Virus record (IMG/VR): IMGVR_UViG_3300033489_000010 | Span: 1-57,418 of that record | Length of the DNA stretch: 57,418 nt | Strand: one strand, 5' to 3' | Source: a virus | Taxonomy: Duplodnaviria > Caudoviricetes | Part shown: positions 1 to 57,418 of the stretch, one piece after another | Numbering within the stretch: the first letter of the stretch is position 1 | How the letters are laid out: each line of letters begins with the position of its first letter | Program-made: the position numbers and the translations under genes | The notes under the pieces: generated by a model | The model's input: the letters and a program-made list of their open reading frames with translations, nothing else | The model's database searches: none | What the model was told of the DNA's origin: nothing

Positions 1-266
1 AGAAAGAAAACAGCGTTACTTTGAAAAGGTTTCTAAAGGTTCGCCCGAACTTTTAAATAGTTCGCCCGACCAAAACAAGAAAGTAAAGGAAAGTAAAGTA
101 AAGGAAAGTAAAGTAAAGGAAAGTAAAGTACTAGAAGAAATACCCCCCTTACCCCCCAGGGGGAAATCCGAAAAGGTTTTTTCTGAATTAAAAGATTATC
201 TGGAAAAAATGATTCCTGAAAAACTCTCCTATTCTAAAAATGAAATAATTTCTTTTTACAAATACC
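1..266. repeat. Terminal direct repeat, left copy (matches 57153-57418); indicates a circular or permuted phage genome
   Basis: Direct comparison: 266 bp identical except positions 11 (c/g), 43 (g/a) and 139 (a/g). Confidence 0.95.
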
Positions 267-520
267 GGATGAAATCGGCAGCTAAGAAATACAAAACAAC
301 TGCCGGAATAGATGGTTTGTTCCGGGATCTCTTAGATTGCACACACGCCGGATATTGCCCAGGATTATGTTGCAAGGTTGCAGAAGAAAACGACTGGCTT
401 ACACCACGGGTAAAATATTTTGAATCATCCGGGTTATCCGGATCGGTAAAGCAAAAATCAAATATCACTCGCCTTAAACCCCTCACCGACGAAGAACAGA
501 TAAGGGAATTCCAATCATGA
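2..520 (+). CDS. C-terminal part of phage replication initiator (continues across the junction from 56812; about 286 aa joined)
   Basis: ORF 209..520 is in frame with the ORF starting at 56812 once the terminal repeat is collapsed; KESKV repeats and PPLPPRG linker; ATGA overlap with dnaB. Confidence 0.75.
   Translation, partial: ERKQRYFEKVSKGSPELLNSSPDQNKKVKESKVKESKVKESKVLEEIPPLPPRGKSEKVFSELKDYLEKMIPEKLSYSKNEIISFYKYRMKSAAKKYKTTAGIDGLFRDLLDCTHAGYCPGLCCKVAEENDWLTPRVKYFESSGLSGSVKQKSNITRLKPLTDEEQIREFQS
80..129 (+). repeat. Ten tandem AAAG(T/G) pentamers (15-bp period, encoding KESKV) inside the initiator gene; second copy 57232-57281
   Basis: aaagt aaagg aaagt aaagt aaagg aaagt aaagt aaagg aaagt aaagt read directly. 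Confidence 0.9.
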
Positions 521-1821
521 AAAAACAATCCGAAAGAGTTTTGCCGCATGACCTGGATATGGAAACCGCATTGATTTCCGCCCTATTAATCGACAACAGA
601 GGATTTGAAAACATTGGCGAACTTCAACCGGCAGATTTCTACAAACCGGCCCACGGCCTCATTTTTTCAGCCATGCTTTCCCTTGTCACAGAAAAACAGC
701 CGGTGGATCTGGTGACGGTCGTTGAACGGATGGTCCGTAAATCAGAACTTGAGGAGATCGGCGGGGCCAGCTATCTGGCTAAAATTTGTGACTCTGCCCC
801 GGTGGCTTTGAATGCAGCGGCCTATGCCAAAAAGATTAAAGACTTGGCCATGGTCCGGGGGGCCATACTCTCCTGTATGACCATCATCGATGAGGGCTAC
901 AAAACCACGGACCCGGAAGAATTTATTTCCAGGGCTCAGGAATCCATCCTGTCATTGCAAACAACAGACACAAAAGATCATTTTTACAAAATCGATGACC
1001 TGGTGATTGAAGCTATCTCCAGGATAAAAAGCGCCCAGGTGAATATCTCCAAGGGACTGAGGTTCGGGTTCCCTGTTCTGGATAATGCTTTGTATATTGC
1101 CGGAAGCAAGTTGATAATCATTGCAGGCAGACCAGGGATGGGGAAAACTGCACTCATGCTGTCAATTGCAAAATTCCTGGCCCTGCACGATGTCGAATCA
1201 GCCATCCTTTCCCTGGAAATGGATAAAGAATCACTTATTGACCGGCTCCTTTCAGAAGAATCAGACATAAACGCCCTGTGTTTTTATGCAAAAGAGAGCA
1301 TAGGGTCAAATTCTATGACAGATCTTGAAAATGCAGCCGGGAGGCTTTCCTATCTGCCGATGTTTGTTGATGATGCAGGATGTAAAATCCAGGACATCGA
1401 ACGGAAATGCAGGCGGGCAAAAAAACTCGGGGCAAAAATTATTTTCATAGATCAGCTTTCAAAGATTTCTTTCCCGGCAAGTATGACAGATTTTCAGGGA
1501 TACACCCGGAACTGTAACCGGATCGCTGATTTAAAAAAAGAGTTGCGGCTCCCAATTGTTCTGCTTTGCCAGATATCCAGGAAGCTTGAAGAGAGGGTGA
1601 ACAAGGTTCCGATGCTGTCCGACCTCAAACATACGGGGGCCATCGAAGAGGATGCAGACATTGTTTTCTTTGTTCACCGGCCAGGAGTCTATGACCCAGA
1701 TGAAACCGGGGATCTTGAAAAAACTGAAATTCACTTATCAAAAAACAGGAACGGGGCAACCGGCATTGAAAGGAAAATTACATTCAATACAAAGCGGTCC
1801 ATGTTCCGGATGGGGTGTTAA
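517..1821 (+). CDS. dnaB: Replicative DNA helicase, DnaB family
   Basis: N-terminal LPHDLDME..DFYKPAH; Walker A AGRPGMGKT; SLEM; IFIDQL; SDLK..GAIEEDAD; KNRNGATG. Confidence 0.95.
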   Translation: MKKQSERVLPHDLDMETALISALLIDNRGFENIGELQPADFYKPAHGLIFSAMLSLVTEKQPVDLVTVVERMVRKSELEEIGGASYLAKICDSAPVALNAAAYAKKIKDLAMVRGAILSCMTIIDEGYKTTDPEEFISRAQESILSLQTTDTKDHFYKIDDLVIEAISRIKSAQVNISKGLRFGFPVLDNALYIAGSKLIIIAGRPGMGKTALMLSIAKFLALHDVESAILSLEMDKESLIDRLLSEESDINALCFYAKESIGSNSMTDLENAAGRLSYLPMFVDDAGCKIQDIERKCRRAKKLGAKIIFIDQLSKISFPASMTDFQGYTRNCNRIADLKKELRLPIVLLCQISRKLEERVNKVPMLSDLKHTGAIEEDADIVFFVHRPGVYDPDETGDLEKTEIHLSKNRNGATGIERKITFNTKRSMFRMGC

Positions 1822-1970
1822 ATATAATTTTTCCAAAAAAATAAGGGTGCCTCTATGGCAAAAACCATCACAGGATTAGAAATTTATAGGCAAAAATTAA
1901 TAAGCTTGCATAGCCTGGTACTTGGGTATCAACCACATCAAGAAAACGAAAATTAAGGGGTAAAATAGAA

Positions 1971-2720
1971 TTGACGGATAAATCCATAATTACCTGCAAA
2001 AAGTTAAATGCAACAATCCCGAAATCAACCTGTGTGGCCCGGCAAAGAGCGGTATCAAAACAAATGGCGGATCGTTTGAAATCGAAGAATAAGGGCAATG
2101 GCCCGGCGTGGGGTTATCTGGGCGGGGATGGGGCAGTGTTGAAGTATATTTCTTGTATCGGATGCACGGATTATTTAGCCGGAAAATATTCAAAAAAAGA
2201 TATTCAAAAAAAACAGGAAGCGGAAAAGGAACCAAAAATGGAAGTGAAAACATGTACAAAATGCGGAATTAAGAAAAGTATTGATTTATTTTACAAACAA
2301 TCTACATCAAAAGACGGCCATCAGTATCAATGCAAAAAATGTATAAATCTTGCAATGGCTTTGAAGAATGGCACCTCAAAACATTTACGAAAAGAAGAAG
2401 AAATTCAGGCCCCGCTCCCCCCATCCGTGCCTACTCTTTTCTCAGAACCTGAGAAAACTCAGGTGTGCAGGAAATGCAAAAAAAAAATGCCGCTCACTGC
2501 TGAATTTTATCACCGGTGTCAAATTCGCGCGACCGGTTTTAGGGAAATATGTAAAACATGCCGATCGGAATCAAGACCGGATAAAAAAAGCGAGGTCAGG
2601 GTAGTCCTAAATTTTAAGAATGATCCGGATTTGCTCGAACGGGTTATATCCATGGCAAAAAAAGAACGCAGGGAGATAGGCCAGCAGATTCTGTGTGTCC
2701 TGGAGAAGGTGGTAATTTGA
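1971..2720 (+). CDS. Cys-rich zinc-finger protein (repeated KxCxxC...FY...CKxC units), possible DNA-binding regulator
   Basis: Several CxxC pairs; C-terminal RHH-like segment LERVISMAKKERREIGQQILCVLE. Confidence 0.55.
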   Translation: MTDKSIITCKKLNATIPKSTCVARQRAVSKQMADRLKSKNKGNGPAWGYLGGDGAVLKYISCIGCTDYLAGKYSKKDIQKKQEAEKEPKMEVKTCTKCGIKKSIDLFYKQSTSKDGHQYQCKKCINLAMALKNGTSKHLRKEEEIQAPLPPSVPTLFSEPEKTQVCRKCKKKMPLTAEFYHRCQIRATGFREICKTCRSESRPDKKSEVRVVLNFKNDPDLLERVISMAKKERREIGQQILCVLEKVVI

Positions 2721-2866
2721 CGTTTTTCCCGGTTTTGATTATGGTTGAATCGTTTGCTGCCGCAATATTTTATCTGGTTTCTGGGAAAATCGGCCCGGCT
2801 GTGTATTGGTTTGCTGCCGGGTTTTTGAATTTTGCCGTTATTTTTTTGATTCCGAAAGGAGTTTAA
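2717..2866 (+). CDS. Small 49-aa membrane protein (below the ORF-track cutoff)
   Basis: TTG start overlapping the upstream TGA; MTFFPVLIMVESFAAAIFYLVSGKIGPAVYWFAAGFLNFAVIFLIPKGV, two hydrophobic segments. Confidence 0.5.
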   Translation: MTFFPVLIMVESFAAAIFYLVSGKIGPAVYWFAAGFLNFAVIFLIPKGV

Positions 2867-2870
2867 ATTT

Positions 2871-3131
2871 ATGGCTATAAAAACTTGTGGAGAATGTGCA
2901 AAACTCAGAACTTCATTATGTTTTCGTCCTGATTATTGTGTTAATCATGGATATACAGATTTTGCCAGGTCCAGGCCGTGGAAGAAATGTGAAATTTGCG
3001 GCGGAAATATGCGCCGAATTCGAACATCAAACCCGTCGAAAACAGTCGTGATCACAGATATTGTGTGCGCTGATTGTGGACTTCAGGCTGAGGAGTGGAG
3101 AGAATACAGACGAAAAGGAGTAGCATCATAA
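2871..3131 (+). CDS. Hypothetical Cys-rich (zinc-ribbon) protein
   Basis: AAGGAG RBS; three CxxC motifs. Confidence 0.6.
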   Translation: MAIKTCGECAKLRTSLCFRPDYCVNHGYTDFARSRPWKKCEICGGNMRRIRTSNPSKTVVITDIVCADCGLQAEEWREYRRKGVAS

Positions 3132-3132
3132 C

Positions 3133-4233
3133 ATGAAAATAAAAATAATTATTTCAGTGATTATTACTGCAACCGCTCTTTTGAGATGCCCGCCCATCGA
3201 TTTTTTGATCAGCAAAATAGGCATGGATGACATTTTGAGGGTCATGGCAATTTTTGGAGCATCTTCAATACTGGCTGTTTATATTTATAAAATTAATCCA
3301 TGGGCAGGCGCTCTTGTTTTTTGTTCCGCTGTTAGCTATATTTATCCCATTTACAGCTTATACAGTAATCTATCGCTATTCACGGTTACTCTATATGCGG
3401 CTGTTTATTATGTGTTGGTGAGAGATAAAATAAAAGCTGAGTATCTTATAAATCCCATGGCCATATTTGCCATTATTCACAGTGGTTTTTTGATTTTGCA
3501 TTTCAATGGGATTTTTCCCGGCATATATGGTAATTTAAAGCCATCCACAACCGAAGTCATAGGGTTAATGGCTAACCCTAATGATGCCGCCGCAGCATTG
3601 GCAATCTGTCTGCCAGCAGTGTTCCGTAAAAAATGGTGCTGGGCCATACCGTTGATTATCGCCGGATTTTATTGTGCTCGCTCAACCGGTGGTGTTTTTG
3701 GTGGGTTTGTGGCGTCATGCATATTTTTAGCATTGTCCGATATGAGATTTAAAAAAGAAATATTTGCAGGGATAGCCATGATGATTGCTCTATTCCTGGT
3801 TTTTATAGATCGACCGGCAGCCTCTGTCAGGTTGGACACATGGATAGTATTTCTCGATAATCATTTTAACCACACCCTGACTCCCGGAATTAAAAATCAA
3901 ACCATTTTCGGCATAGGTTTAGGAAATTGGAAATTTGTACGGCAAAGCTTTGGTCCGGTAAATGGTCATATGTTATGGACAAATTCACACAATACATTTG
4001 TTCAGGGGTTTATTGAGATGGGTTTTCCGTTTTTGATTATCATGGCAGGATATACCTACAGCCTTTTGTCCAGGATCAAAAAGACAATGGGGATCGAAGC
4101 GGCTGCACTCGGTGCAATAGTAACTGTCTGTATGACAAATTCAGTGTTTCACATGAATGCTGTAAATGGTTTGTTTGTGGTTTTGTGGTTGGTGTTGGTG
4201 GAGATAAAACTAAAGGTCGGAATACAGAGATAA
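3133..4233 (+). CDS. O-antigen ligase/polymerase-like (Wzy_C/WaaL) polytopic membrane protein
   Basis: Many hydrophobic helices; GLMANPN, SVRLDTW, FGIGLGNW and SHNTFVQGFIEMG motifs typical of the family. Confidence 0.8.
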   Translation: MKIKIIISVIITATALLRCPPIDFLISKIGMDDILRVMAIFGASSILAVYIYKINPWAGALVFCSAVSYIYPIYSLYSNLSLFTVTLYAAVYYVLVRDKIKAEYLINPMAIFAIIHSGFLILHFNGIFPGIYGNLKPSTTEVIGLMANPNDAAAALAICLPAVFRKKWCWAIPLIIAGFYCARSTGGVFGGFVASCIFLALSDMRFKKEIFAGIAMMIALFLVFIDRPAASVRLDTWIVFLDNHFNHTLTPGIKNQTIFGIGLGNWKFVRQSFGPVNGHMLWTNSHNTFVQGFIEMGFPFLIIMAGYTYSLLSRIKKTMGIEAAALGAIVTVCMTNSVFHMNAVNGLFVVLWLVLVEIKLKVGIQR

Positions 4234-4256
4234 AGAGATTTAGAAAAGGAAGGTGA

Positions 4257-4463
4257 ATGATGAAAACTTATCCAGCTTGTAAAGGTAAAAATTGTGGGTG
4301 CACGGACGGAGTAAGTCATTCCGTTGAGTGCAAAGAAGAATATGAGATGTCCGTAGATCCAGACTATTACAGAGGCGCTTGGGAGTGCCCGAACTGTGGA
4401 TATAAAGGTCAAGAAAACAGAATGATGGATACTTTTTGTAGTAAATGCCATCATCATAGATAA
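4257..4463 (+). CDS. Small Cys-rich hypothetical protein, last gene of the rightward arm
   Basis: GGAAGG RBS; CPNCG and CSKC; converges with the leftward arm at 4463/4470. Confidence 0.55.
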   Translation: MMKTYPACKGKNCGCTDGVSHSVECKEEYEMSVDPDYYRGAWECPNCGYKGQENRMMDTFCSKCHHHR

Positions 4464-4469
4464 TTATAG

Positions 4470-4901
4470 CTAAATATCAACAGGAAAATGATACTCCTCA
4501 AACCGGGGCGATCTCTTCGCAAAAAAGTAAAGCGTTGTTAAAGCAATGATGTCCTCATTGTCATTATCCCAGTATGCCCAGCCAAAACGCCTGACGGCCT
4601 GATACATGAGTTTTGCCTTGGCCACTGGCACATTGTTATCAATCAAACCCTGATAAAAAATTTGATCGGTATACGCCCGGTCAAACTGATGATTCCAGTA
4701 TCCCCAATCGTGACCAACTGCCGGACCGATAACTTTAGGATGAAAAGGATCATACAGAAACAATCGGGCAACTTTGGGGATACTGGCTCCGTCAGTCAGA
4801 AAATAAGCCGGAACCAATGTCCCATACTTTTTGTTTGGGTAATCATCAATTAAAACCCACTTATATTTTTCAGGCACAGGGGAAAGGTTCGGTTGGTTCA
4901 T
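4470..4901 (-). CDS. DUF1353-like protein of the lysis region
   Basis: TDGASIP...AVGHDWGY...D.IF..GL...A.LMYQAVRRFG pattern. Confidence 0.8.
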   Translation of the reverse strand: MNQPNLSPVPEKYKWVLIDDYPNKKYGTLVPAYFLTDGASIPKVARLFLYDPFHPKVIGPAVGHDWGYWNHQFDRAYTDQIFYQGLIDNNVPVAKAKLMYQAVRRFGWAYWDNDNEDIIALTTLYFFAKRSPRFEEYHFPVDI

Positions 4902-5095
4902 AAACCCTTCTTTTTCTCGTTGTATTTACTCCATGCAGCCAGCACCCCGGCCACAACAATCCCTGCAGTGGAAAGAAAGTTCATCAAATCTTCTTGAAAC
5001 TGCGAATCCAGCTCAATGTCAAATAACTTGGCACCGGTCACGATTAACAGGATTAAAAAGGTGTAATTTCTTTTCGATAAATACCATGGGTCCAT
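4898..5095 (-). CDS. Probable holin
   Basis: 65 aa; PWYLSK start, two hydrophobic segments, basic C-terminus; lies in the lysis cluster. Confidence 0.65.
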   Translation of the reverse strand: MDPWYLSKRNYTFLILLIVTGAKLFDIELDSQFQEDLMNFLSTAGIVVAGVLAAWSKYNEKKKGL

Positions 5096-5117
5096 GGCTT
5101 CCTCCTTTTAAAACAAT

Positions 5118-5453
5118 TTAGAATTCAGGCAAATCAACCGTTTTACCTTTTAATTCATGCGTACAATCTCCAAGAAATTGGATTTTACCATCTTTTATAA
5201 ATGAATGGCAGATTAATTTTGGGACTTGGTCAATGTAACCAGATCTCACAAGTATGCTCGGGCTCACTGTTGGTTTATCAATATTTCCATTGAATCCCCA
5301 ACATGGCTTGAAATTTTTGTTTGTCTGAATAAAATGGGCGCACCCACATCCCGGGCACTGAAATGAAAACCCATTTCTATCATCTATCGTGCTTAATTTT
5401 ATTGGACTAAATTTTGCCATGAATCCCCTCACAAAGTTGGTTCTGCTCCACAA
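5118..5453 (-). CDS. DUF6527-like phage protein (true start probably MAKF at 5420)
   Basis: CPGCG..H...W.FNG...PTVSPSIL...CHSFI.DG.IQFLGDCTH pattern. Confidence 0.75.
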   Translation of the reverse strand: MWSRTNFVRGFMAKFSPIKLSTIDDRNGFSFQCPGCGCAHFIQTNKNFKPCWGFNGNIDKPTVSPSILVRSGYIDQVPKLICHSFIKDGKIQFLGDCTHELKGKTVDLPEF

Positions 5454-5629
5454 TTAGAGCAAACCATTCTATCCGGTAAAATAAAAAACGTATGACAAGA
5501 ACAGGCGCATTGCCAAACATGCTGACCCTCTTTAAGAAGATTGTTTTTATCTTCTTCGTCAAGGTAACATTCTTTTTTATCAAATTTTATATCAATAGAC
5601 TTCCATGGAAACCGGATAATATTTGTCAT
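5429..5629 (-). CDS. Small zinc-ribbon hypothetical protein
   Basis: Co-oriented and overlapping neighbours; CACSC and CSNCG. Confidence 0.5.
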   Translation of the reverse strand: MTNIIRFPWKSIDIKFDKKECYLDEEDKNNLLKEGQHVWQCACSCHTFFILPDRMVCSNCGAEPTL

Positions 5630-5786
5630 CTATCAACTCCCATAAATCGTCAATTGATCTTTTCAATTCAAACTCATCCACCCAGCCACACTCACACTTG
5701 CACCGGATCATATTAAACCCGTCCGGAGCAACAGTCAACAATCTGCCTTGGCAATCAGGGCAGACGCAAAACATCTTAACCATCAA
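5592..5786 (-). CDS. Small zinc-ribbon hypothetical protein
   Basis: CPDC and CKCECG; overlaps the endolysin stop. Confidence 0.45.
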   Translation of the reverse strand: MMVKMFCVCPDCQGRLLTVAPDGFNMIRCKCECGWVDEFELKRSIDDLWELIDDKYYPVSMEVY

Positions 5787-6138
5787 TCTGGAAATGAATG
5801 TGATCTTTCATCCGTGACAGACCATAATCTTTTGATACTGACTGAGCGATGCCCATGGCATCCCCGGCCCTAATATTTTGTCCTATGAGATGTTTATGGG
5901 GTTTAAAATAAAACATTTTCCCTTTTGTTTTATCATGCCGCCACAAGATCCCGGAAAGAGGTGATCCTAATTTGGGGAATGATTCTCTTTCAATAGTAAG
6001 AGCGAACGGTGCTATAATAATTTGCCCATCGTCACACAAATAATCAATCCCATTGTGGATTCTATTCCCCCTGGAAGCACCATACTCCCCGGAGCCCTCT
6101 TCATCGTTTCTGATGCCTTTGCCTGTTGGTGATATCAT
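5776..6138 (-). CDS. M23-family (LECT2-like) peptidase, probable endolysin
   Basis: YGASRG.RIHNGIDY (HxxxD) and DHIHFQ (HxH) zinc ligands; near the holin. Confidence 0.8.
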   Translation of the reverse strand: MISPTGKGIRNDEEGSGEYGASRGNRIHNGIDYLCDDGQIIIAPFALTIERESFPKLGSPLSGILWRHDKTKGKMFYFKPHKHLIGQNIRAGDAMGIAQSVSKDYGLSRMKDHIHFQIDG

Positions 6139-6569
6139 TCTCTTTCTTCCCTCCTACGGCTTGTTTCAATGGCAAATTTTAACGTTGCCTGTATCCCAGC
6201 GATGCTTTCCTTGACTTCGGAAACCTCCACCCGTAAGCCGTCAAATTCAGCTTGATTCGGCATCCCTGCAAGGGTTTGTTTAACTTGAGATATGTCCCGG
6301 ATAATCGTTCTGAAATCTTCCCGACCGGTATCGAGTTGTTTTTCTGTTTCCTTCACCCGGGTGTCCATCTGGGCGACGTCTTTTTTTAATGTTGGAACAC
6401 AGCAGGCTTTTTGCCGGGAAGAACAGATTTTTTCAAATTCAGTGGTTTTTAAATAAACGGCTCTTTTTTCAACCCGGCCACTTTTATAGGAATCATAAAT
6501 GGCCTTACCAAGTATTCCCAACATGAACGAAATTCCTGCAAAAAATAGCCCCGTTTCAGTAGATGTCAT
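6135..6569 (-). CDS. Membrane-anchored coiled-coil protein (lysis accessory?)
   Basis: N-terminal hydrophobic helix followed by a heptad-rich region; GGAG RBS. Confidence 0.55.
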   Translation of the reverse strand: MTSTETGLFFAGISFMLGILGKAIYDSYKSGRVEKRAVYLKTTEFEKICSSRQKACCVPTLKKDVAQMDTRVKETEKQLDTGREDFRTIIRDISQVKQTLAGMPNQAEFDGLRVEVSEVKESIAGIQATLKFAIETSRRREERE

Positions 6570-6621
6570 TTATTTCTCCCATGAAAAAAAATAATTGGTT
6601 GGTTATGAGAGGTCTTGATTT

Positions 6622-6885
6622 TCACCGTTCATCGCACTTTATAATTATAGTCCGGTCATCTGCCAGGCCTCCTGCGGTGACGATGTGATTGACCAGGCTA
6701 TACGATGTTCCGGCAGTCCCACCGGATAGAACAACGGTGGTTTTTGTCGTGGTAGTAGAATCGCTGTCTTTTGTAATCCCAGACGGCACCGTCCAGGTAC
6801 TGACTGATATGGTATCCGTATCGAGCCAATCAGACCAGTCAATCGAGTAATCAAGTACCGCATTCGGGTCTTTTAAAAATCTCAT
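6622..6885 (-). CDS. Small phage fibre-to-tail adaptor-type protein
   Basis: KDPNAVLDYSIDWSDWL..DTI..STW...LSGG..G..Y...N.I.T..G..DDRT pattern common to small phage adaptors. Confidence 0.7.
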   Translation of the reverse strand: MRFLKDPNAVLDYSIDWSDWLDTDTISVSTWTVPSGITKDSDSTTTTKTTVVLSGGTAGTSYSLVNHIVTAGGLADDRTIIIKCDER

Positions 6886-7001
6886 TACCTATCCTTTATA
6901 ATAAATCGCCTGTTTTCATTGCCTACAACATAAATACGATCTTCTGATCCATAGATATCCGCCTCGTTCTCGGAAGAGTTTTATGGCGTGGTAGAGGCAT
7001 T

Positions 7002-8537
7002 TCATCTTCTACCTATAGGAAGGAAGCCTCTTAGGCCGCTTGGCATATCCGGATCTCTTTGACTTGCGCCTATATTCGGTATTTTGTAAACTCCATAGCC
7101 CCAAGGGTCTTCTTCCCCGCCGTCATTTACTCCGGTTATCCAGACTCCGGTATCAATTGCAGGGGAATTGGATTGAAGCTTTCCGGATGGGGTTATGAGT
7201 GGGTCAGTTGTTATAGAATGAGCGCCTAAGAAAGCGGAAACATTAGTTATGGTTGCATATGCTTCTATCCTTCCAACCGAATAACTCGCATTGTTATTAA
7301 CCAAATTATAATCCTCTGTGTACAAAGAGCTATCATATGTTGTAGAATTTATTAAAATACCCTGTGCCGCAAGATCATAAAATATATTGTTTTTAATATC
7401 CACATCGCCAGACGCATAAATATAAATCCCACGATCACAACCGATAACAGTATTATGATAAATTTTACCCTGGTCTGTTCCACCGGTTCCATTGTTTATA
7501 ATTATTCCAGCGTTTTCTTGAAGGGGCCATTCTGAAGATCGAGTATTACAATTTAGTATGACATTGGACTTTATAATATTCCCAAAGCCATATTTGCTGA
7601 CATCTGCAATACCGTTACCTTCACAATTATAAACGAAGTTATTGTACATTGTACATGTTTTTGTGTATTGATCAAATCTGATCCCAAGGCCATCCGCACC
7701 ATCACTGTCCACATCTATTATGCCTGATACAATATTCTTATAAATATTAATGTTATATGTATATGTATCAGCATCATAGCCACCCGCTTCTATGCCTGTG
7801 CCCCATACACGATCCACCCCATTTAACGACCCTGTATCTTTTATAGTGTTTGAATAGATGTTGACATCATGGCTATTAGTCCCACACCGAATTCCAGTCT
7901 CACCATTATCTATACAAGTATTTTCATTTATATTAATATCATAAATTTCAGTCCCTAAAATAGCCGCAGCAAAAATTCCATTTTGTGACCTATAATCTAT
8001 GTTATTATGGACATTAATATTATATGAAGAACCCCCAGAGGCAGCAGTTATTTTAATTCCGGCAGTTTCATTATCAGCAGTTATACAATTATAGATGTTG
8101 ATATCATGCGAATTAGAAATTAAAATTCCACCAGATGTCGTTGTTTTTTGCGCTTGAATATTAGTGATATTTATAAAAGATTTGCCTGATACTTGAAAAA
8201 CTGTGTATGCCGCATATTCCAAAATTGTGATACTGCTTCCATAACTTTGGATGGTTATAGGATGATCAGCCACACCAGATGTGCCAACAGAAAATACCAC
8301 ACCAAGAAATGTTCCAGATAGGTTTACACAAACATCATCCCCAGCGGCGACCCAATCGAATATTGAATTTGCTCCCCCAGTAGTCCAATTGATATCTGAG
8401 AAGGCATCGTAGGGAGTCGTTATTGAACCATCTCCGCCAGCGGCGGCACTTGAAGAAATATAAATATTCCTATCAGCCCCCCACGCCTGCCCAACCAAGG
8501 CCAGGCTTATCAGTATTCCAAGTAAAAACTTTTTCAT
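7002..8537 (-). CDS. Right-handed parallel beta-helix (pectate-lyase/tailspike-like) protein with N-terminal signal peptide
   Basis: Repeated I.I.NN / GI.I strands; GDGSITTPY start; LQSNSPAIDTG..PNIGA end; MKKFLLGILISLALVGQAWG signal-like N-terminus; AT-rich. Confidence 0.75.
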   Translation of the reverse strand: MKKFLLGILISLALVGQAWGADRNIYISSSAAAGGDGSITTPYDAFSDINWTTGGANSIFDWVAAGDDVCVNLSGTFLGVVFSVGTSGVADHPITIQSYGSSITILEYAAYTVFQVSGKSFINITNIQAQKTTTSGGILISNSHDINIYNCITADNETAGIKITAASGGSSYNINVHNNIDYRSQNGIFAAAILGTEIYDININENTCIDNGETGIRCGTNSHDVNIYSNTIKDTGSLNGVDRVWGTGIEAGGYDADTYTYNINIYKNIVSGIIDVDSDGADGLGIRFDQYTKTCTMYNNFVYNCEGNGIADVSKYGFGNIIKSNVILNCNTRSSEWPLQENAGIIINNGTGGTDQGKIYHNTVIGCDRGIYIYASGDVDIKNNIFYDLAAQGILINSTTYDSSLYTEDYNLVNNNASYSVGRIEAYATITNVSAFLGAHSITTDPLITPSGKLQSNSPAIDTGVWITGVNDGGEEDPWGYGVYKIPNIGASQRDPDMPSGLRGFLPIGRR

Positions 8538-8585
8538 TATTCTTTGTCCCTTATTTCAGGTTACTCAACCGGCGAATACCGTCAC

Positions 8586-8933
8586 TCATTGTTTCAGCAC
8601 CAGGACCTCAATAACCACCGTTCCGGAAACAGGTTTTGCATAAAATAATATTGCACCTGGCACCCCATAAACCTCCTCCGGTGCAATTCCTTCACCATCC
8701 CTGACGGTAAAATATTTAGCACCATCAGCAGTGTCAGAAATTAAGAAGTCTGCGCCATCCCTAGAATGGAAAGCATAAGCAGTACAAGTTTGCCCCGAGT
8801 TAAGTGATACCGGAAGGAAAGATGTGCCGGAGATCGGAACATTAATGGGTTTTTCTATGGCATAAGATGAGCCACAAAAAGATATCAGTATTAGAAGGCC
8901 TACGATTAAAAGTTTTTTCATTCGATTCTCCAT
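8586..8933 (-). CDS. Hypothetical protein with signal peptide (likely start MKKLL at 8921)
   Basis: GGAG RBS before MKKLLIVGLLILISFCGSSYA; beta-rich mature part. Confidence 0.6.
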   Translation of the reverse strand: MENRMKKLLIVGLLILISFCGSSYAIEKPINVPISGTSFLPVSLNSGQTCTAYAFHSRDGADFLISDTADGAKYFTVRDGEGIAPEEVYGVPGAILFYAKPVSGTVVIEVLVLKQ

Positions 8934-8947
8934 CTAAATAATTGCAC

Positions 8948-8999
8948 AAAAAAAAAGAAACCCTTTGGCAGAGTATAGAAGACTCCTTCAAAAGGTTTC
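8948..8999 (-). terminator. Probable intrinsic terminator downstream of the giant gene
   Basis: Imperfect stem GAAACCTTTTG...CAAAGGGTTTC followed by a run of 9 T on the minus strand. Confidence 0.5.
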
Positions 9000-9010
9000 A
9001 ATTCAAATTA

Positions 9011-9028
9011 TACAGATATAGTTATCTG
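9011..9028 (-). promoter_or_regulatory. Palindromic operator or late-promoter motif CAGATAACYATATCTGTA, copy 2
   Basis: 17/18 identical to 32362-32379; dyad CAGATA-N4-TATCTG; its last 2 nt start a TATAAT on the minus strand. Confidence 0.6.
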
Positions 9029-9032
9029 AAAA

Positions 9033-12000
9033 TTATTCTGACGCCCTTAGTGATTCGAACAAGTTTTTTGTAATCTCATTCCTTCTCTTATTCAAAGCAT
9101 TTATCTTGTTTTGCTTTTCTTCGGAATTATCATTTGAGCTGTATATCCGCTTGATTTCATCATTGATATCAGCTAAGTTTTGTCGAATTTTTGTGACCGG
9201 TTTTTTCACTCGCAATAAATTTTTGTTTTCGATAACAAGATTCCTCGCATCCTCCCGCCTGCCTGTCTTCAAGTAATGGTTCAGCGTCCGATTCAGACCG
9301 TCGATTTTTTCATATAAATCATAAAAACGCTGCACATCCTTTGATGACCTAACGTCTCCGGTATCCATAACACCCAAGGCAAATGGGTTCCTTCTTCCTT
9401 CTGGTAAGTCAGGGTAACCCATAGCCGATCTTGACATCGCGTCGGTTCCAAAAAGCACCATGGCCCCCATGGTTGAAAAATATCCATTCACAAAATGCTC
9501 AAGCTTCAATGGAGAAACATTCAACGACCCACCTATCATCTTCATGGTATCGCTTGTCCATGGCATGTATTGCTCAGAAGGTTTCAAGTTCTTCATTGAA
9601 TCCGGAACAATCCTGCGGCCCTTAAATGTACTCATGTTAAACCGCTCTTCCATAATCGGCTTTACCATCTGTGGCATGTCAATATTGAAAACATCCCTTG
9701 CCGTAAACTTGAACCAATCCCACACAAACTTGCCTTCCTCTGTACCGTTCATGACATTTGCCACGCTTTCAGGAAGAGAGGCAAACAGAGCTCCTATCTC
9801 AAACGGTTTAGGAATCCTGTAATGCTGATCCCCTATCCAGAAATGAAAGTATGTCCACTTGTCCCAATCCTCAAGGGATTTGTACCGGTCATCATCTTTA
9901 AATAAAGACCATAGCGCAAGGGCGGCTGTTGTCAAAATGGCCGATTTCAAAAAGAAGGCTTTCGGGTTTTCATTTGCTGATCTACTCAGTTTATAAAGTC
10001 CCTGGACCCTGGCATTTAAAAACGGCACAATCCGGGTCAGAGCCTGAACAGTTCCGGAAGATCCACGCATCGAGAAATCGAGAAGATCCCTTGCTTCAAA
10101 CCCGGCATCAAGATTACTGTAGCCCTTACTTTTAAGCCTGGTATACAGCCCGAGTCTTGCAGCATTTTCCGAAGCTTCACCAATTTTATCCCATACACGG
10201 AACAAAGCATTGTCCCAAGGTTTAAACGGGTCTATTATTCTACGAATAGCACTCTTGCCTTCGGATCTTACAATTTTATCAATAAATCTGGACGCTGTTT
10301 TGGGATCATCCGATTTAACATATGAAGACCCGAACCCGAACCCGGTTGACATGAATTCGATATAATCCTTGTCCTCTTTCATGGACTTGATAAACCCGGA
10401 TGCAGTATCCAGGAATGGAACAAAATTTTTGGCCACAACAGCGGTATGGATTGTATCCCGGATCATGTTTCGAATACGGAAGGCAGGTCCGAATGTGGCA
10501 CCGAATGAAAGTATCCTCTTCGCTCCGCCCATCATCCGCATGAGGATGTTATTGAAAGCCTTCATGTCAAGCTCGGAAAGAGATTCATAAAGGTCTTCGT
10601 CGGTCGTTTTAAAATATACCGGTTCCCCGTTTTTCTGGAAAGACAGAATCCCATAATCCTTCATGCTGCCGAACATAACCTTATATTCTTTCCTTGGCTC
10701 CACTGAATACTGGCCCTTGCCGTCATCTTCCAGTGAATAGGCCCAGGTTTCCGCCTTTTCCTTCGTGCCAAAGATATCCCTACCCTTTGTGGCTCCTTCT
10801 TTCACGACGGCGAACCTGGTCACTGTCTCAGACCCGAGAATTTTGACAAGGTCTTTTTTCTCAACCTCCTCAATGATGCCAACCGTTTCGCCTGCTTCAA
10901 AAGCCCTTTGCCTTGCACGGTTTCTTACAGAAGCATCAACCAAGTGCATCCAGTTTTTCAAAAGGTTTTCCAGGGGATCGCCAATCTTAGCTTCCCCTCC
11001 TTTTAACTTTTTGATCTGTGCTGAAATATGCCGCCAGTTCTTCCTAGGTCCTGACAAGAATTCCTGTTGTGATATCGGATCTTCCATAATCCGATAGAAT
11101 GGAATATAAAAATTTGATTCCCATTCCGCCCTGCTTTCAGGATCAATGAGTCCTGCCTGTTCAGCTATATCAAGCACATTCTTATTGATGCTTTGGAGTT
11201 TCAGGTTAAGTGCAGCCCATGTCTGCCCGTTTTTGGCGTGAGTTCCCACCTTGGCAAAAAGCTTGTCCCTTGCATCCTTGTCAAGCCAGTTCTCCCGGCC
11301 TTCTGCTTCCAGTTGTTCCGCTCTTTTGGCAGCCACCCAATAGAGCAGGTTTCGCCAATCCGGACCGATGGCCCTAAGAAACGGGATAACCCCTTTGCCG
11401 CGCTCAGTGACAGCGATTGTGTCACCTACCCATGCCATGGGACCGTGCTCAAGAAACATGGCAAACGTGGCAGACTTAATACCGGTCAACATTCGGTGCA
11501 GTTTATACGGTTCGTCTCCAAGGCGTTCTTTGATAAAGTGCAGGTGATCCAGGGTTTTGGTAATAAAACGATCCCTGGCAAGGGTGCGTTCGTCTTTTGA
11601 TTTTGCCTTGTCAATCATCCCGGAAATTTGTTCCCGGGTTGTTGGTTCGGAATAAAATTTCTCGTCGATGATGCCTTTGTTAAAAAGGGTTTCGTTGCTG
11701 TCTGTTTGACCAGGAATTTTATTATAAATTTTCCCGCTCTCCATCTCCCGGGCAATTTTTCGGACGGACGGCCCAAATAAATTCCGGATCGAGTCAAGGA
11801 AATCTCTGATTTTCTGGATAATCTCACCGAGCAACGTATCTCTTTCGTACCTACGCTCTTCCAGGACCCGTGCAATATAGTTGGCCCGGTTTTCCCGCTG
11901 ATCTGCCACGAGTTCAAAATTAAGCTGAGCCTTGGCCGCATTTATCCGGGAATCCAGGATCAATTTTTCCCGGGGACCGATGATGCCGATATCCTCAAGC

Positions 12001-15000
12001 CAATGCTCAATCTCATGGTTCAGGGTCCAGGTGCCTGCCAGGTCTTTGACCAGTTCAATTTTATTTTTTCGGTAGGCCCCCAGGATCTGGCCTTTCTCGT
12101 TCCTCTTTCCGGTTTTCATGTCAAGGATGAGGCTCCCGTGTTTGCCTGGTTCTACGGATGTGATTTGAAGTTCTCCGCCGCCTTGGGTCCTGATCCGGAC
12201 TGAACCGTCGTCGGATATGCTGACGTCTTGGCCCGGGAAGGCTTTTTGGATGTCGCTTATGGTTACGAGTTGGGAGGGAGTCTGAGAAGAATATTGCACA
12301 CCTTCCCCCGGTGTGCTGGATGGGTTAGGGGATGAGTTTATAATTTCGATTAAATCATCAACGGCTTTCTGTTTTTGCGTGGCCTCTTTATCATATCCTT
12401 GGTAGCCCATGCCTTTTAAATATTTGGCAGTATTGAGCTGGTTAATTTTTAAAATTAATTCTGACTGTTTGTAAGATGGGCCTTTCTTATTGTATTCAGC
12501 TTTGGATATTGGGGATAGGTTCGACATTACAAATTCATCGTCACCACCAAAACCTATAACCTCTCCCTCGTAATAATATATTTTACGCTTAGAGGCTGCA
12601 TCCATTGTGGCGAATCCTCTGGATTCATCAAACCCAAAAACAGAAGCCATCGAAACGCCGGATTCATATTTATTTTCTCTTGAATTATAAGACTGTCCGC
12701 TTTCAGGGGCTTCCCCATATCTATACCCAACGGTTTTAACAGATATCTTTCCATCCTTGAAAGCTTTTACTGACTTATTAATGGACTCTAAATTGATACC
12801 ACCATCGGGCTGCGGGGTTAATCCAGTGGTTATGTCGTCGCCCTTCCCCGTTTCGGATTTCACTGATTCTTTATTATCAGGATTTTTATTATTTTGTAAA
12901 GAGGAATGATACTGCACCTCACCGTCCTGCTGATTAATGGGCTGTTCGGAAAACTCAGGAGTCTTTATTCCGAGAATATCCATAACCTTCACAGAGTCTG
13001 CCGCATTCTCAAACACTTCCTCCATGCCGTTGATCAAATGATCAAGCGTCCGTTTCATCCTTCCGGCTGGAACAAATACCTTCATCCTGTTTCCGGATTT
13101 CACAAAGTCGCTTCCAACCGAATCAATCAGCCCTGAATTCAGATAATACCGGCTACCACTTGCCTTGGATGCAGGGACAGAAATGGTCCCTGACCCATCC
13201 TGTTTCGGTGTAATGGCAAAATCCCCACGCCTGGACCTGACAAAGATATTATTGCTTAAAACCGTCATGATATCTTTGGTGTTGGTCAAAGTAATCGGTC
13301 GGCCTTGAGATTCTTTATTCAGATCAAATTTTGCAGGCATCAATATACCCTGCCGGACCCGGCCTTTATCGTCCGCGAAATTAATGATCCTGCCCTTCGG
13401 ATACCGGGCAAAGGCTGCCAGTAAATTCCCGGTCATGATAACTCTGGTTTCCCTGGCACTCTGGCTGGACCGGTCGAATTTTGACAAAACGGATTCGTTT
13501 ATTTTCCCGTTATTGCTGAAAGATTCCATCCGGTTGATAAAGGAAAATGGCACGACGAGTTTTCTTGTTGAATCTGGAACTGCAACGGTAACTTTCCATG
13601 TTCCCAAAGCCAATGGATTTTTGGGATTGCCTTTTTGCTCAACACCGAGAACAACGGTTTCAAAATACGTGTCACCTATAGGGATTTCAAGAATAGATCC
13701 TGGCACGGATGAATAAAAGACTCTTTCCCAATCATCTCTTATTGCGTCAAGCCTGCTCGCCTGGGCTCTCAATCTTTCCTCATCCTCGATATCATCCAAT
13801 ATACCATTTCGATAATCAAGGAATCGGTTCAGGATATCTGAGCTTTTATCATAATGTTTGTCACGGCCTTCATTTGCCAATTCATTCAAGCTTTTTTCTG
13901 TGGTTCTTGCCTCTTTCGAATCAAGCCCGAATATGTTTTCCTTTAATAGATTGACAACCTCTTCACTGGAATACGATTTGCCTATCTTTTTCATGTCCAC
14001 TTCTTCGGCAAAGGCATTGCTGGTAAAAGGAGATTTATCGCCCTTACCATCAAAAACAGTGGCTTTTTTTAATGTTTTGGCATCGGTATCAAAGGTCTTT
14101 GCCTCCAGGTCATTCTCGCCCATGGCGTCAAGCTGATCAATCAGATCTGTGTATCCTTCCTCAATCAAGGCATAAAGGTCTTCCTGTTCTTTGATGGTCG
14201 GCAATAAGGGAATTCTGCCAGTCACCTTCCGGGCCGCGCCATCTTCATCAAGTCCTGATTCCGTCTTATCTGAATTTTTTAAAGGGCTCCCGATGGCAGA
14301 GTGCATTTCAGGAAAGTCCGCCATAAGCCTAGCAACAACCTTGTCACCATATTTATTGATAAAATCCACAACATTTTTGGCCGTGACTTCGCTGTCCTTG
14401 GATGCAGTCGTGTTGGCGTTCAGGCTTGCCATTTTCCCGGCCAGAACAGCAGCCGGTCTTTTTTCGGAAGGGATATCCCCCATGAGCTGGATATATGATG
14501 GCGTTTTTACCTGTCCGGCCCGGTGTATCCTGCCGAGCATCTGCATATGTGTATCAATGTTTGCCTCGGCCTGGGCAATGATCATTACTCTTGGTTTGGG
14601 ATCGTGTCCCTCCCACTTCGGTACCGCATGAAGTGACAACCCGGTTGCCCCGCTTTGATTTAGAATTAAAACATCTGTTTTGTCGGTGTTGAAATCATAA
14701 ATGGTTTTTGTTCGGCCGGCAATGCTTTTGTCTTTCGTCCCCCTCATCCGGTATCGCTGAGATCCGTCCGGCCGGTATTCAATCATATGATTCCGGCCTG
14801 TTATTTCACTGGCATTCAATCCGGCTCCCTTCAGTTTGAATATCATATAATCAACCGGGGAAACCGGGAGCCCGTCAAGATCCATATCAAAAATAAGTTT
14901 TTTAACCCGGTTGAATTCCCTGACTCCTTCCGGGCCTAAGTCATCATCTGAAATATAATGACGGATGACATCTTTTTTATTACCGCCTGGCTTCGTTTCG

Positions 15001-18000
15001 GTGTATCGCCGGGTATTATCCAGATACTTGAACAGGAGATCATTAAACTTGAGGCCGATCCCATCTCCAGGCTTCAACCCGTTATCCTCTACATACTGCT
15101 CAATGAATGAGCCCATGGTGTTTGAAAGTGTGATAACCGGCTTTTTATCTTCCTTCACGGCCTTGATAGCTTCATCAACGGCTGCTTGAGTCTTCAGGGA
15201 AAGCAGCATCTGAGAAATAAGATTGTGCATGGTGGATGCGAAACTGACCGAGCTGATTTGAGGTGCCGCTGCCGCTGACATGCCGCCGATACCGGTTCCA
15301 TCAAAGGCTCCCTGATCTGCAAGCTCAGATATTGCAGGTTCTATAAATTCTTCTGAAAATTTTTTGATCTGATTCAAAGAGATGGAAACATCCCGAGCCC
15401 GGACCTGATCAATCTTGGTTGCCTTGGTGGCATACTCAACACCGTCAAAAGACCTTTCACGCCTCACATACTGCCCGGCCTCCACCAGCATTGCCGCCAC
15501 GGCCTGCTGTAACGGGACCCCGCCTGCGGATATGGCCCCTGACAGATCCTTGATATCATCGACGGCAAGGCGCATATCTGTTTTGGAATACAAATCCATG
15601 GTGCTCGGCCGCTTTGCATATGTGGCGGATGAATAAAATGTTGAATGGGCGCTTTGAATTAATCGTCTGAACCATATTGACCTTGGATATTTCTCGTTGG
15701 TTTCCTGAGCTCCCTCTGACCCTCCGGCCTTATGAGCTTCATCAAGAATGAGCATCCCATTTTTTTCGGCCATGGCTTCCAGGAAAACCCGCTGTGCTGA
15801 ACCCGGTTTATTTGTCTGGTCATATGTGGTAAAAATCACGCTGTACTTTGAATCAAGAAACCCATTATCAGCCATCTGTTTCAAAAGCGAATTGTGCTTA
15901 TTCGTGGTTCGGATGACCTTATCTCCGTCCTCGGTCAAGGATATTTTTTGATCGGCATTGGTGATCAGTATCCGGTCCGCCATGTCAGACATCCCGATAT
16001 CTGAAAGATCCCGGTACATATCCGTGTAAAGGTTCGGCTTCTCAGTAACAAATATGGGAGTGAGGCCCCGCTCCATGGCAAACCGGATCATGGCAGCAAC
16101 AACCCGGCCCTTGCCCACACCGGTCTGATCCCCGATAATAAACCCGGCCCCTTTATCAATGTTGTTGATGGCCAGGGCGATGGCGTCAACCTGTTCACCG
16201 GAAAAATATTCCTTCAGTTCATCCTGGGAGTACCCGAGCTTTTCAGAGACATACTCATCCACAAGCCCATGCTTTTCATTGATGTCGGCCAGGGCCTTTT
16301 TGATGGCCTCGGACATATTCACGGGCGTGAGGGTTTCTATGGCAGGAGATTTGCTTGATGGGATATAGGGAACCTGCCCGGAGTTTGCCTTTGCTTTTTC
16401 TTTTGGTTTTGGCTGTAGTTGCTGTGACTGTTCCATGAAAAATCGTTTTAAATAAGGCTTCAATTCTGCGCCTGTTTGTGTGGCCAGATATTGAATCAAC
16501 TGTTTAAGCGTGTGCCCGGCTTTCTTTGCATGGTCCCAGGCGCTTGCAAAGAAAGGCCGTGCAGCTTTATAGGTTTCTTCATTAAAGACAAATCCAGATG
16601 ACAGGGTGTTCCTTGGAGTGAAAAGGGCGTTTAGGCCCTTGATGGCATCTTTAACGTCTGACAAGCTTTCTAAAGCAAAATCGTTTAACAGGTCTTTCTT
16701 TGTTTTGGGTTTTCTATTTGGTGGCTTGTTCTTTTGCGCTTCTCTCCTGGCCCAATTTTTTAGATATTGTTCTATCGCCTTTTCATTTTTAGCCCGTGAA
16801 GATTGCAACCCTACTTCGGAGGATCGTCTTCCTCTGTCTGGTTTTTCAACAGGGATAGCGATATCATCCGTAGAGGTGTTAAAAACATCGTCAATAAGTC
16901 CGTCAATTTCTTCAACGGACATATTTTGAAGTTCTTCCGATATGTCTTTGGGAACGGTTATGTCTGGACCGAAAGCATCGTCCAGCATGGAATCAAGATC
17001 AGATTCAGAAATGTTTTTTAATTCATCCGTTAAGCCAGGTTTTCCATCCAGGTTTCCAGATCCATCAGTCTTAGGATTTCTTCGGCTTCCGGGCTGGTCT
17101 CCATTATCGGGCTTGTCGGCAGGTTGTCGTGAACTCCCATCATCGACAGGTGATGATACAGGCGTTCGTTGATCTGGTCCGACATCAGATCTAGTGCCGC
17201 CGTCCTTGTCGATCTCGGGGATATCATTCCGTCCTGTAACAGATCGGCGTTCTCCAGGGTCTTTTCCAGCATCTTTGCCGCTTCCTGGGGATATTCCGCT
17301 TTGTTTATCAGGTTCTGAACCAGGTCTATCATCAGGTATCTGTGGTAACTTGGCGTCAGGGTCTCCCCCTTCGGGAGCCATACCGCTGCTATCCATTGCG
17401 CCGAGCTCTCCTCGGGAGGAGCCCAGGCTATCAGGTCTTTGTGTGGTCTTTCCATCAAGCTTTCCTTTCAGTTCTTCCAGCGTTTTTAAATAGGGTGGCG
17501 GAACCGCCCCAGGAAGAGCAAGTTTTGATTTCCCCTTCCCATCAATCACTATGAAATCAACCGGCCAGGCAGCACCCTGCTTTGCATAAAGATCGCCTGA
17601 CAAAGAAAAGTGGTCAACTACATTATAATTGTCAAAGAGGGTTTTGTAAAATAAAACCTTATCTTTTGCTCGGTATAAAAGCTTTCTGCCTTCCGGGGTA
17701 ATGTTTTTATCATTCACACTTCCGACAATGAAAACCGCCCAGCCATTATCTTTCATGGATTCAAGAGCCTTAAAAACGATGGCATGGTCAATCTGAGTCG
17801 TGGGATATTGATCGTTTATTTTCCAGGTTTTTGATACTCCGGCGTCATCCTTGACAACACCAAATGGAGGGTTGCCGATGACAGCATCTACTTTTTCAGC
17901 CGCTGATATTTCTGTCCCATCAAGGTTGAAAATGACATTGAAGCCCATCCCGAGCAGGGTATTATACCGGTCCGGATTCAATTCGTTGGCCGTCACCTTC

Positions 18001-21000
18001 TCAGGGTTCGACCCGATAAGCAAGGCCCCATTCCCGGCTGACGGCTCATAAACGGTTTTACCGGATGTGATCCCGGCCAGTTCAGACGCAATCCATGCCA
18101 AAGGAAGAGGGGTTGAATATGCCTGATCTCTGACCGATGTGGATGTCCTGACGGAAAGATTCGGCATTCGGTTTTGCAAGTCAACGAGCTTATCAAATAT
18201 CTTTTCAGACGTCCCGTTGTGCTTTTTTCCGCCATCTATAATCGCCCGGGCTGCGAGTACGCCGGCCGTCTCGATGGCTTCATCCACCATCTTGGCATCC
18301 TGGGTACCGGCCTTAATGATAAAGCCTGTTTCATCCGCAAAGGCTTTTCTGGCCTGGAGGATATTGGCAAAGCCCTTCCCGGATCGGAATGCGGAAAGGA
18401 AGAAATCTGTTATGTCGCTTTTGGTAGGTTGTTCTTTGGTATCTATTTTTTCTTTTGACTCTTTTTCTACCTTCTCTCTATCAAACTCCGCAATCTCTTC
18501 GATTGTCAGATAATCTGTTGCCCCTTGTTTGTACAGGTCTTTTGGGTTATGGGGCTGCGGCATCACGCCGCTTCTTGTTGGCACAAGGCGCACGGGGTGA
18601 CCGACACGGAGCCCGGATTCTTCTTGATATGATCTGGCTCCCCTCTCATCAACATAAATTCTTTTTCCGTCAGGGTTTCGGCCTATAGCCCCCCTAAGGT
18701 CCATGTCATCATCTTTTTTAATGGGTTCCGTTATCGTCGATTCAGGAACATTTTCTGGGATATTCTCAGGAACATTCAGAGACAGATCCTTCTCCTTAAC
18801 AAATGTCCCTTTCCCATCCTGCTTTCTAATAAACCACATTTTGTCGGACTGTTTTTTTTCAAGCTTTCCGGAAAACTGGTCGCCGTTCTTACCATTCCAT
18901 GATACCGGATCTCCGGGCTTTAAGCCGGTTGTCTGCGGAGCAATGGCAGTGTCAGAAAAGACAGGTTTCTTGGTTCTATTGCCATCTTTCACCCAGGCCT
19001 TGAAATCTTCTGTGCCCATCTCGGTGATATTTCCAAGGCCTTTCCAGCCCTTTTCATAATTGGCAAGATAAATGGATTCAGCTTCTTCCTTTGACCCGGC
19101 GCCAAGCACCGCCTTGTGCTCATCAAACTTTCCGGTTCCCGGGTCTACCTGATCAACAACAAATACTTTCGGGCTGGTTTCTGTTCCGGGCTTGATAAAA
19201 ACATCAACCTGATCCCCGTCTTTGCCTTCGGTCCTTTTGAAATAGCCATAATGCCCGGACATGGTTGACTGCCATTCTTTCCCGGATTTATCCTTCCCTT
19301 TTCGGATGGACCCGTCCGGGTTCTCAATCGTGATATTCAAGCCATCAATTTTGATATGGTCTTTCTGGTAATTCCCGGCCTCTTTCTGGGCTTCGCTCGG
19401 GTTGGTATTTATTTTTTCCGGTTCAACTTCATGCTCAAAAACTGGCCGCAATGTTGAAATCGCTTCCGCCGGAAGATCCTGCATTCCAAAATTATCAGTT
19501 AAGCCCTGTTGAAATTTTCTTTGATCACGGACAGGAGAGGTCTCAACCTCCGCTGGTGCAACGTCCAGCCCGTCATCATAATTATTTTCAGGAAATACCG
19601 GAAGAGCCTGGCGCGGTAACATATCGGCCAAACCTGCAAACGGTCTGTATTTGCCTTCATCGCTGGTATCGGCCATGCCTCTCTGAAAAGCTGGCATGTC
19701 AGCAGGAAGCGGCATCGTGCTTTCATCCGGACCATTTACCATGGCTCTTTGAAAAACAGGTTGATCGGTCTGACCCATGGCCTGCTGACGAAGTTCTAAA
19801 GCCTGTACGGATGCTTCCCGGCTTCTGACTTGCCGGAAGGTATCAATATTTTTAGAAAGCAGATCCTGGCTTTGATCGATACCCTGTTTTGTAATGGCCG
19901 GATCAGGTTGGGAATAAATGCCTGTCATGGCCTGTTGATTCTGCTCTCGCAGAGATTGAACCGGGTCAGACGTGGAAGGAGTCTCGGTCGGTGCAGGCGG
20001 GGCAGGATTCCTCTGCCGGTTGATTTCGTCCATCCATCCGAGTTCTTCCTCATTCGGTACGCCTGCAAACGGGATCGTGTCGGAATATTGTTCGGCCGGT
20101 GCGGTTCGCATTGCGGTTTGAAAACTGTCTGCCGGGGCCTGTGGTGATTTGGTTAAATCTTCTCCGGAAAAACCTTTGTTTGGATCCAAAAGGTTTGTGG
20201 GCTTGTCTTTCAATAAAGCGTTTGCGCCAATAGAAACACCAGCTCCACCGGCCCCACCGACTGCCCCGGCTCCCATAGCTTCAATAATTTGCTCTATATT
20301 GGCTGGTGTAAGAAATTTTTCATCAGTATTTGCAACTGTATTCAAAATACTAAATACTTCCTGGCCGCCTTCCTGTAATACTTCTTTTGGGATATTGGTG
20401 ATCAGTCCCATAGCGGCTGACTTGATCGCTTTCCCGGAACCAGATCCAACCACGTCAACAAATTGGTCAATCAGTTCGCTGTTACCGCCGGCGTATTCCA
20501 GCGATGTAGACAAGGCTCCGAAAAACAAAGCCGTGCCAGGGGCATCAATGCCTTTTTCCTGAAGCAATTGAGCATAATTCCCACCGGATTCCAATGGCAG
20601 AACCGCAGCGCCCATGCCTACTTTCCCGCCAAGTTTCATCAAGGCCTGTTTTGTGATCTGTTTTTTAAGCTCAGTTTCTGCAATGCCTTTTGATGCCTCG
20701 GTAATCACGCCCTTGGCTATTTGAGCCTCCACGGCTTCTTTTGTCATTGATTCGATAGATTTTTTCAATATGGTTCTGCTTGCGAACCCGCCTATTGCGG
20801 ACCCTGGTCCAGGAGCAACGCCGGTTCCTATAATGGTTCCAATAGCAGCCTCAGCCATGGATGGGACCAACTCTCCAAGGGTGCCTTGTAGCCAGTCAAC
20901 AGACCCACCAATTCCAGCCTTTCCAGTATAAACATCTTTAAAGGTTTGTTTTGCGGGATTCTCTTCGGCCTCGGCCATGTTACGCTGATATCCTTGCATA

Positions 21001-21266
21001 CCCCAATTTTTAACGGAGTCAGAGCCAACCGCTGATCCGACAAGAGCTGTTGCACCATATAAACTGGCCTGCGTTTGATCAATGCCTCGTTTGATACCTG
21101 GGATGAAATCATTGTCAGATTGCACTTCAAATTCATCTTCACTTATTGCTGTAGGCGGACCAAATTTAAAATTAGAATTCTCTAAAATTCCACCACTTGC
21201 TGAGCCTATGTCAAACTCATCAGGACTGATTGCAACTGCATTTTTCCCAAGAAAAAAAGCCGACAT
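9033..21266 (-). CDS. Giant 4077-aa polyvalent (DarB-like) virion ejection protein: inorganic pyrophosphatase-like, N6-adenine MTase, Strawberry-notch SF2 helicase, zincin and LPD38-like domains
   Basis: AGNYQKDH..IENP.GS.R...HYGY...DGDQVDVF..DEHK (about 19.4-19.0 kb); YSTP/EPSAGNG/NPPF (18.1-17.8 kb); GDQTGVGKGR, DEAH, QSGATGLSLHA, QMLGRIHR (16.1-14.5 kb); HEIEH (about 12.0 kb); RIPKPFEIG (about 9.8 kb). Confidence 0.85.
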   Translation of the reverse strand: MSAFFLGKNAVAISPDEFDIGSASGGILENSNFKFGPPTAISEDEFEVQSDNDFIPGIKRGIDQTQASLYGATALVGSAVGSDSVKNWGMQGYQRNMAEAEENPAKQTFKDVYTGKAGIGGSVDWLQGTLGELVPSMAEAAIGTIIGTGVAPGPGSAIGGFASRTILKKSIESMTKEAVEAQIAKGVITEASKGIAETELKKQITKQALMKLGGKVGMGAAVLPLESGGNYAQLLQEKGIDAPGTALFFGALSTSLEYAGGNSELIDQFVDVVGSGSGKAIKSAAMGLITNIPKEVLQEGGQEVFSILNTVANTDEKFLTPANIEQIIEAMGAGAVGGAGGAGVSIGANALLKDKPTNLLDPNKGFSGEDLTKSPQAPADSFQTAMRTAPAEQYSDTIPFAGVPNEEELGWMDEINRQRNPAPPAPTETPSTSDPVQSLREQNQQAMTGIYSQPDPAITKQGIDQSQDLLSKNIDTFRQVRSREASVQALELRQQAMGQTDQPVFQRAMVNGPDESTMPLPADMPAFQRGMADTSDEGKYRPFAGLADMLPRQALPVFPENNYDDGLDVAPAEVETSPVRDQRKFQQGLTDNFGMQDLPAEAISTLRPVFEHEVEPEKINTNPSEAQKEAGNYQKDHIKIDGLNITIENPDGSIRKGKDKSGKEWQSTMSGHYGYFKRTEGKDGDQVDVFIKPGTETSPKVFVVDQVDPGTGKFDEHKAVLGAGSKEEAESIYLANYEKGWKGLGNITEMGTEDFKAWVKDGNRTKKPVFSDTAIAPQTTGLKPGDPVSWNGKNGDQFSGKLEKKQSDKMWFIRKQDGKGTFVKEKDLSLNVPENIPENVPESTITEPIKKDDDMDLRGAIGRNPDGKRIYVDERGARSYQEESGLRVGHPVRLVPTRSGVMPQPHNPKDLYKQGATDYLTIEEIAEFDREKVEKESKEKIDTKEQPTKSDITDFFLSAFRSGKGFANILQARKAFADETGFIIKAGTQDAKMVDEAIETAGVLAARAIIDGGKKHNGTSEKIFDKLVDLQNRMPNLSVRTSTSVRDQAYSTPLPLAWIASELAGITSGKTVYEPSAGNGALLIGSNPEKVTANELNPDRYNTLLGMGFNVIFNLDGTEISAAEKVDAVIGNPPFGVVKDDAGVSKTWKINDQYPTTQIDHAIVFKALESMKDNGWAVFIVGSVNDKNITPEGRKLLYRAKDKVLFYKTLFDNYNVVDHFSLSGDLYAKQGAAWPVDFIVIDGKGKSKLALPGAVPPPYLKTLEELKGKLDGKTTQRPDSLGSSRGELGAMDSSGMAPEGGDPDAKLPQIPDDRPGSEPDKQSGISPGSGKDAGKDPGERRSVTGRNDIPEIDKDGGTRSDVGPDQRTPVSSPVDDGSSRQPADKPDNGDQPGSRRNPKTDGSGNLDGKPGLTDELKNISESDLDSMLDDAFGPDITVPKDISEELQNMSVEEIDGLIDDVFNTSTDDIAIPVEKPDRGRRSSEVGLQSSRAKNEKAIEQYLKNWARREAQKNKPPNRKPKTKKDLLNDFALESLSDVKDAIKGLNALFTPRNTLSSGFVFNEETYKAARPFFASAWDHAKKAGHTLKQLIQYLATQTGAELKPYLKRFFMEQSQQLQPKPKEKAKANSGQVPYIPSSKSPAIETLTPVNMSEAIKKALADINEKHGLVDEYVSEKLGYSQDELKEYFSGEQVDAIALAINNIDKGAGFIIGDQTGVGKGRVVAAMIRFAMERGLTPIFVTEKPNLYTDMYRDLSDIGMSDMADRILITNADQKISLTEDGDKVIRTTNKHNSLLKQMADNGFLDSKYSVIFTTYDQTNKPGSAQRVFLEAMAEKNGMLILDEAHKAGGSEGAQETNEKYPRSIWFRRLIQSAHSTFYSSATYAKRPSTMDLYSKTDMRLAVDDIKDLSGAISAGGVPLQQAVAAMLVEAGQYVRRERSFDGVEYATKATKIDQVRARDVSISLNQIKKFSEEFIEPAISELADQGAFDGTGIGGMSAAAAPQISSVSFASTMHNLISQMLLSLKTQAAVDEAIKAVKEDKKPVITLSNTMGSFIEQYVEDNGLKPGDGIGLKFNDLLFKYLDNTRRYTETKPGGNKKDVIRHYISDDDLGPEGVREFNRVKKLIFDMDLDGLPVSPVDYMIFKLKGAGLNASEITGRNHMIEYRPDGSQRYRMRGTKDKSIAGRTKTIYDFNTDKTDVLILNQSGATGLSLHAVPKWEGHDPKPRVMIIAQAEANIDTHMQMLGRIHRAGQVKTPSYIQLMGDIPSEKRPAAVLAGKMASLNANTTASKDSEVTAKNVVDFINKYGDKVVARLMADFPEMHSAIGSPLKNSDKTESGLDEDGAARKVTGRIPLLPTIKEQEDLYALIEEGYTDLIDQLDAMGENDLEAKTFDTDAKTLKKATVFDGKGDKSPFTSNAFAEEVDMKKIGKSYSSEEVVNLLKENIFGLDSKEARTTEKSLNELANEGRDKHYDKSSDILNRFLDYRNGILDDIEDEERLRAQASRLDAIRDDWERVFYSSVPGSILEIPIGDTYFETVVLGVEQKGNPKNPLALGTWKVTVAVPDSTRKLVVPFSFINRMESFSNNGKINESVLSKFDRSSQSARETRVIMTGNLLAAFARYPKGRIINFADDKGRVRQGILMPAKFDLNKESQGRPITLTNTKDIMTVLSNNIFVRSRRGDFAITPKQDGSGTISVPASKASGSRYYLNSGLIDSVGSDFVKSGNRMKVFVPAGRMKRTLDHLINGMEEVFENAADSVKVMDILGIKTPEFSEQPINQQDGEVQYHSSLQNNKNPDNKESVKSETGKGDDITTGLTPQPDGGINLESINKSVKAFKDGKISVKTVGYRYGEAPESGQSYNSRENKYESGVSMASVFGFDESRGFATMDAASKRKIYYYEGEVIGFGGDDEFVMSNLSPISKAEYNKKGPSYKQSELILKINQLNTAKYLKGMGYQGYDKEATQKQKAVDDLIEIINSSPNPSSTPGEGVQYSSQTPSQLVTISDIQKAFPGQDVSISDDGSVRIRTQGGGELQITSVEPGKHGSLILDMKTGKRNEKGQILGAYRKNKIELVKDLAGTWTLNHEIEHWLEDIGIIGPREKLILDSRINAAKAQLNFELVADQRENRANYIARVLEERRYERDTLLGEIIQKIRDFLDSIRNLFGPSVRKIAREMESGKIYNKIPGQTDSNETLFNKGIIDEKFYSEPTTREQISGMIDKAKSKDERTLARDRFITKTLDHLHFIKERLGDEPYKLHRMLTGIKSATFAMFLEHGPMAWVGDTIAVTERGKGVIPFLRAIGPDWRNLLYWVAAKRAEQLEAEGRENWLDKDARDKLFAKVGTHAKNGQTWAALNLKLQSINKNVLDIAEQAGLIDPESRAEWESNFYIPFYRIMEDPISQQEFLSGPRKNWRHISAQIKKLKGGEAKIGDPLENLLKNWMHLVDASVRNRARQRAFEAGETVGIIEEVEKKDLVKILGSETVTRFAVVKEGATKGRDIFGTKEKAETWAYSLEDDGKGQYSVEPRKEYKVMFGSMKDYGILSFQKNGEPVYFKTTDEDLYESLSELDMKAFNNILMRMMGGAKRILSFGATFGPAFRIRNMIRDTIHTAVVAKNFVPFLDTASGFIKSMKEDKDYIEFMSTGFGFGSSYVKSDDPKTASRFIDKIVRSEGKSAIRRIIDPFKPWDNALFRVWDKIGEASENAARLGLYTRLKSKGYSNLDAGFEARDLLDFSMRGSSGTVQALTRIVPFLNARVQGLYKLSRSANENPKAFFLKSAILTTAALALWSLFKDDDRYKSLEDWDKWTYFHFWIGDQHYRIPKPFEIGALFASLPESVANVMNGTEEGKFVWDWFKFTARDVFNIDMPQMVKPIMEERFNMSTFKGRRIVPDSMKNLKPSEQYMPWTSDTMKMIGGSLNVSPLKLEHFVNGYFSTMGAMVLFGTDAMSRSAMGYPDLPEGRRNPFALGVMDTGDVRSSKDVQRFYDLYEKIDGLNRTLNHYLKTGRREDARNLVIENKNLLRVKKPVTKIRQNLADINDEIKRIYSSNDNSEEKQNKINALNKRRNEITKNLFESLRASE
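17030..17455 (-). CDS. Candidate nested (overprinted) gene in an alternative frame of the giant gene's disordered linker
   Basis: 141-codon ORF; AAAGGA SD 7 nt before the ATG; helical globular-like composition exactly spanning a G/D/P/S/R-rich linker of the main frame. Confidence 0.45.
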   Translation of the reverse strand: MERPHKDLIAWAPPEESSAQWIAAVWLPKGETLTPSYHRYLMIDLVQNLINKAEYPQEAAKMLEKTLENADLLQDGMISPRSTRTAALDLMSDQINERLYHHLSMMGVHDNLPTSPIMETSPEAEEILRLMDLETWMENLA

Positions 21267-21269
21267 GTT

Positions 21270-23234
21270 TTATTTTCTCCCCGAAATGTTTGGTGTCATG
21301 ATCTGACCACGTCCACGCATAGCTGTTGGGTCCATCGGATATTTGTTTTCGTATTGCGGCATTGTCTCTTCGAGCTGTCCTTTCCCGGCCATGATTCGGA
21401 TCTGTGCCATTTCATCAGTATCCGGCTGCCGGATTACACCAGATTCATCCATTATCATATACCCATATTTAGTCCGGCCAATCTGTTTACCTTCGGCAAG
21501 TTGACCAATGGGTTTAAAATCATCAGGGGAATTTTGTATGTTCGATTCATTTCGGCCAGCTTCTGATTCTTGATCTATGTCTATATCTTGTTCAGTCTGT
21601 GTTTTTTCTGTTGCCAATGGAGAAATATCCGATTGACCACCCATTACTTGGACATATTTTCCGTCCTGTTGTTTCACCCACCATGTTCCATCTCCTTTGC
21701 GTCTTTGAGCGCCTTCAACTGGTGGCCTATCCCCTGTATATGGTTGAGCTTGCCCTATCTGCTCTGGTTTTGGCTCAACTTTTTGTTCTTCCGGTAATTT
21801 ATAAGACGCCGACAAAAACTGTCTGCCCTGTTCCCAAAGCTGAATAGCCTGCCGTGACGCTTCAAGTTTCATTTTACCGGTTTCATTTAGAGTTGCGGCC
21901 TTATCTTTATTTTGCTCAAAGAAAGTCATTGCTGCCTGCATTGCATTTTCCCCACCAGAGGATAGACCATCACCGTCTCCTCCAAAGAGATTAACTCCCG
22001 GTTTTGCGAAGGGAGATAGAGACAAAGATATTCCATCTTTATACGCCTTTATCTGTTTCCCCATTGCATCGGCCCCCTCGGCTATGTTAGATCTGTTATG
22101 AGCATTCATGGCAGATTCCGATGTCTTGATCTGCTGTTCATTCAAGCGGATATCACCCAGGGCTTTTTCTCTCTTTAAATCTTCATACCGAAACCCGGCA
22201 TTCTGTAATGCCTGAATGGATTTGAAGACAGTTTCGTTATTGTCCTGATCCATTACAATATAATGAACGCTGTCGGTACCGTTTACCGGTTTTTGAGGAA
22301 AAACATAGAATTCTTTCTGACCTTTCTTCATATACTGGCCCTTACCGCCTTCTCCGCCTCCGCTTTTTGCACCGGAAGGCTTCCTGGCTTCTTCGTTCCA
22401 TTCAAGCGTCGCTTGCTTGAACATGTATGATGACCTTGAAAATTCCTCTGGGGTCATTCCATTGATTTTTCCCATAACATCTGAGAATTTCATTGATGTT
22501 CCGTTAGGTTCGTATTGCCCTGACCCGGAATGCAGATAGAACTCCTGAAATGTATCTGAGTCTTTGTCATATTCATATTTATACGGCATGGACATTTTTT
22601 TTGACATGCCGGATATCATTTTTGCTGCGGATTCTTTATCCCCTGTTTGAAGTGCATCGCTGATCAGTTTTTTGTCTTTTACGAAATCAGCGTATTGCTG
22701 CATGTCACTGACAGACCGCTGCTTTAAAAAAGCGTCCTTGTTTTCCAAGGATTCCCGCATTGTTTTTGCGGCAAGTGATTGCGCTATTGCTACATCAGAC
22801 GGTTTGAATTTTCCCTTCTGATTTTCCGGAATATCGAATGTGCCTGACCCTATAAAAATATCTAATAGTTTTCTGACATTCTCATCACTCTCAAGATCTC
22901 CGATAGCTTTCTTGGCCTGCTTCATCCCAGCTACCATGGCCATGGATTTGCTTTGCGCTTCCGGGCTACCCTTAAGAGCCATGGCTGTCATCGGTGCAGA
23001 CTCATCAACCGGGACGGAGTACGCATCCCCTCCGGCCTCTGTTTGGCCCTGGCCCTGAGACATAAGAGCATTGAAATTGGATGCCGTGTCAGTCTCATCC
23101 TGTAGCTTTTTCTTATATTCATCCTGATTTTGTTTGAAAGAGATGTTCCTCTGGCCCATGCCCTGAACAGCATTAAGCGCAGAAGTAACAGTCGCAAAAT
23201 CATTGAATCCTACTCTACCCCATTGATCTGGCAT
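21270..23234 (-). CDS. Probable internal virion/ejection protein
   Basis: 654 aa, helical and Q/M-rich; synteny upstream of the giant protein. Confidence 0.6.
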   Translation of the reverse strand: MPDQWGRVGFNDFATVTSALNAVQGMGQRNISFKQNQDEYKKKLQDETDTASNFNALMSQGQGQTEAGGDAYSVPVDESAPMTAMALKGSPEAQSKSMAMVAGMKQAKKAIGDLESDENVRKLLDIFIGSGTFDIPENQKGKFKPSDVAIAQSLAAKTMRESLENKDAFLKQRSVSDMQQYADFVKDKKLISDALQTGDKESAAKMISGMSKKMSMPYKYEYDKDSDTFQEFYLHSGSGQYEPNGTSMKFSDVMGKINGMTPEEFSRSSYMFKQATLEWNEEARKPSGAKSGGGEGGKGQYMKKGQKEFYVFPQKPVNGTDSVHYIVMDQDNNETVFKSIQALQNAGFRYEDLKREKALGDIRLNEQQIKTSESAMNAHNRSNIAEGADAMGKQIKAYKDGISLSLSPFAKPGVNLFGGDGDGLSSGGENAMQAAMTFFEQNKDKAATLNETGKMKLEASRQAIQLWEQGRQFLSASYKLPEEQKVEPKPEQIGQAQPYTGDRPPVEGAQRRKGDGTWWVKQQDGKYVQVMGGQSDISPLATEKTQTEQDIDIDQESEAGRNESNIQNSPDDFKPIGQLAEGKQIGRTKYGYMIMDESGVIRQPDTDEMAQIRIMAGKGQLEETMPQYENKYPMDPTAMRGRGQIMTPNISGRK

Positions 23235-23255
23235 GATGTTTTCCCTTATCGATAT

Positions 23256-23546
23256 TTAAGACAACAAATAAGCCCCTATACCAAGGGCAGCGCCTAACGC
23301 CAATCCAACCCCGCCGGTACCCACTCCCAAAGCGGTCAATGCACCGGCGCCTATTTCTGTACCCGCCAAGGCTGACATGGCTGTAGCTCCGCCTACCCCA
23401 GACATTATCGCTCCACCAGCCGTCGGACCCGGTTTCCGGTTAGCCGGGATATCCTTCATCATTGACCCATATGTCCCTGATGCCTGGCTCATACCCTGCA
23501 TGGCCTTCTCCATTGGATTTGAAACCGTATACATATTAACCCCCAT
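23256..23546 (-). CDS. Glycine-zipper virion membrane protein (ejection protein)
   Basis: GxxxG-rich hydrophobic C-terminus GVGLALGAALGIGAYLLS. Confidence 0.6.
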   Translation of the reverse strand: MGVNMYTVSNPMEKAMQGMSQASGTYGSMMKDIPANRKPGPTAGGAIMSGVGGATAMSALAGTEIGAGALTALGVGTGGVGLALGAALGIGAYLLS

Positions 23547-24210
23547 ATCCCATTGCTGTGGTCAGTCTTGCAAAATTTTCCTGTTCTGCATTAGTCCTGG
23601 CCGTGTTCATAGCCCCAGCAACTGTCTTAGCCTGATTTAGGCTATTTGAATTTATTGCATTTGCGAAAGCCCCGGAATTAGGATTGATGCCCATCCTTGA
23701 GGCATTCCGTCTCGTAATGGAGTCAGAATTTTTAAAAGAAGTGATCGCATCCGCAGCCGCCCTACTTGCCCTTGATTCAACATCCACCCCGGTCAATGCC
23801 TGTTCAAAAAACTTAGACGTTACGGGTGCTTTAGCATTGATCGTAGAAAGGTCAGAAGCATTTTTTGCCTTGCCCAAAGCGACTTGGCCCGGCAGGATAT
23901 CTCTTTCGGCCTGCATCTTTTCAACATTCATGGCTGTTTCAACAGGGATCATTTCCATGTTGGCGGCGATCTGAGCCTTTTCCATGGCTGTTTCAACAGG
24001 GATCATTTCCATGTTGGCGGCGATCTGAGCCTTTTCCATGGGTTGATAGTCTGATTTCCAGAAATCAAAGGACTGGTTCGCCATATCCTGCTGTGTCTCG
24101 GCAAGCGTAGCCATGCGGGCGTTATAAGCTGCATCATATGATTCTCCGCTGCTTCCGCCTTTAAAAAAAAGATTATTCCACAACTGCTGTCTTTGTCTAG
24201 GAGTCTTCAT
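23536..24210 (-). CDS. Probable DNA-transfer/ejection protein
   Basis: FKGGSSG N-terminal motif, Ala/Gln-rich, RMGINPNSG; follows the GNAT-like gene as in podoviral ejection modules. Confidence 0.6.
   Translation of the reverse strand: MKTPRQRQQLWNNLFFKGGSSGESYDAAYNARMATLAETQQDMANQSFDFWKSDYQPMEKAQIAANMEMIPVETAMEKAQIAANMEMIPVETAMNVEKMQAERDILPGQVALGKAKNASDLSTINAKAPVTSKFFEQALTGVDVESRASRAAADAITSFKNSDSITRRNASRMGINPNSGAFANAINSNSLNQAKTVAGAMNTARTNAEQENFARLTTAMGYGG
23929..24041. repeat. Perfect 54-bp tandem duplication (MEKAQIAANMEMIPVETA x2) bounded by CATGG microhomology
   Basis: Units start at 23929 and 23983; a third CATGG lies at 24037. Confidence 0.95.
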
Positions 24211-24751
24211 TCACCGCCCCCCTTGTGTAATAAATAAAAAAAGCATCTTCGCTTTTCCCGGTGTGCCCGTTAAAAATTGCATTTGGGATAGTGCCATATG
24301 TTTTGCCGCCACATTTCATTGAAAATTTTATAGCCTTCTCGTTCCATACCGGAACAAATCCGGTAAGCAGATCAAGGATGAATTCTCCATCCTGATTCTT
24401 CATATTCATAATTTCATCGAGAACAAACTTGCCGACATCCAATGTCTTTCCCCAATATTCCTTAAACACGCAAAAATGCTGCCGTGCAGTTCTGTTCTCG
24501 AATCTATTCAACCACACATACCCAATATTATCAACACCATCGAAAATGAAATAAAATGCTGCCCCCGGGTGTTTTACCATTTTCAAAAACTGTTCTGCAT
24601 TCCAAATGGTGCCTTCATAAAAAACAATCTTATCCAGACCATCGGCCACGGTTCTTTCCCAAAGTTTTTTTATGTCCGAATCCGCCGCCGTCCGGATTCC
24701 GTCGATTTCGGTATATGATAAAAGCCTGAATGCCATGAGTTTATTTCCCAA
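24197..24751 (-). CDS. GNAT-like acetyltransferase-fold virion-module protein
   Basis: IGYVWL...ARQHFCVFKEYWGK...TGFVP.WN.KAIKF..KCG...G.IPN pattern; typical position before ejection genes. Confidence 0.65.
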   Translation of the reverse strand: MGNKLMAFRLLSYTEIDGIRTAADSDIKKLWERTVADGLDKIVFYEGTIWNAEQFLKMVKHPGAAFYFIFDGVDNIGYVWLNRFENRTARQHFCVFKEYWGKTLDVGKFVLDEIMNMKNQDGEFILDLLTGFVPVWNEKAIKFSMKCGGKTYGTIPNAIFNGHTGKSEDAFFIYYTRGAVNEDS

Positions 24752-25103
24752 TTTGTCCTACAAGATTACCGGAAACATCAAGCTTGCCTTCCTTTTTCAA
24801 CTCGGCCTCGGCAAGCTCCCTGATTTTTGCTTGTATTAATTTTTCTTTTACCTGCGCTTCATTGGCTGAATTTACAGCATCAAGATCAACCGTTATGCCG
24901 GAGTTGATATCCCCGGTCCAGAAATACACATGTTCTTTTGGCAACTCTTCGTCTTCATAATCTCGATAAACCGCGCCCTTAGGGGTCTGTTTGTCAAAGA
25001 TCCTTTTCAGCCAATCTTCCCGCGATTCATTTTCTTTCTGTTCGTAAGGGAATGGTGAGATAAACATAATTGATTTGTCTGGGTTGAACACTATTCTTTT
25101 CAT
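24741..25103 (-). CDS. Tail-fibre-associated protein (chaperone-like)
   Basis: Directly downstream of the fibre gene; ELP..H..FW motif. Confidence 0.5.
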   Translation of the reverse strand: MKRIVFNPDKSIMFISPFPYEQKENESREDWLKRIFDKQTPKGAVYRDYEDEELPKEHVYFWTGDINSGITVDLDAVNSANEAQVKEKLIQAKIRELAEAELKKEGKLDVSGNLVGQIGK

Positions 25104-25787
25104 TTACACCTCCACGGCTATGATGTTAAATGCCTTATCCGCAAGGCTACCAGTAGTTTCATAAGTCAAAACATTTGCGGCCCCGGCGGTTTGTGATCCA
25201 ACCTCTATAAACCCATTGCCACCAAACAATGAAACGAAAGCGGAATAATTGGTTGTAGAAAAATCATCGCCCCATGTCACGGTATAATTCCCCGTGCTGT
25301 TCCTTGAAGATGAGGCATTAAACCCGGCCACTAAAGCGCCAGCAGAATTTACCTTTGCAAAACCCTTTGCGCCTCTTTCCAATAATCTGCTTGACGGCTC
25401 AGCACTTTCGCCTAATTTGCCGGTGCCCGTGGTTATGACAATTTTGTCAGCGGTTAGATTAGCAGTGACAACCGTGGATGCCGCTCCTGTGATTGTGGCT
25501 TGCTTTGCAGCAAACTGTGTCTGGATTGAACTCGTGACTCCATGGACATACGCCATTTCAGTCGGTGTGACTGTCTGGATATCTTTCCCGTTCATATCCA
25601 GGTTTCCGCCAAGTTGTGGGGTGGTGTCATTCACAATATCAAATGCCACGAATTCCATTCCTGACTCATCACTCTTGACCCTGGATATTTTTAAAGCATC
25701 ACCGGCAACAATTGTTGCCAGTTTTGAAGCTTTTGTAACTGCTGAATCTATAACTGCCCCAGCATGTGAAGATGTATAATCAGCCAT
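25104..25787 (-). CDS. Short tail fibre protein
   Basis: DIVNDTTPQLGGNLDMNG; TEMAYVHGVTSSIQTQ; C-terminal RNSTGNYTVTW...NY domain, all frequent in phage fibres. Confidence 0.7.
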   Translation of the reverse strand: MADYTSSHAGAVIDSAVTKASKLATIVAGDALKISRVKSDESGMEFVAFDIVNDTTPQLGGNLDMNGKDIQTVTPTEMAYVHGVTSSIQTQFAAKQATITGAASTVVTANLTADKIVITTGTGKLGESAEPSSRLLERGAKGFAKVNSAGALVAGFNASSSRNSTGNYTVTWGDDFSTTNYSAFVSLFGGNGFIEVGSQTAGAANVLTYETTGSLADKAFNIIAVEV

Positions 25788-25806
25788 ATTTTTTAAAACT
25801 CCTCAT

Positions 25807-26022
25807 TTATAATGGATAAGGATTTTGTTTGGTGCATCTTAAAAAAACCTCCGGATCAATCCCAAGTTTTTCAAGGTCACGGACGGTTAATGCCCGGTCA
25901 AGATCAGAATTCTTTTTCTTTCCTGTCAGCGTGTCTATAATGTCCTTTGCGGCATCAAAAAACTTTTGGTAATCCCTATTGTTAGTTACTCTTGGTAAAT
26001 TCTCAGACATTGACAACCTCAC
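25807..26022 (-). CDS. Small tail-module hypothetical protein
   Basis: LTG....DRALTVRDL..LG motif; overlaps the tail tubular gene stop. Confidence 0.55.
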   Translation of the reverse strand: MRLSMSENLPRVTNNRDYQKFFDAAKDIIDTLTGKKKNSDLDRALTVRDLEKLGIDPEVFLRCTKQNPYPL

Positions 26023-27718
26023 TCATAGACGAGCCTATCATTATTTTTTCAACCGTGGCTTTGCCGATCAGCATAACATGAAATTGATTCCCACGGATAG
26101 GGCCTGCAATCCTGAACGGGCTATCATTTGACACGGTTTTTGAAAAATGAAGGGCATCATCAATATACAATTGAAAAACGACCGATCCATTTGAAAAATC
26201 ACCAACCACTCTTCCGCATGTCAGAGCTACAACAGAGCCGGTCCAATATTCTTTTGATTTCCATTCATAATCGACAATACTTCCGCTTTCCCATGCGACA
26301 ATTTCCCTCGCAAGCTCTGTTTCCTGAATCAAATATAGAGTGTCGTATGTCAGGGAGTATGGAGATCCTGTGACAAGGAATTGATACCCATCAGACGTGA
26401 GAAAATTTTTTGAATCGGAATCTAGAAGGTCGTATGTGTTAATGCTGACAGTTGAAACATACTGCCCTCCATAAACAGGGCTATCTGTTTCAAATCTCCG
26501 TATTTCATTGGTGCCTGTTTTAATTTCAATTCCCTGGTTTGTTCCTTCAAAAAATGCCACATACGCATCATTATAATAGAATGAGAACACTTTCTCAGGC
26601 CCGAGAGCCTCCCATTGCTCTTTCGTGAAAACCCCTTCTGTAAGAATCCTTGCATTCCCGCCAGAGTCGATCATGGCCAAGCCTGGTGGCGATGAAAAAA
26701 TGACACCGTCCAGAACGCTGATTATTGATCTTTCGGATTTGCATGGCAAAACAAACGGCCTTCGGTCAACTGAAAGAGATTCAGGCTCTGACCCATAAAT
26801 CAAAAATGGAACTGTCTTGGTCAACACCACAATAGCAGACCCGTTGAATCCAAGCCCAACAATCTCAGAGGCTACAGATATCTTATATCGATCAGGAAAT
26901 GTGTATGTAATAAATGTTTCTGTCACATACACGGTATTGTCATTAAATCCGAAAATAAGACCATTGGACCCGGGAAGTATCCCTTTTAAATTACCAATTG
27001 GAGCCGTCCATCCATCGGTTGGCAAAACCTCCCCAAGGTTTTCGTCCATAATAGAATCATCATATTGCAAAGGGGAATCAGTTTTATCAAGATCATCAAC
27101 AAATTGATATTCGGCGCCAGTATCGCCGGTATTAATGCGATAGATCCGGTAATGAGTCGTGAACACTCCTGTCTCTGTGGCATCAACAAAATCTGTCAGC
27201 CTTACTGTTGCATCAGTTTTTGCAACGAATATTGCCGTAGCCGGAGATGGCGCAGACTCGACGACCGTTCCATCTTCCCAAAGACCTACTCTGGTATAGC
27301 AGTATGCAATATTTCTGTCGGTTCCTGACCCTGCAACCGTGATACTTGTTGACATGGCGGCAGCGGGAGCCGAAATCCCCAATCGTCTCGTGTTCGTCGG
27401 AAAAGGAGAGGAAACCAACGCCAGTTGAAGATTGGTTTCTTTCGGGTAATTATCCCCGGTAAAAAGGATTCGGCCCCCGCTTTCATAAATCAGTGATTCA
27501 ATCACATTTATTTTGTTACCCCATTGAAGCCATTGTTCTCCAAGGCGGTAAATAGTCTGTGCTCCTGCTTCAATATCTTGAACTGATGTGGCCCCTTTGA
27601 TTGGCTTTAAAGAGCCTTCCTTGAGGTCGCAATTGATCGCTGTTGTTGCATACCCATCCGGAAGCAGCTTGTCAGAAATCTTCGGGATTTCTCCCTTGAA
27701 CACATCTATTTTGATCAT
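26003..27718 (-). CDS. Tail tubular/nozzle (stabilization) protein
   Basis: 571 aa beta-rich; FKGEIPK..LLP, YCYT.V...ESAPSP, YRIYR, C.S.RSI, WKSKEY; synteny after the adaptors. Confidence 0.7.
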   Translation of the reverse strand: MIKIDVFKGEIPKISDKLLPDGYATTAINCDLKEGSLKPIKGATSVQDIEAGAQTIYRLGEQWLQWGNKINVIESLIYESGGRILFTGDNYPKETNLQLALVSSPFPTNTRRLGISAPAAAMSTSITVAGSGTDRNIAYCYTRVGLWEDGTVVESAPSPATAIFVAKTDATVRLTDFVDATETGVFTTHYRIYRINTGDTGAEYQFVDDLDKTDSPLQYDDSIMDENLGEVLPTDGWTAPIGNLKGILPGSNGLIFGFNDNTVYVTETFITYTFPDRYKISVASEIVGLGFNGSAIVVLTKTVPFLIYGSEPESLSVDRRPFVLPCKSERSIISVLDGVIFSSPPGLAMIDSGGNARILTEGVFTKEQWEALGPEKVFSFYYNDAYVAFFEGTNQGIEIKTGTNEIRRFETDSPVYGGQYVSTVSINTYDLLDSDSKNFLTSDGYQFLVTGSPYSLTYDTLYLIQETELAREIVAWESGSIVDYEWKSKEYWTGSVVALTCGRVVGDFSNGSVVFQLYIDDALHFSKTVSNDSPFRIAGPIRGNQFHVMLIGKATVEKIMIGSSMSEVVNV

Positions 27719-28263
27719 TATACAAAACTTCTCTGAATAACTCTGAGGTCGGTCTGATCATTAACCATAAGTGCCTTGCTTTTTGCATTTCCAAGCTCAT
27801 GCAGATATTTTGTCTGATTTACGCCGGCCAGCGCTGGATTAGCCCATTCTTTTCCAGGCATCATCATCAACTCCGCCTTTGTTTTTGATTCAATAGCTTC
27901 GAACCAATCGTCATATAAAAATGTTGGTAGACTCGTTGCCGATCTGCTTGGTTTGACAAATGTGGTGACCTGATATGTGGTGGATTCTGTGACGGCATCG
28001 TCAAGGGTAACAGTCAGCCCGGACCGTTTATATGTATGGATCTCGTTCTCATCGAGTGAAATCTGAACTCCTGTGCAGGCGGCTCCGCTTGTTACGGCAA
28101 GCGTAATTGTTGACCCACCGACATCTACAATCTTGTCCTCATCTTGTTGCCAAATTAATGAATCCTGGCAGAAATTAATTGCCGCTCTAAGAACCTCATT
28201 TTTGACAAGAGGTTTTGGACACCCGGGAACCTGCGGAAGAATAGAGTTGATAAATCTGTCCAT
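27718..28263 (-). CDS. Head-tail adaptor protein
   Basis: PQVPGCP..LV...RAAINFC..S..W and L.MMPGKEWANP.LA motifs. Confidence 0.7.
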   Translation of the reverse strand: MDRFINSILPQVPGCPKPLVKNEVLRAAINFCQDSLIWQQDEDKIVDVGGSTITLAVTSGAACTGVQISLDENEIHTYKRSGLTVTLDDAVTESTTYQVTTFVKPSRSATSLPTFLYDDWFEAIESKTKAELMMMPGKEWANPALAGVNQTKYLHELGNAKSKALMVNDQTDLRVIQRSFV

Positions 28264-28895
28264 TATTTAGCATCCTGAATTTGTTTTAAAACTGCGTCGC
28301 TCTGAGCCTTTGCTCCGAGAAGGTTATAAAAGGCGCTTAAATGTGATGCGGCCTTAGCAAGATCTTGCCCCTGCCCTTCTTTGGCAAGACACCGATAAAG
28401 AGAGTATTCAATGACTGCCGGTATAAAAATTTCCTGAATTCCAATGCTGCTTGAGGATGATGAAAATACGGTTGGATTGGCTGCAACTATGGCATTTAAA
28501 ATCAGGGCTGTGGACGGAACCGGATAAACATAAAAGATTAACGGTGTCTCTTCGTCAAACATGTAATGTTCAATAGACGTTGCTGTGGTTTCAGTTGTCC
28601 AGTCAGGGAGAGCATCATTCATTACTTCTCTTGATATCTTCCGCACAGGCTTGCCGGTTTTATTCATGACAATATCAAGCAGTCTGGTATTCCCAGATGG
28701 CACGGATTGCATAGCACTACCGGTTGACATTGTGATTTCAATAGGAGTTGCCGTTGCATCAGGCCTGATTAAGCAAACCGCAAGAATTGCTTCATTGACA
28801 GCACTTTCTTTCTGGCTGATGGCCCATGTAGCTTCTGCCGGGTCCAACAGCAAACCCCCGATATCGTATAAAAGATCACTTCCTGAGATGGTCAT
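28263..28895 (-). CDS. Head-tail adaptor (DUF6682-like)
   Basis: L.DP....W.......NEA..A....RPDA; FYVYPVP; YRCLAKE...A..H...F...LG. Confidence 0.7.
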   Translation of the reverse strand: MTISGSDLLYDIGGLLLDPAEATWAISQKESAVNEAILAVCLIRPDATATPIEITMSTGSAMQSVPSGNTRLLDIVMNKTGKPVRKISREVMNDALPDWTTETTATSIEHYMFDEETPLIFYVYPVPSTALILNAIVAANPTVFSSSSSSIGIQEIFIPAVIEYSLYRCLAKEGQGQDLAKAASHLSAFYNLLGAKAQSDAVLKQIQDAK

Positions 28896-29274
28896 GTGTT
28901 ATGCTTCCTTGTTGAGATCTTGACTTGTTGATGGCAGTCATAATTTCAAGTTTGGTATATCTGGTTTTCACATCCACGCCGTTGTCAATGGCATATTGGA
29001 TCATCTCTTTTTTATCAACTTCAGCAACCGGTTTCCCAAAAAGCTCTACCACTAAGTTTTCGGCAATATCTTTTGGCAAAAGATCGGATGCCGGTTCATC
29101 CAGAGTTGTCGTTGCGGCCAATTCCTCTGGGATTCTGAGTTTGCCACTCATTGCGCAGCTAATGGCTGGCGTATCCCATGGTGCAATACACAGAACCATG
29201 TCAGCTTCCTGTGAGTTATATTGATTTTTTCTAACAACCTGGCCTGTTTTTTTGTTCTTTAAAAATTCGTTCAT
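28876..29274 (-). CDS. Hypothetical protein (start likely MNEFL at 29274)
   Basis: AAGGGAAG RBS; C-terminal HeH-like segment KKEMIQYA..GVDV.....K.EI. Confidence 0.55.
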   Translation of the reverse strand: MNEFLKNKKTGQVVRKNQYNSQEADMVLCIAPWDTPAISCAMSGKLRIPEELAATTTLDEPASDLLPKDIAENLVVELFGKPVAEVDKKEMIQYAIDNGVDVKTRYTKLEIMTAINKSRSQQGSITHDHLRK

Positions 29275-29364
29275 TGAATATCTTCCCTTTGCATTTTGGG
29301 AGATTAACCATGGGGCCTTACTTTGCCCCATGGTGTTGAAAAAAAAACAAATCCTATCTATTCA

Positions 29365-29877
29365 CTATTCCCTGGTATCAATGTAATATATATCTATGTA
29401 CATTTTCCCGGCAGCGGCTGTGTCAATTAATGTAAAATCGGACGAACCGGTAACGGTTACCCTTGGAGTAAGCGCAGTGGATGCAAAAGCACCCGTTGCC
29501 GCGTCAACAGCCAAAGCGATAGATCCGACCTCAGTTGATGCCGTATAGACGCTCTGTGCAGTATTAGCAGAAAACTTATCTGTGTCACCGGAAATACCTA
29601 CCATTACGGTCGCAGTGGTATCCCCTGTAAATCCAGCAGTAACCCGGGCCTTCCAGCCAAGAACAATGGCTTCTTTCGGCAAGGCAAAAGTAAAATCAAT
29701 ATATCCGGTTGTATTGGTATTGTCAGTAAAATCCGTAACCTCAAGAAGTTGAGATGTCAGCTTCTTTACATACATTGCCTTTTCATCCAGGGCATGAGCG
29801 CTACTGATCTGAAAAGCAACAAAAACAAAAAGAACGATGGCAAAGGCAATCGTTCTGTCGAAATAATTCTTTTTCAT
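29365..29877 (-). CDS. Capsid-adjacent beta-rich protein (decoration-like) with signal peptide
   Basis: GAGGAG RBS before MKKNYFDRTIAFAIVLFVFVAFQISSAHA; LP..AIV....V...F.G..ATV.VG..GD.DKF pattern. Confidence 0.6.
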   Translation of the reverse strand: MKKNYFDRTIAFAIVLFVFVAFQISSAHALDEKAMYVKKLTSQLLEVTDFTDNTNTTGYIDFTFALPKEAIVLGWKARVTAGFTGDTTATVMVGISGDTDKFSANTAQSVYTASTEVGSIALAVDAATGAFASTALTPRVTVTGSSDFTLIDTAAAGKMYIDIYYIDTRE

Positions 29878-29914
29878 TGTGGGATATCTCCTCTTAAAAC
29901 ATGTTTTAAAGACT

Positions 29915-29947
29915 GCCCCTGGGGAATTAACTGCCACCCCCAGGGGC
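29915..29947 (-). terminator. GC-rich hairpin after the capsid gene (terminator or mRNA stabiliser)
   Basis: GCCCCTGGGG / CCCCAGGGGC 10-bp stem; only a weak T-tract. Confidence 0.5.
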
Positions 29948-29972
29948 CTTGTTCTGTTATAAAATTATTGCA

Positions 29973-30770
29973 CTATGCAGCTTTGGCGTACAAATGGCCC
30001 ATCGCATCGGCCTTGATGACTTTGTATCCATACACTTGAAGACCACGCATCAATTTACCGAAGTCATTCGGATTCGGAATAGTTTCATTCTCCACCAGCT
30101 GGCTGGCAAACGTAAGGGCTGATTTATGCCCGAACAACAGACTGAAACATTTAACTGCGCCTTCCGTTGTGCTGAGGACGTTGTTTGAAACATAGAGCTC
30201 AGTATCATCGATTTTGCCAATCCTTCCGTTTCTAATCATGGATGTGCCATCGCCGGAATAACTTGCGTCTGCTAAATCAGAGGTTTTTATTCTGGTGGCA
30301 GCCCATGCAGGAATAACAAACCATCTGTTGGTATTGGGTATGTCCTGCTCTGTCAGCACCTGGCCGCATTCCACAATTTTATCAATGATGGTAGATTTGG
30401 ACAGTGCGATAGCGGCTGATCCATCGGCAGCCGCGGCCCCGAGACCAACATTTCCGGAAATCTTACCAGCGGTGGCTCCGTAATTATAAGTCCCTGCCGA
30501 TGCAGGAATGGCAGCCAGAATACCAGTGTCAATGGAGATTTTCATCTGTTCTGAGCCATCCTCTGCCCATTTATTAACATATGCGATATCAGATTGTTTT
30601 TTCTCCACATCATTAATCGACACTGCAAAATATTTGCCCTTATCGATCAAGAGCTCAACCTTGTATGAAGTCGGGCGTTCATACTGCAATCCTGCTCCGA
30701 TTTCGTAATCACGGATTGTCATATCTGGAATAGTCCTGATAATGACCTTATCTCCGTGGGCAGAAATTTC
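29973..30770 (-). CDS. Major capsid protein, exon 2 (spliced product about 316 aa, P22-coat-like)
   Basis: EISAHGDKVIIRT..., LLIDKGKYFA, NGRIGKID..E.YVSNN, FG..MRGLQVYGYKV; joins exon 1 in frame to give NTDYEG|EISAHGDKV. Confidence 0.9.
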   Translation of the reverse strand, partial: EISAHGDKVIIRTIPDMTIRDYEIGAGLQYERPTSYKVELLIDKGKYFAVSINDVEKKQSDIAYVNKWAEDGSEQMKISIDTGILAAIPASAGTYNYGATAGKISGNVGLGAAAADGSAAIALSKSTIIDKIVECGQVLTEQDIPNTNRWFVIPAWAATRIKTSDLADASYSGDGTSMIRNGRIGKIDDTELYVSNNVLSTTEGAVKCFSLLFGHKSALTFASQLVENETIPNPNDFGKLMRGLQVYGYKVIKADAMGHLYAKAA

Positions 30771-31100
30771 CGTTTTGTTATTGTCTGGAGTGTTTATCTC
30801 CAGCTCCTGCATGTTTCCATACAGACCGGACTATATCTTCAATGTTTTTTTCTTGGCCGCTTAATCATATATTTACAAGAAAAACATTGCCCCGCACTCG
30901 TGGATTGTTCGCCTTCTAATAAGGGTACTGAATCTAGTCTCTGAACCTTCACCCTGTCACCAGGGAACTTGGCGGCTGATTGCCCAATCCATTCGCTTTT
31001 CAAACCATTACGCTTGCCGTTACCAGCTACGTTGTGGTGCAAATGGCTATAAGGGTGTTCCAGCAATTCACGGGGTTTAACGAGAGCCATTTATCCACTA
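30771..31100 (-). ncRNA. Group I self-splicing intron (330 nt, no homing endonuclease, probably subgroup IA) in the major capsid gene
   Basis: P AATTGCTGGAA (31058-68), Q AATCAGCCGCC (30971-81), R GTTCAGAGACTA (30935-46), S AAGATATAGTCC (30828-39). 5' exon ends in U and pairs with IGS GCUCUCGU via U.G; intron ends in omega-G; P8 and P9 (GAAA loop) hairpins present. Confidence 0.93.
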
Positions 31101-31253
31101 ACCCTCATAATCGGTGTTTGCAATTGCCCCAAAAACAGTGGCAGCATAAAACTTTACAAGGAGCTTACCGCTCCAGATTTCCGGAATGTATGTACCGGAC
31201 AAACCATTCCCGGCTGCATATGCGCCGAGACTTGAATCAATTGGATATACCAT
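31101..31253 (-). CDS. Major capsid protein, exon 1 (51 aa)
   Basis: AGGAGG RBS; MVYPIDSSLGAYAAGNGLSGTYIPEIWSGKLLVKFYAATVFGAIANTDYEG, a typical capsid N-terminus (IPEIWS.KL). Confidence 0.9.
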
Positions 31254-31272
31254 GATAGCCTCCTAACAGCTA

Positions 31273-32220
31273 TCAGGCCCGGATTCTCCCTTCTACTTGA
31301 GCTAAGAAAATGTCATTTTCGATGGTCGCGGCCTCTGTCTCCCGCCCTCGGTATGCGCCAGCCGTCTGATCAGCATAGAATTTTGTGATCTCTGACCGGC
31401 TCCATACTTTTTGGTTCCCTGCCGGTTTCGGATTTATATCCGATCCAGTTAAATTATGAGGGGGCTGGACATTTGGAGGATTGGCAGCCTGCTGATTGAC
31501 ATTGTCCTGTATGTTTTGCTCAATGGAATGAGCCTGGCCTAAATATGTTCTGAAGATCTCAACGGTTGTAGGAAGGTCCATCGAATTTTCAGCTCTACGC
31601 AGCTTGGCAATCCTGGACTCGTATTCTCCAACTGGCACCTGTTTCAACCACCCTATAAAAACGGGGTCATTGTTCAGCGAATCAAAATTTGCGCCGAGTT
31701 TGGCAACAGCATCGATTACGCCTTTCATATAGGTGTCAAATGATACGACTCCATAGTTTTCTGATGTGGACTGAATCGAGTTGATTTGCGTGACAAGATC
31801 AGCATTCTGTTTTTTAAGCTGCTGTATCTCATCAACAAGCGACCCGAATTCTTCGCCATACTGTTCAAACTTTTCTTTATTGAGGACATCTCCGCCCGAA
31901 GATTGATCTTTACTGGTTAATTTTAAATTTTGATCTTCAAGGGAATTCACCAGCGCTTTCAGGCTTCTGATCTCCATAGTCAGTTTTGGCACCTCGGCAT
32001 TGTATTTGCCTTGGATTGTCAAATATTTGGCTTTGTAATCAGAAGTGTCTGTTTCTGCGGGTGATTGTTCTGGAGGCGTGTCCGCAACATTATTCGGCGG
32101 CAAAGTATCCTTGGGTTCCGGTTTCGGAGTATCCTCGGGTTTTGTGCCTGATAATTGTGCATGGAGGGTGTCGGCGAGTTCTCCGGCCCTCTGGACTGCT
32201 ACCGGGATAAATTCATTCAT
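31273..32220 (-). CDS. Capsid scaffolding protein
   Basis: KY.TIQGKYNAEVP, coiled coil, acidic/Pro-rich; ends IFLAQVEGRI; directly upstream of the capsid gene. Confidence 0.75.
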   Translation of the reverse strand: MNEFIPVAVQRAGELADTLHAQLSGTKPEDTPKPEPKDTLPPNNVADTPPEQSPAETDTSDYKAKYLTIQGKYNAEVPKLTMEIRSLKALVNSLEDQNLKLTSKDQSSGGDVLNKEKFEQYGEEFGSLVDEIQQLKKQNADLVTQINSIQSTSENYGVVSFDTYMKGVIDAVAKLGANFDSLNNDPVFIGWLKQVPVGEYESRIAKLRRAENSMDLPTTVEIFRTYLGQAHSIEQNIQDNVNQQAANPPNVQPPHNLTGSDINPKPAGNQKVWSRSEITKFYADQTAGAYRGRETEAATIENDIFLAQVEGRIRA

Positions 32221-32361
32221 GCTTTCTTTTCCTTTTTTTTAACGGCCATTGGTGGTCTCGTTGTTGGTATAAACAGGGTTGCAGTAATTGCAGTGTCCTG
32301 TAGTTTTGAACATGACAGTAGAATTATTAGGGAAGTATATAAAGAAAGACAAATAAGTCTT

Positions 32362-32379
32362 TACAGATATGGTTATCTG
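32362..32379 (-). promoter_or_regulatory. Palindromic operator or late-promoter motif CAGATAACYATATCTGTA, copy 1, overlapping a TTGACA
   Basis: Minus strand reads TTGACAGATAACCATATCTGTA; intergenic, upstream of scaffold and capsid genes. Confidence 0.6.
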
Positions 32380-32422
32380 TCAAGTTTTGGTAAAAAGAGA
32401 ATAGTTTAGGATGCTTTTAAAA

Positions 32423-32728
32423 TTACAATGCCTTTGGATTCCATAAGTCTGGATTGTACTGATAGTCCCCTTGTTTTTGGGATTCTATCTCCTGCTTACG
32501 CAAGGTCTCAGCCAAGCCCGGCAAGTCAAGAATATACTGAAATGCCTGGCACCATCCTTGGTTCCAGTCACGCTGTTGACCAGTGGCATGATCATTGGTT
32601 TTCCGGATATCATATAGCTGCCTGCCGATAAAATCCATATAAGCGGAAAAATCCTGACTGGTTCGCAAGGCCAATATTGAGCTCAAAGCAGTTTTGTCTT
32701 TTTGGTCATTATAATTAATTTGATTCAT
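32423..32728 (-). CDS. Hypothetical head-module protein
   Basis: Co-oriented with overlapping junction; W.QG..QA motif typical of small genes between portal and scaffold. Confidence 0.55.
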   Translation of the reverse strand: MNQINYNDQKDKTALSSILALRTSQDFSAYMDFIGRQLYDIRKTNDHATGQQRDWNQGWCQAFQYILDLPGLAETLRKQEIESQKQGDYQYNPDLWNPKAL

Positions 32729-33128
32729 CGGCTGTTGCCCATTTTACGGTTGTCCTCACATAAAACTGAGGAAGTGTTGACAACTCTGATTTCCGGTAAA
32801 AAGGGCGTGAGACGAATGCAACAATTTCCTTTTTGTCGTAGATAAATAACCCGGATAGATATAATTCCTCTTCAGGTCCATAATCCCTGTCCTCGACCCG
32901 GATTTCCCTGGATTTGAGCATTCGGTCAACTCGCTCGGCCGTCATGCCCGGACGGATCTTGACTCCACTTTTCTTCAAAGCTTTGTCAACACAATGGCCG
33001 ACGAACTTCAACGCCTGTTCGAGCGTCTGGAAGATGTGTATTTTCCCATACTTGCTGTCGATGTGGTCGAAATTGTCCCGGTCGATGCTGTTCAGATCGC
33101 CGAGGGTTGTTTCTTTGTCGTAGAGCAT
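32715..33128 (-). CDS. Hypothetical protein
   Basis: GGAGG RBS; operon-like overlaps. Confidence 0.6.
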   Translation of the reverse strand: MLYDKETTLGDLNSIDRDNFDHIDSKYGKIHIFQTLEQALKFVGHCVDKALKKSGVKIRPGMTAERVDRMLKSREIRVEDRDYGPEEELYLSGLFIYDKKEIVAFVSRPFYRKSELSTLPQFYVRTTVKWATADESN

Positions 33129-33490
33129 AACTTTTGCCTCCTATAGTAATATTTGTTGCTAAAAGTAAGCCTTCTGGGTTTTCTTTCATACCGTTTAGTT
33201 GCTTTAACTTTCACGGTAGGGCTTGTAGGGCTTATACCGATACGGTATATTTCATCGGCGAATGCTTGTAGAATTTTTTTTGTATCATCAACAGAACCGT
33301 CTATTGATATCAATTTATCCCTTAACGCTGACGGACGATCTTCGACAAAAACCAACCCTTTTCCACTATGCAGGGTTGCGTTTCCGCTACAATTAAAGGA
33401 TCTGCCATTAGGGTATGTTTTGAAAAGATAAATTTTAGTTTCTTTTGAGTCTGGCAAAGTACCTATAAAAACTTCATAATATGCAGGCAA
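33092..33490 (-). CDS. Hypothetical protein
   Basis: AAGGA RBS, TTG start, co-oriented. Confidence 0.5.
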   Translation of the reverse strand: MPAYYEVFIGTLPDSKETKIYLFKTYPNGRSFNCSGNATLHSGKGLVFVEDRPSALRDKLISIDGSVDDTKKILQAFADEIYRIGISPTSPTVKVKATKRYERKPRRLTFSNKYYYRRQKLCSTTKKQPSAI

Positions 33491-33505
33491 TGTGGTTATC
33501 CTTAT

Positions 33506-33841
33506 TTAATTCTGTTTTTTGTTTCTTCCGGCTGGACAGGGGCTGAGAAGAAATTTTTTGATAGAACTCTTATCATGGTATGATATAGAGTTTTGTTCTA
33601 TCCCATAAAGTCTTTTGGCGCCGTTAATTATCCCTTGCTCAACGCTTTTAATAAATTCTTTCAGGGATGTTTTGTTTTTTGTAATACATTTAAAATCACA
33701 CCGCATTGCGCAATACATAGCTTTGGTGCCCCCCTTATAAGAGGCTGTAAACAACATCCTATAAATAGAACCTTCGCCTTCAGGGTCAGGAATTATTTCG
33801 GAATTGGCGAGTCTGAATATCCTATCAGATATTTTCATCAT
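33506..33841 (-). CDS. Hypothetical protein
   Basis: AAGGAG RBS, co-oriented. Confidence 0.55.
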   Translation of the reverse strand: MMKISDRIFRLANSEIIPDPEGEGSIYRMLFTASYKGGTKAMYCAMRCDFKCITKNKTSLKEFIKSVEQGIINGAKRLYGIEQNSISYHDKSSIKKFLLSPCPAGRNKKQN

Positions 33842-33863
33842 ATTAACTCCTTAGTCTTTATTT

Positions 33864-36017
33864 TCATACCGTCCTCACATCTGCCCCACCGGCCTTATTC
33901 CCGGCTGCATCTGTTACCTGATTCAGTTTTTTACCGTCTCCCTGGCCGCCCTGTTGGTTTATCACGGCCTGTTGCTCCAGCATCATTTGTTGTTCCTGCT
34001 GGACCCGCAAAGCCATTGTTTTTTTATCCGGCACGATATCATCGTCCTTGAAATCAGCGAGCTGGAAAATCTCTCTCAGCATGGATGCAAGCCCTGTCTT
34101 GCCGATGATATCAAGAACCAATTGTGAACGAGTTACAACCCCGAGCAGTTCATTCCTGCGGAGTGCCGACTGCTCTTTTGCAATCATGGCAGTGGAACCC
34201 TTTGCAATGATCTTAATATCACCCTGAAAATATTCCGGGTCGTTAAACATCAGCAATTGAAATTCATGGGTCCGTGCGATACTGGGTTCAATAATCCCTT
34301 TGTCTATATTTTTAATAACGCGCTTGATCCCCCGCGTAGCATTACTCATCATGGTTGTGAACCCGGTTGCCGTGTTAAGAGCGCCTGCACCACTACCCCT
34401 TGACTCTCCACCGTATGCATATTTGGGCACACCGGTTTTATTGTCTGCCTCATTTGAAAAAAACTGATATACTTGGATCAGTTCCCCGGCTACAGATGGC
34501 GGGACAAAGAAATCAACAGGCCGGTTTGCAGAAGATCCACCGAAGGCAAGATTTCGATTTACCAGCCAGACTTTCCACGGATACAGTGATGTGACCCGGG
34601 CGCCGGGCGGAAGCTGTGCCTGATCCACCATCACCTGGGGACCGGACGCGATCCCCATATTTGCAACGATGGCCCGTGCAGAAGCATTGCAGGCGGACTG
34701 AGCATCAATAATTATTTCCGGAACACCAGCTCCCCAGATAGACCCTGGGCGTTTCCTAAAACTCGCAAAATTATATGGAACCCTGCCGAGCGGATCCCCG
34801 TTAATCTCTGCTTTGATGACATACCGACCAATCAGCCATACCTCAACCGGATAATCGGCAAACGGGTCCTGGATATCCTCCGGGCTCATGCCGTATTGAA
34901 GTAATAACAACCCCTGCACATTAACCCAGAATTGCAGTGCATCAATGTTTTGCTCCGTGGATCGCCATTCGTTAGGTCGATCTTCGAGCGTCTGCCGGAT
35001 CGTGTCAATGGGGACAGACAACCATGCCCCGCCGCCTCGCCCGTAGTCCTGCAACACAAATTTAATGGCATCCTCATCATAACCCTTAACACCGAGCAAC
35101 GATGTTAAAAATTTGCGGCTTAGCCGGTGCCGCTCTACCATTCCGTCCTGTGGGGTTTTTGCATTCGGCAATGGATACACATCAAATGGGGACACCCGGT
35201 TAAAATCAATACTAATTTCATCCGTAACTTCAACCGCCTGGTTTGGTTGCTGATATCCCTGATCTATGGACCCTTGTTCAGGGCTTTTCCATTTCAGCCG
35301 TTTTTTCCGGCGCAGGACCGGACCTTTAATAATACCGGCCTTAAATATAACGACATCGTCTATGCTCTCTGACATGGCATCCTCCCATCCCGATTCGATC
35401 ACCACATCATGCAGCTTTGTCTCAATCCGATCCCGGGCTTCTTTTGCAGCAGCCTCCATACTTTCCCGTATCTCGGTTGCTACTTCCTGCGCCCTGGCCT
35501 CCAGGGCCTGCATTACAAACTGACGTGCTTGTGTCTCGTCAACAATCTGCCCGGACTGCATGGACATCATCAATTCCTGCCGGACAGTGTTTCGCATTTC
35601 CATGATGACGGTGCCTTTGATCTGTTCCTGCTGGGCCTGGTTTAATTCCGGAACTGGCGTCGGTTTGATTCCCCACGGTTTTTCTCCGCCGGGAAAAAGG
35701 ATATCGTTTATCCAGGAGGAAACGGCACTGCATTTTTCATCTGTCAGCATCATAAAAATTTCTGGGGCGTTTGCCGCACGAATCTCCGCCAGTTTGTCCG
35801 GATCATACTCCCCGCGCAATTGCCGGAGTGATTTGATCATGGCCTCTTCGACTGTGCTTTTAGATTCTTTGGCTGCTTCCCACAACCCCATGAGATATGA
35901 TGACAAGCTGGTGATCACCGGTCTGACCTGCCGCTCTCTGGCATCTTTTTCAGCCTGTATTTTTGATGCTTCTTCGGCGGCGATTTGAGCATTGTTTTTA
36001 AATTCGATCATTGCCAT
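33864..36017 (-). CDS. Portal protein
   Basis: 717 aa directly after terL; RVSPFDVYP.P, PGSIWGAGVP, N...ASGPQ, TATG, Q-rich C-terminal helix. Confidence 0.85.
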   Translation of the reverse strand: MAMIEFKNNAQIAAEEASKIQAEKDARERQVRPVITSLSSYLMGLWEAAKESKSTVEEAMIKSLRQLRGEYDPDKLAEIRAANAPEIFMMLTDEKCSAVSSWINDILFPGGEKPWGIKPTPVPELNQAQQEQIKGTVIMEMRNTVRQELMMSMQSGQIVDETQARQFVMQALEARAQEVATEIRESMEAAAKEARDRIETKLHDVVIESGWEDAMSESIDDVVIFKAGIIKGPVLRRKKRLKWKSPEQGSIDQGYQQPNQAVEVTDEISIDFNRVSPFDVYPLPNAKTPQDGMVERHRLSRKFLTSLLGVKGYDEDAIKFVLQDYGRGGGAWLSVPIDTIRQTLEDRPNEWRSTEQNIDALQFWVNVQGLLLLQYGMSPEDIQDPFADYPVEVWLIGRYVIKAEINGDPLGRVPYNFASFRKRPGSIWGAGVPEIIIDAQSACNASARAIVANMGIASGPQVMVDQAQLPPGARVTSLYPWKVWLVNRNLAFGGSSANRPVDFFVPPSVAGELIQVYQFFSNEADNKTGVPKYAYGGESRGSGAGALNTATGFTTMMSNATRGIKRVIKNIDKGIIEPSIARTHEFQLLMFNDPEYFQGDIKIIAKGSTAMIAKEQSALRRNELLGVVTRSQLVLDIIGKTGLASMLREIFQLADFKDDDIVPDKKTMALRVQQEQQMMLEQQAVINQQGGQGDGKKLNQVTDAAGNKAGGADVRTV

Positions 36018-36033
36018 TGTTATATATCTCCTG

Positions 36034-37668
36034 TTATGTCCAACCTCTTTGATTTATACCTGCTGACTCGACCTGCACGATAGAACCCATGGCAGGTTTA
36101 AATTCATGCCCGGACGCCAGCGTCTGGAACGCATCCGCTCCGTTTGAGTTCTCATCATGCAGCGGTGCGTCTTTATATGTTTGTAGATTCTCATCCCAGA
36201 TTTTCCGGTAATTCTCCAGCCGGGCAATGCCCTTCTCGCATTTCTCTTCATCGAACCAGCACACGGCCAGAAAGCGCCGAGCAGCATTTATGGAATCGAT
36301 TTTTGACGGAACTCGGGGCACAATGTTAAAATTAATACCGATGGCCCTGGCCTGTTCCCACCGGCTGGCACCTGTCCCGAGCTCACGGACTTTGATATCA
36401 TGCGGCGCATTGTGATATGGAGCGTAAAAGTATCCACGATCACATAGCACTTTTGCATAGAATTCAAATCCCTCGCCGGAATTCTCAAAATAATCTATGA
36501 TATGGACCTCACGTCCTACATCCTGAGTGAACCAGATGGCCATAATGTCATTCATACCCAGATCCCACCAGGTCCTGACACTGATCCCTGGCTGATACGG
36601 TACCTTGCAGATCCTTTTTTGCTGCCTAATTTTGACAAATTGGGCTGAGAAATATGCACCGATCACCGCATTTTCAAATGCCTCTTCCGGGGTAGAAGGG
36701 TTCTCCCGCATCATATCTTCCCCGAGCCGTCGCCATTTTGTGATATACCAATATCTCTTTGCCGGCGAGATTTGTCTGCCGATCTTGACTTCTATCTCTT
36801 CAAAATATTTTACCATCTCGGTTGGCATTGGCACGGCTTCGTGCTGCTCATTGTCCGAATTATCCCACCATGGGAAAAAATGGAATTTGAATTCTGTTTT
36901 TGTTGGAGCTCTACCGAGCTTGTCCCGGTCCTGGGCCTCTTTGCAGTAATCATAATAATACCCGGCCTTACCTTCGGCGGTTGATTCAACGAACACCAAA
37001 GCCTCCCCGGTCTGGGTATGAATAGCCTCGAATGATCCAGTAACTATTTCCCGGGCTTTTTCCGGATACCTTGCGCAAACCTTGCCGAATTCCGAAACAT
37101 GTAATAAATTCAGAGTTCCTGATCGCATGGACGTACCGACAGAGATGATCGAATTGTTGTTGAAATGGATCTCTGTTTTAGATTTTGATATTGTCGATCG
37201 GAAATTTTTGATTGAATCCGGCAGGTTCTCGTACGGATAGAGTATTTTCCTGCGGAAAATCTTACTGACATCCTCCCGGTTGTGGGCGATGATCCCAGCT
37301 TCCGTGTCGGCTATGAATAAACATGCATCCAGGAAAAACAGATCAATAAAAGTTGTGAACCCACGCTGGCGGGCTTTGAGAATTAAATTTTGATACCACA
37401 TGGAATCATACAGCCGGGTTTGCTCGGTGTTGGGCCTAAATAAAACCCGTTTGCCGTAACGATCAATGATGTAATAGAGATTGTTTAGGCGCCACCAGCG
37501 GTCAACCAGCCGGGAAAACATCTCATCGTATGATACAGACTGTGCACCGGATTCCAGGTGATGGGAGGTTTCTTTTTCCGTGCGGTCCAGGACTGGATCG
37601 AAATCATCGAGCGGGTTTTTTGGCGGATCATCGGCCCAGGGATCAAGTAAATTTTGAAAATCATCCAT
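36034..37668 (-). CDS. terL: Terminase large subunit
   Basis: ILKARQRGFTT (Walker A), LHVSEFG (Walker B), ESTAEG, WDLG, PHD and GADAF nuclease motifs. Confidence 0.92.
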   Translation of the reverse strand: MDDFQNLLDPWADDPPKNPLDDFDPVLDRTEKETSHHLESGAQSVSYDEMFSRLVDRWWRLNNLYYIIDRYGKRVLFRPNTEQTRLYDSMWYQNLILKARQRGFTTFIDLFFLDACLFIADTEAGIIAHNREDVSKIFRRKILYPYENLPDSIKNFRSTISKSKTEIHFNNNSIISVGTSMRSGTLNLLHVSEFGKVCARYPEKAREIVTGSFEAIHTQTGEALVFVESTAEGKAGYYYDYCKEAQDRDKLGRAPTKTEFKFHFFPWWDNSDNEQHEAVPMPTEMVKYFEEIEVKIGRQISPAKRYWYITKWRRLGEDMMRENPSTPEEAFENAVIGAYFSAQFVKIRQQKRICKVPYQPGISVRTWWDLGMNDIMAIWFTQDVGREVHIIDYFENSGEGFEFYAKVLCDRGYFYAPYHNAPHDIKVRELGTGASRWEQARAIGINFNIVPRVPSKIDSINAARRFLAVCWFDEEKCEKGIARLENYRKIWDENLQTYKDAPLHDENSNGADAFQTLASGHEFKPAMGSIVQVESAGINQRGWT

Positions 37669-37672
37669 TGGT

Positions 37673-39643
37673 CTTAAGTTTCGCTTGTTTGACGTTTGAT
37701 TTCATTAGTTTTGGATAAAATTATCCGATCTTTCGCTTCAGCCGATTTTACCCCGTTTATGAAGTATCAAACAAATACTGGTAAGTGTAGCATTTTTCCG
37801 GCACATCCAGAATTGATAAAATATCTTTTTGTGTTTCTGTCAGCTTTGACACAAAATATTGCTGGCTTCCATCAAGAAGCATTATCACGCCACATACGAC
37901 AAATTCAAACATTGCCAACATGTTTTCTGTTTTAGGGTTGCGGACATCTTTTTTATTGGGCATGAAATTATCCAACCCTTTATCCCGTTCGGCAATCTTT
38001 TTTCTGGCCGTTCTTTCTATAAGAACCAAAATTTGAAGCGCTGTTTTAAAAAGAAAAAGATAAGCTTCTATTCTATCGGGCGTTTGCAGATAGATCGGTT
38101 CAAGCTTGTGATCCGATTTTGACCGTTTATAAAGATGCTCCACCTTGTACTGGTTTTTATGGGCCAGCATCGCATCTTCTATTGAAAAATCACAAGCGGG
38201 TTTGTTGGTGACGAGAGGATAATAGCCGATTTGATACTGGGTCTTGGTACAGGCGATCTCGTCATAATTGAGTTTTATGGAAAAGTTATTTTGATGGACC
38301 GCAATTCTCTCTGCATTTTTGGCAGGTCGGCCGGGCTTTTCGTTTTTATATGTGACCTCTGGATCATTGTGGACAACGAAATCGAAAAATGCCTGTGTCT
38401 TATATTTTTTCAATATAGCCTGACAAGCTTGCTCAATGCTGTCCTTGGTCTTGAGCTTATATGCATTGATTTTTTTGGAGAGTTCATCAAATGCCGCTTG
38501 GGTTTTAGTGATTTGTTCCAGAAGAGATTTTTTTCGGCGGTGAAACAGTCCCTGATCAAAAAGGATGATCATTCTGAAAGTATAACTTTTGTTCTCGTGT
38601 TCAAAAATCAGAGGGACCTCAAATCCCCGGTTCATTTGATCTTTGTAAGGAATCAGGACTTCGTGGTCATGCTTATCCAGTGCAGTGAAAAGGGTTTCTT
38701 GATAGGAGGCATACATGGGCAGAGGGCTCAAAAAATATCCTTCGTGATCATTTATGTGCGCCATATTCCCATGGGTGGCCACCTTGGAATCGCCTGCAAA
38801 TAAAAAATCTTTCTTCCCCAGCAGGTCAATCAAATGGTGCCACTGTTCCACGTAAGTTTCCACATCAGCGGTGTTGCCACTATATGCCTGTTGAAATAAA
38901 GGGAAACAACTGTCAGAACTGGCGGTCATAGACCATACCAACTGCTTCAGATCTTTTCGGTATTGTTTGCTGTACCCGTAGGAAATCTTGATGCTCTGGT
39001 CTGATCTGTTTTTGTCACTTTCTCCATAAAATTGCGCACAGGTCGTATCGTTATGGCAGATTTCCGTCTGAATTTTAAACTCTTCGATTATATGCCGGGT
39101 AATCAGCAGCTCCAGATTGCCAATGCCGAATTTATAAATAGCATCCAGAGTATCGCCCAGCCGGTCGTCAAAATATTCATCCGGGCTTATGTCAGGAAAA
39201 ATGACATCAAGGACATTTGATTCTTTGGCAAACTTGCAAACCTTGTAAAGCGACATAATCTGAAAAAGAATGGCGGTGATCATGGCTATGCTTGCCTGCC
39301 CATGAGTGAGTATTTTACGTCTTGCATCAAGAGGGACGTTCTGATCAATAATATCAGCGATACAACATTTTTGGAAATAATGTTGCAAAATCGGGGCAAA
39401 ACCGATCGGCTTTGTCTCGACATTATTATTGACGTTATCCGCCATAATATTGATTCCCGTAAGTCATTGGAATCATATAATATATTAATAATGAAAAATC
39501 TAGTTTTGTTTTTAGCTGTTATAGCCATTTATATATGATTATCTGCAATTATATATAATAATATATCAATTTTTAAACATTTTCATCGATTATCTCTTAT
39601 TTGCTAATTATTTAACTTTTGTTTTGAACAAGCGAAACTTAAG
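37673..39643 (-). mobile_element. IS1634-family insertion sequence, 1971 bp
   Basis: Perfect 17-bp TIRs CTTAAGTTTCGCTTGTT (37673-89 and reverse complement 39627-43); 5-bp TSD TTGGT (37668-72 and 39644-48). Confidence 0.92.
37757..39445 (-). CDS. IS1634-family DDE transposase
   Basis: DDRLGDTLD, HNDTT, YGYSK..R.DLKQ, GNTAD, GDSK, KNQYKVEH..K..K...L.PIYL....RIEA. Confidence 0.9.
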   Translation of the reverse strand: MADNVNNNVETKPIGFAPILQHYFQKCCIADIIDQNVPLDARRKILTHGQASIAMITAILFQIMSLYKVCKFAKESNVLDVIFPDISPDEYFDDRLGDTLDAIYKFGIGNLELLITRHIIEEFKIQTEICHNDTTCAQFYGESDKNRSDQSIKISYGYSKQYRKDLKQLVWSMTASSDSCFPLFQQAYSGNTADVETYVEQWHHLIDLLGKKDFLFAGDSKVATHGNMAHINDHEGYFLSPLPMYASYQETLFTALDKHDHEVLIPYKDQMNRGFEVPLIFEHENKSYTFRMIILFDQGLFHRRKKSLLEQITKTQAAFDELSKKINAYKLKTKDSIEQACQAILKKYKTQAFFDFVVHNDPEVTYKNEKPGRPAKNAERIAVHQNNFSIKLNYDEIACTKTQYQIGYYPLVTNKPACDFSIEDAMLAHKNQYKVEHLYKRSKSDHKLEPIYLQTPDRIEAYLFLFKTALQILVLIERTARKKIAERDKGLDNFMPNKKDVRNPKTENMLAMFEFVVCGVIMLLDGSQQYFVSKLTETQKDILSILDVPEKCYTYQYLFDTS

Positions 39644-39794
39644 TTGGTTATTTGAGTTTATCCTCAATAAAACCCATTTTTCGGAGTCTCCGGCCAATAC
39701 AAAAATGAGACTCGGTTGCAAAAAACATCAATTTTACCACATGGCCCACTACCAACCTGATCCCGGAAATCAAAATTTGGTATGTTTTTGAGCG

Positions 39795-40406
39795 TCATTT
39801 TCCCAGACCACCAACATTTTCGACCATTTTTTGTCTCGGCTCAGGCAGCCCACGCCCATTGGCTACTGATATAGCACCGAATAAATCGGCCATAAACTGT
39901 TCCCTTGCGGCCTGATCGGCTTCGCCTTTTTGCTTGTTGTCTTTTTCAAACAGGCCGAGATGTTTGGCCAGGTTTTCAAGCGCCCGGTCTTTAGGCTGGA
40001 ATTTAACACTTTTGATATATGTCTTGACCTCGTCTTCTCCGGACGGGTTTTTTATAATCACATGCCCCATCTTGATACCGTGTATCGCTGCCGATATATT
40101 CTCGTCTATATCTTTGATGTCCTTAATTGATCCATCATCCTTAAAAAGATCGGGGACTCTGTAAAAAGCTATCCTTGCCATTTCTAAAAGCACTTTTTCG
40201 GTAGATATTTCGAGTTTTTCAGCAATTTTTGAGCGTTTTTTTTGTAAATACTCTTGTATTTCAAGTTTCGTAAGGTTTTCATAACCAATTTGAAAAGCTG
40301 TTTTTTCCGAATATCCTGCCCTTAATGCCGCCTGTGTTGCGTTCGAATCTATTAAATATTCATGGCAAAAATTAAGCTGTTTGGCAGTAAGCGTTTTGAT
40401 CGTCAA
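39795..40406 (-). CDS. terS: Terminase small subunit
   Basis: LT.KQ..FC.EYL.D.NATQAA.RAGYS.KTA..IG.ENL; K.RALE.L.KHLG.F. Confidence 0.92.
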   Translation of the reverse strand: MTIKTLTAKQLNFCHEYLIDSNATQAALRAGYSEKTAFQIGYENLTKLEIQEYLQKKRSKIAEKLEISTEKVLLEMARIAFYRVPDLFKDDGSIKDIKDIDENISAAIHGIKMGHVIIKNPSGEDEVKTYIKSVKFQPKDRALENLAKHLGLFEKDNKQKGEADQAAREQFMADLFGAISVANGRGLPEPRQKMVENVGGLGK

Positions 40407-40575
40407 ACTGTTTTTTCCTTTTTAAAAAATCATCATCCCGGTCAATAGTTTCTGTCGTCGAAAAAGAATACCCACATGCCGCACACTCGCGGACCCTCAT
40501 AATACTGCGATCATTAATCCACCCTCTCGTATTGTGTACAACCGATTTGGGGTGCTCACATATTGGGCATATCAT
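40372..40575 (-). CDS. NrdR/Ogr-like zinc-ribbon protein (possible late activator)
   Basis: M.CP.C....S.V..TR......R.REC..CG..FST.E; directly upstream of terS. Confidence 0.65.
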   Translation of the reverse strand: MICPICEHPKSVVHNTRGWINDRSIMRVRECAACGYSFSTTETIDRDDDFLKRKKQFDDQNAYCQTA

Positions 40576-40739
40576 GCTGATATTATTGCGAGGGTTGGAC
40601 TGAAAAGGGAAATGGTTTGTCCGTGATTTTGGCTATTTCACGGAAAATTATTTTCAACTTTTTTTCAACTTTTTTTGATTTATTTTCTAACTTATTGAAA
40701 TTGTTCAATATCTTTTTTTAATTATTTTGATCTTTTTGC

Positions 40740-40768
40740 TTGACACAATAATTATCATGCTGTATATT
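40740..40768 (+). promoter_or_regulatory. Sigma70-type promoter of the rightward moron
   Basis: TTGACA-17 nt-TATATT (overlapping TATAAT at 40768), preceded by a very AT-rich UP-like tract. Confidence 0.7.
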
Positions 40769-40817
40769 ATAATCAAACAACGGGGATTAACCCCATAACC
40801 CAAACAAGGAGATCGAA

Positions 40818-41120
40818 ATGAAAAGAATAAGCGTGTACACAGAGCAAAATGATGACGGAAATGTTTTTGAAGGATGGTTTGATCATGACGCAGCGACAGA
40901 ATTAGCGCATGACAAATATGATAGTGGAGCTTATAAAAATGGGAGAAGACTCTTGGCAACAGCCAAGAAAAAGCTCGTTATCAATCATTGGAACAACACC
41001 GGTTATGATGTTTACCGGTTTGCAACAGACGAAAACGAAATAGCCGAAATATTGGCAAAGGGCGGATATGACGGAGATGACAAGAAGCTCTCTGAAATAC
41101 TTGCAAAATATGAAATTTAA
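40818..41120 (+). CDS. Moron gene 1, hypothetical 100-aa protein
   Basis: AAGGAG RBS; opposite strand to the flanking operon. Confidence 0.75.
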   Translation: MKRISVYTEQNDDGNVFEGWFDHDAATELAHDKYDSGAYKNGRRLLATAKKKLVINHWNNTGYDVYRFATDENEIAEILAKGGYDGDDKKLSEILAKYEI

Positions 41121-41174
41121 CCTCACTGACGAGCCTATGAAACCCAGGCGAAACCGGGGAAACCCGGTCTGAGG
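41121..41174 (+). ncRNA. Type I hammerhead ribozyme, predicted cleavage after C41169
   Basis: Stem I CCUCA/UGAGG; core CUGACGA; stem II GCCU/AGGC; GAAA; stem III CCGGG-GAAA-CCCGG; GUC cleavage triplet. All core nucleotides are canonical. Confidence 0.93.
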
Positions 41175-41205
41175 ATCGAAACTAAAAATTAAAAAGGGGG
41201 ATAAA

Positions 41206-41511
41206 ATGAAAAAGCTATGTGATAGATGCGGAAGCGCATCGCCAGAAATGATTGGAATCGGAGGCGCTTTACTCTGCCGGACCTGTGATGATGACATCCG
41301 CCCGGAAATAGCCGCCCTTCGGGCAGACAACCGCCCGGTGAACGTGCTGCAAATTGCCCGCCGCCATTTTAAAGAAAATTTTGCAGGAGGAAATTACATC
41401 CTACGGGAAATTCCGGCTGGCCTGGAAACCGCATGGAAACAACGGGCATTAAAGGATAAGTGTAACCAGCGTGACATTGTGCTGGCTGCGCTTACTGATT
41501 ATTTAAAATAA
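41206..41511 (+). CDS. Moron gene 2: zinc-finger plus ribbon-helix-helix-like DNA-binding protein
   Basis: AGGGGG RBS; CDRC..CRTC; C-terminal YILREIP..L..AWKQRA......RDIVLAAL.DYL. Confidence 0.65.
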   Translation: MKKLCDRCGSASPEMIGIGGALLCRTCDDDIRPEIAALRADNRPVNVLQIARRHFKENFAGGNYILREIPAGLETAWKQRALKDKCNQRDIVLAALTDYLK

Positions 41512-41521
41512 GTCTTACCAC

Positions 41522-41547
41522 GCCCCGGCATCAAACCGGGGCTTTTT
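41522..41547 (+). terminator. Intrinsic terminator closing the moron
   Basis: GCCCCGG-catcaaa-CCGGGGC followed by TTTTT. Confidence 0.8.
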
Positions 41548-41566
41548 CCTTATCATAGGGTCAATA

Positions 41567-41788
41567 TTAACAGTGCATGAGCATTCCATCATTCACCTTT
41601 ATTTTAAAAAGATTCCCCCTCGGTATCACAACTTTGTAAAGACCAATATTAATCAAACAGTTTTTAGGCCGGTTTCCTGAGCCCACCACGGTGATTATTC
41701 CTTCAGCCAGGTGCAATCTTGTTTCACCCCTCAGGCCGGGCCGGTATCTGATTAACACTTTTTGACCGGTTTTCGGTTGGTAGATCAT
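41567..41788 (-). CDS. Hypothetical protein (SH3/KOW-like)
   Basis: AGGAGG RBS; small beta-rich ORF. Confidence 0.55.
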   Translation of the reverse strand: MIYQPKTGQKVLIRYRPGLRGETRLHLAEGIITVVGSGNRPKNCLINIGLYKVVIPRGNLFKIKVNDGMLMHC

Positions 41789-41844
41789 TCATCCTCCTTA
41801 AGTTTAAATTCTAACTCTATAAAATTTAAAAACAAATCAAATAT

Positions 41845-42669
41845 TTACTGTAAAATCGTTGAGGTAATGGCTGGTCTTGCGAATTGTCTTTGCCATTTTA
41901 TCCAGTCAAGCGATCGCTGGCCAGCTTTGTCCCGGTAAAGCATTGCCATCGGCAGAAACCCAGCGGCAAAGGATTCTTTCATACGCTTCAGTGCTTTATC
42001 AAAAGAATCCCCCTGATAACCGCACAAAACATAAGCCCTTAATGTGTGGCTGGATATTGTCCATCCAGCATCAAGAAGGAGCTTGCCAGCACATACCAAC
42101 GGCTCAAGATCATCCGGCGTATCATAGGCAAAAAACATCTGTTTGGGGCGCAGGTCTCTTAATTTTTCAATATGCCATGGTTTTAACCGGGCAGCTTCAA
42201 GGCCTCCGGTAAATTCAATCGGTTTGCTATATTTCTTTTTCCCTTCTTTCAGCATTTCAAAAACAGCATTGATGTGGCTGTCAGAACAAGCCAGGATATT
42301 GTCATCGAGTAAATTATATCCTTCCGTGATCGGTAGCTCTCTTATCTCAGATCCTTCACGCTTCCAGACGGTACAGAACCAACACCGGTTGGAACAACCC
42401 CTTGAAGTCAAAACATAGCCAGTCTTGACATACAGACCGGGCGTAAAACCAAAGCCTTTTTCACCAGTGGCGGGACCGCCTATTTTAACATTGGCCACAT
42501 GTCGCCATTCTTTTTCAAGCCTCTCTGCTTTTGCCATATCCCAGGAAAACAAAACTGAAATATGAACCTCATCGGCTTCATCAAAAAAACCCGGACCGGT
42601 ATTGATCCGGACAAGACCATCTGATGGTGTGGCCGCTGTTTTTGTGGGGAAAACCCTGATGATTTTCAA
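41845..42669 (-). CDS. Radical SAM-like protein
   Basis: TSRGCSNRCWFC (CxxxCxxC), LLDDNILA, GGLEA, FAYD, YVLCGY. Confidence 0.8.
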   Translation of the reverse strand: MKIIRVFPTKTAATPSDGLVRINTGPGFFDEADEVHISVLFSWDMAKAERLEKEWRHVANVKIGGPATGEKGFGFTPGLYVKTGYVLTSRGCSNRCWFCTVWKREGSEIRELPITEGYNLLDDNILACSDSHINAVFEMLKEGKKKYSKPIEFTGGLEAARLKPWHIEKLRDLRPKQMFFAYDTPDDLEPLVCAGKLLLDAGWTISSHTLRAYVLCGYQGDSFDKALKRMKESFAAGFLPMAMLYRDKAGQRSLDWIKWQRQFARPAITSTILQ

Positions 42670-42817
42670 TTATTTATTTTCCTCCAGGCAGAAGACATTT
42701 TTTATATGGCCGGTCTTTTGGGAAAAGCTTTTTATGTTGGTGTCTGTCGGCATGTCGCCCACGCAGTCTATACATTTGATTTGGATGTTGTTTACTATTT
42801 GCATTTATGCTGCCCCC

Positions 42818-43222
42818 TTAAATATCCCTCATGTCTGCCGGTTTAATCCCGATGGCTCTGTATGCAGGCATAGAATAGGTTTTGCCATTAAATTCAAACC
42901 AGCTTATTGATTCCTCAAGTCGGCCCTTCATGGGCGTGATACCGTCTTTTTTTACGGGTATACCCCAAAAATAAAAGGACAGCCGATCCCCAAAATAACC
43001 ATAGCTATCAATTATTTTCGGCTGTATTCGGGTTATTTGAACCTTATACACACTGTGCTTTGATGTGACGATATCCCCGATTTTTACAGGACTCATGGAG
43101 TCTATTAACCGATCAATCATAGCCTGAGACTCTTTTCCAATTCGGGCTTTGAACGCTTGAAACTCGTCAGATTTAAATTCAAATTGTTCCATTATTCTTT
43201 CTCCTTTTTTGATTTCAGCCAT
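42818..43222 (-). CDS. Hypothetical protein
   Basis: Co-oriented; AGGAG RBS before the internal Met (MEQF). Confidence 0.55.
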   Translation of the reverse strand: MAEIKKGERIMEQFEFKSDEFQAFKARIGKESQAMIDRLIDSMSPVKIGDIVTSKHSVYKVQITRIQPKIIDSYGYFGDRLSFYFWGIPVKKDGITPMKGRLEESISWFEFNGKTYSMPAYRAIGIKPADMRDI

Positions 43223-43228
43223 CCGCTT

Positions 43229-43492
43229 TCAATTATCACTTCTGGGCGCTTCTTGAATCCGGGTCCGATCAAAATGGTCAAACCCATAAACGTCCGGCTT
43301 CAAAACAGTTATCTGACTATGCCGATGATCTTTCATCCAGCCCTGAAGCATTTCGAAATATTCGTAGGTTTCAGGCCAGTCCGTTCCGTGGTCAACAAAG
43401 ATTGCTTCAAACTCATCTTTCTGATCCAAGAGCATCAACATCATTGCAACCGAATTCACACCACCCCCAAACGATAAATATTTTTTCATCAA
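43229..43492 (-). pseudogene. N-terminal fragment of a PAPS-reductase/PP-loop family protein
   Basis: YLSFGGGVNS.AM...IFVDHG.DWPETYEY matches the family start, but the ORF ends at 87 aa. Confidence 0.6.
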
Positions 43493-45219
43493 AAAAACCT
43501 TTCCCCGGATAAATTAAATTCAGGGCTCTCCCGCCGATCAAAAACCGGAGGGCAATTTGATTTAGGCACATACTGATCATCCCACTGGACCGGGTAAAGC
43601 TGCTGTATTCTGGTCCATAAATGCTCCAATTCTGGCAGGGTCAGTTGATCCCGTGGTTTCCCGTTTGAAATACTTCTGGCCTCTCTCATCACCTGGGGAT
43701 ATTCATAGCCCTGATCATAGGCATATTTTTTCAGGTGTTTGTCTATCTTCTTCCTTAATGACAGCTCCTGCTCTTTTGGCGTTTGTTTTACGGGTTCAAA
43801 GGGCAGGGAGGGGGCTTTGCCTATCACCAGTCTGGAAAGCTCAAGGATTTGAGATTTAAGCGGGATACATGGGCCTTTTGGGTCGGATCCACCGCTCATG
43901 TCTTCCTCGATCTCGTCAACCGGGAAAAGCGGGAGCTGTTCTTGCCTCTGTTTCGGATTCTTGGCCCTGGTTGATTGCTCTTTTTCGATCACGGAAACAA
44001 ACTCCATAAAGGCCTGGTCTTTGGGTGCAAATATGTGGGCGGCTTGAGAGTGGTAGGGGCCGGATAGTTTGCATACTCGGGTTGCCCTAGAAACGCATTG
44101 TTCCATCCATTCCGTTGATCTGATCCGGGTGAGGATACAGACGTGGGAGATAGGCGGGACATCAAGCCCCTCATAAGCTATCGCAATCGTGACCAAGGCA
44201 TCGAGCTTTCGTTTGAATAGGTCAATATTTTTCTGGCACTCGGCTTCATCGTGGCTGGTGGCCAACAGCGCTTTTATCCCAACGCCTCTCAGATAATCAA
44301 TACACCGCCGGGCATCATCTATCCCGGCACAGACAAAGAGTATTTTCGATGCTGGTTTCTCCTGCTTGTACTTGAGCCAATGCACAAGCGCTGCATCCAT
44401 CAACTGTTCGGCAAATTCGGTCTTGAGCGCGGTATATAACGCGCTGGACCGGTCTTCTTTTTTAACTTCTGTGAAACTATCGACGGATTTTACCCGGTTA
44501 TTGTCGAATTCTTCCCACTCGAAAGATCCATCATGCAGGTGAAAATCGATTGGAAGGATCGCTTGCTCGTTGATGGCCTCGGCCCTGGTGTACCGGATGA
44601 CGTGGGTATTCTTATCCCCGGACAGATCAACGTAGCCGTTCCGATATCTTACGCAAGCAATCTCTTTTTTATTCGCCCTGCTGAGGGTCCCGGACATCAT
44701 AATCACAAACGTGGCCGCCTCTATAATCTCATTTACGGCCTGATGCCATGCGGAATCTTTTTCCACATGATGAAATTCGTCAAGGATTACAATATACCGG
44801 CGTTCCTTGATTGCCTGAAGCACATATCGGTTCTTGTCCTGGCCCAATGCCTGGTATGTCGTGACAAATCCATTCATTCCCCGGCAGGGGAACATTTCAT
44901 TTGTTGATGCCCTGACCTGCAAGTTTACCCCGAAAAGCTTCTTGGAAAACGGGTCCATGAAGACTTCTTCGCACTGTTTTTGCAGCGATTGCCGGGGGAC
45001 TATGCAGCATATGGTGTCTGCCAGCCCGGCCAGGATCAGCTTACCGGCATTAACCGGGACAGATCCCTTGCCCCCACCCGGCACAACAGGGAGGATAATC
45101 CGGGTAATGTCTTTATACTTCGGGTGGCGGTTGATGATGCCGTCCATGGCCATATTAAATTCGTGTTGGTGTTTACGGAGTTTCATTTTATTTCCTATGA
45201 TTCCAAAGCCCCCGGACAT
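43489..45219 (-). CDS. SF2 (DEAD/DEAH-like) helicase
   Basis: LRKHQ Q-motif, PGGGKG, ILDEFHH, MSGT, EGLDVP, EQCVSRATR. Confidence 0.85.
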   Translation of the reverse strand: MSGGFGIIGNKMKLRKHQHEFNMAMDGIINRHPKYKDITRIILPVVPGGGKGSVPVNAGKLILAGLADTICCIVPRQSLQKQCEEVFMDPFSKKLFGVNLQVRASTNEMFPCRGMNGFVTTYQALGQDKNRYVLQAIKERRYIVILDEFHHVEKDSAWHQAVNEIIEAATFVIMMSGTLSRANKKEIACVRYRNGYVDLSGDKNTHVIRYTRAEAINEQAILPIDFHLHDGSFEWEEFDNNRVKSVDSFTEVKKEDRSSALYTALKTEFAEQLMDAALVHWLKYKQEKPASKILFVCAGIDDARRCIDYLRGVGIKALLATSHDEAECQKNIDLFKRKLDALVTIAIAYEGLDVPPISHVCILTRIRSTEWMEQCVSRATRVCKLSGPYHSQAAHIFAPKDQAFMEFVSVIEKEQSTRAKNPKQRQEQLPLFPVDEIEEDMSGGSDPKGPCIPLKSQILELSRLVIGKAPSLPFEPVKQTPKEQELSLRKKIDKHLKKYAYDQGYEYPQVMREARSISNGKPRDQLTLPELEHLWTRIQQLYPVQWDDQYVPKSNCPPVFDRRESPEFNLSGERFF

Positions 45220-45403
45220 GGTTACCGGTAAACCAAAGGCTGACCAGGAACATTCCCCACTGTCCGGCGGAATATGTGGTATAAATCCAAAACGGTTGGC
45301 CGATCAGCCCGAATATGAACCCGAGCCGTTTATATTTTGTCCCGGCGAAGGCCCATATTGAGGCACCGGAACAGATCATTATTATTATTTGGCAGAGCAT
45401 TCG
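45188..45403 (-). CDS. Small membrane protein (likely start MLCQ)
   Basis: GFIFGLIGQPFWIYTTY.AGQWGMF.VSLWF hydrophobic pattern. Confidence 0.55.
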   Translation of the reverse strand, partial: RMLCQIIIMICSGASIWAFAGTKYKRLGFIFGLIGQPFWIYTTYSAGQWGMFLVSLWFTGNHVRGLWNHRK

Positions 45404-45476
45404 ATTTCCTTTATTGCTTTCATTATGGGGCAAACAACTTGTGGGACAATTGCATTCCCTGCCGATTTTAAAGCAT

Positions 45477-45920
45477 TCACTCTCCATCCCTTAGGTCGCA
45501 CCAGTCTTCCGGGTAACCCATCATCCAAAGAGCAAAGGCGGGTTGCAGCTTCAATCCAACTTTCCCTTGACCATCCTGAATAATTTCCGAAACCTTTTCT
45601 TTCCCTGATCCCCGCCTGCGGTTGATGTACTCCTGTGAACATCCGGCCGCTGTCTTGGCATCTGATGCTTGAATAGTCGGCAGCATCCCCAAAACAGTGG
45701 TCAGCTTCCGGCCTGTTTTCCCCTCCGGCTCCTGGCCTCCCGTTGATGAGGTGGGGGTGGGCAGCATGGCTATTTTGCTGTTCAAATCCACAGTCCAGCC
45801 TTTTTCCATCTTCCTTTTTATGTTTCCGCTTTCCGGCAAGTCCGGGCTTCTGTAATCCCGGCTTTGTAAGGTTGGCAACAATCCATACCCTGTCCCGTCT
45901 ATGTGGGGCGCCGACGGCAC
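45477..45920 (-). CDS. Overlapping-frame beta polypeptide of the MTase (TRD-like LPT repeats plus motif IX)
   Basis: LLPTLQSRD, MLPTPTSS, MLPTIQASD; KLQPAFALWMMGYPEDW is motif IX-like and absent from the alpha frame. Confidence 0.65.
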   Translation of the reverse strand: MPSAPHIDGTGYGLLPTLQSRDYRSPDLPESGNIKRKMEKGWTVDLNSKIAMLPTPTSSTGGQEPEGKTGRKLTTVLGMLPTIQASDAKTAAGCSQEYINRRRGSGKEKVSEIIQDGQGKVGLKLQPAFALWMMGYPEDWCDLRDGE

Positions 45921-46143
45921 AAGCTGGAATAATAAACGGTTGAACCTGATACCCTTGGCCTTCCAAATCAGTGAACACTCTTTCGAGTACCAGTCCTTTT
46001 CCGATGCTTATAATGCCCGGCACATTTTCCGCAATGATCCATCGGGGATGCACTTCTGATATAACTCGTAACATCTCCGGCCAGAGGAAGCTATCATCTT
46101 CTGTTCCTGCTCTTTTACCTGCTGTTGAGAAGGGCTGGCATGA

Positions 46144-46701
46144 TTATGGGAACCCGCCGGTGAGAAGAGCAACATTTGTTGCCCCTTCGATCCCACCGGA
46201 GAGTTCCGGATTTCCTTTTCTTTTTGATACTTTTGTTTTTCCTCCAAGGCTGCAAATCTCCTCTCTTCTCATTTTTGGCAACTCAATTTCAAGGGTTTTT
46301 GCTGTGTTGTGTTCATGCCATTCATGGTGGCAACTCTTACACAACCACGTAACATCAAGCGGTTTATTATAATCAGAATGGTGAGCTTGAACGCCAGAGC
46401 GGCCATCTTTGTAAACAGGAGATCCATTACATTTTTCGCAGATAAGGCTTTTTTTAATAATCCCGCTCCGGATTGCAGATTCCGTAATGTCGTGAACCCT
46501 ATCCGATGAAGTTTTCCCGCCTCTATAAAAATGATTTTCTGCACCCATTTTTTTTTGATCTCGGAAAAGGCACCCTCTTCTTTTTAAGACCATCCACATG
46601 GCTTGGCGTGTTACGCTGTAAAAATTAGCAACATCCTGAATAGACAAGCCAACTTCATACATTTTAATAGCTTCGTCATAATCTTTTAATTTTGCAGCCA
46701 T
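46144..46701 (-). CDS. HTH plus HNH (homing-endonuclease-like) protein nested in frame within the MTase
   Basis: Own SD AAGGAGG (46710-16) and ATG 46701; GLSIQDVA..YSVTRQA HTH; GAENHFYRGG; CEKC...AHHSDYNKPLDVTWLCKSCH..WH. Confidence 0.8.
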   Translation of the reverse strand: MAAKLKDYDEAIKMYEVGLSIQDVANFYSVTRQAMWMVLKRRGCLFRDQKKMGAENHFYRGGKTSSDRVHDITESAIRSGIIKKSLICEKCNGSPVYKDGRSGVQAHHSDYNKPLDVTWLCKSCHHEWHEHNTAKTLEIELPKMRREEICSLGGKTKVSKRKGNPELSGGIEGATNVALLTGGFP

Positions 46702-46734
46702 ATCAATTTCCTCCTTTTGAGTTTGAGTTAATTG

Positions 46735-46763
46735 ATTATAGCAAGCATTTACAAGCGTGTCAA
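46735..46763 (-). promoter_or_regulatory. Perfect consensus sigma70 promoter inside the MTase frame, driving the HNH gene
   Basis: TTGACA-cgcttgtaaatgcttgc (17 nt)-TATAAT with extended -10 TGn. Confidence 0.85.
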
Positions 46764-46940
46764 CAGTTAACGTTTTAATATCGTCATGACAAGGCACATC
46801 CGGCCAATACTTTTTCAGTATCCGCCGGCAGAAATCATCCTTTTCGCAGAAAGAAACTATTTCCAGGTCATCCCCCTACACCCATGATGCGGCCAGGGAG
46901 AATCCGCCAATTCCGGAAAAGAGGTCGAGAGTTCTAAAAG

Positions 46941-47321
46941 TCATTTCCGGTTCGCCCTCCTTCTTTTTTCTTCAGCATCATAAGCAAGGTGGCACTTCTG
47001 ACACATTGCCATTAACCTGTCGTCACTGACGGCCCGGTTCTGTTCGTCGTGGTCAAGATGAGCTACGGTCAGAATCACCCGGACTTTTTTAATCATCCAT
47101 CGGGTAAGTTGAGTGATCCTGATCGTGTCCCTTTTATCAGTGAACCATATCTGATAATATCCGGTTTTCCCCTTTCCGGTCGCTATCCTGAGCTTGCAGG
47201 AATAAACCTCGGATCTGTTTTCTATCCCGCAGATCTCACACCGGTTTTTTGCCCGTGCGATGATCCTCGGAACAATTTCAGATTTCCAGGTCGCTGGATA
47301 TTTTTGGTAATCTATTGGCAT
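46941..47321 (-). CDS. HNH-family endonuclease
   Basis: YP..W......I..RA.NRCEICG...LTVAHLDHD..N.....L.AMCQKCHL.YD. Confidence 0.8.
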   Translation of the reverse strand: MPIDYQKYPATWKSEIVPRIIARAKNRCEICGIENRSEVYSCKLRIATGKGKTGYYQIWFTDKRDTIRITQLTRWMIKKVRVILTVAHLDHDEQNRAVSDDRLMAMCQKCHLAYDAEEKRRRANRK

Positions 47322-47322
47322 T

Positions 47323-47718
47323 TTATAAGCTCATTCCCGGCAACACATATTCAACATCGAAAAAAGAAAGTTTTCCGGGGCAAGGCAAAAACGGCAGATC
47401 TTTCGGATTCTCAAAGACAAAGGCTTTGGGTCCGAAAAACCACTCTGACTGATGATAGGTCACACAATCAATCATCTCAACTGACCCGATGATGCCGCCG
47501 CGTTCATATAACGATTGTTCGGCTATTTCATAGTCAGGGTGTCGCCGATCCTTATTGTATTTATTAAATATCCACCTGAACCCGTCCTGATCAAATTTCA
47601 TAGCCGCATGAATCAATAACGGTCCCCGGTAATTTGATTTCCATGTCCGGTTTTCAATAGGCTTTATCCCGGCAATGATTAATGAGGCCCATGGTTGACG
47701 GATTGACAGGGCTTTCAT
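47323..47718 (-). CDS. ASCH domain protein
   Basis: MKALSIRQPWA.LI..G.K.IENRTW..NYRG.LLIHA...GGIIG.V...DC. Confidence 0.9.
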   Translation of the reverse strand: MKALSIRQPWASLIIAGIKPIENRTWKSNYRGPLLIHAAMKFDQDGFRWIFNKYNKDRRHPDYEIAEQSLYERGGIIGSVEMIDCVTYHQSEWFFGPKAFVFENPKDLPFLPCPGKLSFFDVEYVLPGMSL

Positions 47719-47924
47719 TATTCACCACCTCTCAGCTTAACGGCCTTGTCTGAGCATTGCCATGATATAGGCTCATGTTTCTCAATCTGGTCGTTAAGAT
47801 CATCGATTGCGGTAGACGGGTTTAGGCCGATGAATACAATATGCTGCCCGGGCACTCTCCATATCCTCGACAAAGAATATCTATACTGTCTATCTTCTGA
47901 AAAAATAGCTGATTTAATCATCAC
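47718..47924 (-). pseudogene. Truncated DUF1643-like gene
   Basis: SAIFSEDRQYRYSLSRIW......FIGLNPSTA, then an unrelated tail; only 68 aa. Confidence 0.6.
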
Positions 47925-50494
47925 TCCACCATCCCAATATCAGATTCAGAAACAATACCCCCCTGTTGAAATATGAGTGAGTGATCAGCCATGGTCTGAC
48001 ACTCGGGGATATGAGAAATAAAGAACAGCTTTTCAAAATGCCCCTGAACCATCAGGGCCCGGTACATCTGGATAAACCTCTCTGCCTTCTCTTTGTCCAG
48101 TGCGCCGGATTCTTCATCCGCAAAGCAGGTGGCAAAATGGATGCCGGATTTTTCAGTATTGACCAGGATCTGAGCAGCCTTAAACGCCTGCAATATCCAC
48201 ACGGATTCCCCACCCGAAAAATCACACAGAGAATATGTCTGCCCATCTCCACGGGTAATCATGATATCAAGGATTTCCGCACCGGTCTCCGGGTCCTGGG
48301 TGACAAGGTCAAGGAAGAACTCTCCACCGTAGGCAGAATGTAAAAGATCGTTTGCAATTCCGGTGAGAAGAGGGGCAGCGGCAGAGATTTCCAGGGCCTG
48401 CAATCCGGACTTCGAAACGGCATCCCGGATATAGGACCACTTCGACAATTCTTCCCGGACAAAGGTCTCACGTGATTTTAACTGGGCTATTTCTTCGATA
48501 TTTTTTTCCGCAGCCTTGGTCTTGTCTTCCAGGACGGCAATTGATTTTTCGATATCACCGGCTTCTTTCTGGGCCTGTTTTAATTTCCCTTCAAGATCCG
48601 GCAGAACATAATTCCCGGTATTCAACAGGGTTTTTATTTCTTCTGATGTTCTGGCCGGCAAGATCAAGATAATCTCATTTTTCATGGACTCCGCAGCTTC
48701 TTCAAGCTCCATCATCCGGACGTGGATTTCTTTATCTGCAAGATTATAGTCCGCTGTTTTCTGAGCAAAGGTTCTATCCGCCTGGTCAAGTAATTTTTCG
48801 GCGGTTTCAAGGTCTGCTTTCTTACCGGCGAAAGCTTCAAACAATGCAATCTGAGACAAGCAAGATGTCAATTTGCCAGACACATCTTTATAAAGCAGGG
48901 TGAGCGTGTCTTTTTCTGTTGAGAGTCTTGTTTTCTCTGTAGTGTGCCAATCTATCCTGGCCTTGATATCTTTGTCCCACGCCTGGACTTCTTCTGTCTG
49001 TTTTTCCAGGTCGGTTTGTATAGATAAAAGCTCTTTTGATAACAATGAGGATTCTTCTGACAGCTTTTCGAGAACGAGCTTTTCATCTGCAATCAATTTT
49101 TCTGTCAGCTCTCTGCTTGCGGTAATCTCTTTTTGCTTACCGGCTTTCCCGGAAATCTTTTCCAGAGCATCCTTAATAAACGGACATTCATCGATTGTGC
49201 AAAGTCCTGGACGTTTTGTCAGCAAGGTTTCAGCCTGTGCAAACTGTTCAAGCTCTTTATCAAGGACTTTTATTGCTGGGGCAAGGACAAGGACGCTGGT
49301 TTTGCTCTCTGATAAAATAATTTTGTCTTTGACCCTGATTATATCTGTCTTCACCCTGGCCATCTGATCTCTCAGAATTTTTATTTCAGGATTGTTCTGA
49401 TTCAACACTCGGTCAGATTCAAGTTTTGAGATTGCGACTTCAATACTTCCGATCCGGTTTTTCTTGTCCGTTCCCTGTTCGGTCAGTGACGCCAGTTCAG
49501 CATTCAGTTTTTCAACTTCTGCCTTAGCAGATTCCAGGCCGGAAGAAGCATTTAGTATTTCATCTTTCTGTTTTATCAAATCCGAGTATGGTTTTGTTTC
49601 GGTATAATAAGACTGTCGGTACTCACCCCATTTCCGGACCATCTCCGCTGTTTCGGCTCTCTGGGTAACAATCTGATCCGTGAGAGCATTAAACTGTTTC
49701 TGTTTTTCCTGGACAACGGCTTCCTGTCTTTCTGATTCGGACAGTTCTTTCTGCAGGACGGATATTTTCACTTTGGCTTCTGCAATATTTTTTTCTATTC
49801 CCGATATTTCAATCTGTCTTTGTTCAAGGGAGAAGTGATTCAACTCAAGTGATTTTCCATTCTTTTCGATTTCAGTCTCTTTCTCAGAATAAAATTCCAG
49901 ATCCCGGAGGACTTCTGCAAGGGCTGATTCACATTCTTTGATCACGGCTCCGGTGTTATGCCAGTATTCGGTATATTTTTTCAGGCCCAGGAGTTCTATC
50001 AAAAGATTCTTGAAATCTCCCACGGTCAAATCGGTTAATTTCTGTCCACCCTGGCAGGAGAAAATAGATGAGTAGAATAATTTTTCTGAACCGAATAGCT
50101 CAGACACCACCCGCTTGTATTCGCTGATTTTACCCTTAACCATGGGCACGCCATCACAGGTTATAAACCCTTCCGGTGACATGGTTGTACCTGCCGGGAT
50201 CTCTACCCTGAAAACGTAGGTTTTGCTCTGGTGGAGGTAGCAGACTTCCTTGTAAGAGTTCCTGTCTTTGAACTGCTTTTTGAAATTGTACTTTTGCGGG
50301 TTCTTTTGCTGACGGCTCGGGAACACCGGGAAAGGAGAGAGCATTTCCATGAATGTGGTTTTAGATGTTCCGTTGGCCCCGGCCAGGTTGATCAGGCCTG
50401 AAATGTGTTCAAAATTGACCGCTATTTCATCAAGGCCCAGGCCGTAATGGATGCCGTATGATCCTTTTGCTTTTATATATTGCAGGTTTGCCAT
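47921..50494 (-). CDS. sbcC: SbcC/Rad50-like SMC ATPase
   Basis: Walker A GANGTSKTT, Q-loop, long coiled coil with central CTIDECP hook, signature FSGGE, DEESGALD, FISH. Confidence 0.85.
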   Translation of the reverse strand: MANLQYIKAKGSYGIHYGLGLDEIAVNFEHISGLINLAGANGTSKTTFMEMLSPFPVFPSRQQKNPQKYNFKKQFKDRNSYKEVCYLHQSKTYVFRVEIPAGTTMSPEGFITCDGVPMVKGKISEYKRVVSELFGSEKLFYSSIFSCQGGQKLTDLTVGDFKNLLIELLGLKKYTEYWHNTGAVIKECESALAEVLRDLEFYSEKETEIEKNGKSLELNHFSLEQRQIEISGIEKNIAEAKVKISVLQKELSESERQEAVVQEKQKQFNALTDQIVTQRAETAEMVRKWGEYRQSYYTETKPYSDLIKQKDEILNASSGLESAKAEVEKLNAELASLTEQGTDKKNRIGSIEVAISKLESDRVLNQNNPEIKILRDQMARVKTDIIRVKDKIILSESKTSVLVLAPAIKVLDKELEQFAQAETLLTKRPGLCTIDECPFIKDALEKISGKAGKQKEITASRELTEKLIADEKLVLEKLSEESSLLSKELLSIQTDLEKQTEEVQAWDKDIKARIDWHTTEKTRLSTEKDTLTLLYKDVSGKLTSCLSQIALFEAFAGKKADLETAEKLLDQADRTFAQKTADYNLADKEIHVRMMELEEAAESMKNEIILILPARTSEEIKTLLNTGNYVLPDLEGKLKQAQKEAGDIEKSIAVLEDKTKAAEKNIEEIAQLKSRETFVREELSKWSYIRDAVSKSGLQALEISAAAPLLTGIANDLLHSAYGGEFFLDLVTQDPETGAEILDIMITRGDGQTYSLCDFSGGESVWILQAFKAAQILVNTEKSGIHFATCFADEESGALDKEKAERFIQMYRALMVQGHFEKLFFISHIPECQTMADHSLIFQQGGIVSESDIGMVE

Positions 50495-50496
50495 AA

Positions 50497-50826
50497 TTAT
50501 TCCCTCACTTTCTCAAGAATGGTTTCAACGCCTTTCCTCAAAAGGAATCTAAAGTCATCTCGGATAGTTGCGTTCTCCATGAGCTTTTTTATATCGTTTC
50601 CCATTTCTGTGACTATTTTATTGACAATCTTCTGTGCGAGTTCTATTTCAAGAAGCTCTGTTATCTTCGAGCGGACCCGTTCATAATCAACGACGGATAA
50701 AGCGGAATGTAACTCCTGGGAGATGTCTATTTTTTTATCATAGGGAAGCTTAAAAACTTCTCCGGATTGAATCATTTTAACAAGAGCGCCTTCAATCGCC
50801 GCCTCAATTCTTCTCATATCCATCAT
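50497..50826 (-). CDS. Hypothetical protein between sbcD and sbcC
   Basis: GGAGG RBS; ATGA overlap. Confidence 0.6.
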   Translation of the reverse strand: MMDMRRIEAAIEGALVKMIQSGEVFKLPYDKKIDISQELHSALSVVDYERVRSKITELLEIELAQKIVNKIVTEMGNDIKKLMENATIRDDFRFLLRKGVETILEKVRE

Positions 50827-52166
50827 GCCACCTCCCTTTCAATCTCTGTCTCATTGACGGTGACGGCCGGTTTGTCCTGGTTAAGCCGTGCCTGACAGTA
50901 TTTAACCAGGTCGGCAGGACTCATGGCCTCCACATTTTCCAGCATTTCAAATACGCCGGCCGGTACGGGCTGGCTCCGGTGGTTTGCCAGGGCCCGGACT
51001 TTATCGATCAGGGATTCAGCTTTAATGATTTCCTCTTCCCGGGAATTCTCCCGGCGCACCCGGTCGATTTCCAGAATGACATTATCGGCCCCGGCTTCTT
51101 TGATTGCCTGCTTTAATGCTGACTGGTTAATCCTGCGGATGTCATCTATCCAGAGTGTGATTTTCACTTTTGCCCAGTAGCCGGGTGCAGCACTACCGCC
51201 ATTGTAAAGGATTTGACCAACGACATTCATGATAAAATTTTCATTCAGGTGGTCCGGGTTTGCGACACAGTTAAAATTGACCTGAATCATTTCGCGGGTA
51301 GGGGTCTGGATGAACTCATGCCGGTCTGGTTCGTTGTCATCACAAATATCATGAATGTAGAAGCCCTTAACCTGATTTTGTTCCCCGAAATCTTTCCGGA
51401 AGATTGATCCGGCGTGAAAGGCGTTCTTTCCTGGGGAGATGCTGTATCCTTGAGCCATGTGAATATGGCCGAGAAGGTTTATATCAGCCTGAGCCATTGA
51501 TAGCGAGACACTTTCTATGGCAATGTCAGTGCCGGGCAAAGTCTGAGTCTCGGAAATTTTTGACCCCTTCATGGAAAAATGACCGTTCAGGATGTGGGGG
51601 GCCCGGAACCTTTTTGCCATCTGATTGAACCCGGCAAATATTGCACCCATGGCCTGGGAAATGTTCTGATTATCAGTTTCGGCTCCTTGGCGGTTTTTCC
51701 AATTCTCTTTTGTTGGCGGCGGTATCTGAGTGACAACGAGACAAACACCCCCATGAATTGAAACGCGTTCCCCATCTTCCCACATATACGATGATGCTGC
51801 AATGCCATTAACCATTACATCAGAACGTACAAGGAAAATCTGTTCAGGCTTTGTACTGACATGGATCGGATTTTTCCCGGAAACATATTTTAAAAGTTCA
51901 GGGGTCTGCCCATCGTGCGAAAATGTTCCGCAGACCACGGCCACTGGTGCGACATCAGACAATTGCCGGAAGACTCTAGATATCATTTTTGCAGACTTTG
52001 TATCAGCCGCTAAATATTGACTATTCGTCACATCCCCTGAACAAATAATTACATCCGGGCGTTTCTGTTCTGCGGCATTAACCATGAAGTCAAGACACCG
52101 CTGGATTTCTTCACTGTTTTTTTCTTCTGCATGAACGTCAGCAAAATGCAATATTCTGGTTCCCAT
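50823..52166 (-). CDS. sbcD: SbcD/Mre11-like metallophosphoesterase nuclease
   Basis: ILHFADVH, SGDV, GTFSHD, GH, LGHIH, AGS...DFGE. Confidence 0.85.
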   Translation of the reverse strand: MGTRILHFADVHAEEKNSEEIQRCLDFMVNAAEQKRPDVIICSGDVTNSQYLAADTKSAKMISRVFRQLSDVAPVAVVCGTFSHDGQTPELLKYVSGKNPIHVSTKPEQIFLVRSDVMVNGIAASSYMWEDGERVSIHGGVCLVVTQIPPPTKENWKNRQGAETDNQNISQAMGAIFAGFNQMAKRFRAPHILNGHFSMKGSKISETQTLPGTDIAIESVSLSMAQADINLLGHIHMAQGYSISPGKNAFHAGSIFRKDFGEQNQVKGFYIHDICDDNEPDRHEFIQTPTREMIQVNFNCVANPDHLNENFIMNVVGQILYNGGSAAPGYWAKVKITLWIDDIRRINQSALKQAIKEAGADNVILEIDRVRRENSREEEIIKAESLIDKVRALANHRSQPVPAGVFEMLENVEAMSPADLVKYCQARLNQDKPAVTVNETEIEREVA

Positions 52167-53206
52167 TATTTTTTTCTCCCTTCTTCCATGATGTGAATTA
52201 AATAGCCTGTCCTATCGGCCGGATCCCATTTGTGAACAGGTGCCTTAAATTGTTTCAGCGTGGCATCATGTCCAGCATATCCGGTCTTTTTAACCATTGC
52301 CTCAATCGTTTTTACCTGATCTTCCGGAGACTGGTTTTCAAAATCTATAATCATAGACTCATCAGACGTAGGGTTTCCAGTTTCGTCCGGTCCTTGGTCA
52401 TCCGGCTCGGTTTCTGCCGGGATTTCTTTGATCTTTGGAGTTGGCAGGGTGTGAGCTGTTACCGGAACAGACTGCCCATATATGCCGAGTATCGCCTGCT
52501 GGAAGCTGGCAAGCTGTGCCTGCTGTACGAGTTGATTTGATGCATCCAGGGTATACCGGACAAGATAAAAGTTTTTCGAAATACCATCATGCTGGTTTTT
52601 ATCGTTTGGATATGGAGAAAAAGCAACCGGCAGATGCAGGATATTCCGAATTACCCGGACCTGAGCCCCTGACTCGCATCGTTCGTCCAGGGTCTCTTTG
52701 ATCTGGTTCATGTCCCGTTCGGTGTAATATCGAATAAACTCTTTTTCGTCGGCTGGCCAGGGGGCTTTTCCCTTACCTGCTTTGGAATCCTTGATTTTAA
52801 AAGAAAACTGAGTCCGGTATTTTTCTTCTATTGCATCCTTTTTGGCGTCAAGATCAATGTGCTTATGCCCTGCAACCTCAGCCCATAACCCTTCCTGAGT
52901 CCGGTACCTGCCAACAACCCGGAAAGAACAATAGTTCGGATTATCCCGGTTATCCATGCGCCCAACCCTTCCGGATTCTGCCGCCCACTGGATTCCGGCA
53001 GCATCGGCCAGTTTCATGGCTGCATGATGATGCAAGCCAAATTTTCCGGACGTTGAATAAAAATCATCCGATCTCAGTTTGATGATGTCCAGGACCGGGA
53101 CGAATATTCCGTTTACTTGGGGGAGCGGGGTTGACGGGACAAAGATAAAATGCCCGTCCTTTTTTGCCTGGGTGAGTTTTTCGCGTATATCTTTATTTTG
53201 ATCCAT
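52166..53206 (-). CDS. Hypothetical recombination-module protein (possible single-strand annealing protein)
   Basis: GGAGG RBS; upstream of sbcD; ERCESGA..RVIR..L motif and acidic tail resemble SSAPs (inference). Confidence 0.45.
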   Translation of the reverse strand: MDQNKDIREKLTQAKKDGHFIFVPSTPLPQVNGIFVPVLDIIKLRSDDFYSTSGKFGLHHHAAMKLADAAGIQWAAESGRVGRMDNRDNPNYCSFRVVGRYRTQEGLWAEVAGHKHIDLDAKKDAIEEKYRTQFSFKIKDSKAGKGKAPWPADEKEFIRYYTERDMNQIKETLDERCESGAQVRVIRNILHLPVAFSPYPNDKNQHDGISKNFYLVRYTLDASNQLVQQAQLASFQQAILGIYGQSVPVTAHTLPTPKIKEIPAETEPDDQGPDETGNPTSDESMIIDFENQSPEDQVKTIEAMVKKTGYAGHDATLKQFKAPVHKWDPADRTGYLIHIMEEGRKK

Positions 53207-53628
53207 TCTCGTTCCTCCTTAAAAAGCCCTGCCCATTTCTCAGCCGCAAGACTACCGGCCCAACAGGATTGATATTTGAAATCGTTTATATTTTCCAAAT
53301 GGTTGATTATTTCGTTAATCGTTTCAGCTATTTTCGGGTTGAATTTGAAGCTTGATTTCTCTATCATTTCCAGGCAAAACGAAAACAGGGTCCCCACATG
53401 CCTGGTTTGATTCAGCCATCCGGTTTCTTTTCCGAATTTTTCGACCGTCTCCCATATCCTGTTAAGGTCCTCTTCGGACGGCCGGGGGAATTTCCTCAGG
53501 TCTTTGTCAACCGCTTTTTGAAGCTGAAGGAAAAGAGCTTTCTTTCGGCTGGGTTTCAGAGTTCCGATTGTGAGGTCAGGTATAGCACGGATCAAGGCCA
53601 ATTCGGTTATGTGGCGGAGGGCTGCCAT
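53113..53628 (-). CDS. Hypothetical protein
   Basis: TAATG coupling to the upstream gene; C-terminus overlaps the next gene by about 90 nt. Confidence 0.5.
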   Translation of the reverse strand: MAALRHITELALIRAIPDLTIGTLKPSRKKALFLQLQKAVDKDLRKFPRPSEEDLNRIWETVEKFGKETGWLNQTRHVGTLFSFCLEMIEKSSFKFNPKIAETINEIINHLENINDFKYQSCWAGSLAAEKWAGLFKEEREWIKIKIYAKNSPRQKRTGILSLSRQPRSPK

Positions 53629-54209
53629 TATTTCACCGCCTTTCCGGCCACGATATCAACGAACCAATATTTATCAACTTTACGTAGATCGATCTCGTTG
53701 ACATTTTCTAAAATATATTCCCGGATACTGTGATCCTTGATAAACCAAATGTCCCCGCCTTGGTGTTCGGTCCTTGCCGTACCGCGCTTTTTGGCCTTGA
53801 GCCTGCCATCTTTGATAGCCCTCATGACGAAATGCACATCCACACCGAAACACTCGGCAAGACTATGCGCCGACTGACCCAGCAGATTCCCCAGCAGCCT
53901 GAGCCGTTTGCGTTTCAAAACGATCCCGCAGGCAGACCTGGTAAAACCGGCAGCCTTAAGCCGGAGTTGTATCCTTTCCGGGGTGATATGCTCCCAGCGC
54001 TCCAGTATCTCCAGTTCACGGTTTGACCAGATGGGTTCTTTCTTTTGTTTTTGTATCCAACCGTGCCGGATGGCGTGGCGGGTCACTTTCCAGCGGGGCA
54101 GCTTCAGCCTGTCAGCAAGATCAGCGATTTCACCGGAACCTGTGTTGGACATATAAGTCCGGAATATTTCATCATGGGCTTGGCTGGTTATGTGATACCT
54201 CTGAATCAT
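53628..54209 (-). CDS. Multi-HTH DNA-binding protein
   Basis: IADLADRLKLPRWKV; WSNRELEIL; AHSLAECFGVDVHFV.RAI..G.L (excisionase/MerR-like wHTH). Confidence 0.6.
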   Translation of the reverse strand: MIQRYHITSQAHDEIFRTYMSNTGSGEIADLADRLKLPRWKVTRHAIRHGWIQKQKKEPIWSNRELEILERWEHITPERIQLRLKAAGFTRSACGIVLKRKRLRLLGNLLGQSAHSLAECFGVDVHFVMRAIKDGRLKAKKRGTARTEHQGGDIWFIKDHSIREYILENVNEIDLRKVDKYWFVDIVAGKAVK

Positions 54210-54394
54210 CTTACCACCCCCATGAAAAAATTCTGGACGGGGTAAAGATGGAAGGCCCCTGGGGATGAAAAAAGAAATGGCTCATGAACCGGCGGAGAAA
54301 TCCAAACCGGTTTCGGGGGTGTGAAATAATTGGAATGTGCGTGGAATTGAAAAACCGGCTGTTTGTCCGGCTTTTCGTGAAATTGGTCTTTCAT
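54206..54394 (-). CDS. 62-aa leader peptide, first ORF of the leftward arm, coupled to the HTH gene
   Basis: AAGGAGG SD at 54400-06; ATGA overlap with 53628..54209. Confidence 0.55.
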   Translation of the reverse strand: MKDQFHEKPDKQPVFQFHAHSNYFTPPKPVWISPPVHEPFLFSSPGAFHLYPVQNFFMGVVR

Positions 54395-54413
54395 GTTGCC
54401 CTCCTTGTCTGGA

Positions 54414-54439
54414 GGGTTTTGGGAAACTGTGGTGGGATT
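54414..54439. repeat. 26-bp direct repeat GGGTTTTGGGAAACTGTGGTGGGATT, copy 1 (in the leftward 5' leader)
   Basis: Identical to 54879-54904. Confidence 0.95.
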
Positions 54440-54449
54440 CCTGATGGTT

Positions 54450-54478
54450 ATTGAATCAGAAAATCATCCAGATGTCAA
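54450..54478 (-). promoter_or_regulatory. Candidate leftward promoter
   Basis: TTGACA-17 nt-TTCAAT with TGn; the -10 is imperfect. Confidence 0.5.
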
Positions 54479-54537
54479 ATATTTTTTCAAGCATACATTT
54501 CATAGGCCGCTAAAATCTTTAATTTTTTTAAAAACCC

Positions 54538-54566
54538 TTGACTCTGCTAAATTTTTAGAATAAATT
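54538..54566 (+). promoter_or_regulatory. Rightward promoter predicted to give a leaderless mRNA
   Basis: TTGACT-17 nt-TAAATT; ATG lies 7 nt after the -10; no SD. Confidence 0.6.
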
Positions 54567-54572
54567 GATGCC

Positions 54573-54815
54573 ATGAAATTCAAACAGACGGAAATAAAAA
54601 AAATCCTGGGAGTATCTGACGCGCTCGTGTCTTTACTCCTGTCAGGGAAAAGTCCCATTACATACCGGATGGCAAAAAAAATCAGTGTCATGACCGGGAT
54701 AGAAATAATTTTTATAATGGAGGCTTCCCCGAAAGAACTCAGGAAAGTTTTCAGGATTTTGGTTAGGAATGTCCGTGCTGAACCGACCACGGAAACCCCG
54801 TTGACTCGGGGATAA
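54573..54815 (+). CDS. Cro/XRE-family HTH regulator
   Basis: KQTEIKKILGVSDALVSLLLSGKSPIT..MAKKI...TGI. Confidence 0.8.
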   Translation: MKFKQTEIKKILGVSDALVSLLLSGKSPITYRMAKKISVMTGIEIIFIMEASPKELRKVFRILVRNVRAEPTTETPLTRG

Positions 54816-54878
54816 CAGGAATGGCGGCCCGGTTGGAAACATAAAGGTAAGAACGAAGTCAAATATTTAATTTTAAAT

Positions 54879-54913
54879 GGGTTTTGGGAAACTGTGGTGG
54901 GATTTCAAGACCC
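54879..54913 (+). ncRNA. Copy 2 of the 26-bp repeat folded as a hairpin; candidate antisense RNA
   Basis: GGGUUUUGGGA / UUUCAAGACCC 11-bp stem with G.U pairs (plus strand only); loop AACUGUGGUGGGA. Confidence 0.5.
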
Positions 54914-55075
54914 GAAGGAGGGAAAAAAAGAACGCACAAAGGGGGTCAGCCGCCTCACGAAACGAGGACCAACGGTATGCGGTCAGGGATTATGGAGTTC
55001 TGCGAGGATAAATATGGGCACCCTGGAAGATAGGCCAAAGAGTGCCCATACCTCTACAAAAAAACAGGAGGGTAT

Positions 55076-55246
55076 GTGAAAAAGAAAAGAATTTTAACAA
55101 ACATTTCTGCAGCCCTGGCAATATCAGCGATTTGCCTAACCATGTGTGAGACCCAGGATGTAAAAAGCCAGTTAATTCTGGCAACAATCGGAATCATGAT
55201 GGCATGTGTTGGCGGATATTTTTTATGTGTCATCAACAGAAAATGA
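55076..55246 (+). CDS. 56-aa two-helix membrane protein (below the ORF-track cutoff)
   Basis: AGGAGG SD, GTG start; MKKKRILTNISAALAISAICLTMCETQDVKSQLILATIGIMMACVGGYFLCVINRK. Confidence 0.55.
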   Translation: MKKKRILTNISAALAISAICLTMCETQDVKSQLILATIGIMMACVGGYFLCVINRK

Positions 55247-55361
55247 GATCATTCCCACCCAATGTGGTGTTTCATATTCTACCTCCGGGCTGGCCATGGA
55301 CAGTCTTTACCTCCCACCTGATACAAGGTGCCGAAAGGCAGCGGGGAACCATGATTAAATT

Positions 55362-55712
55362 ATGAAAGATCATCAGGACATAGGGATTCTCAAATCGGCA
55401 TATATTCAAAAATGCCGGGAACTCGAAAAAACCCTTTCTGAATATCCTAAGTTAGCCGAAGATATGGCAGGTAAAGAAAGGGCCTATCTTATTGCAAAAT
55501 CACAGGCAATTTTGAAACTGAAAAAAGAGGGTATCCCTATCACCCTGATACCGGATTTGTCAAAAGGTGAGGCTGTAAATCACCGGTTTGAATACCAGGT
55601 TTCAGAGGCGATTTTTAATGCCTGTAAGGAGAACATTAAGCGGCTTCATGCCAATCTTGATGCTTATCGCTCTTTACTCTCAGTTGCGAAATCAGAAATG
55701 GAGGTTAGATAA
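55362..55712 (+). CDS. Hypothetical helical phage protein
   Basis: 116-aa ORF coupled to the resolvase gene. Confidence 0.65.
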   Translation: MKDHQDIGILKSAYIQKCRELEKTLSEYPKLAEDMAGKERAYLIAKSQAILKLKKEGIPITLIPDLSKGEAVNHRFEYQVSEAIFNACKENIKRLHANLDAYRSLLSVAKSEMEVR

Positions 55713-56188
55713 TGGGAAAACCAATTGCAGTATTCGGCATTGACCCGGGGGTAAAAGGTGCTCTGGTGGCCATATCTGAATCCGATCTCATCAAACACAG
55801 TTTTAAGGACACGGATAACGCAGAAACTGCTGTCAAAATTTTGTGTGAACAGTTTTCTGTCAAACTTGCCATCCTTGAAAAAGTCTGGTTCAGGCCAAAC
55901 GAGCGGGATGTCAAATCAGTCGAGGTCCTGATCCGGAATATGGAGATGTGGCACACGCTCCTCCATGTTTTCAAGATTGATCATCTTCTGTGTTCCCCGG
56001 CTGAATGGCGGAAGGGTCTCATTGGCAGTGTCAATGGGGATAAAAAACAGTATGTGGAAAAGGCGAAGGTGTTGATGCCACATCACGCCCATATGTTCAC
56101 CCGGCATGATGTGGCGGAGGCTGGGTTGATGGCGTGGAGGGCCTGGCATCATGTTAAGGCTGGTTGGCCTACGGGGGTGACACTATGA
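55712..56188 (+). CDS. RuvC-like Holliday junction resolvase
   Basis: FGIDPG.KGA, ILEKV, SPAEWRK and HDVAEA acidic catalytic pattern. Confidence 0.8.
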   Translation: MGKPIAVFGIDPGVKGALVAISESDLIKHSFKDTDNAETAVKILCEQFSVKLAILEKVWFRPNERDVKSVEVLIRNMEMWHTLLHVFKIDHLLCSPAEWRKGLIGSVNGDKKQYVEKAKVLMPHHAHMFTRHDVAEAGLMAWRAWHHVKAGWPTGVTL

Positions 56189-56349
56189 CAATTTTTGCGA
56201 TCAAGAAAAGATATTACCCGGAAAACTGGCAGGAATGGGAACGCTGGCAGGAATACGAGCGCCGGAAAGCTGAGATTTCAGAAAAGGCAAAAACTCATGA
56301 AGAATACGAGCGGTTGAACCGGGAACTTTTGGACGAGCTGGGGTTGTAG
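56185..56349 (+). CDS. Small hypothetical protein
   Basis: ATGA overlap with the resolvase stop; GGGGG SD. Confidence 0.5.
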   Translation: MTIFAIKKRYYPENWQEWERWQEYERRKAEISEKAKTHEEYERLNRELLDELGL

Positions 56350-56378
56350 ATGCTTGACAAACGGTTTGGGGTATCAAA

Positions 56379-56765
56379 ATGAAAAAATCTTACAAAGAAA
56401 AACTGTTGGACCCAAGATGGCAAAAGAAACGGCTGGAAATTTTGGAAAGGGATAATTGGTCGTGTCAAGCTTGTGGAGCAAAAGATAGACCATTGCAGAT
56501 ACATCACCTGTCATATCAAAACTTAGAACCATGGGAAATAGAAAGCGATCAACTTATAACGCTTTGTGACGTTCACCACAAAATAGAAACCAACAAAAGC
56601 ATAGATGCCCCGGTTGGTTTGTTAATTAAAAATGGGTTTTTATTCACTGATATGGGATGGATACTTCTAAAAATCGCTTTGCATTTTGATAGGAAAGAAG
56701 CCAGAGAAGCCAGAGAAGCCATTGATAATCTTATAAAAAACAGAAAAGTAAGGTTCAAATCATGA
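56379..56765 (+). CDS. HNH endonuclease family protein
   Basis: LLDPRWQKKRLEILERDNWSCQACG...LQIHH..Y...PWE....LITLC..HH. Confidence 0.85.
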   Translation: MKKSYKEKLLDPRWQKKRLEILERDNWSCQACGAKDRPLQIHHLSYQNLEPWEIESDQLITLCDVHHKIETNKSIDAPVGLLIKNGFLFTDMGWILLKIALHFDRKEAREAREAIDNLIKNRKVRFKS

Positions 56766-56811
56766 TATCCAAAAAAGTTGATAATGTGACAAACAAAGAA
56801 CGGGGATTTAA

Positions 56812-57418
56812 ATGAAAAACAATATTGACTTTTATCAGCACTACGCCAATGCGGATCAACATCCAAAATTTAAAATGTTGAGGGTTCAATTCGGTTGGGC
56901 TGGGGAAGGCAGGTTCTGGGCTTTAAATAACAGAATAGCCCAGGCTGATAATTGTTGTTTGGATATTTCAAAAAAATACAATGCTGCATCTATAGCCTCA
57001 GACATCGGGCTTTCTATGGACGAGTTTGAGGCTTTTATCCTATGTTTAAAAAATGATTGTGAGCTTATCAAAGAATGTTCCCCTGGTGTGGTAACGACAG
57101 ATATTATTCAAGAAAATTTCAAGAGTGTTTCCGGCAATAGAGAGAAGGCGAGAGAAAGAAAAGAGCGTTACTTTGAAAAGGTTTCTAAAGGTTCACCCGA
57201 ACTTTTAAATAGTTCGCCCGACCAAAACAAGAAAGTAAAGGAAAGTAAAGTAAAGGAAAGTAAAGTAAAGGAAAGTAAAGTACTAGAAGAGATACCCCCC
57301 TTACCCCCCAGGGGGAAATCCGAAAAGGTTTTTTCTGAATTAAAAGATTATCTGGAAAAAATGATTCCTGAAAAACTCTCCTATTCTAAAAATGAAATAA
57401 TTTCTTTTTACAAATACC
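56812..57418 (+). CDS. Phage replication initiator, N-terminal part (DUF4373/Lin1244-like), continuing through the terminal repeat to 520
   Basis: MKNNIDFYQHYANADQHPKFKMLRVQFGWAGEGRFWAL...; open to the end of the window; GGGGA SD; upstream of dnaB. Confidence 0.75.
   Translation, partial: MKNNIDFYQHYANADQHPKFKMLRVQFGWAGEGRFWALNNRIAQADNCCLDISKKYNAASIASDIGLSMDEFEAFILCLKNDCELIKECSPGVVTTDIIQENFKSVSGNREKARERKERYFEKVSKGSPELLNSSPDQNKKVKESKVKESKVKESKVLEEIPPLPPRGKSEKVFSELKDYLEKMIPEKLSYSKNEIISFYKY
57153..57418. repeat. Terminal direct repeat, right copy
   Basis: Matches 1-266 with 3 substitutions. Confidence 0.95.

Follow-up and report, generated by a model that had tools for sequence, protein, structure and literature searches.

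Does the major capsid gene of this tailed phage contain a working group I intron, or does the break in its reading frame mark a relic or a fault of assembly? The window, that is, the whole stretch of 57,418 nt that was analysed, carries the capsid gene, its exons and the intervening segment on the minus strand. An earlier note, made from the sequence alone, had claimed an ORF-less group I intron within the gene, and each of the elements that it described was found in its place. On the evidence set out below we consider it highly probable (about 0.93) that the segment is a real group I intron of IA type, competent for splicing, with a length of 330 nt and no homing-endonuclease gene, in the HK97-type major capsid gene of a complete 57.4-kb tailed phage with relatives in Desulfobacterales genomes. 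The parts of the gene are as follows.

31259–31264, minus strand: Shine-Dalgarno sequence AGGAGG, read directly, 5 nt before the exon 1 ATG at 31253
31101–31253, minus strand: capsid exon 1, 51 codons, ending NTDYEG (GGT at 31103–31101)
30771–31100, minus strand: group I intron, 330 nt, starting with UAG and ending with G30771 (RF00028 match)
29973–30770, minus strand: capsid exon 2, 265 codons plus a TAG stop (29975–29973), starting EISAHGDKV

As the earlier note had it, the ribosome-binding sequence precedes an exon 1 that ends NTDYEG(GGU) and is followed at once by UAG: U31101, the last base of the exon, is the 5′ splice-site U, and the in-frame TAG at 31100–31098 is the first intron codon, directly after the GGT. 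Removal of the intron restores an in-frame join, NTDYEG/EISAHGDKV, and a capsid protein of 316 aa (51 + 265), in agreement with the frame proposed in that note, with P0002 and with continuous homologues. P0002, an uninterrupted protein of 316 aa, is the nearest homologue (87% identical) and reads ...NTDYEGEITAHGDKV... without interruption. When it was compared with the window by tblastn, residues 1–51 aligned at 31253–31101 (86% identity) and residues 52–316 at 30770–29976 (87% identity), so that the two pieces of the match abut. A protein search with exon 2 gave 2135 proteins at E ≤ 0.001 among 3904 candidates; among the best 120 of these 2135, most of the closest are 314–318 aa long and 87 carry the uninterrupted motif N[TS]D[YF]EG. 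Continuity of the capsid homologues across the join, on which the claim of a split gene had been staked, was thus observed.

The interrupted gene is assigned, from profile matches together with its position in the head module, as a probable HK97-type major capsid gene (Phage_capsid_4 / phrog_267). Exon 2 matched PF25209 Phage_capsid_4 at 34.2 bits (cut-off 27) and phrog_267 'major head protein' at E 5e-46 over profile positions 70–327, while exon 1 matched phrog_267 at E 0.0013 over positions 38–67, just upstream of the part covered by exon 2. The head module lies on one strand in the order small terminase, large terminase, portal, scaffold-like gene and capsid, followed by virion proteins. 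The record is classed as a virus in IMG/VR and is 100% complete by CheckV, its ends being given as 'linear' (end repeats not found). Among the matches listed, capsid relatives occur in assemblies of Desulfobacter, Desulfobacula, Desulfobacterium and other Desulfobacterales. A scan of 29700–32400 for promoters and terminators found sites no more numerous than in shuffles. A 9-bp GC-rich hairpin (29946–29916) lies 3′ of the capsid stop and falls below the scan's terminator rule.

The search with group I intron models that the earlier note had proposed gave a match to Rfam RF00028 of 88.2 bits (cut-off 50; E 3e-21), extending over 31159–30807 and covering the full model (1–253). This was the sole Rfam family found in the 57,418-nt record. 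Given its E-value and the two abutting tblastn pieces of P0002, the presence of a group I intron match in the capsid gene is far beyond chance. The helices below were traced by hand from the Rfam alignment of the window sequence.

31108–31101 / 31087–31080, minus strand: P1, exon–guide pairing of 8/8 bp with a U31101·G31087 wobble and a 13-nt loop (31100–31088)
31075–31071 / 30894–30890, minus strand: P3, enclosing P4, P5 and P6/P6a
31064–31060 / 30979–30975, minus strand: P4
31055–31053 / 30985–30983, minus strand: P5
31046–30989, minus strand: P5 extension hairpin
30973–30945, minus strand: P6/P6a, with a GUGA loop
30939–30935 / 30833–30829, minus strand: P7, pseudoknotted with P3
30934–30903, minus strand: P7.1/P7.2, between the P7 strands, where the Rfam alignment has a 36-nt insertion
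30887–30842, minus strand: P8, with a 20-nt loop, between the P7 strands
30785–30824, minus strand: P9 (7 bp, GAAA loop at 30817–30814) and P9.1 (6 bp, 30803–30785)

All of the landmarks named beforehand within the 330 nt (the ordered P, Q, R and S elements, P1 with its U·G pair, P3, P7, the insertion after P7, P8, the GAAA loop of P9 and a terminal G) were located, the last of them, G30771, at the end of a 14-nt tail that follows P9.1. The P7.1/P7.2 insertion at 30934–30903 marks subgroup IA, and the intron was assigned to this type from its presence. As read from the sequence P10 is weak, with four A-U pairs possible at an offset of 3 nt. A folding energy for the hand-drawn structure was discarded, since the P3/P7 pseudoknot makes the value meaningless.

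Related loci were compared by tblastn of P0002 on 125 fetched loci, of which 115 were unique; 110 cover the junction and five fall short of it. Among those covering the junction, 103 are continuous and seven are split, either at the window's own site (site A, after the GGT of NTDYEG) or 9 nt upstream of it (after the GAT of NTD). The split loci came from an alignment-based scan of viral contigs; when single proteins were used as queries, six loci were returned from viral contigs and nine from metagenome contigs, none of them split. At gathering level, Rfam gave no match in L001–L006, L008, L010 and L012–L015, in which the capsid genes are uninterrupted or cut at the contig end. The seven split loci are listed with their RF00028 scores where these were obtained.

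L048, site A: intron of 345 nt, no ORF, 94.8 bits
L067, site A: intron of 972 nt, antisense ORF of 215 aa in the P5 extension with a zinc-finger match at its N-terminus, 54.9 bits
L086, site A: intron of 921 nt, sense HNH_3 ORF in the P8 loop, 35.6 bits
L095, site A: intron of 931 nt, antisense HNH_3 ORF in the P8 loop, 67.8 bits
L087, 9 nt upstream: intron of 1037 nt, LAGLIDADG_2 ORF, 38.7 bits
L091, 9 nt upstream: intron of 1037 nt, LAGLIDADG_2 ORF, a near-copy of L087
L089, 9 nt upstream: intron of 1078 nt, LAGLIDADG_2 ORF, 43.6 bits

Although L086, L087 and L089 lie below the RF00028 cut-off, their matches have E ≤ 4e-6. An ORF is present in six of the seven related introns, encoding an HNH or LAGLIDADG endonuclease in five and an uncharacterised product in one. 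In the window, as in six of the seven, the intron opens with an in-frame stop codon; in L067 the stop is the second codon. At the upstream site, the guide sequence of L087 pairs 8/8 with the exon at its shifted position, and the P9.1 hairpin and 3′ tail are common to the introns of both sites. The five site-A introns are 64–81% identical in the core over ~320–365 aligned columns (52% for L086 against L095 over 808 columns, ORFs included). Between sites, identity is 50–55% in the core and 38–39% where ORF-bearing introns align over ~800 columns, which is no closer than their identity to unrelated phage introns (53–62%).

Conservation of the fold was assessed in a MAFFT E-INS-i alignment of seven introns, those of the window, L048, L067, L086, L087, L089 and L095 (L091 was omitted as a near-copy of L087), with covariation scored in the five at site A (window, L048, L067, L086 and L095). 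Over 73 pairs hand-drawn from the window sequence, a choice that favours the unshifted register, and with P8 omitted because it aligns poorly in ORF-bearing introns, standard pairs were found in 338 of 360 cells (93.9%) and both-side compensatory changes in 33 of the 73 pairs. When the 3′ partner was slid by 1–3 columns as a control, 31–51% of cells were paired and 2–10 pairs were double-changed. Compensatory changes among the five introns fell in P3, P5a, P5c and P6a, with P3, for example, occurring as CCCCG/CGGGG, CCCUG/CAGGG, CACAG/CUGUG and UUACG/CGUAA. P7.1 is paired 4/4 in each of the five (GAUU/AAUC, GGUA/UACC, GGAG/CUCC, GGAA/UUCC and AGGG/CCCU); across all seven aligned introns P7 is invariant and P9 is paired 7/7 with differing sequences. 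Between the window and L048, the differences in P3, P5a, P5c, P6a, P7.1, P9 and P9.1 are compensatory, which points to selection on the fold after those two diverged. Taken together, these patterns of change indicate that the intron fold has probably been kept by selection.

To define the intron boundaries, contigs from four DNA runs were compared over 29900–31400. In run X3, from another sample and study, a single 600-nt contig (depth 18.6) joins 31101 to exon 2 and lacks exactly these 330 nt. A search for intron-less alleles, which the earlier note had suggested, was answered both by this contig and by the 103 continuous loci among 110, and presence and absence of the intron are polymorphic at the DNA level. 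The X3 contig is identical to the window at 300 of 300 bases on the exon 1 side and differs at 7 of 80 bases on the exon 2 side, the nine bases past the join being a diverged exon 2 start (E-I-T versus E-I-S). This step in identity places a recombination boundary at or beside the insertion site. Together with the uninterrupted homologues, the intron-less allele fixes both intron boundaries with no slack; with T as the last base of exon 1 and G as that of the intron, they cannot slide. A contig from run X1 spans the whole 1501-nt stretch with zero differences, although X1 is possibly the source sample and so not independent, and in a contig from run X5 the 3′ 94 nt of the intron, which contain one inserted base, are joined to a different capsid exon 2.

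Three features within the segment bear on its coding content and on how the gene has been annotated.

30839–31090, minus strand: 83-aa open frame, starting in the guide sequence and running through the ribozyme core
30980–31255, opposite strand: 91-aa open frame, extending into exon 1
30810–30812, minus strand: ATG inside P9, used by gene callers as a false start that yields the 279-aa P0001

The 83-aa frame is the only one of at least 60 aa on the intron strand, and it had no family match below E 0.05 in Pfam and PHROGs profile searches. It was rejected as a gene because of this lack of a match, its overlap with the core, and the nature of its changes relative to L048, which are compensatory in helices and not coding-like. 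We therefore read the window intron as having no credible ORF, and as a likely endonuclease-less member of the related set. By contrast with the 316-aa frame, the database entry for the window's capsid, P0001, is a 279-aa product that starts at the intron ATG, as expected from the earlier warning that ORF callers would mis-annotate this gene, and the 14 residues preceding exon 2 in P0001 derive from the P9/P9.1 hairpins. Among the best 120 of the 2135 homologues, eight (one of them P0001) begin with an MQE..IN... peptide; since this N-terminal peptide is translated from P9/P9.1, all eight proteins are mis-called intron carriers, seven of them known only as proteins (P0008, P0011, P0014, P0024, P0043, P0064 and P0082). 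Such a false N-terminus would mislead capsid-based phage classification and structure prediction in this capsid family, in which at least seven related entries share the error.

The distribution of carriers was mapped onto a FastTree phylogeny of the exon 2 parts of 104 of the 120 listed proteins, 16 having been dropped for truncated N-termini or an unmatched motif pattern. On this quick tree, in which within-gene recombination could blur the carrier pattern, the eight carriers need 8 state changes, compared with a mean of 7.8 for shuffled labels, and starred branches force at least 4. So patchy a pattern fits what repeated gain or loss would produce. Two traits of homing introns were considered: presence/absence polymorphism is found here, and an endonuclease gene inside the window intron is not. 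Elsewhere in the window there are four genes of HNH or related type.

46941–47321: HNH-type gene (phrog_1571, E 8e-25)
56379–56765: HNH-type gene (phrog_119, E 3e-15)
46144–46797: HNH-type gene (phrog_2340/8446)
1971–2720: endonuclease VII/HNH-like gene

None of the window's HNH-type genes resembles the endonucleases of the related capsid introns: tblastn of five intron-borne ORFs of relatives on the window gave no protein match below E 1, the one hit being the ribozyme core read as protein, and the Pfam HNH models PF01844, PF13392 and PF14279 had no match over their cut-offs in the window. A split C5 DNA methylase gene houses one of these HNH-type genes, an arrangement suggestive of a target of its own for the latter. 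Mobility supplied in trans by the window's HNH proteins is thus a weak proposal. At the capsid motif itself, the cassettes comprise an HNH ORF in sense in P8, an HNH ORF in antisense in P8, a zinc-finger ORF in antisense in the P5 extension, and LAGLIDADG ORFs. It is conceivable, if on balance doubtful, that the NTDYEG/E motif is a homing hot spot at which a single IA ribozyme lineage swapped endonuclease cassettes and moved its site by 9 nt through re-writing of the guide, with the window intron hitch-hiking on breaks made by co-infecting relatives.

These data bear on three other accounts of the locus. Were the segment a decayed relic incapable of splicing, the capsid gene would be broken, or would be expressed in two pieces, the 51-aa stub and the 279-aa product that starts at the ATG at 30812. 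That ATG exists, is in frame and is the one used by gene callers, but the 14 residues that it would place before exon 2 are those encoded by the P9/P9.1 hairpins. All core elements are present, moreover, with an RF00028 score far above the cut-off, compensatory changes separate the window from L048 in seven helices (P3, P5a, P5c, P6a, P7.1, P9 and P9.1), and the phage is complete by CheckV; we regard a relic as quite improbable. The window is also a metagenome-assembled contig, into whose capsid gene a foreign intron-like segment could in principle have been stitched. The X1 contig nevertheless covers the same 1501 nt without differences (with the reservation that it may come from the source sample), related introns lie at this codon in L048, L067, L086 and L095, which are independent contigs of other samples, an intron-derived peptide opens seven further protein clusters, and the X5 contig has the 3′ part of the same intron joined to a capsid exon 2. 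An assembly artefact is, in the light of these observations, barely credible.

A further suggestion would add to the reading as a splicing-competent intron and not replace it, namely that splicing serves as a regulatory checkpoint, with folding sensitive to GTP, Mg or translation state gating late capsid production. In the window and in the seven related introns, a conserved in-frame stop sits on or immediately past the 5′ splice site and would cause ribosomes to stop on P1, and work cited in the part of 10.1101/2023.10.13.562163 available to us describes environmental cues that affect the splicing efficiency of phage group I introns. However, 103 of the 110 related loci are without any intron, and the scatter of carriers over the capsid tree (8 changes against a shuffled mean of 7.8) fits a selfish element better, making a checkpoint role unlikely.

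Returning to the preferred reading, in which the segment is a splicing-competent IA-type intron, the element is very probably active, and the steps would be those of standard group I chemistry. The last eight bases of exon 1 would pair with the guide sequence in the pre-mRNA, setting U31101 in a U·G wobble, and an external guanosine bound in P7 would attack after U31101. The terminal G30771 would then take the same P7 site, and the freed end of exon 1 would attack after G30771. The exons would thereby be joined as NTDYEG/EISAHGDKV and one 316-aa capsid protein translated; with UAG as the opening codon of the intron, unspliced RNA would give only the 51-aa stub. The window intron would be one member of a related set that occupies a conserved capsid motif in related phages. 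It may persist since an imprecise loss would wreck an essential gene, and it would probably spread only by recombination or via breaks made by the endonucleases of co-infecting relatives. The intron's presence and boundaries, the conservation of its fold, the restored frame and the presence/absence polymorphism in DNA are observed; we infer the splicing itself, its efficiency and the mode of spread.

Existing knowledge of the group I intron mechanism is unchanged by this finding. That one short conserved capsid motif hosts introns with several endonuclease types is of modest added interest, and the set of introns at the motif offers a small natural series in which to study how homing endonucleases are gained, exchanged and lost. 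The locus is also an addition to the known capsid-gene introns, from a phage group associated with the sulfate-reducing Desulfobacterales.

Capsid-gene group I introns are already published, and the window's adds another. The earlier note had described known phage introns as lying mostly in DNA-metabolism, lysin and terminase genes, an account that is incomplete in omitting the capsid cases of LittleE, Tuc2009 and crAss-like phages. For the capsid intron of mycobacteriophage LittleE, the available part of Pope et al. 2013 (PMC3706429) reports splicing by RT-PCR and N-terminal sequencing. As in the window, a tailed-phage major capsid subunit gene is interrupted, the last base of exon 1 is U and that of the intron G, and close relatives are without the intron. 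The LittleE intron is, however, 820 bp long with a LAGLIDADG-like ORF on the opposite strand, whereas the window's has 330 nt and no credible ORF; splicing is demonstrated in LittleE and predicted here; and the two, which are likened by description and not by sequence, differ in host phylum and capsid family. The same portion of PMC3706429 describes a tail-gene intron of phage BAKA that lacks an endonuclease, and also cites the lactococcal phage Tuc2009, whose major head protein gene has a group I intron according to a table of Tourasse and Kolsto 2008 (PMC2504315); this second tailed-phage case is likened to the window from its listing in that table. In crAss-like Delta and Zeta phages, the sections of Yutin et al. 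2021 (PMC7886860) available to us describe capsid genes split by group I introns. These were likewise found in metagenomes, and the split capsid genes complicate annotation, but the introns were recognised via endonuclease domains and number up to 14 per genome, as against a single ORF-less intron in the window, and both the capsid family and the hosts (Bacteroidetes) are unlike the window's. Dense intron loads in essential phage genes, with metatranscriptome read support, are described in the accessible part of PMC12880540. The review of Hausner et al. 2014 (PMC3984707) makes no mention of 'capsid', 'head protein', 'structural protein' or 'late gene', and PMC3037004 and PMC6669764 contain nothing bearing on capsid introns.

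By DNA, the nearest isolate introns split the lysin gene of Staphylococcus phage PT1-4 and, in Pseudomonas phage Pa_WF01, the RNA polymerase gene; the window core is 70–78% identical to these introns over ~150 nt. Classical phage introns of IA type include those of T4 td, nrdB and nrdD, of the SPO1 DNA polymerase gene and of staphylococcal lysin genes. With such introns (T4, SPO1 and staphylococcal lysin) the window's shares the P7.1/P7.2 insertion and a stop codon close after the 5′ splice site, and among them too endonuclease-bearing and endonuclease-less forms both exist. It differs from them in its host gene, which is a late structural gene, whereas theirs serve DNA metabolism, transcription or lysis.

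Comparison of the window (30682-31400) with the intron-less capsid allele from X3, a DNA sequencing run from another sample and study, rests on a single contig, which was identical to the window on the exon-1 side (300/300 bases) and differed on the exon-2 side at 7 of 80 bases, together with a diverged 9-nt block. Because identity on one side gives way to divergence on the other, a recombination boundary coincides, in this one contig, with the intron insertion site.

Capsid genes of related viral contigs were also found to be split by introns. In three of these (L087, L089 and L091), the intron occupies a second insertion site, 9 nt upstream of that in the window, where it directly follows the D codon in NTD. 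The second-site introns are 1037-1078 nt long and contain LAGLIDADG_2 ORFs, and the guide sequence of L087 pairs with the exon at this site at 8/8 positions. Within the P5 extension of the capsid intron of a further contig, L067, lies an antisense 215-aa ORF (L067:1574-2221, minus strand), for which the sole match, at the N-terminus, was to a zinc finger (zf-FCS, E 1e-4); this ORF may encode an endonuclease from a different family.

In the window itself, HNH-type endonuclease genes stand free at three places:

1971-2720, plus strand, HNH-type endonuclease gene, endonuclease VII/HNH-like families
46941-47321, minus strand, HNH-type endonuclease gene, phrog_1571 (E 8e-25)
56379-56765, plus strand, HNH-type endonuclease gene, phrog_119 (E 2.7e-15)

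The Pfam HNH models PF01844, PF13392 and PF14279 gave only sub-threshold matches to the window.

About 27 nt past the capsid stop codon, a GC-rich hairpin (29916-29946, minus strand; 9 bp, 13-nt loop) could be read from the sequence; the terminator scan, which considers loops of 3-8 nt only, does not report it. Elsewhere, a 4077-aa ORF (9033-21266, minus strand) carries the Pfam domains inorganic pyrophosphatase (InPase), AAA_34, Helicase_C_4 and LPD38, with a weak N6 methylase match. AAA_34 and Helicase_C_4 together identify a predicted Strawberry-notch-like helicase, and the domain set is that of a 'large polyvalent protein'.

A C5 DNA methylase gene (45385-46938, minus strand; Pfam PF00145 profile) is in two pieces, separated by a stop; they are listed here with an endonuclease-like ORF:

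46938-46765, minus strand, PF00145 profile positions 1-54
46176-45811, minus strand, PF00145 profile positions 61-181
46144-46797, 217-aa endonuclease-like ORF, phrog_2340 (E 2.5e-18), also phrog_8446 HNH

The open frame with the first piece runs on into the endonuclease-like ORF, and Rfam reported no intron across 45385-46938. The arrangement looks like a homing-endonuclease insertion that divides the gene; homing insertion in a phage methylase is reportedly the subject of one study (PMC11855218).

Follow-up and report, generated by a model that had tools for sequence, protein, structure and literature searches.

Self-cleavage in an mRNA leader, as by the glmS ribozyme with its RNase J1-dependent outcome or by synthetic insulators, e.g., RiboJ, yields a product with a 5'-OH end whose fate or translation is altered. 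In hosts with RNase J1, such an end is an entry for 5'-3' exonucleolytic decay, and in Bacillus subtilis the cleavage product of glmS is degraded in this way. To an RNase E-type host, a 5'-OH gives only a poor signal for decay. Ribbon-helix-helix (RHH) repressors of small autoregulated phage cassettes are known, among them Arc and Mnt from the immI region of P22. The closest described RNA elements are the intergenic hammerhead ribozymes of phages: prophages may contain several of them each, and such ribozymes were found to cleave in vitro and in E. coli, tertiary contacts being required for fast cleavage at physiological Mg2+ (Perreault et al. 2011, PMC3088659). Hammerheads between phage genes, and the idea that they process polycistronic mRNAs, are already in print. 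The same applies to the idea that cleavage sets an effector:regulator ratio, which a review offers as a hypothesis (PMC6765202, section 13) and which reappeared in a sequence-only reading of the locus described here.

A hammerhead between two small genes

The locus is a cassette of 808 nt (40740-41547, plus strand) in a stretch of phage DNA of 57,418 nt, referred to as the window, and comprises a promoter, a 100-aa gene (gene 1), a type I hammerhead, a leader with a Shine-Dalgarno sequence (SD), a 101-aa gene (gene 2) and an intrinsic terminator (Table 1). Promoter, both genes, hammerhead and terminator all lie where the sequence-only reading had placed them, and its description of a cassette on the strand opposite to its surroundings is correct, the flanking ORFs (an NrdR-like Zn ribbon, TerS and a radical-SAM protein) being encoded on the minus strand. 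A 562-aa ORF adjoining TerS carries DUF4277 rather than a terminase domain; it had no tblastn match among 50,697 phage records. The inverted repeat at 40780-40796 is also listed as a minus-strand terminator-like site.

Table 1. Features of the cassette and of its hammerhead (window coordinates).
Feature	Position	Strand	Description
Sigma-70-type promoter	40740..40768	+	TTGACA(40740)-17 nt-TATATT(40768); 11/12 consensus matches
Operator-like inverted repeat			Inside promoter spacer; window ATAAT-T-ATCAT, relatives ATGAT-N-ATCAT(GAT); kept in 7/7 gene-2 loci
Variable cargo segment	40776..41202	+	5' UTR, gene 1, hammerhead, leader and SD; between two blocks common to the closest relative, L001
5'-UTR hairpin	40780..40796	+	ACGGGG-AUUAA-CCCCAU; few nt past expected transcription start; read from sequence
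Gene-1 SD	40806-40811	+	AAGGAG
Gene 1	40818..41120	+	100 aa, including stop TAA 41118-41120; small family; variable cargo
Type I hammerhead ribozyme	41121..41174	+	Predicted cleavage 41169/41170, after C41169
Stem I	41121-41125/41170-41174	+	CCUCA/UGAGG; 5 pairs, open end
Core	41126-41132	+	CUGACGA
Stem II	41133-41149	+	GCCU/AGGC; 4 pairs plus A.C
GAAA	41150-41153	+	
Stem III	41153-41168	+	ACCGGG-GAAA-CCCGGU; 6 pairs; C17 = 41169
Leader of predicted 3' product	41170..41205	+	36 nt, A-rich, 5'-OH; SD GGGGGA 41196-41201
Gene 2	41206..41511	+	101 aa; C4 zinc ribbon, helical linker, RHH-like C-terminal part
Intrinsic terminator	41522..41547	+	GCCCCGG-CAUCAAA-CCGGGGC and U run; hairpin 41522-41542, 7 G-C pairs

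The invariant hammerhead core is complete (CUGACGA 41126-32, GAA 41150-52, A41153-U41168 and C41169), and the three helices have Watson-Crick pairs beside it, with stem I open and stems II and III closed by loops. As proposed from the sequence alone, the element begins on the first base after the gene-1 TAA with a predicted cut 36 nt upstream of the gene-2 ATG (41206), and descriptor, covariance model and predicted fold all confirm a canonical type I hammerhead at this place. A type I descriptor, applied to both strands of the window, had exactly one match, while 300 first-order Markov shuffles gave one loose match in total and none with equally good stems. Covariance model R1, built from seven IMG/VR type I hammerheads with the window sequence excluded, matched 41118-41177 over its full length with 53.9 bits (rough E 2e-14; next best match 9.6 bits). 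The Infernal searches were divided: in contrast to R1, none of the curated Rfam 15 hammerhead models reached its gathering score, the best scores in a 211-nt stretch being 22.7 bits for RAGATH-1-hammerhead (gathering 56.3) and 19.9 bits for Hammerhead_3 (48.5). However, the Rfam thresholds likewise miss 24 of 24 R1 matches in 12 IMG/VR loci, and the miss in the window therefore reflects the seeds of the models as much as the sequence.

Scanning the window and 99 IMG/VR loci with R1 gave 128 matches, and the window score lies inside the range of natural members (27-85 bits). In an alignment of these matches, which is fitted to the model and in which the search pattern fixes part of stems II and III, 97.4% of cells pair compared to 70.8% after shuffling and 25-41% in slid controls, 13 of 15 pairs show double changes, and the covariation score was reached by none of 500 shuffles. 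This model-based alignment (A4) replaced a MAFFT alignment of 18 hammerheads (A2), in which the variable stem III was misaligned; L108, with a stem I of 1 bp, was excluded from alignments A2 and A3. Many IMG/VR loci carry two to five hammerheads, while the window copy is single.

Among 111 distinct hammerheads, 48 have the end of a frame of at least 40 codons within -1..+2 nt of stem I, compared to an expectation of 2.3 derived from 33,300 randomly chosen positions on the same strand. For the range -9..+2, in which the stop may also fall in stem I or be the UGA of the core CUGA, the figure is 81 (7.1 expected). These sites are phylogenetically non-independent, the ORFs come from a heuristic that takes the longest frame, and one frame is necessarily closed by the core UGA. 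In 97 of the 111 loci, an SD-preceded start follows, at a median of 37 nt from the cut; the corresponding distances in the window are 0 (stop to stem I) and 36 nt (cut to start). Stop codon, hammerhead, about 37 nt and start codon is hence the typical architecture among the more than 100 phage hammerheads sampled. Hammerheads of the class found in the window are common in phage operons, and the arrangement seen here is already known in kind.

Conserved frame and variable cargo

Seven related loci have kept the promoter, the operator-like repeat and gene 2, while the genes in between differ. Blastn blocks common to the window and its closest relative, L001, cover 40234-40775 and 41203-41511, i.e., they end on either side of the variable segment 40776-41202, and 26 nt of the window terminator are also present after the L001 operon. 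A further contig (run X3), matching 41194-41249, continues upstream with unrelated letters. Going by these comparisons, promoter and gene 2 form a conserved frame, in which gene 1 and the hammerhead are swappable cargo.

Conservation of the order gene 1-hammerhead-gene 2 would have offered a check on the sequence-only reading, and this order was not found in any other locus, neither with gene 2 in IMG/VR, JGI metagenomes and GTDB nor with gene 1 in IMG/VR. A gene-1 homologue adjoins gene 2 in none of the eight other gene-2 loci, which have different upstream genes, and a gene-2 homologue adjoins gene 1 in none of the six other gene-1 loci, which have different downstream genes. The hammerhead is absent from the eight gene-2 loci (R1 and Rfam) as well as from the six gene-1 loci, which means that it is dispensable for both genes. 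Upstream of gene 2 in L001, CUGAUGAG was considered as a hammerhead and rejected: by eye, neither GAAA nor stems could be made out for any permutation, and R1 and Rfam gave no match. The earlier term "self-contained moron" is apt as far as the own promoter and terminator are concerned, but not for the unit as a whole, since promoter, operator-like repeat and gene 2 are kept in the seven related loci and only 40776-41202 varies.

Gene 2 has 24 homologues, in all of which C5, C8, C24 and C27 are invariant, and its residues 1-30 carry two family-wide CxxC knuckles that form a C4 zinc ribbon, with sub-threshold likeness to uS14 type Z (PDB profile E 0.03, NCBIfam E 0.004). For residues 58-101, a homodimer prediction scored 0.79 against 0.00 for the best control, a pass which may stem from likeness to solved RHH dimers; among solved homodimers, 20 of 30 attain the mark, compared to 1 of 23 single chains, and these counts hold roughly with our own alignment. 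The runs agree in at least 91% of contacts with a pLDDT of at least 89, and the predicted contacts (65:65, 66:64, 95:95, 92:92) place strand 64-66 antiparallel to itself with the last helices packed, i.e., the RHH arrangement. Profile and fold searches gave less: the window protein matched no Pfam family and no RHH family at threshold, Antitox_RHH was found in one of the 24 homologues (E 0.14), residues 64-98 matched the RHH antitoxin 7e4j only with E 0.2, and a Foldseek search of the monomer against the PDB gave nothing at E<=0.001. In the VIA wide search, SciA of phage T5 came first (Z 5.4, rmsd 3.4, 60 aligned); this list holds no RHH chain, which is not evidence against an RHH fold. Of the proposed "Zn/RHH regulator", the zinc part is borne out by the four cysteines, and residues ~62-101 are predicted from the modelled dimer to be an RHH-like dimerisation and DNA-binding part, though no curated RHH family reaches its threshold. 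The gene 2 product probably represses the promoter of its own operon via the conserved inverted repeat in the spacer.

Gene 1 belongs to a family of 20 cluster representatives; other loci in IMG/VR (six) were found only by an alignment-based search, a single-sequence search giving none. Its predicted structure has six strands and two helices (pLDDT 85.4). There was no match in Pfam, PADLOC or NCBIfam and one weak PHROG match (E 0.009) to an entry whose function is not assigned in PHROG. Foldseek against the PDB gave no confident match (best E 0.23, PUR-alpha), and the best VIA wide match, DcpS (Z 5.6, rmsd 3.8, 61 aligned), is not above background. Structural neighbours in the Atlas are unnamed clusters only, one of which has RHH_1 in 27% of its members and serves as a lead only. 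Longer, fused forms of gene 1 were not found, which is weak evidence.

Probable splitting of the cassette transcript

As two co-directional genes share one promoter and one terminator, self-cleavage of the hammerhead between them would split a bicistronic RNA, and this part of the sequence-only reading is supported as a prediction. We think it probable that a functional type I hammerhead splits the cassette mRNA and uncouples the swappable gene 1 from the conserved, probable autoregulator gene 2. Transcription from the cassette's own promoter would give a single RNA of ~770 nt; the ribozyme would fold once ~41174 has left the polymerase and cut after C41169, and the 5-bp stem I would then fall apart. 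The first product would be a gene-1 mRNA (~40775-41169) with its stop codon, the 5' hairpin and, at the 3' end, the ribozyme body carrying a terminal 2',3'-cyclic phosphate; the second would be a gene-2 mRNA (41170-~41547) with a 5'-OH, an open leader, a free SD and the terminator hairpin. In this way, cleavage could uncouple decay and translation of the cargo gene from those of the last gene. We infer cleavage in vivo, the fates of the products and autoregulation; a search for RNA sequencing runs containing the sequence found none.

The "unprotected gene-1 message" of the earlier proposal does not agree with the predicted product, whose last 49 nt are ribozyme and include a G+C-rich hairpin of 6 bp. 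Since a type I 5' product keeps stems II and III and the 2',3'-cyclic phosphate in addition to the 5' hairpin at 40780-40796, which could act as a 5' stabiliser, gene-1 RNA would rather be the better protected of the two. A protecting effect of the 5'-OH on the gene-2 message would depend on the RNases of the host.

The folding predictions are consistent with cleavage only in part. Folded by itself, the 54-mer has exactly the hammerhead structure as its state of minimum free energy (-19.2 kcal/mol). In the whole-transcript ensemble, stems II and III form with P>=0.9, but stem I has a probability of only ~0.44, and in an alternative fold, better by 0.7 kcal/mol, the stem I 5' strand pairs with the gene-2 SD. 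The SD is accordingly predicted to be able to pair in the uncleaved RNA; in the 3' product, the leader 41170-41205 is predicted to be unstructured and the SD free. [quoted passage not shown] For the regulator, the same holds for the RHH part, with no Pfam RHH at threshold, E 0.2 for 7e4j and uninformative monomer fold searches.

The same anatomy could also serve the opposite end. The 5'-OH could open gene-2 RNA to RNase J1, lowering the regulator relative to the cargo and weakening feedback, which we regard as unlikely. The 3' product is without 5' structure, while other cistrons (after the window hairpin at 40780-40796, and in the relatives L002 and L003) are preceded by G+C-rich hairpins; moreover, the DNA stems from a soil metagenome and gene 2 was without a match in 185,579 species genomes (GTDB; 58 pattern stretches, none confirmed). 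On the other hand, a 5'-OH would be a poor decay signal in an RNase E-type host, and the median leader of 37 nt with an SD in 97 of 111 loci suggests that the downstream gene is meant for translation from the cut RNA.

The element could also be an inactive or near-inactive remnant, i.e., a recently acquired insert of ~75 nt that kept the consensus without a working tertiary contact and serves as an intercistronic hairpin spacer. The hammerhead is unique to the window genome among the 14 related loci, its stem II segment has no exact relative in IMG/VR (0 stretches for an exact 24-mer from this region), the A.C mismatch and the tertiary contact that was not found fit as well, and L002 and L003 have plain UUCG-type, G+C-rich hairpins at the equivalent intercistronic places. 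Yet every core position and all three stems are intact, although decay would be expected to strike the core before anything else, its 11 invariant nucleotides being a large target, and the R1 score is within the natural range. We hold this reading to be unlikely, and 41121-41174 to be a genuine-looking type I hammerhead with predicted cleavage.

The position of stem I directly on the stop codon offers a third possibility: a terminating ribosome would cover stem I and the core, so that cleavage would occur only when gene 1 is untranslated or before the first ribosome, and processing would report the translation state of the cargo. The excess of stops at stem I (48 against 2.3, 81 against 7.1) speaks for such gating, but zero spacing where no ribosome-binding site is required is what compaction of the genome would produce by itself, and the non-independence of the 111 sites, the longest-frame ORFs and the frame closed by the core UGA weaken the count, leaving gating decidedly unlikely. 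A wider version appears very unlikely: stop-abutting phage hammerheads in general would be translation-gated switches, and in the window, where the element would have arrived as a ~75-nt insert between stop codon and SD, SD-stem I pairing would make cleavage or the terminating ribosome license translation of the autoregulator, with the ribozyme setting the feedback gain of the cargo slot.

Finally, the ribozyme-tuned toxin-antitoxin-like, anti-defence or exclusion pair of the sequence-only reading, with gene 1 as effector and gene 2 as regulator or antidote, is highly improbable: apart from the pairing of small genes in an operon, with a DNA-binding-type protein encoded by the downstream one, the weak match of residues 64-98 to an RHH antitoxin and the Atlas neighbour cluster of gene 1 with RHH_1, nothing supports it, as genes 1 and 2 are never together elsewhere (0/8, 0/6) and those loci, with their other upstream or downstream genes, lack the ribozyme, while gene 1 has no PADLOC, Pfam or NCBIfam match, only the weak PHROG match and no informative fold match. 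That a gene-2-like domain might regularly follow homologues of gene 1 was considered and rejected: compared with gene 2 by hhalign, the RHH-like ORF of L132 and the Zn-finger ORF of L133 gave probabilities of 1.5% and 8.5% and are unrelated to it, and they had no hit in Pfam.

Relation to described systems

By itself, the window hammerhead is an ordinary member of a described class, and together with the more than 100 IMG/VR elements it fits the description of the prophage and phage intergenic hammerheads of Perreault et al. (2011, PMC3088659). In contrast to the elements described there, the window copy is single rather than arrayed, and its operon is small, runs on the opposite strand and has a regulator as its last gene. 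The main text of that study does not mention a tight placement against the preceding stop codon, the term "stop codon" not occurring in it. The Rfam RAGATH-1 hammerhead (RF03152), which shares clan CL00010 with Hammerhead_1/3, aligns across the whole ribozyme, including the 5-bp open stem I, CUGANGAG, CGAAAC and GUC. It differs in the score (22.7 bits against a gathering score of 56.3) and in the stem II, which is longer in the window, and its 5' accessory hairpin has no convincing counterpart there, the alignment of this region containing gaps and no pairs other than A-U.

Phage type I hammerheads thus include a large class that stays below the curated Rfam thresholds and is consequently missed by routine annotation. 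With striking regularity, its members are placed immediately behind the stop codon of the preceding gene, and the next start follows after ~37 nt. In this context, the cassette is a clean, minimal test bed for the role of genomic phage hammerheads, with one promoter, two genes, a ribozyme and a terminator in 808 nt. If cleavage is confirmed, its two predicted products would allow the effects of self-cleavage on the stability and translation of neighbouring cistrons to be measured.

Unlike glmS and RiboJ, the window ribozyme has no evident ligand control and lies between two cistrons, its body staying on the upstream product. Compared to Arc and Mnt, gene 2 has an additional N-terminal C4 zinc ribbon, is the last or next-to-last gene rather than the first and stays below the Pfam RHH threshold, its DNA binding being predicted. 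What its product would share with these P22 repressors is the form of a small RHH-type dimer, a short operon situated among late genes and an inverted repeat in the promoter to be repressed.

The hammerhead and its class

By its sequence, the stretch 41121-41174 is most readily explained as a genuine type I hammerhead ribozyme. The core is complete, with CUGACGA, GAA, the A15.1-U16.1 pair and C17 all present, the core-adjacent pairs of stems I, II and III are standard, and the type follows from the open stem I and the capped stems II and III. A type I descriptor matched once in the window and gave one loose match in total, and none equally good, on 300 Markov shuffles (both strands); the minimum-free-energy structure of the 54-mer is the hammerhead fold (-19.2 kcal/mol). 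Covariance models, named as a check in the sequence-only reading, bore the assignment out in part: R1, a model built from seven equal-length natural type I hammerheads of IMG/VR with the window sequence kept out, found a single, full-length match (41118-41177, 53.9 bits, rough E 2e-14; runner-up 9.6 bits), with the fifth stem II pair, A.C, as the only non-standard one, whereas Rfam 15 made no hammerhead call at gathering score in the window. On the local stretch the best Rfam score came from RAGATH-1-hammerhead (22.7 of 56.3 bits, entire core aligned), and Hammerhead_3 reached 19.9 of 48.5 bits. The observation made in that reading, a hammerhead in a cassette on the strand opposite to the neighbouring genes, is confirmed.

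Features of the cassette (40740-41547), the surrounding phage genome and related operons
Feature	Position	Strand	Remark
Promoter	40740-40768	+	TTGACA-17-TATATT, 11/12 consensus matches
5'-UTR hairpin (pre-SD hairpin)	40780-40796	+	then SD AAGGAG
Gene 1	40818-41120	+	100 aa
Type I hammerhead	41121-41174	+	predicted cut after C41169
A-rich leader, SD GGGGGA	41196-41201 (SD)	+	36 nt between cut site and gene 2
Gene 2	41206-41511	+	101 aa
Terminator	41522-41542 (hairpin)	+	hairpin and U run
562-aa ORF	37757-39445	-	directly after TerS; DUF4277, E 8e-15
Group I intron	30807-31159	-	Rfam RF00028, 88.2 bits (gathering 50)
Single 4077-aa open reading frame	9033-21266	-	
Pre-SD hairpins, L002	890-915 and 1255-1275		
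Pre-SD hairpin, L003	2715-2732		

Relatives were sought in IMG/VR with a pattern covering the core and the initial base pairs of stems II and III. This yielded at least 119 stretches; a stem I of 4-6 pairs, not demanded by the pattern, also closes in 110 of the 120 matches listed. On the window and 99 loci of these at least 119, R1 gave 128 matches; some of them are additional hammerheads (the second to the fifth of a locus) that the pattern had not selected. In their alignment, which is fitted to the model and in which the pattern had fixed four stem II and two stem III pairs for most rows, 97.4% of cells pair vs 70.8% after shuffling, 13 of 15 pairs show both-sided changes, the covariation score was reached by 0 of 500 shuffles, and slid controls pair at 25-41%. 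R1 also revealed arrays on one strand within a few kb (five hammerheads in L022, four in L095, three in L075, two each in L046 and L026); L046 additionally holds a twister-P5 ribozyme (1188-1246, 47.3 bits). The closest subclass (18 sequences; L108, which lacks stem I, is left out) is united by a 5-bp stem I directly preceded by UAA or UAG and by a stem II of the form GCCUN-(7-nt loop UGARAYY)-N'AGGC, whose fifth pair covaries (G-C, A-U, U-A) and is A.C in the window.

In 12 of the IMG/VR loci (L013, L022, L026, L028, L037, L043, L046, L062, L072, L075, L095 and L105), Rfam 15 at gathering score called none of the 24 R1 hammerheads (32-85 bits), although it does call twister-P5 in one of them. 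As 24 related hammerheads are missed, the Rfam result reflects the curated models more than the window sequence; phage type I hammerheads are a systematic annotation gap at Rfam gathering thresholds.

Gene setting, cargo slot and possible insert

The gene setting was assessed at 111 distinct hammerhead sites (L013-L111 and the window), many of them homologous and the set hence not independent, with ORFs taken by a longest-frame rule. In 48 of the 111, a frame 40 codons or longer stops at -1 to +2 nt relative to where stem I starts, where random same-strand positions predict 2.3 (692 of 33,300); when stops that fall within stem I or use the UGA of the core (CUGA), which closes one frame by construction, are added, 81 are observed vs 7.1 expected. 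In 16 sites the core UGA terminates the longest upstream frame, and in 16 more that frame stops inside stem I, so that the upstream gene there reads into the ribozyme. Downstream, an SD-preceded ORF start follows in 97/111 sites, at a median of 37 nt past the cleavage site. The window values are 0 nt from stop to stem I and 36 nt from cut to start. Stop-codon abutment has no occurrence in the main text of PMC3088659 and did not surface among the papers listed by our literature searches.

The window is the whole record, a single contig of 57,418 nt, which stems from a soil metagenome and represents a tailed-phage genome with a small terminase subunit (TerS), SU10-type portal, helicase, cytosine methylase, 4077-aa ORF and group I intron, the latter flanked by minus-strand ORFs (31273-32220 and 29973-30812) of the structural-gene region. 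Nearly all long ORFs, from about 4.4 to 54.9 kb, are on the minus strand. The cassette is bordered by an NrdR-like zinc-ribbon gene and TerS, both minus-strand, on one side, while its other neighbours are a 73-aa ORF and a radical-SAM gene. A search of 185,579 species genomes gave no prophage relative. For the 562-aa ORF, tblastn against 50,697 phage records gave no match; its DUF4277, a transposase-associated domain, is not a terminase domain, and the ORF is possibly an insertion element between packaging genes.

Gene 2 has 24 homologues, all unnamed, with two CxxC knuckles and four invariant cysteines, and its N-terminal part gave sub-threshold matches to zinc-binding uS14. The monomer model (pLDDT 80.4) has four helices and a small hairpin, the last 44 residues reading as strand-helix-helix. 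For these 44 residues a symmetric dimer is predicted with a score of 0.79 vs 0.00 for the best control, the mark being reached by 20/30 solved homodimers and 1/23 proteins solved as single chains, counts that are only rough because our own alignment was used. Agreement between runs is at least 91% of contacts (pLDDT at least 89); strand 64-66 is placed against its twin and the last helices are packed, the ribbon-helix-helix (RHH) arrangement. Resemblance to solved RHH dimers may account for the pass, and no curated RHH family matched at threshold. We infer a zinc-ribbon protein with a putative RHH-like DNA-binding dimer domain, short of a family assignment.

Relatives of gene 2 come from IMG/VR and JGI metagenomes (L001, L002, L003, L010, L011 and the partial L012; L001, L004 and L007 are one contig, as are L002 and L005, and L003 and L006, and L008 and L009 are nearly identical to L002). 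The same promoter opens the operon in all seven loci reaching far enough upstream, window included, its spacer holding the inverted repeat ATGAT-N-ATCAT(GAT). The genes between promoter and gene 2 vary in number and kind. None of eight gene 2 loci carries a hammerhead or another Rfam ribozyme (R1 at best 11 bits, E 0.37; Rfam 0 at gathering); several have UUCG-capped, G+C-rich hairpins before SDs instead. Such short hairpins, often with a UUCG loop, stand 10-15 nt before the SD of each cistron in the related operons; before gene 2 of the window the hammerhead occupies this place, and its stem III resembles such a hairpin.

The gene 1 family comprises two clusters at 90% identity, its own included, and 20 representatives at 50%, and conserves a GWFD motif and a C-terminal KYE[ILV]. 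The model (pLDDT 85.4) has two helices and six strands, and folds, families and a defence library gave no informative match, which leaves the suggested anti-defence role unsupported. In six further IMG/VR loci a homologue is mostly the first gene behind a similar promoter, followed by unrelated small genes, which speaks against a toxin-antitoxin-like pair. No hammerhead follows these six homologues, and with none at the gene 2 loci either, a conserved order of gene 1, hammerhead and gene 2 did not hold.

Since promoter and gene 2 are kept and the genes between differ, the operon is a conserved frame with a cargo slot. In the picture drawn from these sequences, the frame consists of the promoter with its operator-like repeat and the regulator; several cargoes occur, gene 1 among them, and the hammerhead was acquired independently as a third module. 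DNA similarity to the closest relative, L001, covers 40234-40775 and 41203-41511, with 40776-41202 replaced. L001 has about 280 nt more (3307-3586) between gene 2 and the terminator it shares with the window, and this stretch holds another small ORF; gene 2 is therefore not always the last gene. Run X3, which comes from another soil sample and is of low depth with 151-nt contigs, has a contig that shows one difference from 41194-41249 and is unrelated on the upstream side. In L132, a gene 1 homologue locus, GGGGATAAAATG directly follows the stop codon; these 12 letters equal window 41197-41208, past hammerhead and leader. This fits the insertion of a discrete piece some 75 nt long (41121-41195), and the identity, spanning SD, spacer and ATG, could also be chance.

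Proposed processing and known systems

The ribozyme would fold once 41174 is transcribed and then cut after C41169, whereupon the 5-bp stem I would melt. Given the type I topology, the 5' product keeps the gene 1 stop codon and 49 nt of ribozyme (stems II and III, whose probability does not drop below 0.9 in the ensemble of the whole transcript) and would end in a 2',3'-cyclic phosphate. The gene 1 message, held to be unprotected in the sequence-only reading, would on the contrary be structured at both ends, by the 5' hairpin and the ribozyme body. The gene 2 product would carry a 5'-OH, and its leader is predicted to be open; the host RNases (RNase E-type vs RNase J-type) decide whether such an end makes gene 2 RNA more or less stable. 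In the uncut RNA, a fold in which the stem I 5' strand pairs with the gene 2 SD comes out at -21.0 kcal/mol, 0.7 more favourable than the hammerhead (-20.3), stem I having a probability of about 0.44 in the whole-transcript ensemble. Cleavage would therefore free the SD for good, a point of little weight because the local-fold z-score is only -1.05. The conserved promoter repeat and RHH-like protein suggest autoregulation, in which case the ribozyme would decouple regulator output from cargo output.

Beyond the ordinary are the clean minimal operon, the stop-codon abutment common to the class, the failure of Rfam thresholds to pick that class up and a hint that the ribozyme came in as a separate insert. 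Hundreds of hammerheads, belonging to all three types and many of them in prophages, have been described from bacteria, with cleavage in vitro and in E. coli and with a stem I/II contact, often a pseudoknot, required for speed at 0.5 mM Mg2+; processing of long phage transcripts into gene-length mRNAs was proposed in the same work (Perreault et al. 2011, PMC3088659). Splitting of a bicistronic mRNA, as put forward for this cassette, is thus an already existing hypothesis that applies here, and the window element fits a known kind of ribozyme in a known kind of context.

Follow-up and report, generated by a model that had tools for sequence, protein, structure and literature searches.

Each of the two divergent early arms of this uncultured phage carries one copy of an exact 26-bp direct repeat (GGGTTTTGGGAAACTGTGGTGGGATT; 465 bp from start to start). 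Copy 2, read as plus-strand RNA, is the perfect complement of the leader of the leftward transcript. Both copies take part in local RNA hairpins, and the boxes, as we call the two copies, are conserved together with these hairpins in one related phage, G001, where they have changed in parallel. We conclude from this single genome pair that the match between the boxes is maintained, and this is the chief new result of the analysis. For their role, we find it plausible, if somewhat short of probable, that translation of the leftward leader ORF is gated by a duplex of about 28 bp between the two divergent early RNAs. This interpretation has one serious rival, in which the boxes are DNA sites for a phage protein.

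The window, that is the whole stretch of 57,418 bp analysed here, is the entire virus record (Table 1). Its first and last 266 nt (1-266 and 57153-57418) form a direct repeat of 99% identity and the replication-initiator ORF is cut by both record ends. The map is therefore effectively circular and the record, although classed as linear, is probably circular or terminally redundant. Judging by gene content, the two arms diverge from a junction at 54.4-54.6 kb. The rightward arm comprises, in this order, the 80-aa HTH gene, a 56-aa hydrophobic ORF, phrog_1389, a RuvC-like resolvase, an HNH endonuclease, the replication initiator and a DnaB-like helicase. The leftward arm starts with the 62-aa ORF, the 193-aa gene and SbcD- and SbcC-like genes, followed by about 45 kb of further minus-strand ORFs, and also includes a tail assembly chaperone-like gene. 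The sequence-only reading had noted no obvious CI-type repressor, which holds for the genes scanned in the window. Two other features of the minus strand were observed: a single ORF of 4,077 aa (9033-21266) in the leftward arm and an exact 54-nt tandem duplication (23929-24036) which, being in frame, adds 18 residues within ORF 23536..24210 (224 aa).

Table 1. Coordinates of the record and of the features around the junction of the two arms.
Feature	Coordinates	Strand	Remarks
IMG/VR virus record IMGVR_UViG_3300033489_000010			57,418 bp; whole record; CheckV: 100% complete
193-aa gene	53628..54209	-	ATGA-coupled to leader ORF; predicted three small helical DNA-binding-like domains
62-aa leader ORF	54206..54394	-	No family match; G001 version 61 aa with conserved ends
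SD-sequestering hairpin CCCUCC-AGACAA-GGAGGG	54399..54416	-	Stem identical in G001, loop changed at 6/6 positions
Box copy 1	54414..54439		C/A-rich 5′ part of leftward leader (minus-strand RNA); last 3 bases are the first 3 C of the anti-SD arm
Predicted leftward promoter	54450..54478	-	TTGACA (54478-54473), 17-nt spacer, TTCAAT (54455-54450); read from the sequence
Predicted rightward promoter	54538..54566	+	TTGACT-17-TAAATT, 6 nt 5′ of the HTH gene ATG
80-aa HTH gene	54573..54815	+	HTH_3 E 0.0002, just under Pfam cutoff
Box copy 2	54879..54904		In 260-nt gap between rightward HTH gene and next rightward ORF
Copy-2 hairpin	54879..54913	+	11 pairs including 3 G.U; 13-nt loop AACUGUGGUGGGA; stable as plus-strand RNA only
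Next rightward ORF (56 aa, hydrophobic)	55076..55246	+	Followed by phrog_1389, RuvC-like, HNH and replication genes

The exact repeat had been reported by the sequence-only reading and was recovered here at both places. None of 100 dinucleotide shuffles contained two matches to the box, not even at a tolerance of three mismatches. If the 266-nt terminal overlap and the 54-nt tandem duplication are set aside, the box is the sole exact dispersed repeat of at least 18 nt in the record. Extra copies of the box halves in the record did not exceed chance: 4 matches against 1.97 expected for one half, two of them being the copies themselves, and 10 against 9.88 for the other. The count is thus exactly two boxes in the record and two in G001, with none beyond chance elsewhere. 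No dyad symmetry was found in the box, and its leader strand is poor in G (12 C, 9 A, 4 U and 1 G). Copy 2 starts 64 nt past the end of the rightward HTH gene and is taken as non-coding because the reading frames over it differ between the window and G001. A small ORF across it (54877..55011) was accordingly rejected, its frame being lost in G001. Two other candidates were set aside: a further repeat near both boxes (D3, GAWGTCAAATATTT), which G001 does not retain, and, in G001, an inverted 11-nt match to the box that sits within a coding region.

G001 (54,697-bp record; 193-aa protein 77% identical) is the one close relative in the collections searched. Its boxes are located at the same two landmarks, box 1 in the same leader and box 2 at the same place relative to the phrog_1389 gene, with a spacing of 3,270 bp versus 465 bp in the window. 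Covariation of both copies in relatives, which the sequence-only reading had named as a check, was examined in this phage by four-way alignment. Copy 1 differs between the two phages at 6 of the 26 positions, and five of these six changes are mirrored in copy 2 (T/C, A/G, A/T, G/A and T/C). The unmirrored differences, each confined to a single copy, comprise an A/G, an A/T and one extra base on the G001 side, and in the window a C/T immediately after the 26-mer. On either side of box 1 the two phages have identical sequence, from the SD arm to the start codon in one direction (the SD-hairpin loop excepted) and over the next 12 nt in the other; hence the box evolves faster than its surroundings. 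With a divergence of about 0.25 per site and a one-in-three chance of the same base, five mirrored changes out of six would arise in independent copies with p ~2e-5, by rough arithmetic. Mirrored changes being this improbable in independent copies, something keeps the boxes matched.

Recombination might be what does so. The repeat would then have no regulatory role and would represent the duplicated boundary of an exchangeable immunity cassette of 465 bp (window) or 3.27 kb (G001), its copies being kept alike by recombination or gene conversion, or it would be a crossover or deletion point for cassette swapping. The limits of homology fit this, since the two phages cease to align shortly within each box and the intervening DNA has neither content nor length in common, and the phage encodes SbcCD-like and RuvC-like recombination proteins. 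The 3.2-kb G001 insert carries extra regulator-like ORFs: between its boxes we observed secreted-protein-like, Cys-rich small, membrane and weak PAS-like ORFs, a leftward ORF of 159 aa and rightward ones of 73 and 163 aa. None is supported as a repressor by comparison with Pfam, and a CI-like label for any of them would be an impression only. However, gene conversion would be expected to be very inefficient in an island of 26-32 bp between unrelated flanks. Moreover, without selection, direct repeats on either side of the sole rightward early promoter would be prone to lethal deletion, and both boxes lie at RNA-structural landmarks conserved in both phages. We thus regard a purely recombinational origin of the match as quite unlikely. 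As an observation in its own right, one of the G001 ORFs between the boxes (L014 1304-1573, minus strand) is a small secreted Cys-rich ORF of 89 aa with CCSHHGG...CCDG motifs, accompanied by other moron-like genes.

We then consider the leftward leader, where box 1 lies. Transcription from the predicted leftward promoter would start near 54445-54442, that is 3-6 nt ahead of box 1; a promoter scan gave a different candidate (54490-54463), likewise upstream of the box. G001 keeps TTGACA and the spacing, and the -10 hexamers are weak (TTCAAT in the window, GACGAT in G001). A 22-nt stretch between two leftward genes (43467-43488) is 82% identical to the predicted promoter region (54468-54489); this may reflect a second leftward promoter, or chance similarity between AT-rich stretches.

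The hairpin that the sequence-only reading had proposed to lock the SD was found on the minus strand as described: CCCUCC (54416-54411), the loop AGACAA, GGAGGG (54404-54399), CAAC and the AUG at 54394, GGAGGG thus ending 4 nt 5′ of the start codon of the 62-aa ORF. Its fold has -13.9 kcal/mol and a z-score of -2.46, with 5 of 200 shuffles equally good. In both phages the SD is predicted to be fully paired, whether a short or a long context is folded. For the leader target of box 2, the predicted unpaired probability is 0.8-0.99 in the window; the target is less open in G001. Coupling of the short ORF to a downstream gene, also claimed before, was borne out: the 62-aa ORF (38% identical to its 61-aa G001 version, pairwise E 4e-7) ends with ATGA overlapping the start of the 193-aa gene. 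In distant relatives the place directly before the 193-aa homologue is mostly taken by a zinc-ribbon-like ORF (MPxYDFxCExCG...PPRFC), which in some runs into it (L137, L141, L142, L144, L148-L151, L153, L161-L163, L169 and others); in the window and G001 the 62-aa ORF, which lacks Cys, stands there instead.

In the rightward unit, 6 nt separate the predicted promoter from the HTH gene ATG, pointing to a near-leaderless mRNA. The rightward HTH genes of both phages begin within a few bases of the predicted -10 (window 54538-54575; G001 L014 3200-3265). The 80-aa product and the 73-aa ORF at the corresponding place in G001 are weakly similar (34% over 38 aa). The promoter spacer contains a 12-bp palindrome, CTAAATTTTTAG (54547-54558), found once in the record and by itself not significant, and G001 shows unrelated TTGTCA/TGACAA-type palindromes at the matching place. 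A terminator scan found no terminator-like site between the HTH gene and copy 2. Since the 56-aa ORF, phrog_1389, RuvC-like, HNH and replication genes follow, copy 2 would lie within the rightward early unit. In the gap that separates box 2 from the 56-aa ORF, a 12-bp inverted repeat (92% complementary; 55013-55050) with no T-run after it was also observed.

As the sequence-only reading had it, copy 2 and the next 9 nt fold into a hairpin of 11 pairs, three of them G.U, around a 13-nt loop. On the plus strand this hairpin has -15.1 kcal/mol (z -2.17; 9 of 200 shuffles equally good), versus -5.7 kcal/mol (z -0.24) on the minus strand. Two stem positions have changed in G001 with pairing kept (U.G to C-G and G.U to G-C), and the 3′ arm, although outside the repeat, is conserved there. 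In the minimum-energy fold of the whole 54573-55080 RNA (508 nt) the hairpin is missing and other pairings replace it. In G001 the loop is mostly closed by a weak inner stem. Hairpin z-scores were modest overall (-1.1 to -2.5).

A simple model of pairing between the two RNAs would run as follows. The leftward early transcript would start a few bases before box 1, so that its 5′ end would be a G-poor stretch running into the anti-SD arm of the hairpin that buries the ribosome binding site (RBS) of the 62-aa ORF. The rightward early transcript would read through the HTH gene into box 2 and offer the complementary G/U-rich sequence, in part within its own hairpin loop. Pairing would begin between this loop and the leader 5′ end and zip to about 28 bp (26 Watson-Crick, one G.U and one further pair). 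The duplex might then draw the anti-SD arm off the SD, or form an RNase III substrate whose cleavage removes that arm. The first genes of the 50-kb leftward arm, namely the leader ORF and its ATGA-coupled 193-aa regulator, would thus be translated only with the rightward promoter active. Should the RNAs pair, translation activation would be clearly the likelier outcome, and cleavage or mutual down-regulation the less likely one. That both transcripts exist, that they meet and that the effect is activation, we infer from the sequence.

Cofolding of leader and box-2 RNAs gave gains of -33.0 and -30.1 kcal/mol for the two cognate pairs and of -12.6 and -18.3 kcal/mol for the swapped ones, an advantage of 12-20 kcal/mol which follows largely from the sequences themselves. 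With the partner, the unpaired probability of the SD is predicted to rise from 0.00-0.01 to 0.03-0.72 in the window and 0.13-0.78 in G001. Of the six anti-SD bases, the duplex would invade three in the window, where a 3-bp remnant is kept in the model, and all six in G001. Of the antisense gating put forward by the sequence-only reading, the geometry stood, with boxes conserved in position and co-varied in G001, but the predicted opening of the SD is only partial.

Several features argue for pairing at the RNA level. The window copies are identical at 26/26 positions; pairing would constrain every position, whereas protein sites usually drift at non-contact ones. The SD stem is unchanged while its loop varies freely, and the copy-2 stem is strand-specific, with a conserved 3′ arm and changes that keep pairing. 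Both transition differences between copies (C in copy 1 and T in copy 2 at window position 27; A/G in G001) would leave a wobble pair in the inter-RNA duplex, an outcome expected by chance about one time in four. Further points in favour are the five mirrored changes, the cognate gain on cofolding, the open target and G-poor strand of the leader in the window, the conserved TTGACA and spacing, the lack of a terminator-like site ahead of copy 2 and the non-coding nature of box 2. Against such pairing, a perfect match of 26 bp exceeds what RNA pairing requires, and boxes in two genomes only amount to one independent comparison. The partial SD opening, the long-context copy-2 fold, the closure of the G001 loop and the modest z-scores also count against it, as does the interrupted G001 duplex, in which an inserted base and a transversion between the copies leave a bulge and a mismatch.

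A cmscan of 53900-55500 against Rfam, which includes c4 and isrK models, gave four weak matches at E up to 5 (two miRNA, a Wolbachia sRNA and a lncRNA) and no phage RNA family. This lack of a family match counts against RNA pairing and bears as well on a further possibility, that the boxes are nut- or put-like sites at which both early transcripts would acquire an antitermination factor in the manner of lambda or HK022. In lambda, nutL and nutR are like sequences just downstream of the leftward promoter and just past cro, and the positions of the boxes, in the leftward leader and just past the cro-like gene, mimic theirs. A shared RNA signal in divergent units requires inverted DNA sites, however, and the boxes are direct repeats; therefore the two RNAs are complementary, not alike, and the orientation contradicts the comparison. 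With no Rfam match either, we consider such sites very improbable.

The serious rival to RNA pairing is that the box is an asymmetric DNA site which has co-evolved with its phage protein, most likely the 193-aa product. At box 1, about +4 to +30 relative to the leftward promoter, this protein would regulate its own gene; at box 2, past the HTH gene, its binding would block read-through into the replication genes, or modulate it. Copy 1 indeed lies where operators often are, and tandem HTH-type modules can read long asymmetric sites. A model of the 193-aa protein, built from a 28-sequence alignment (mean pLDDT 81.9, pTM 0.46), predicts three small helical, HTH-like domains (residues 2-52, 55-109 and 109-172), and the lack of dyad symmetry in the box would fit a monomeric multi-domain reader. 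VIA-align places the model nearest to DNA-binding modules, namely the GcrA DNA-binding domain (Z 7.4), BldC (Z 6.4), Myb repeats, homeodomains, the Tc3 bipartite domain, the Xis of mycobacteriophage Pukovnik and TipAL. An identity of 77% between the phages would leave room for a shift of specificity. Nevertheless, all these Z scores (7.4 at most) are below 8, a range common for unrelated helical folds, Foldseek with the same model returned nothing at E <=0.001, and the Pfam match of the protein, to HTH_17, is weak (E 0.0063) and below Pfam's cutoff.

The boxes themselves also fit such a site imperfectly. There are two per genome only, and their 26/26 identity with five mirrored changes exceeds what is usual for protein sites. 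The sites of P1 C1 and the stoperators of mycobacteriophage L5 are asymmetric, 13-17 bp long, present in many copies and variable between copies; like them, the box is a non-palindromic repeated element near early promoters, but here there are exactly two identical copies of 26 bp, not multiple dispersed sites. A DNA site would leave the strand-specific copy-2 stem and the overlap with the anti-SD arm without reason, and no comparable boxes were found near distant 193-aa homologues, in 33 upstream regions and 12 loci examined for repeats. The Cro-like 80-aa HTH protein makes a poor candidate binder given the palindrome in its own promoter and the unrelated ones in the counterpart region of G001. 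Taken together, we judge binding of a protein to the box rather unlikely, though a rival to be reckoned with. Were it true, it would define a site for an uncharacterised family of triple-HTH regulators of many sediment and soil phages.

Among known systems, the logic of the proposed RNA switch most nearly resembles that of IsrK of the Gifsy-1 prophage. In this prophage a short RNA binds an inactive mRNA in trans and turns on a short ORF coupled to a regulator; a single promoter gives rise to IsrK and to its orf45/anrP target mRNA as two isoforms (Hershko-Shalev et al. 2016, PMC4825925; PMC12197685). The predicted arrangement shares with it a trans-acting phage RNA, a silent mRNA and a short upstream ORF coupled to a downstream regulator: in the window, and likewise in G001, we observed a short ORF, an RBS buried in the predicted folds, where the SD is fully paired, and ATGA coupling to the 193-aa gene. 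For the decisive step of such a system, in which the trans RNA binds the silent mRNA and lets 30S subunits bind, the cofolding results offer a thermodynamic prediction. The arrangement differs in that the RNAs would come from divergent early promoters and in the explicit anti-SD hairpin, and there is no sequence or Rfam similarity.

Phage immunity by short RNA complementarity is also the business of the CI RNA of P4. The c4 antisense RNA of P1/P7 represses from within its target's own transcript (PMC12197685). As in these cases, immunity or timing would here depend on short complementarities, the matched sequences differing between related phages. c4 and CI, however, repress by RBS block or termination and are processed from the transcript of their target, whereas the boxes are complementary to the anti-SD side rather than to the SD, and do so from the opposite arm. 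No Rfam similarity was found, and the boxes lie in divergent units, not in one transcript.

In the DsrA/RprA-rpoS system and in synthetic toehold switches, the SD is locked in a hairpin; a trans RNA pairs with a single-stranded 5′ toehold and from there invades the anti-SD arm. The window similarly has a target predicted to be single-stranded beside the anti-SD arm, with complementarity over 26 nt plus 2; invasion is predicted to reach 3/6 anti-SD bases here and 6/6 in G001, and the activator would be part of an mRNA instead of an Hfq-type sRNA with a terminator. The term natural toehold-like, used in the sequence-only reading, thus describes a predicted logic. A bolder form of the RNA proposal is that a segment of the rightward (replication) transcript is a natural toehold-type activator of the first leftward-arm cistrons, that one repressible promoter would thereby license both arms, and that the pair of about 26 nt is phage-specific 'immunity' information drifting by matched changes; we think this full version unlikely on the whole, if worth stating. 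No published description of the matched-box arrangement was found in a narrow topical literature search.

If the RNAs do pair in this manner, the phage would have a natural compact AND-gate between two early operons, made from a 26-nt complementarity and an SD hairpin, the same design that synthetic biologists devised as toehold switches. It would be the second phage case of a trans-activated coupled leader ORF, mechanistically distinct from IsrK, and would indicate that immunity-like specificity can reside in an RNA pair flanking an exchangeable repressor cassette.

Searches for further boxes returned to G001. The exact 26-mer and three conserved-flank or degenerate patterns matched G001 only in viral contigs. 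A looser box pattern gave at least 119 loci, mostly by chance, and tblastn with a leader regex screen left only L114, which is G001, as related among the matches listed. Scanning viral contigs for the 193-aa gene yielded three loci from six stretches, with the leader in G001 only: the region upstream of the gene differs in L004, and L005 is cut at the gene start. Scans for phrog_1389-like genes gave G001 only, or G001 and one 33%-identical locus with another layout. The metagenome scan provided 53 loci from 224 stretches. A hairpin motif screen of 43 metagenome loci matched G001 only, besides one unrelated match in L139, and blastn-short of both box regions against 60 loci recovered G001's own locus only, beyond 11-20-nt matches (E 0.004 or weaker). 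In genome contigs, query A2 retrieved no relatives and query A1 three distant ones. Reads from three DNA runs yielded nothing further at the boxes.

Other repeats were observed in the course of these comparisons. In L192, a Deltaproteobacteria MAG contig, a 45-nt direct repeat (3022-3066 and 4236-4280; 96% identical, 1,214 bp apart) occupies two intergenic gaps of a co-directional array and is probably a repeated promoter or regulatory element. Finally, several related metagenome contigs contain intergenic short tandem arrays (L141 4130-6290, L164 3030-3130 and L172 5475-6245), with 7-nt GAGTCAG-like, AGGTAGA-like and 5-nt GGTAA-like units.
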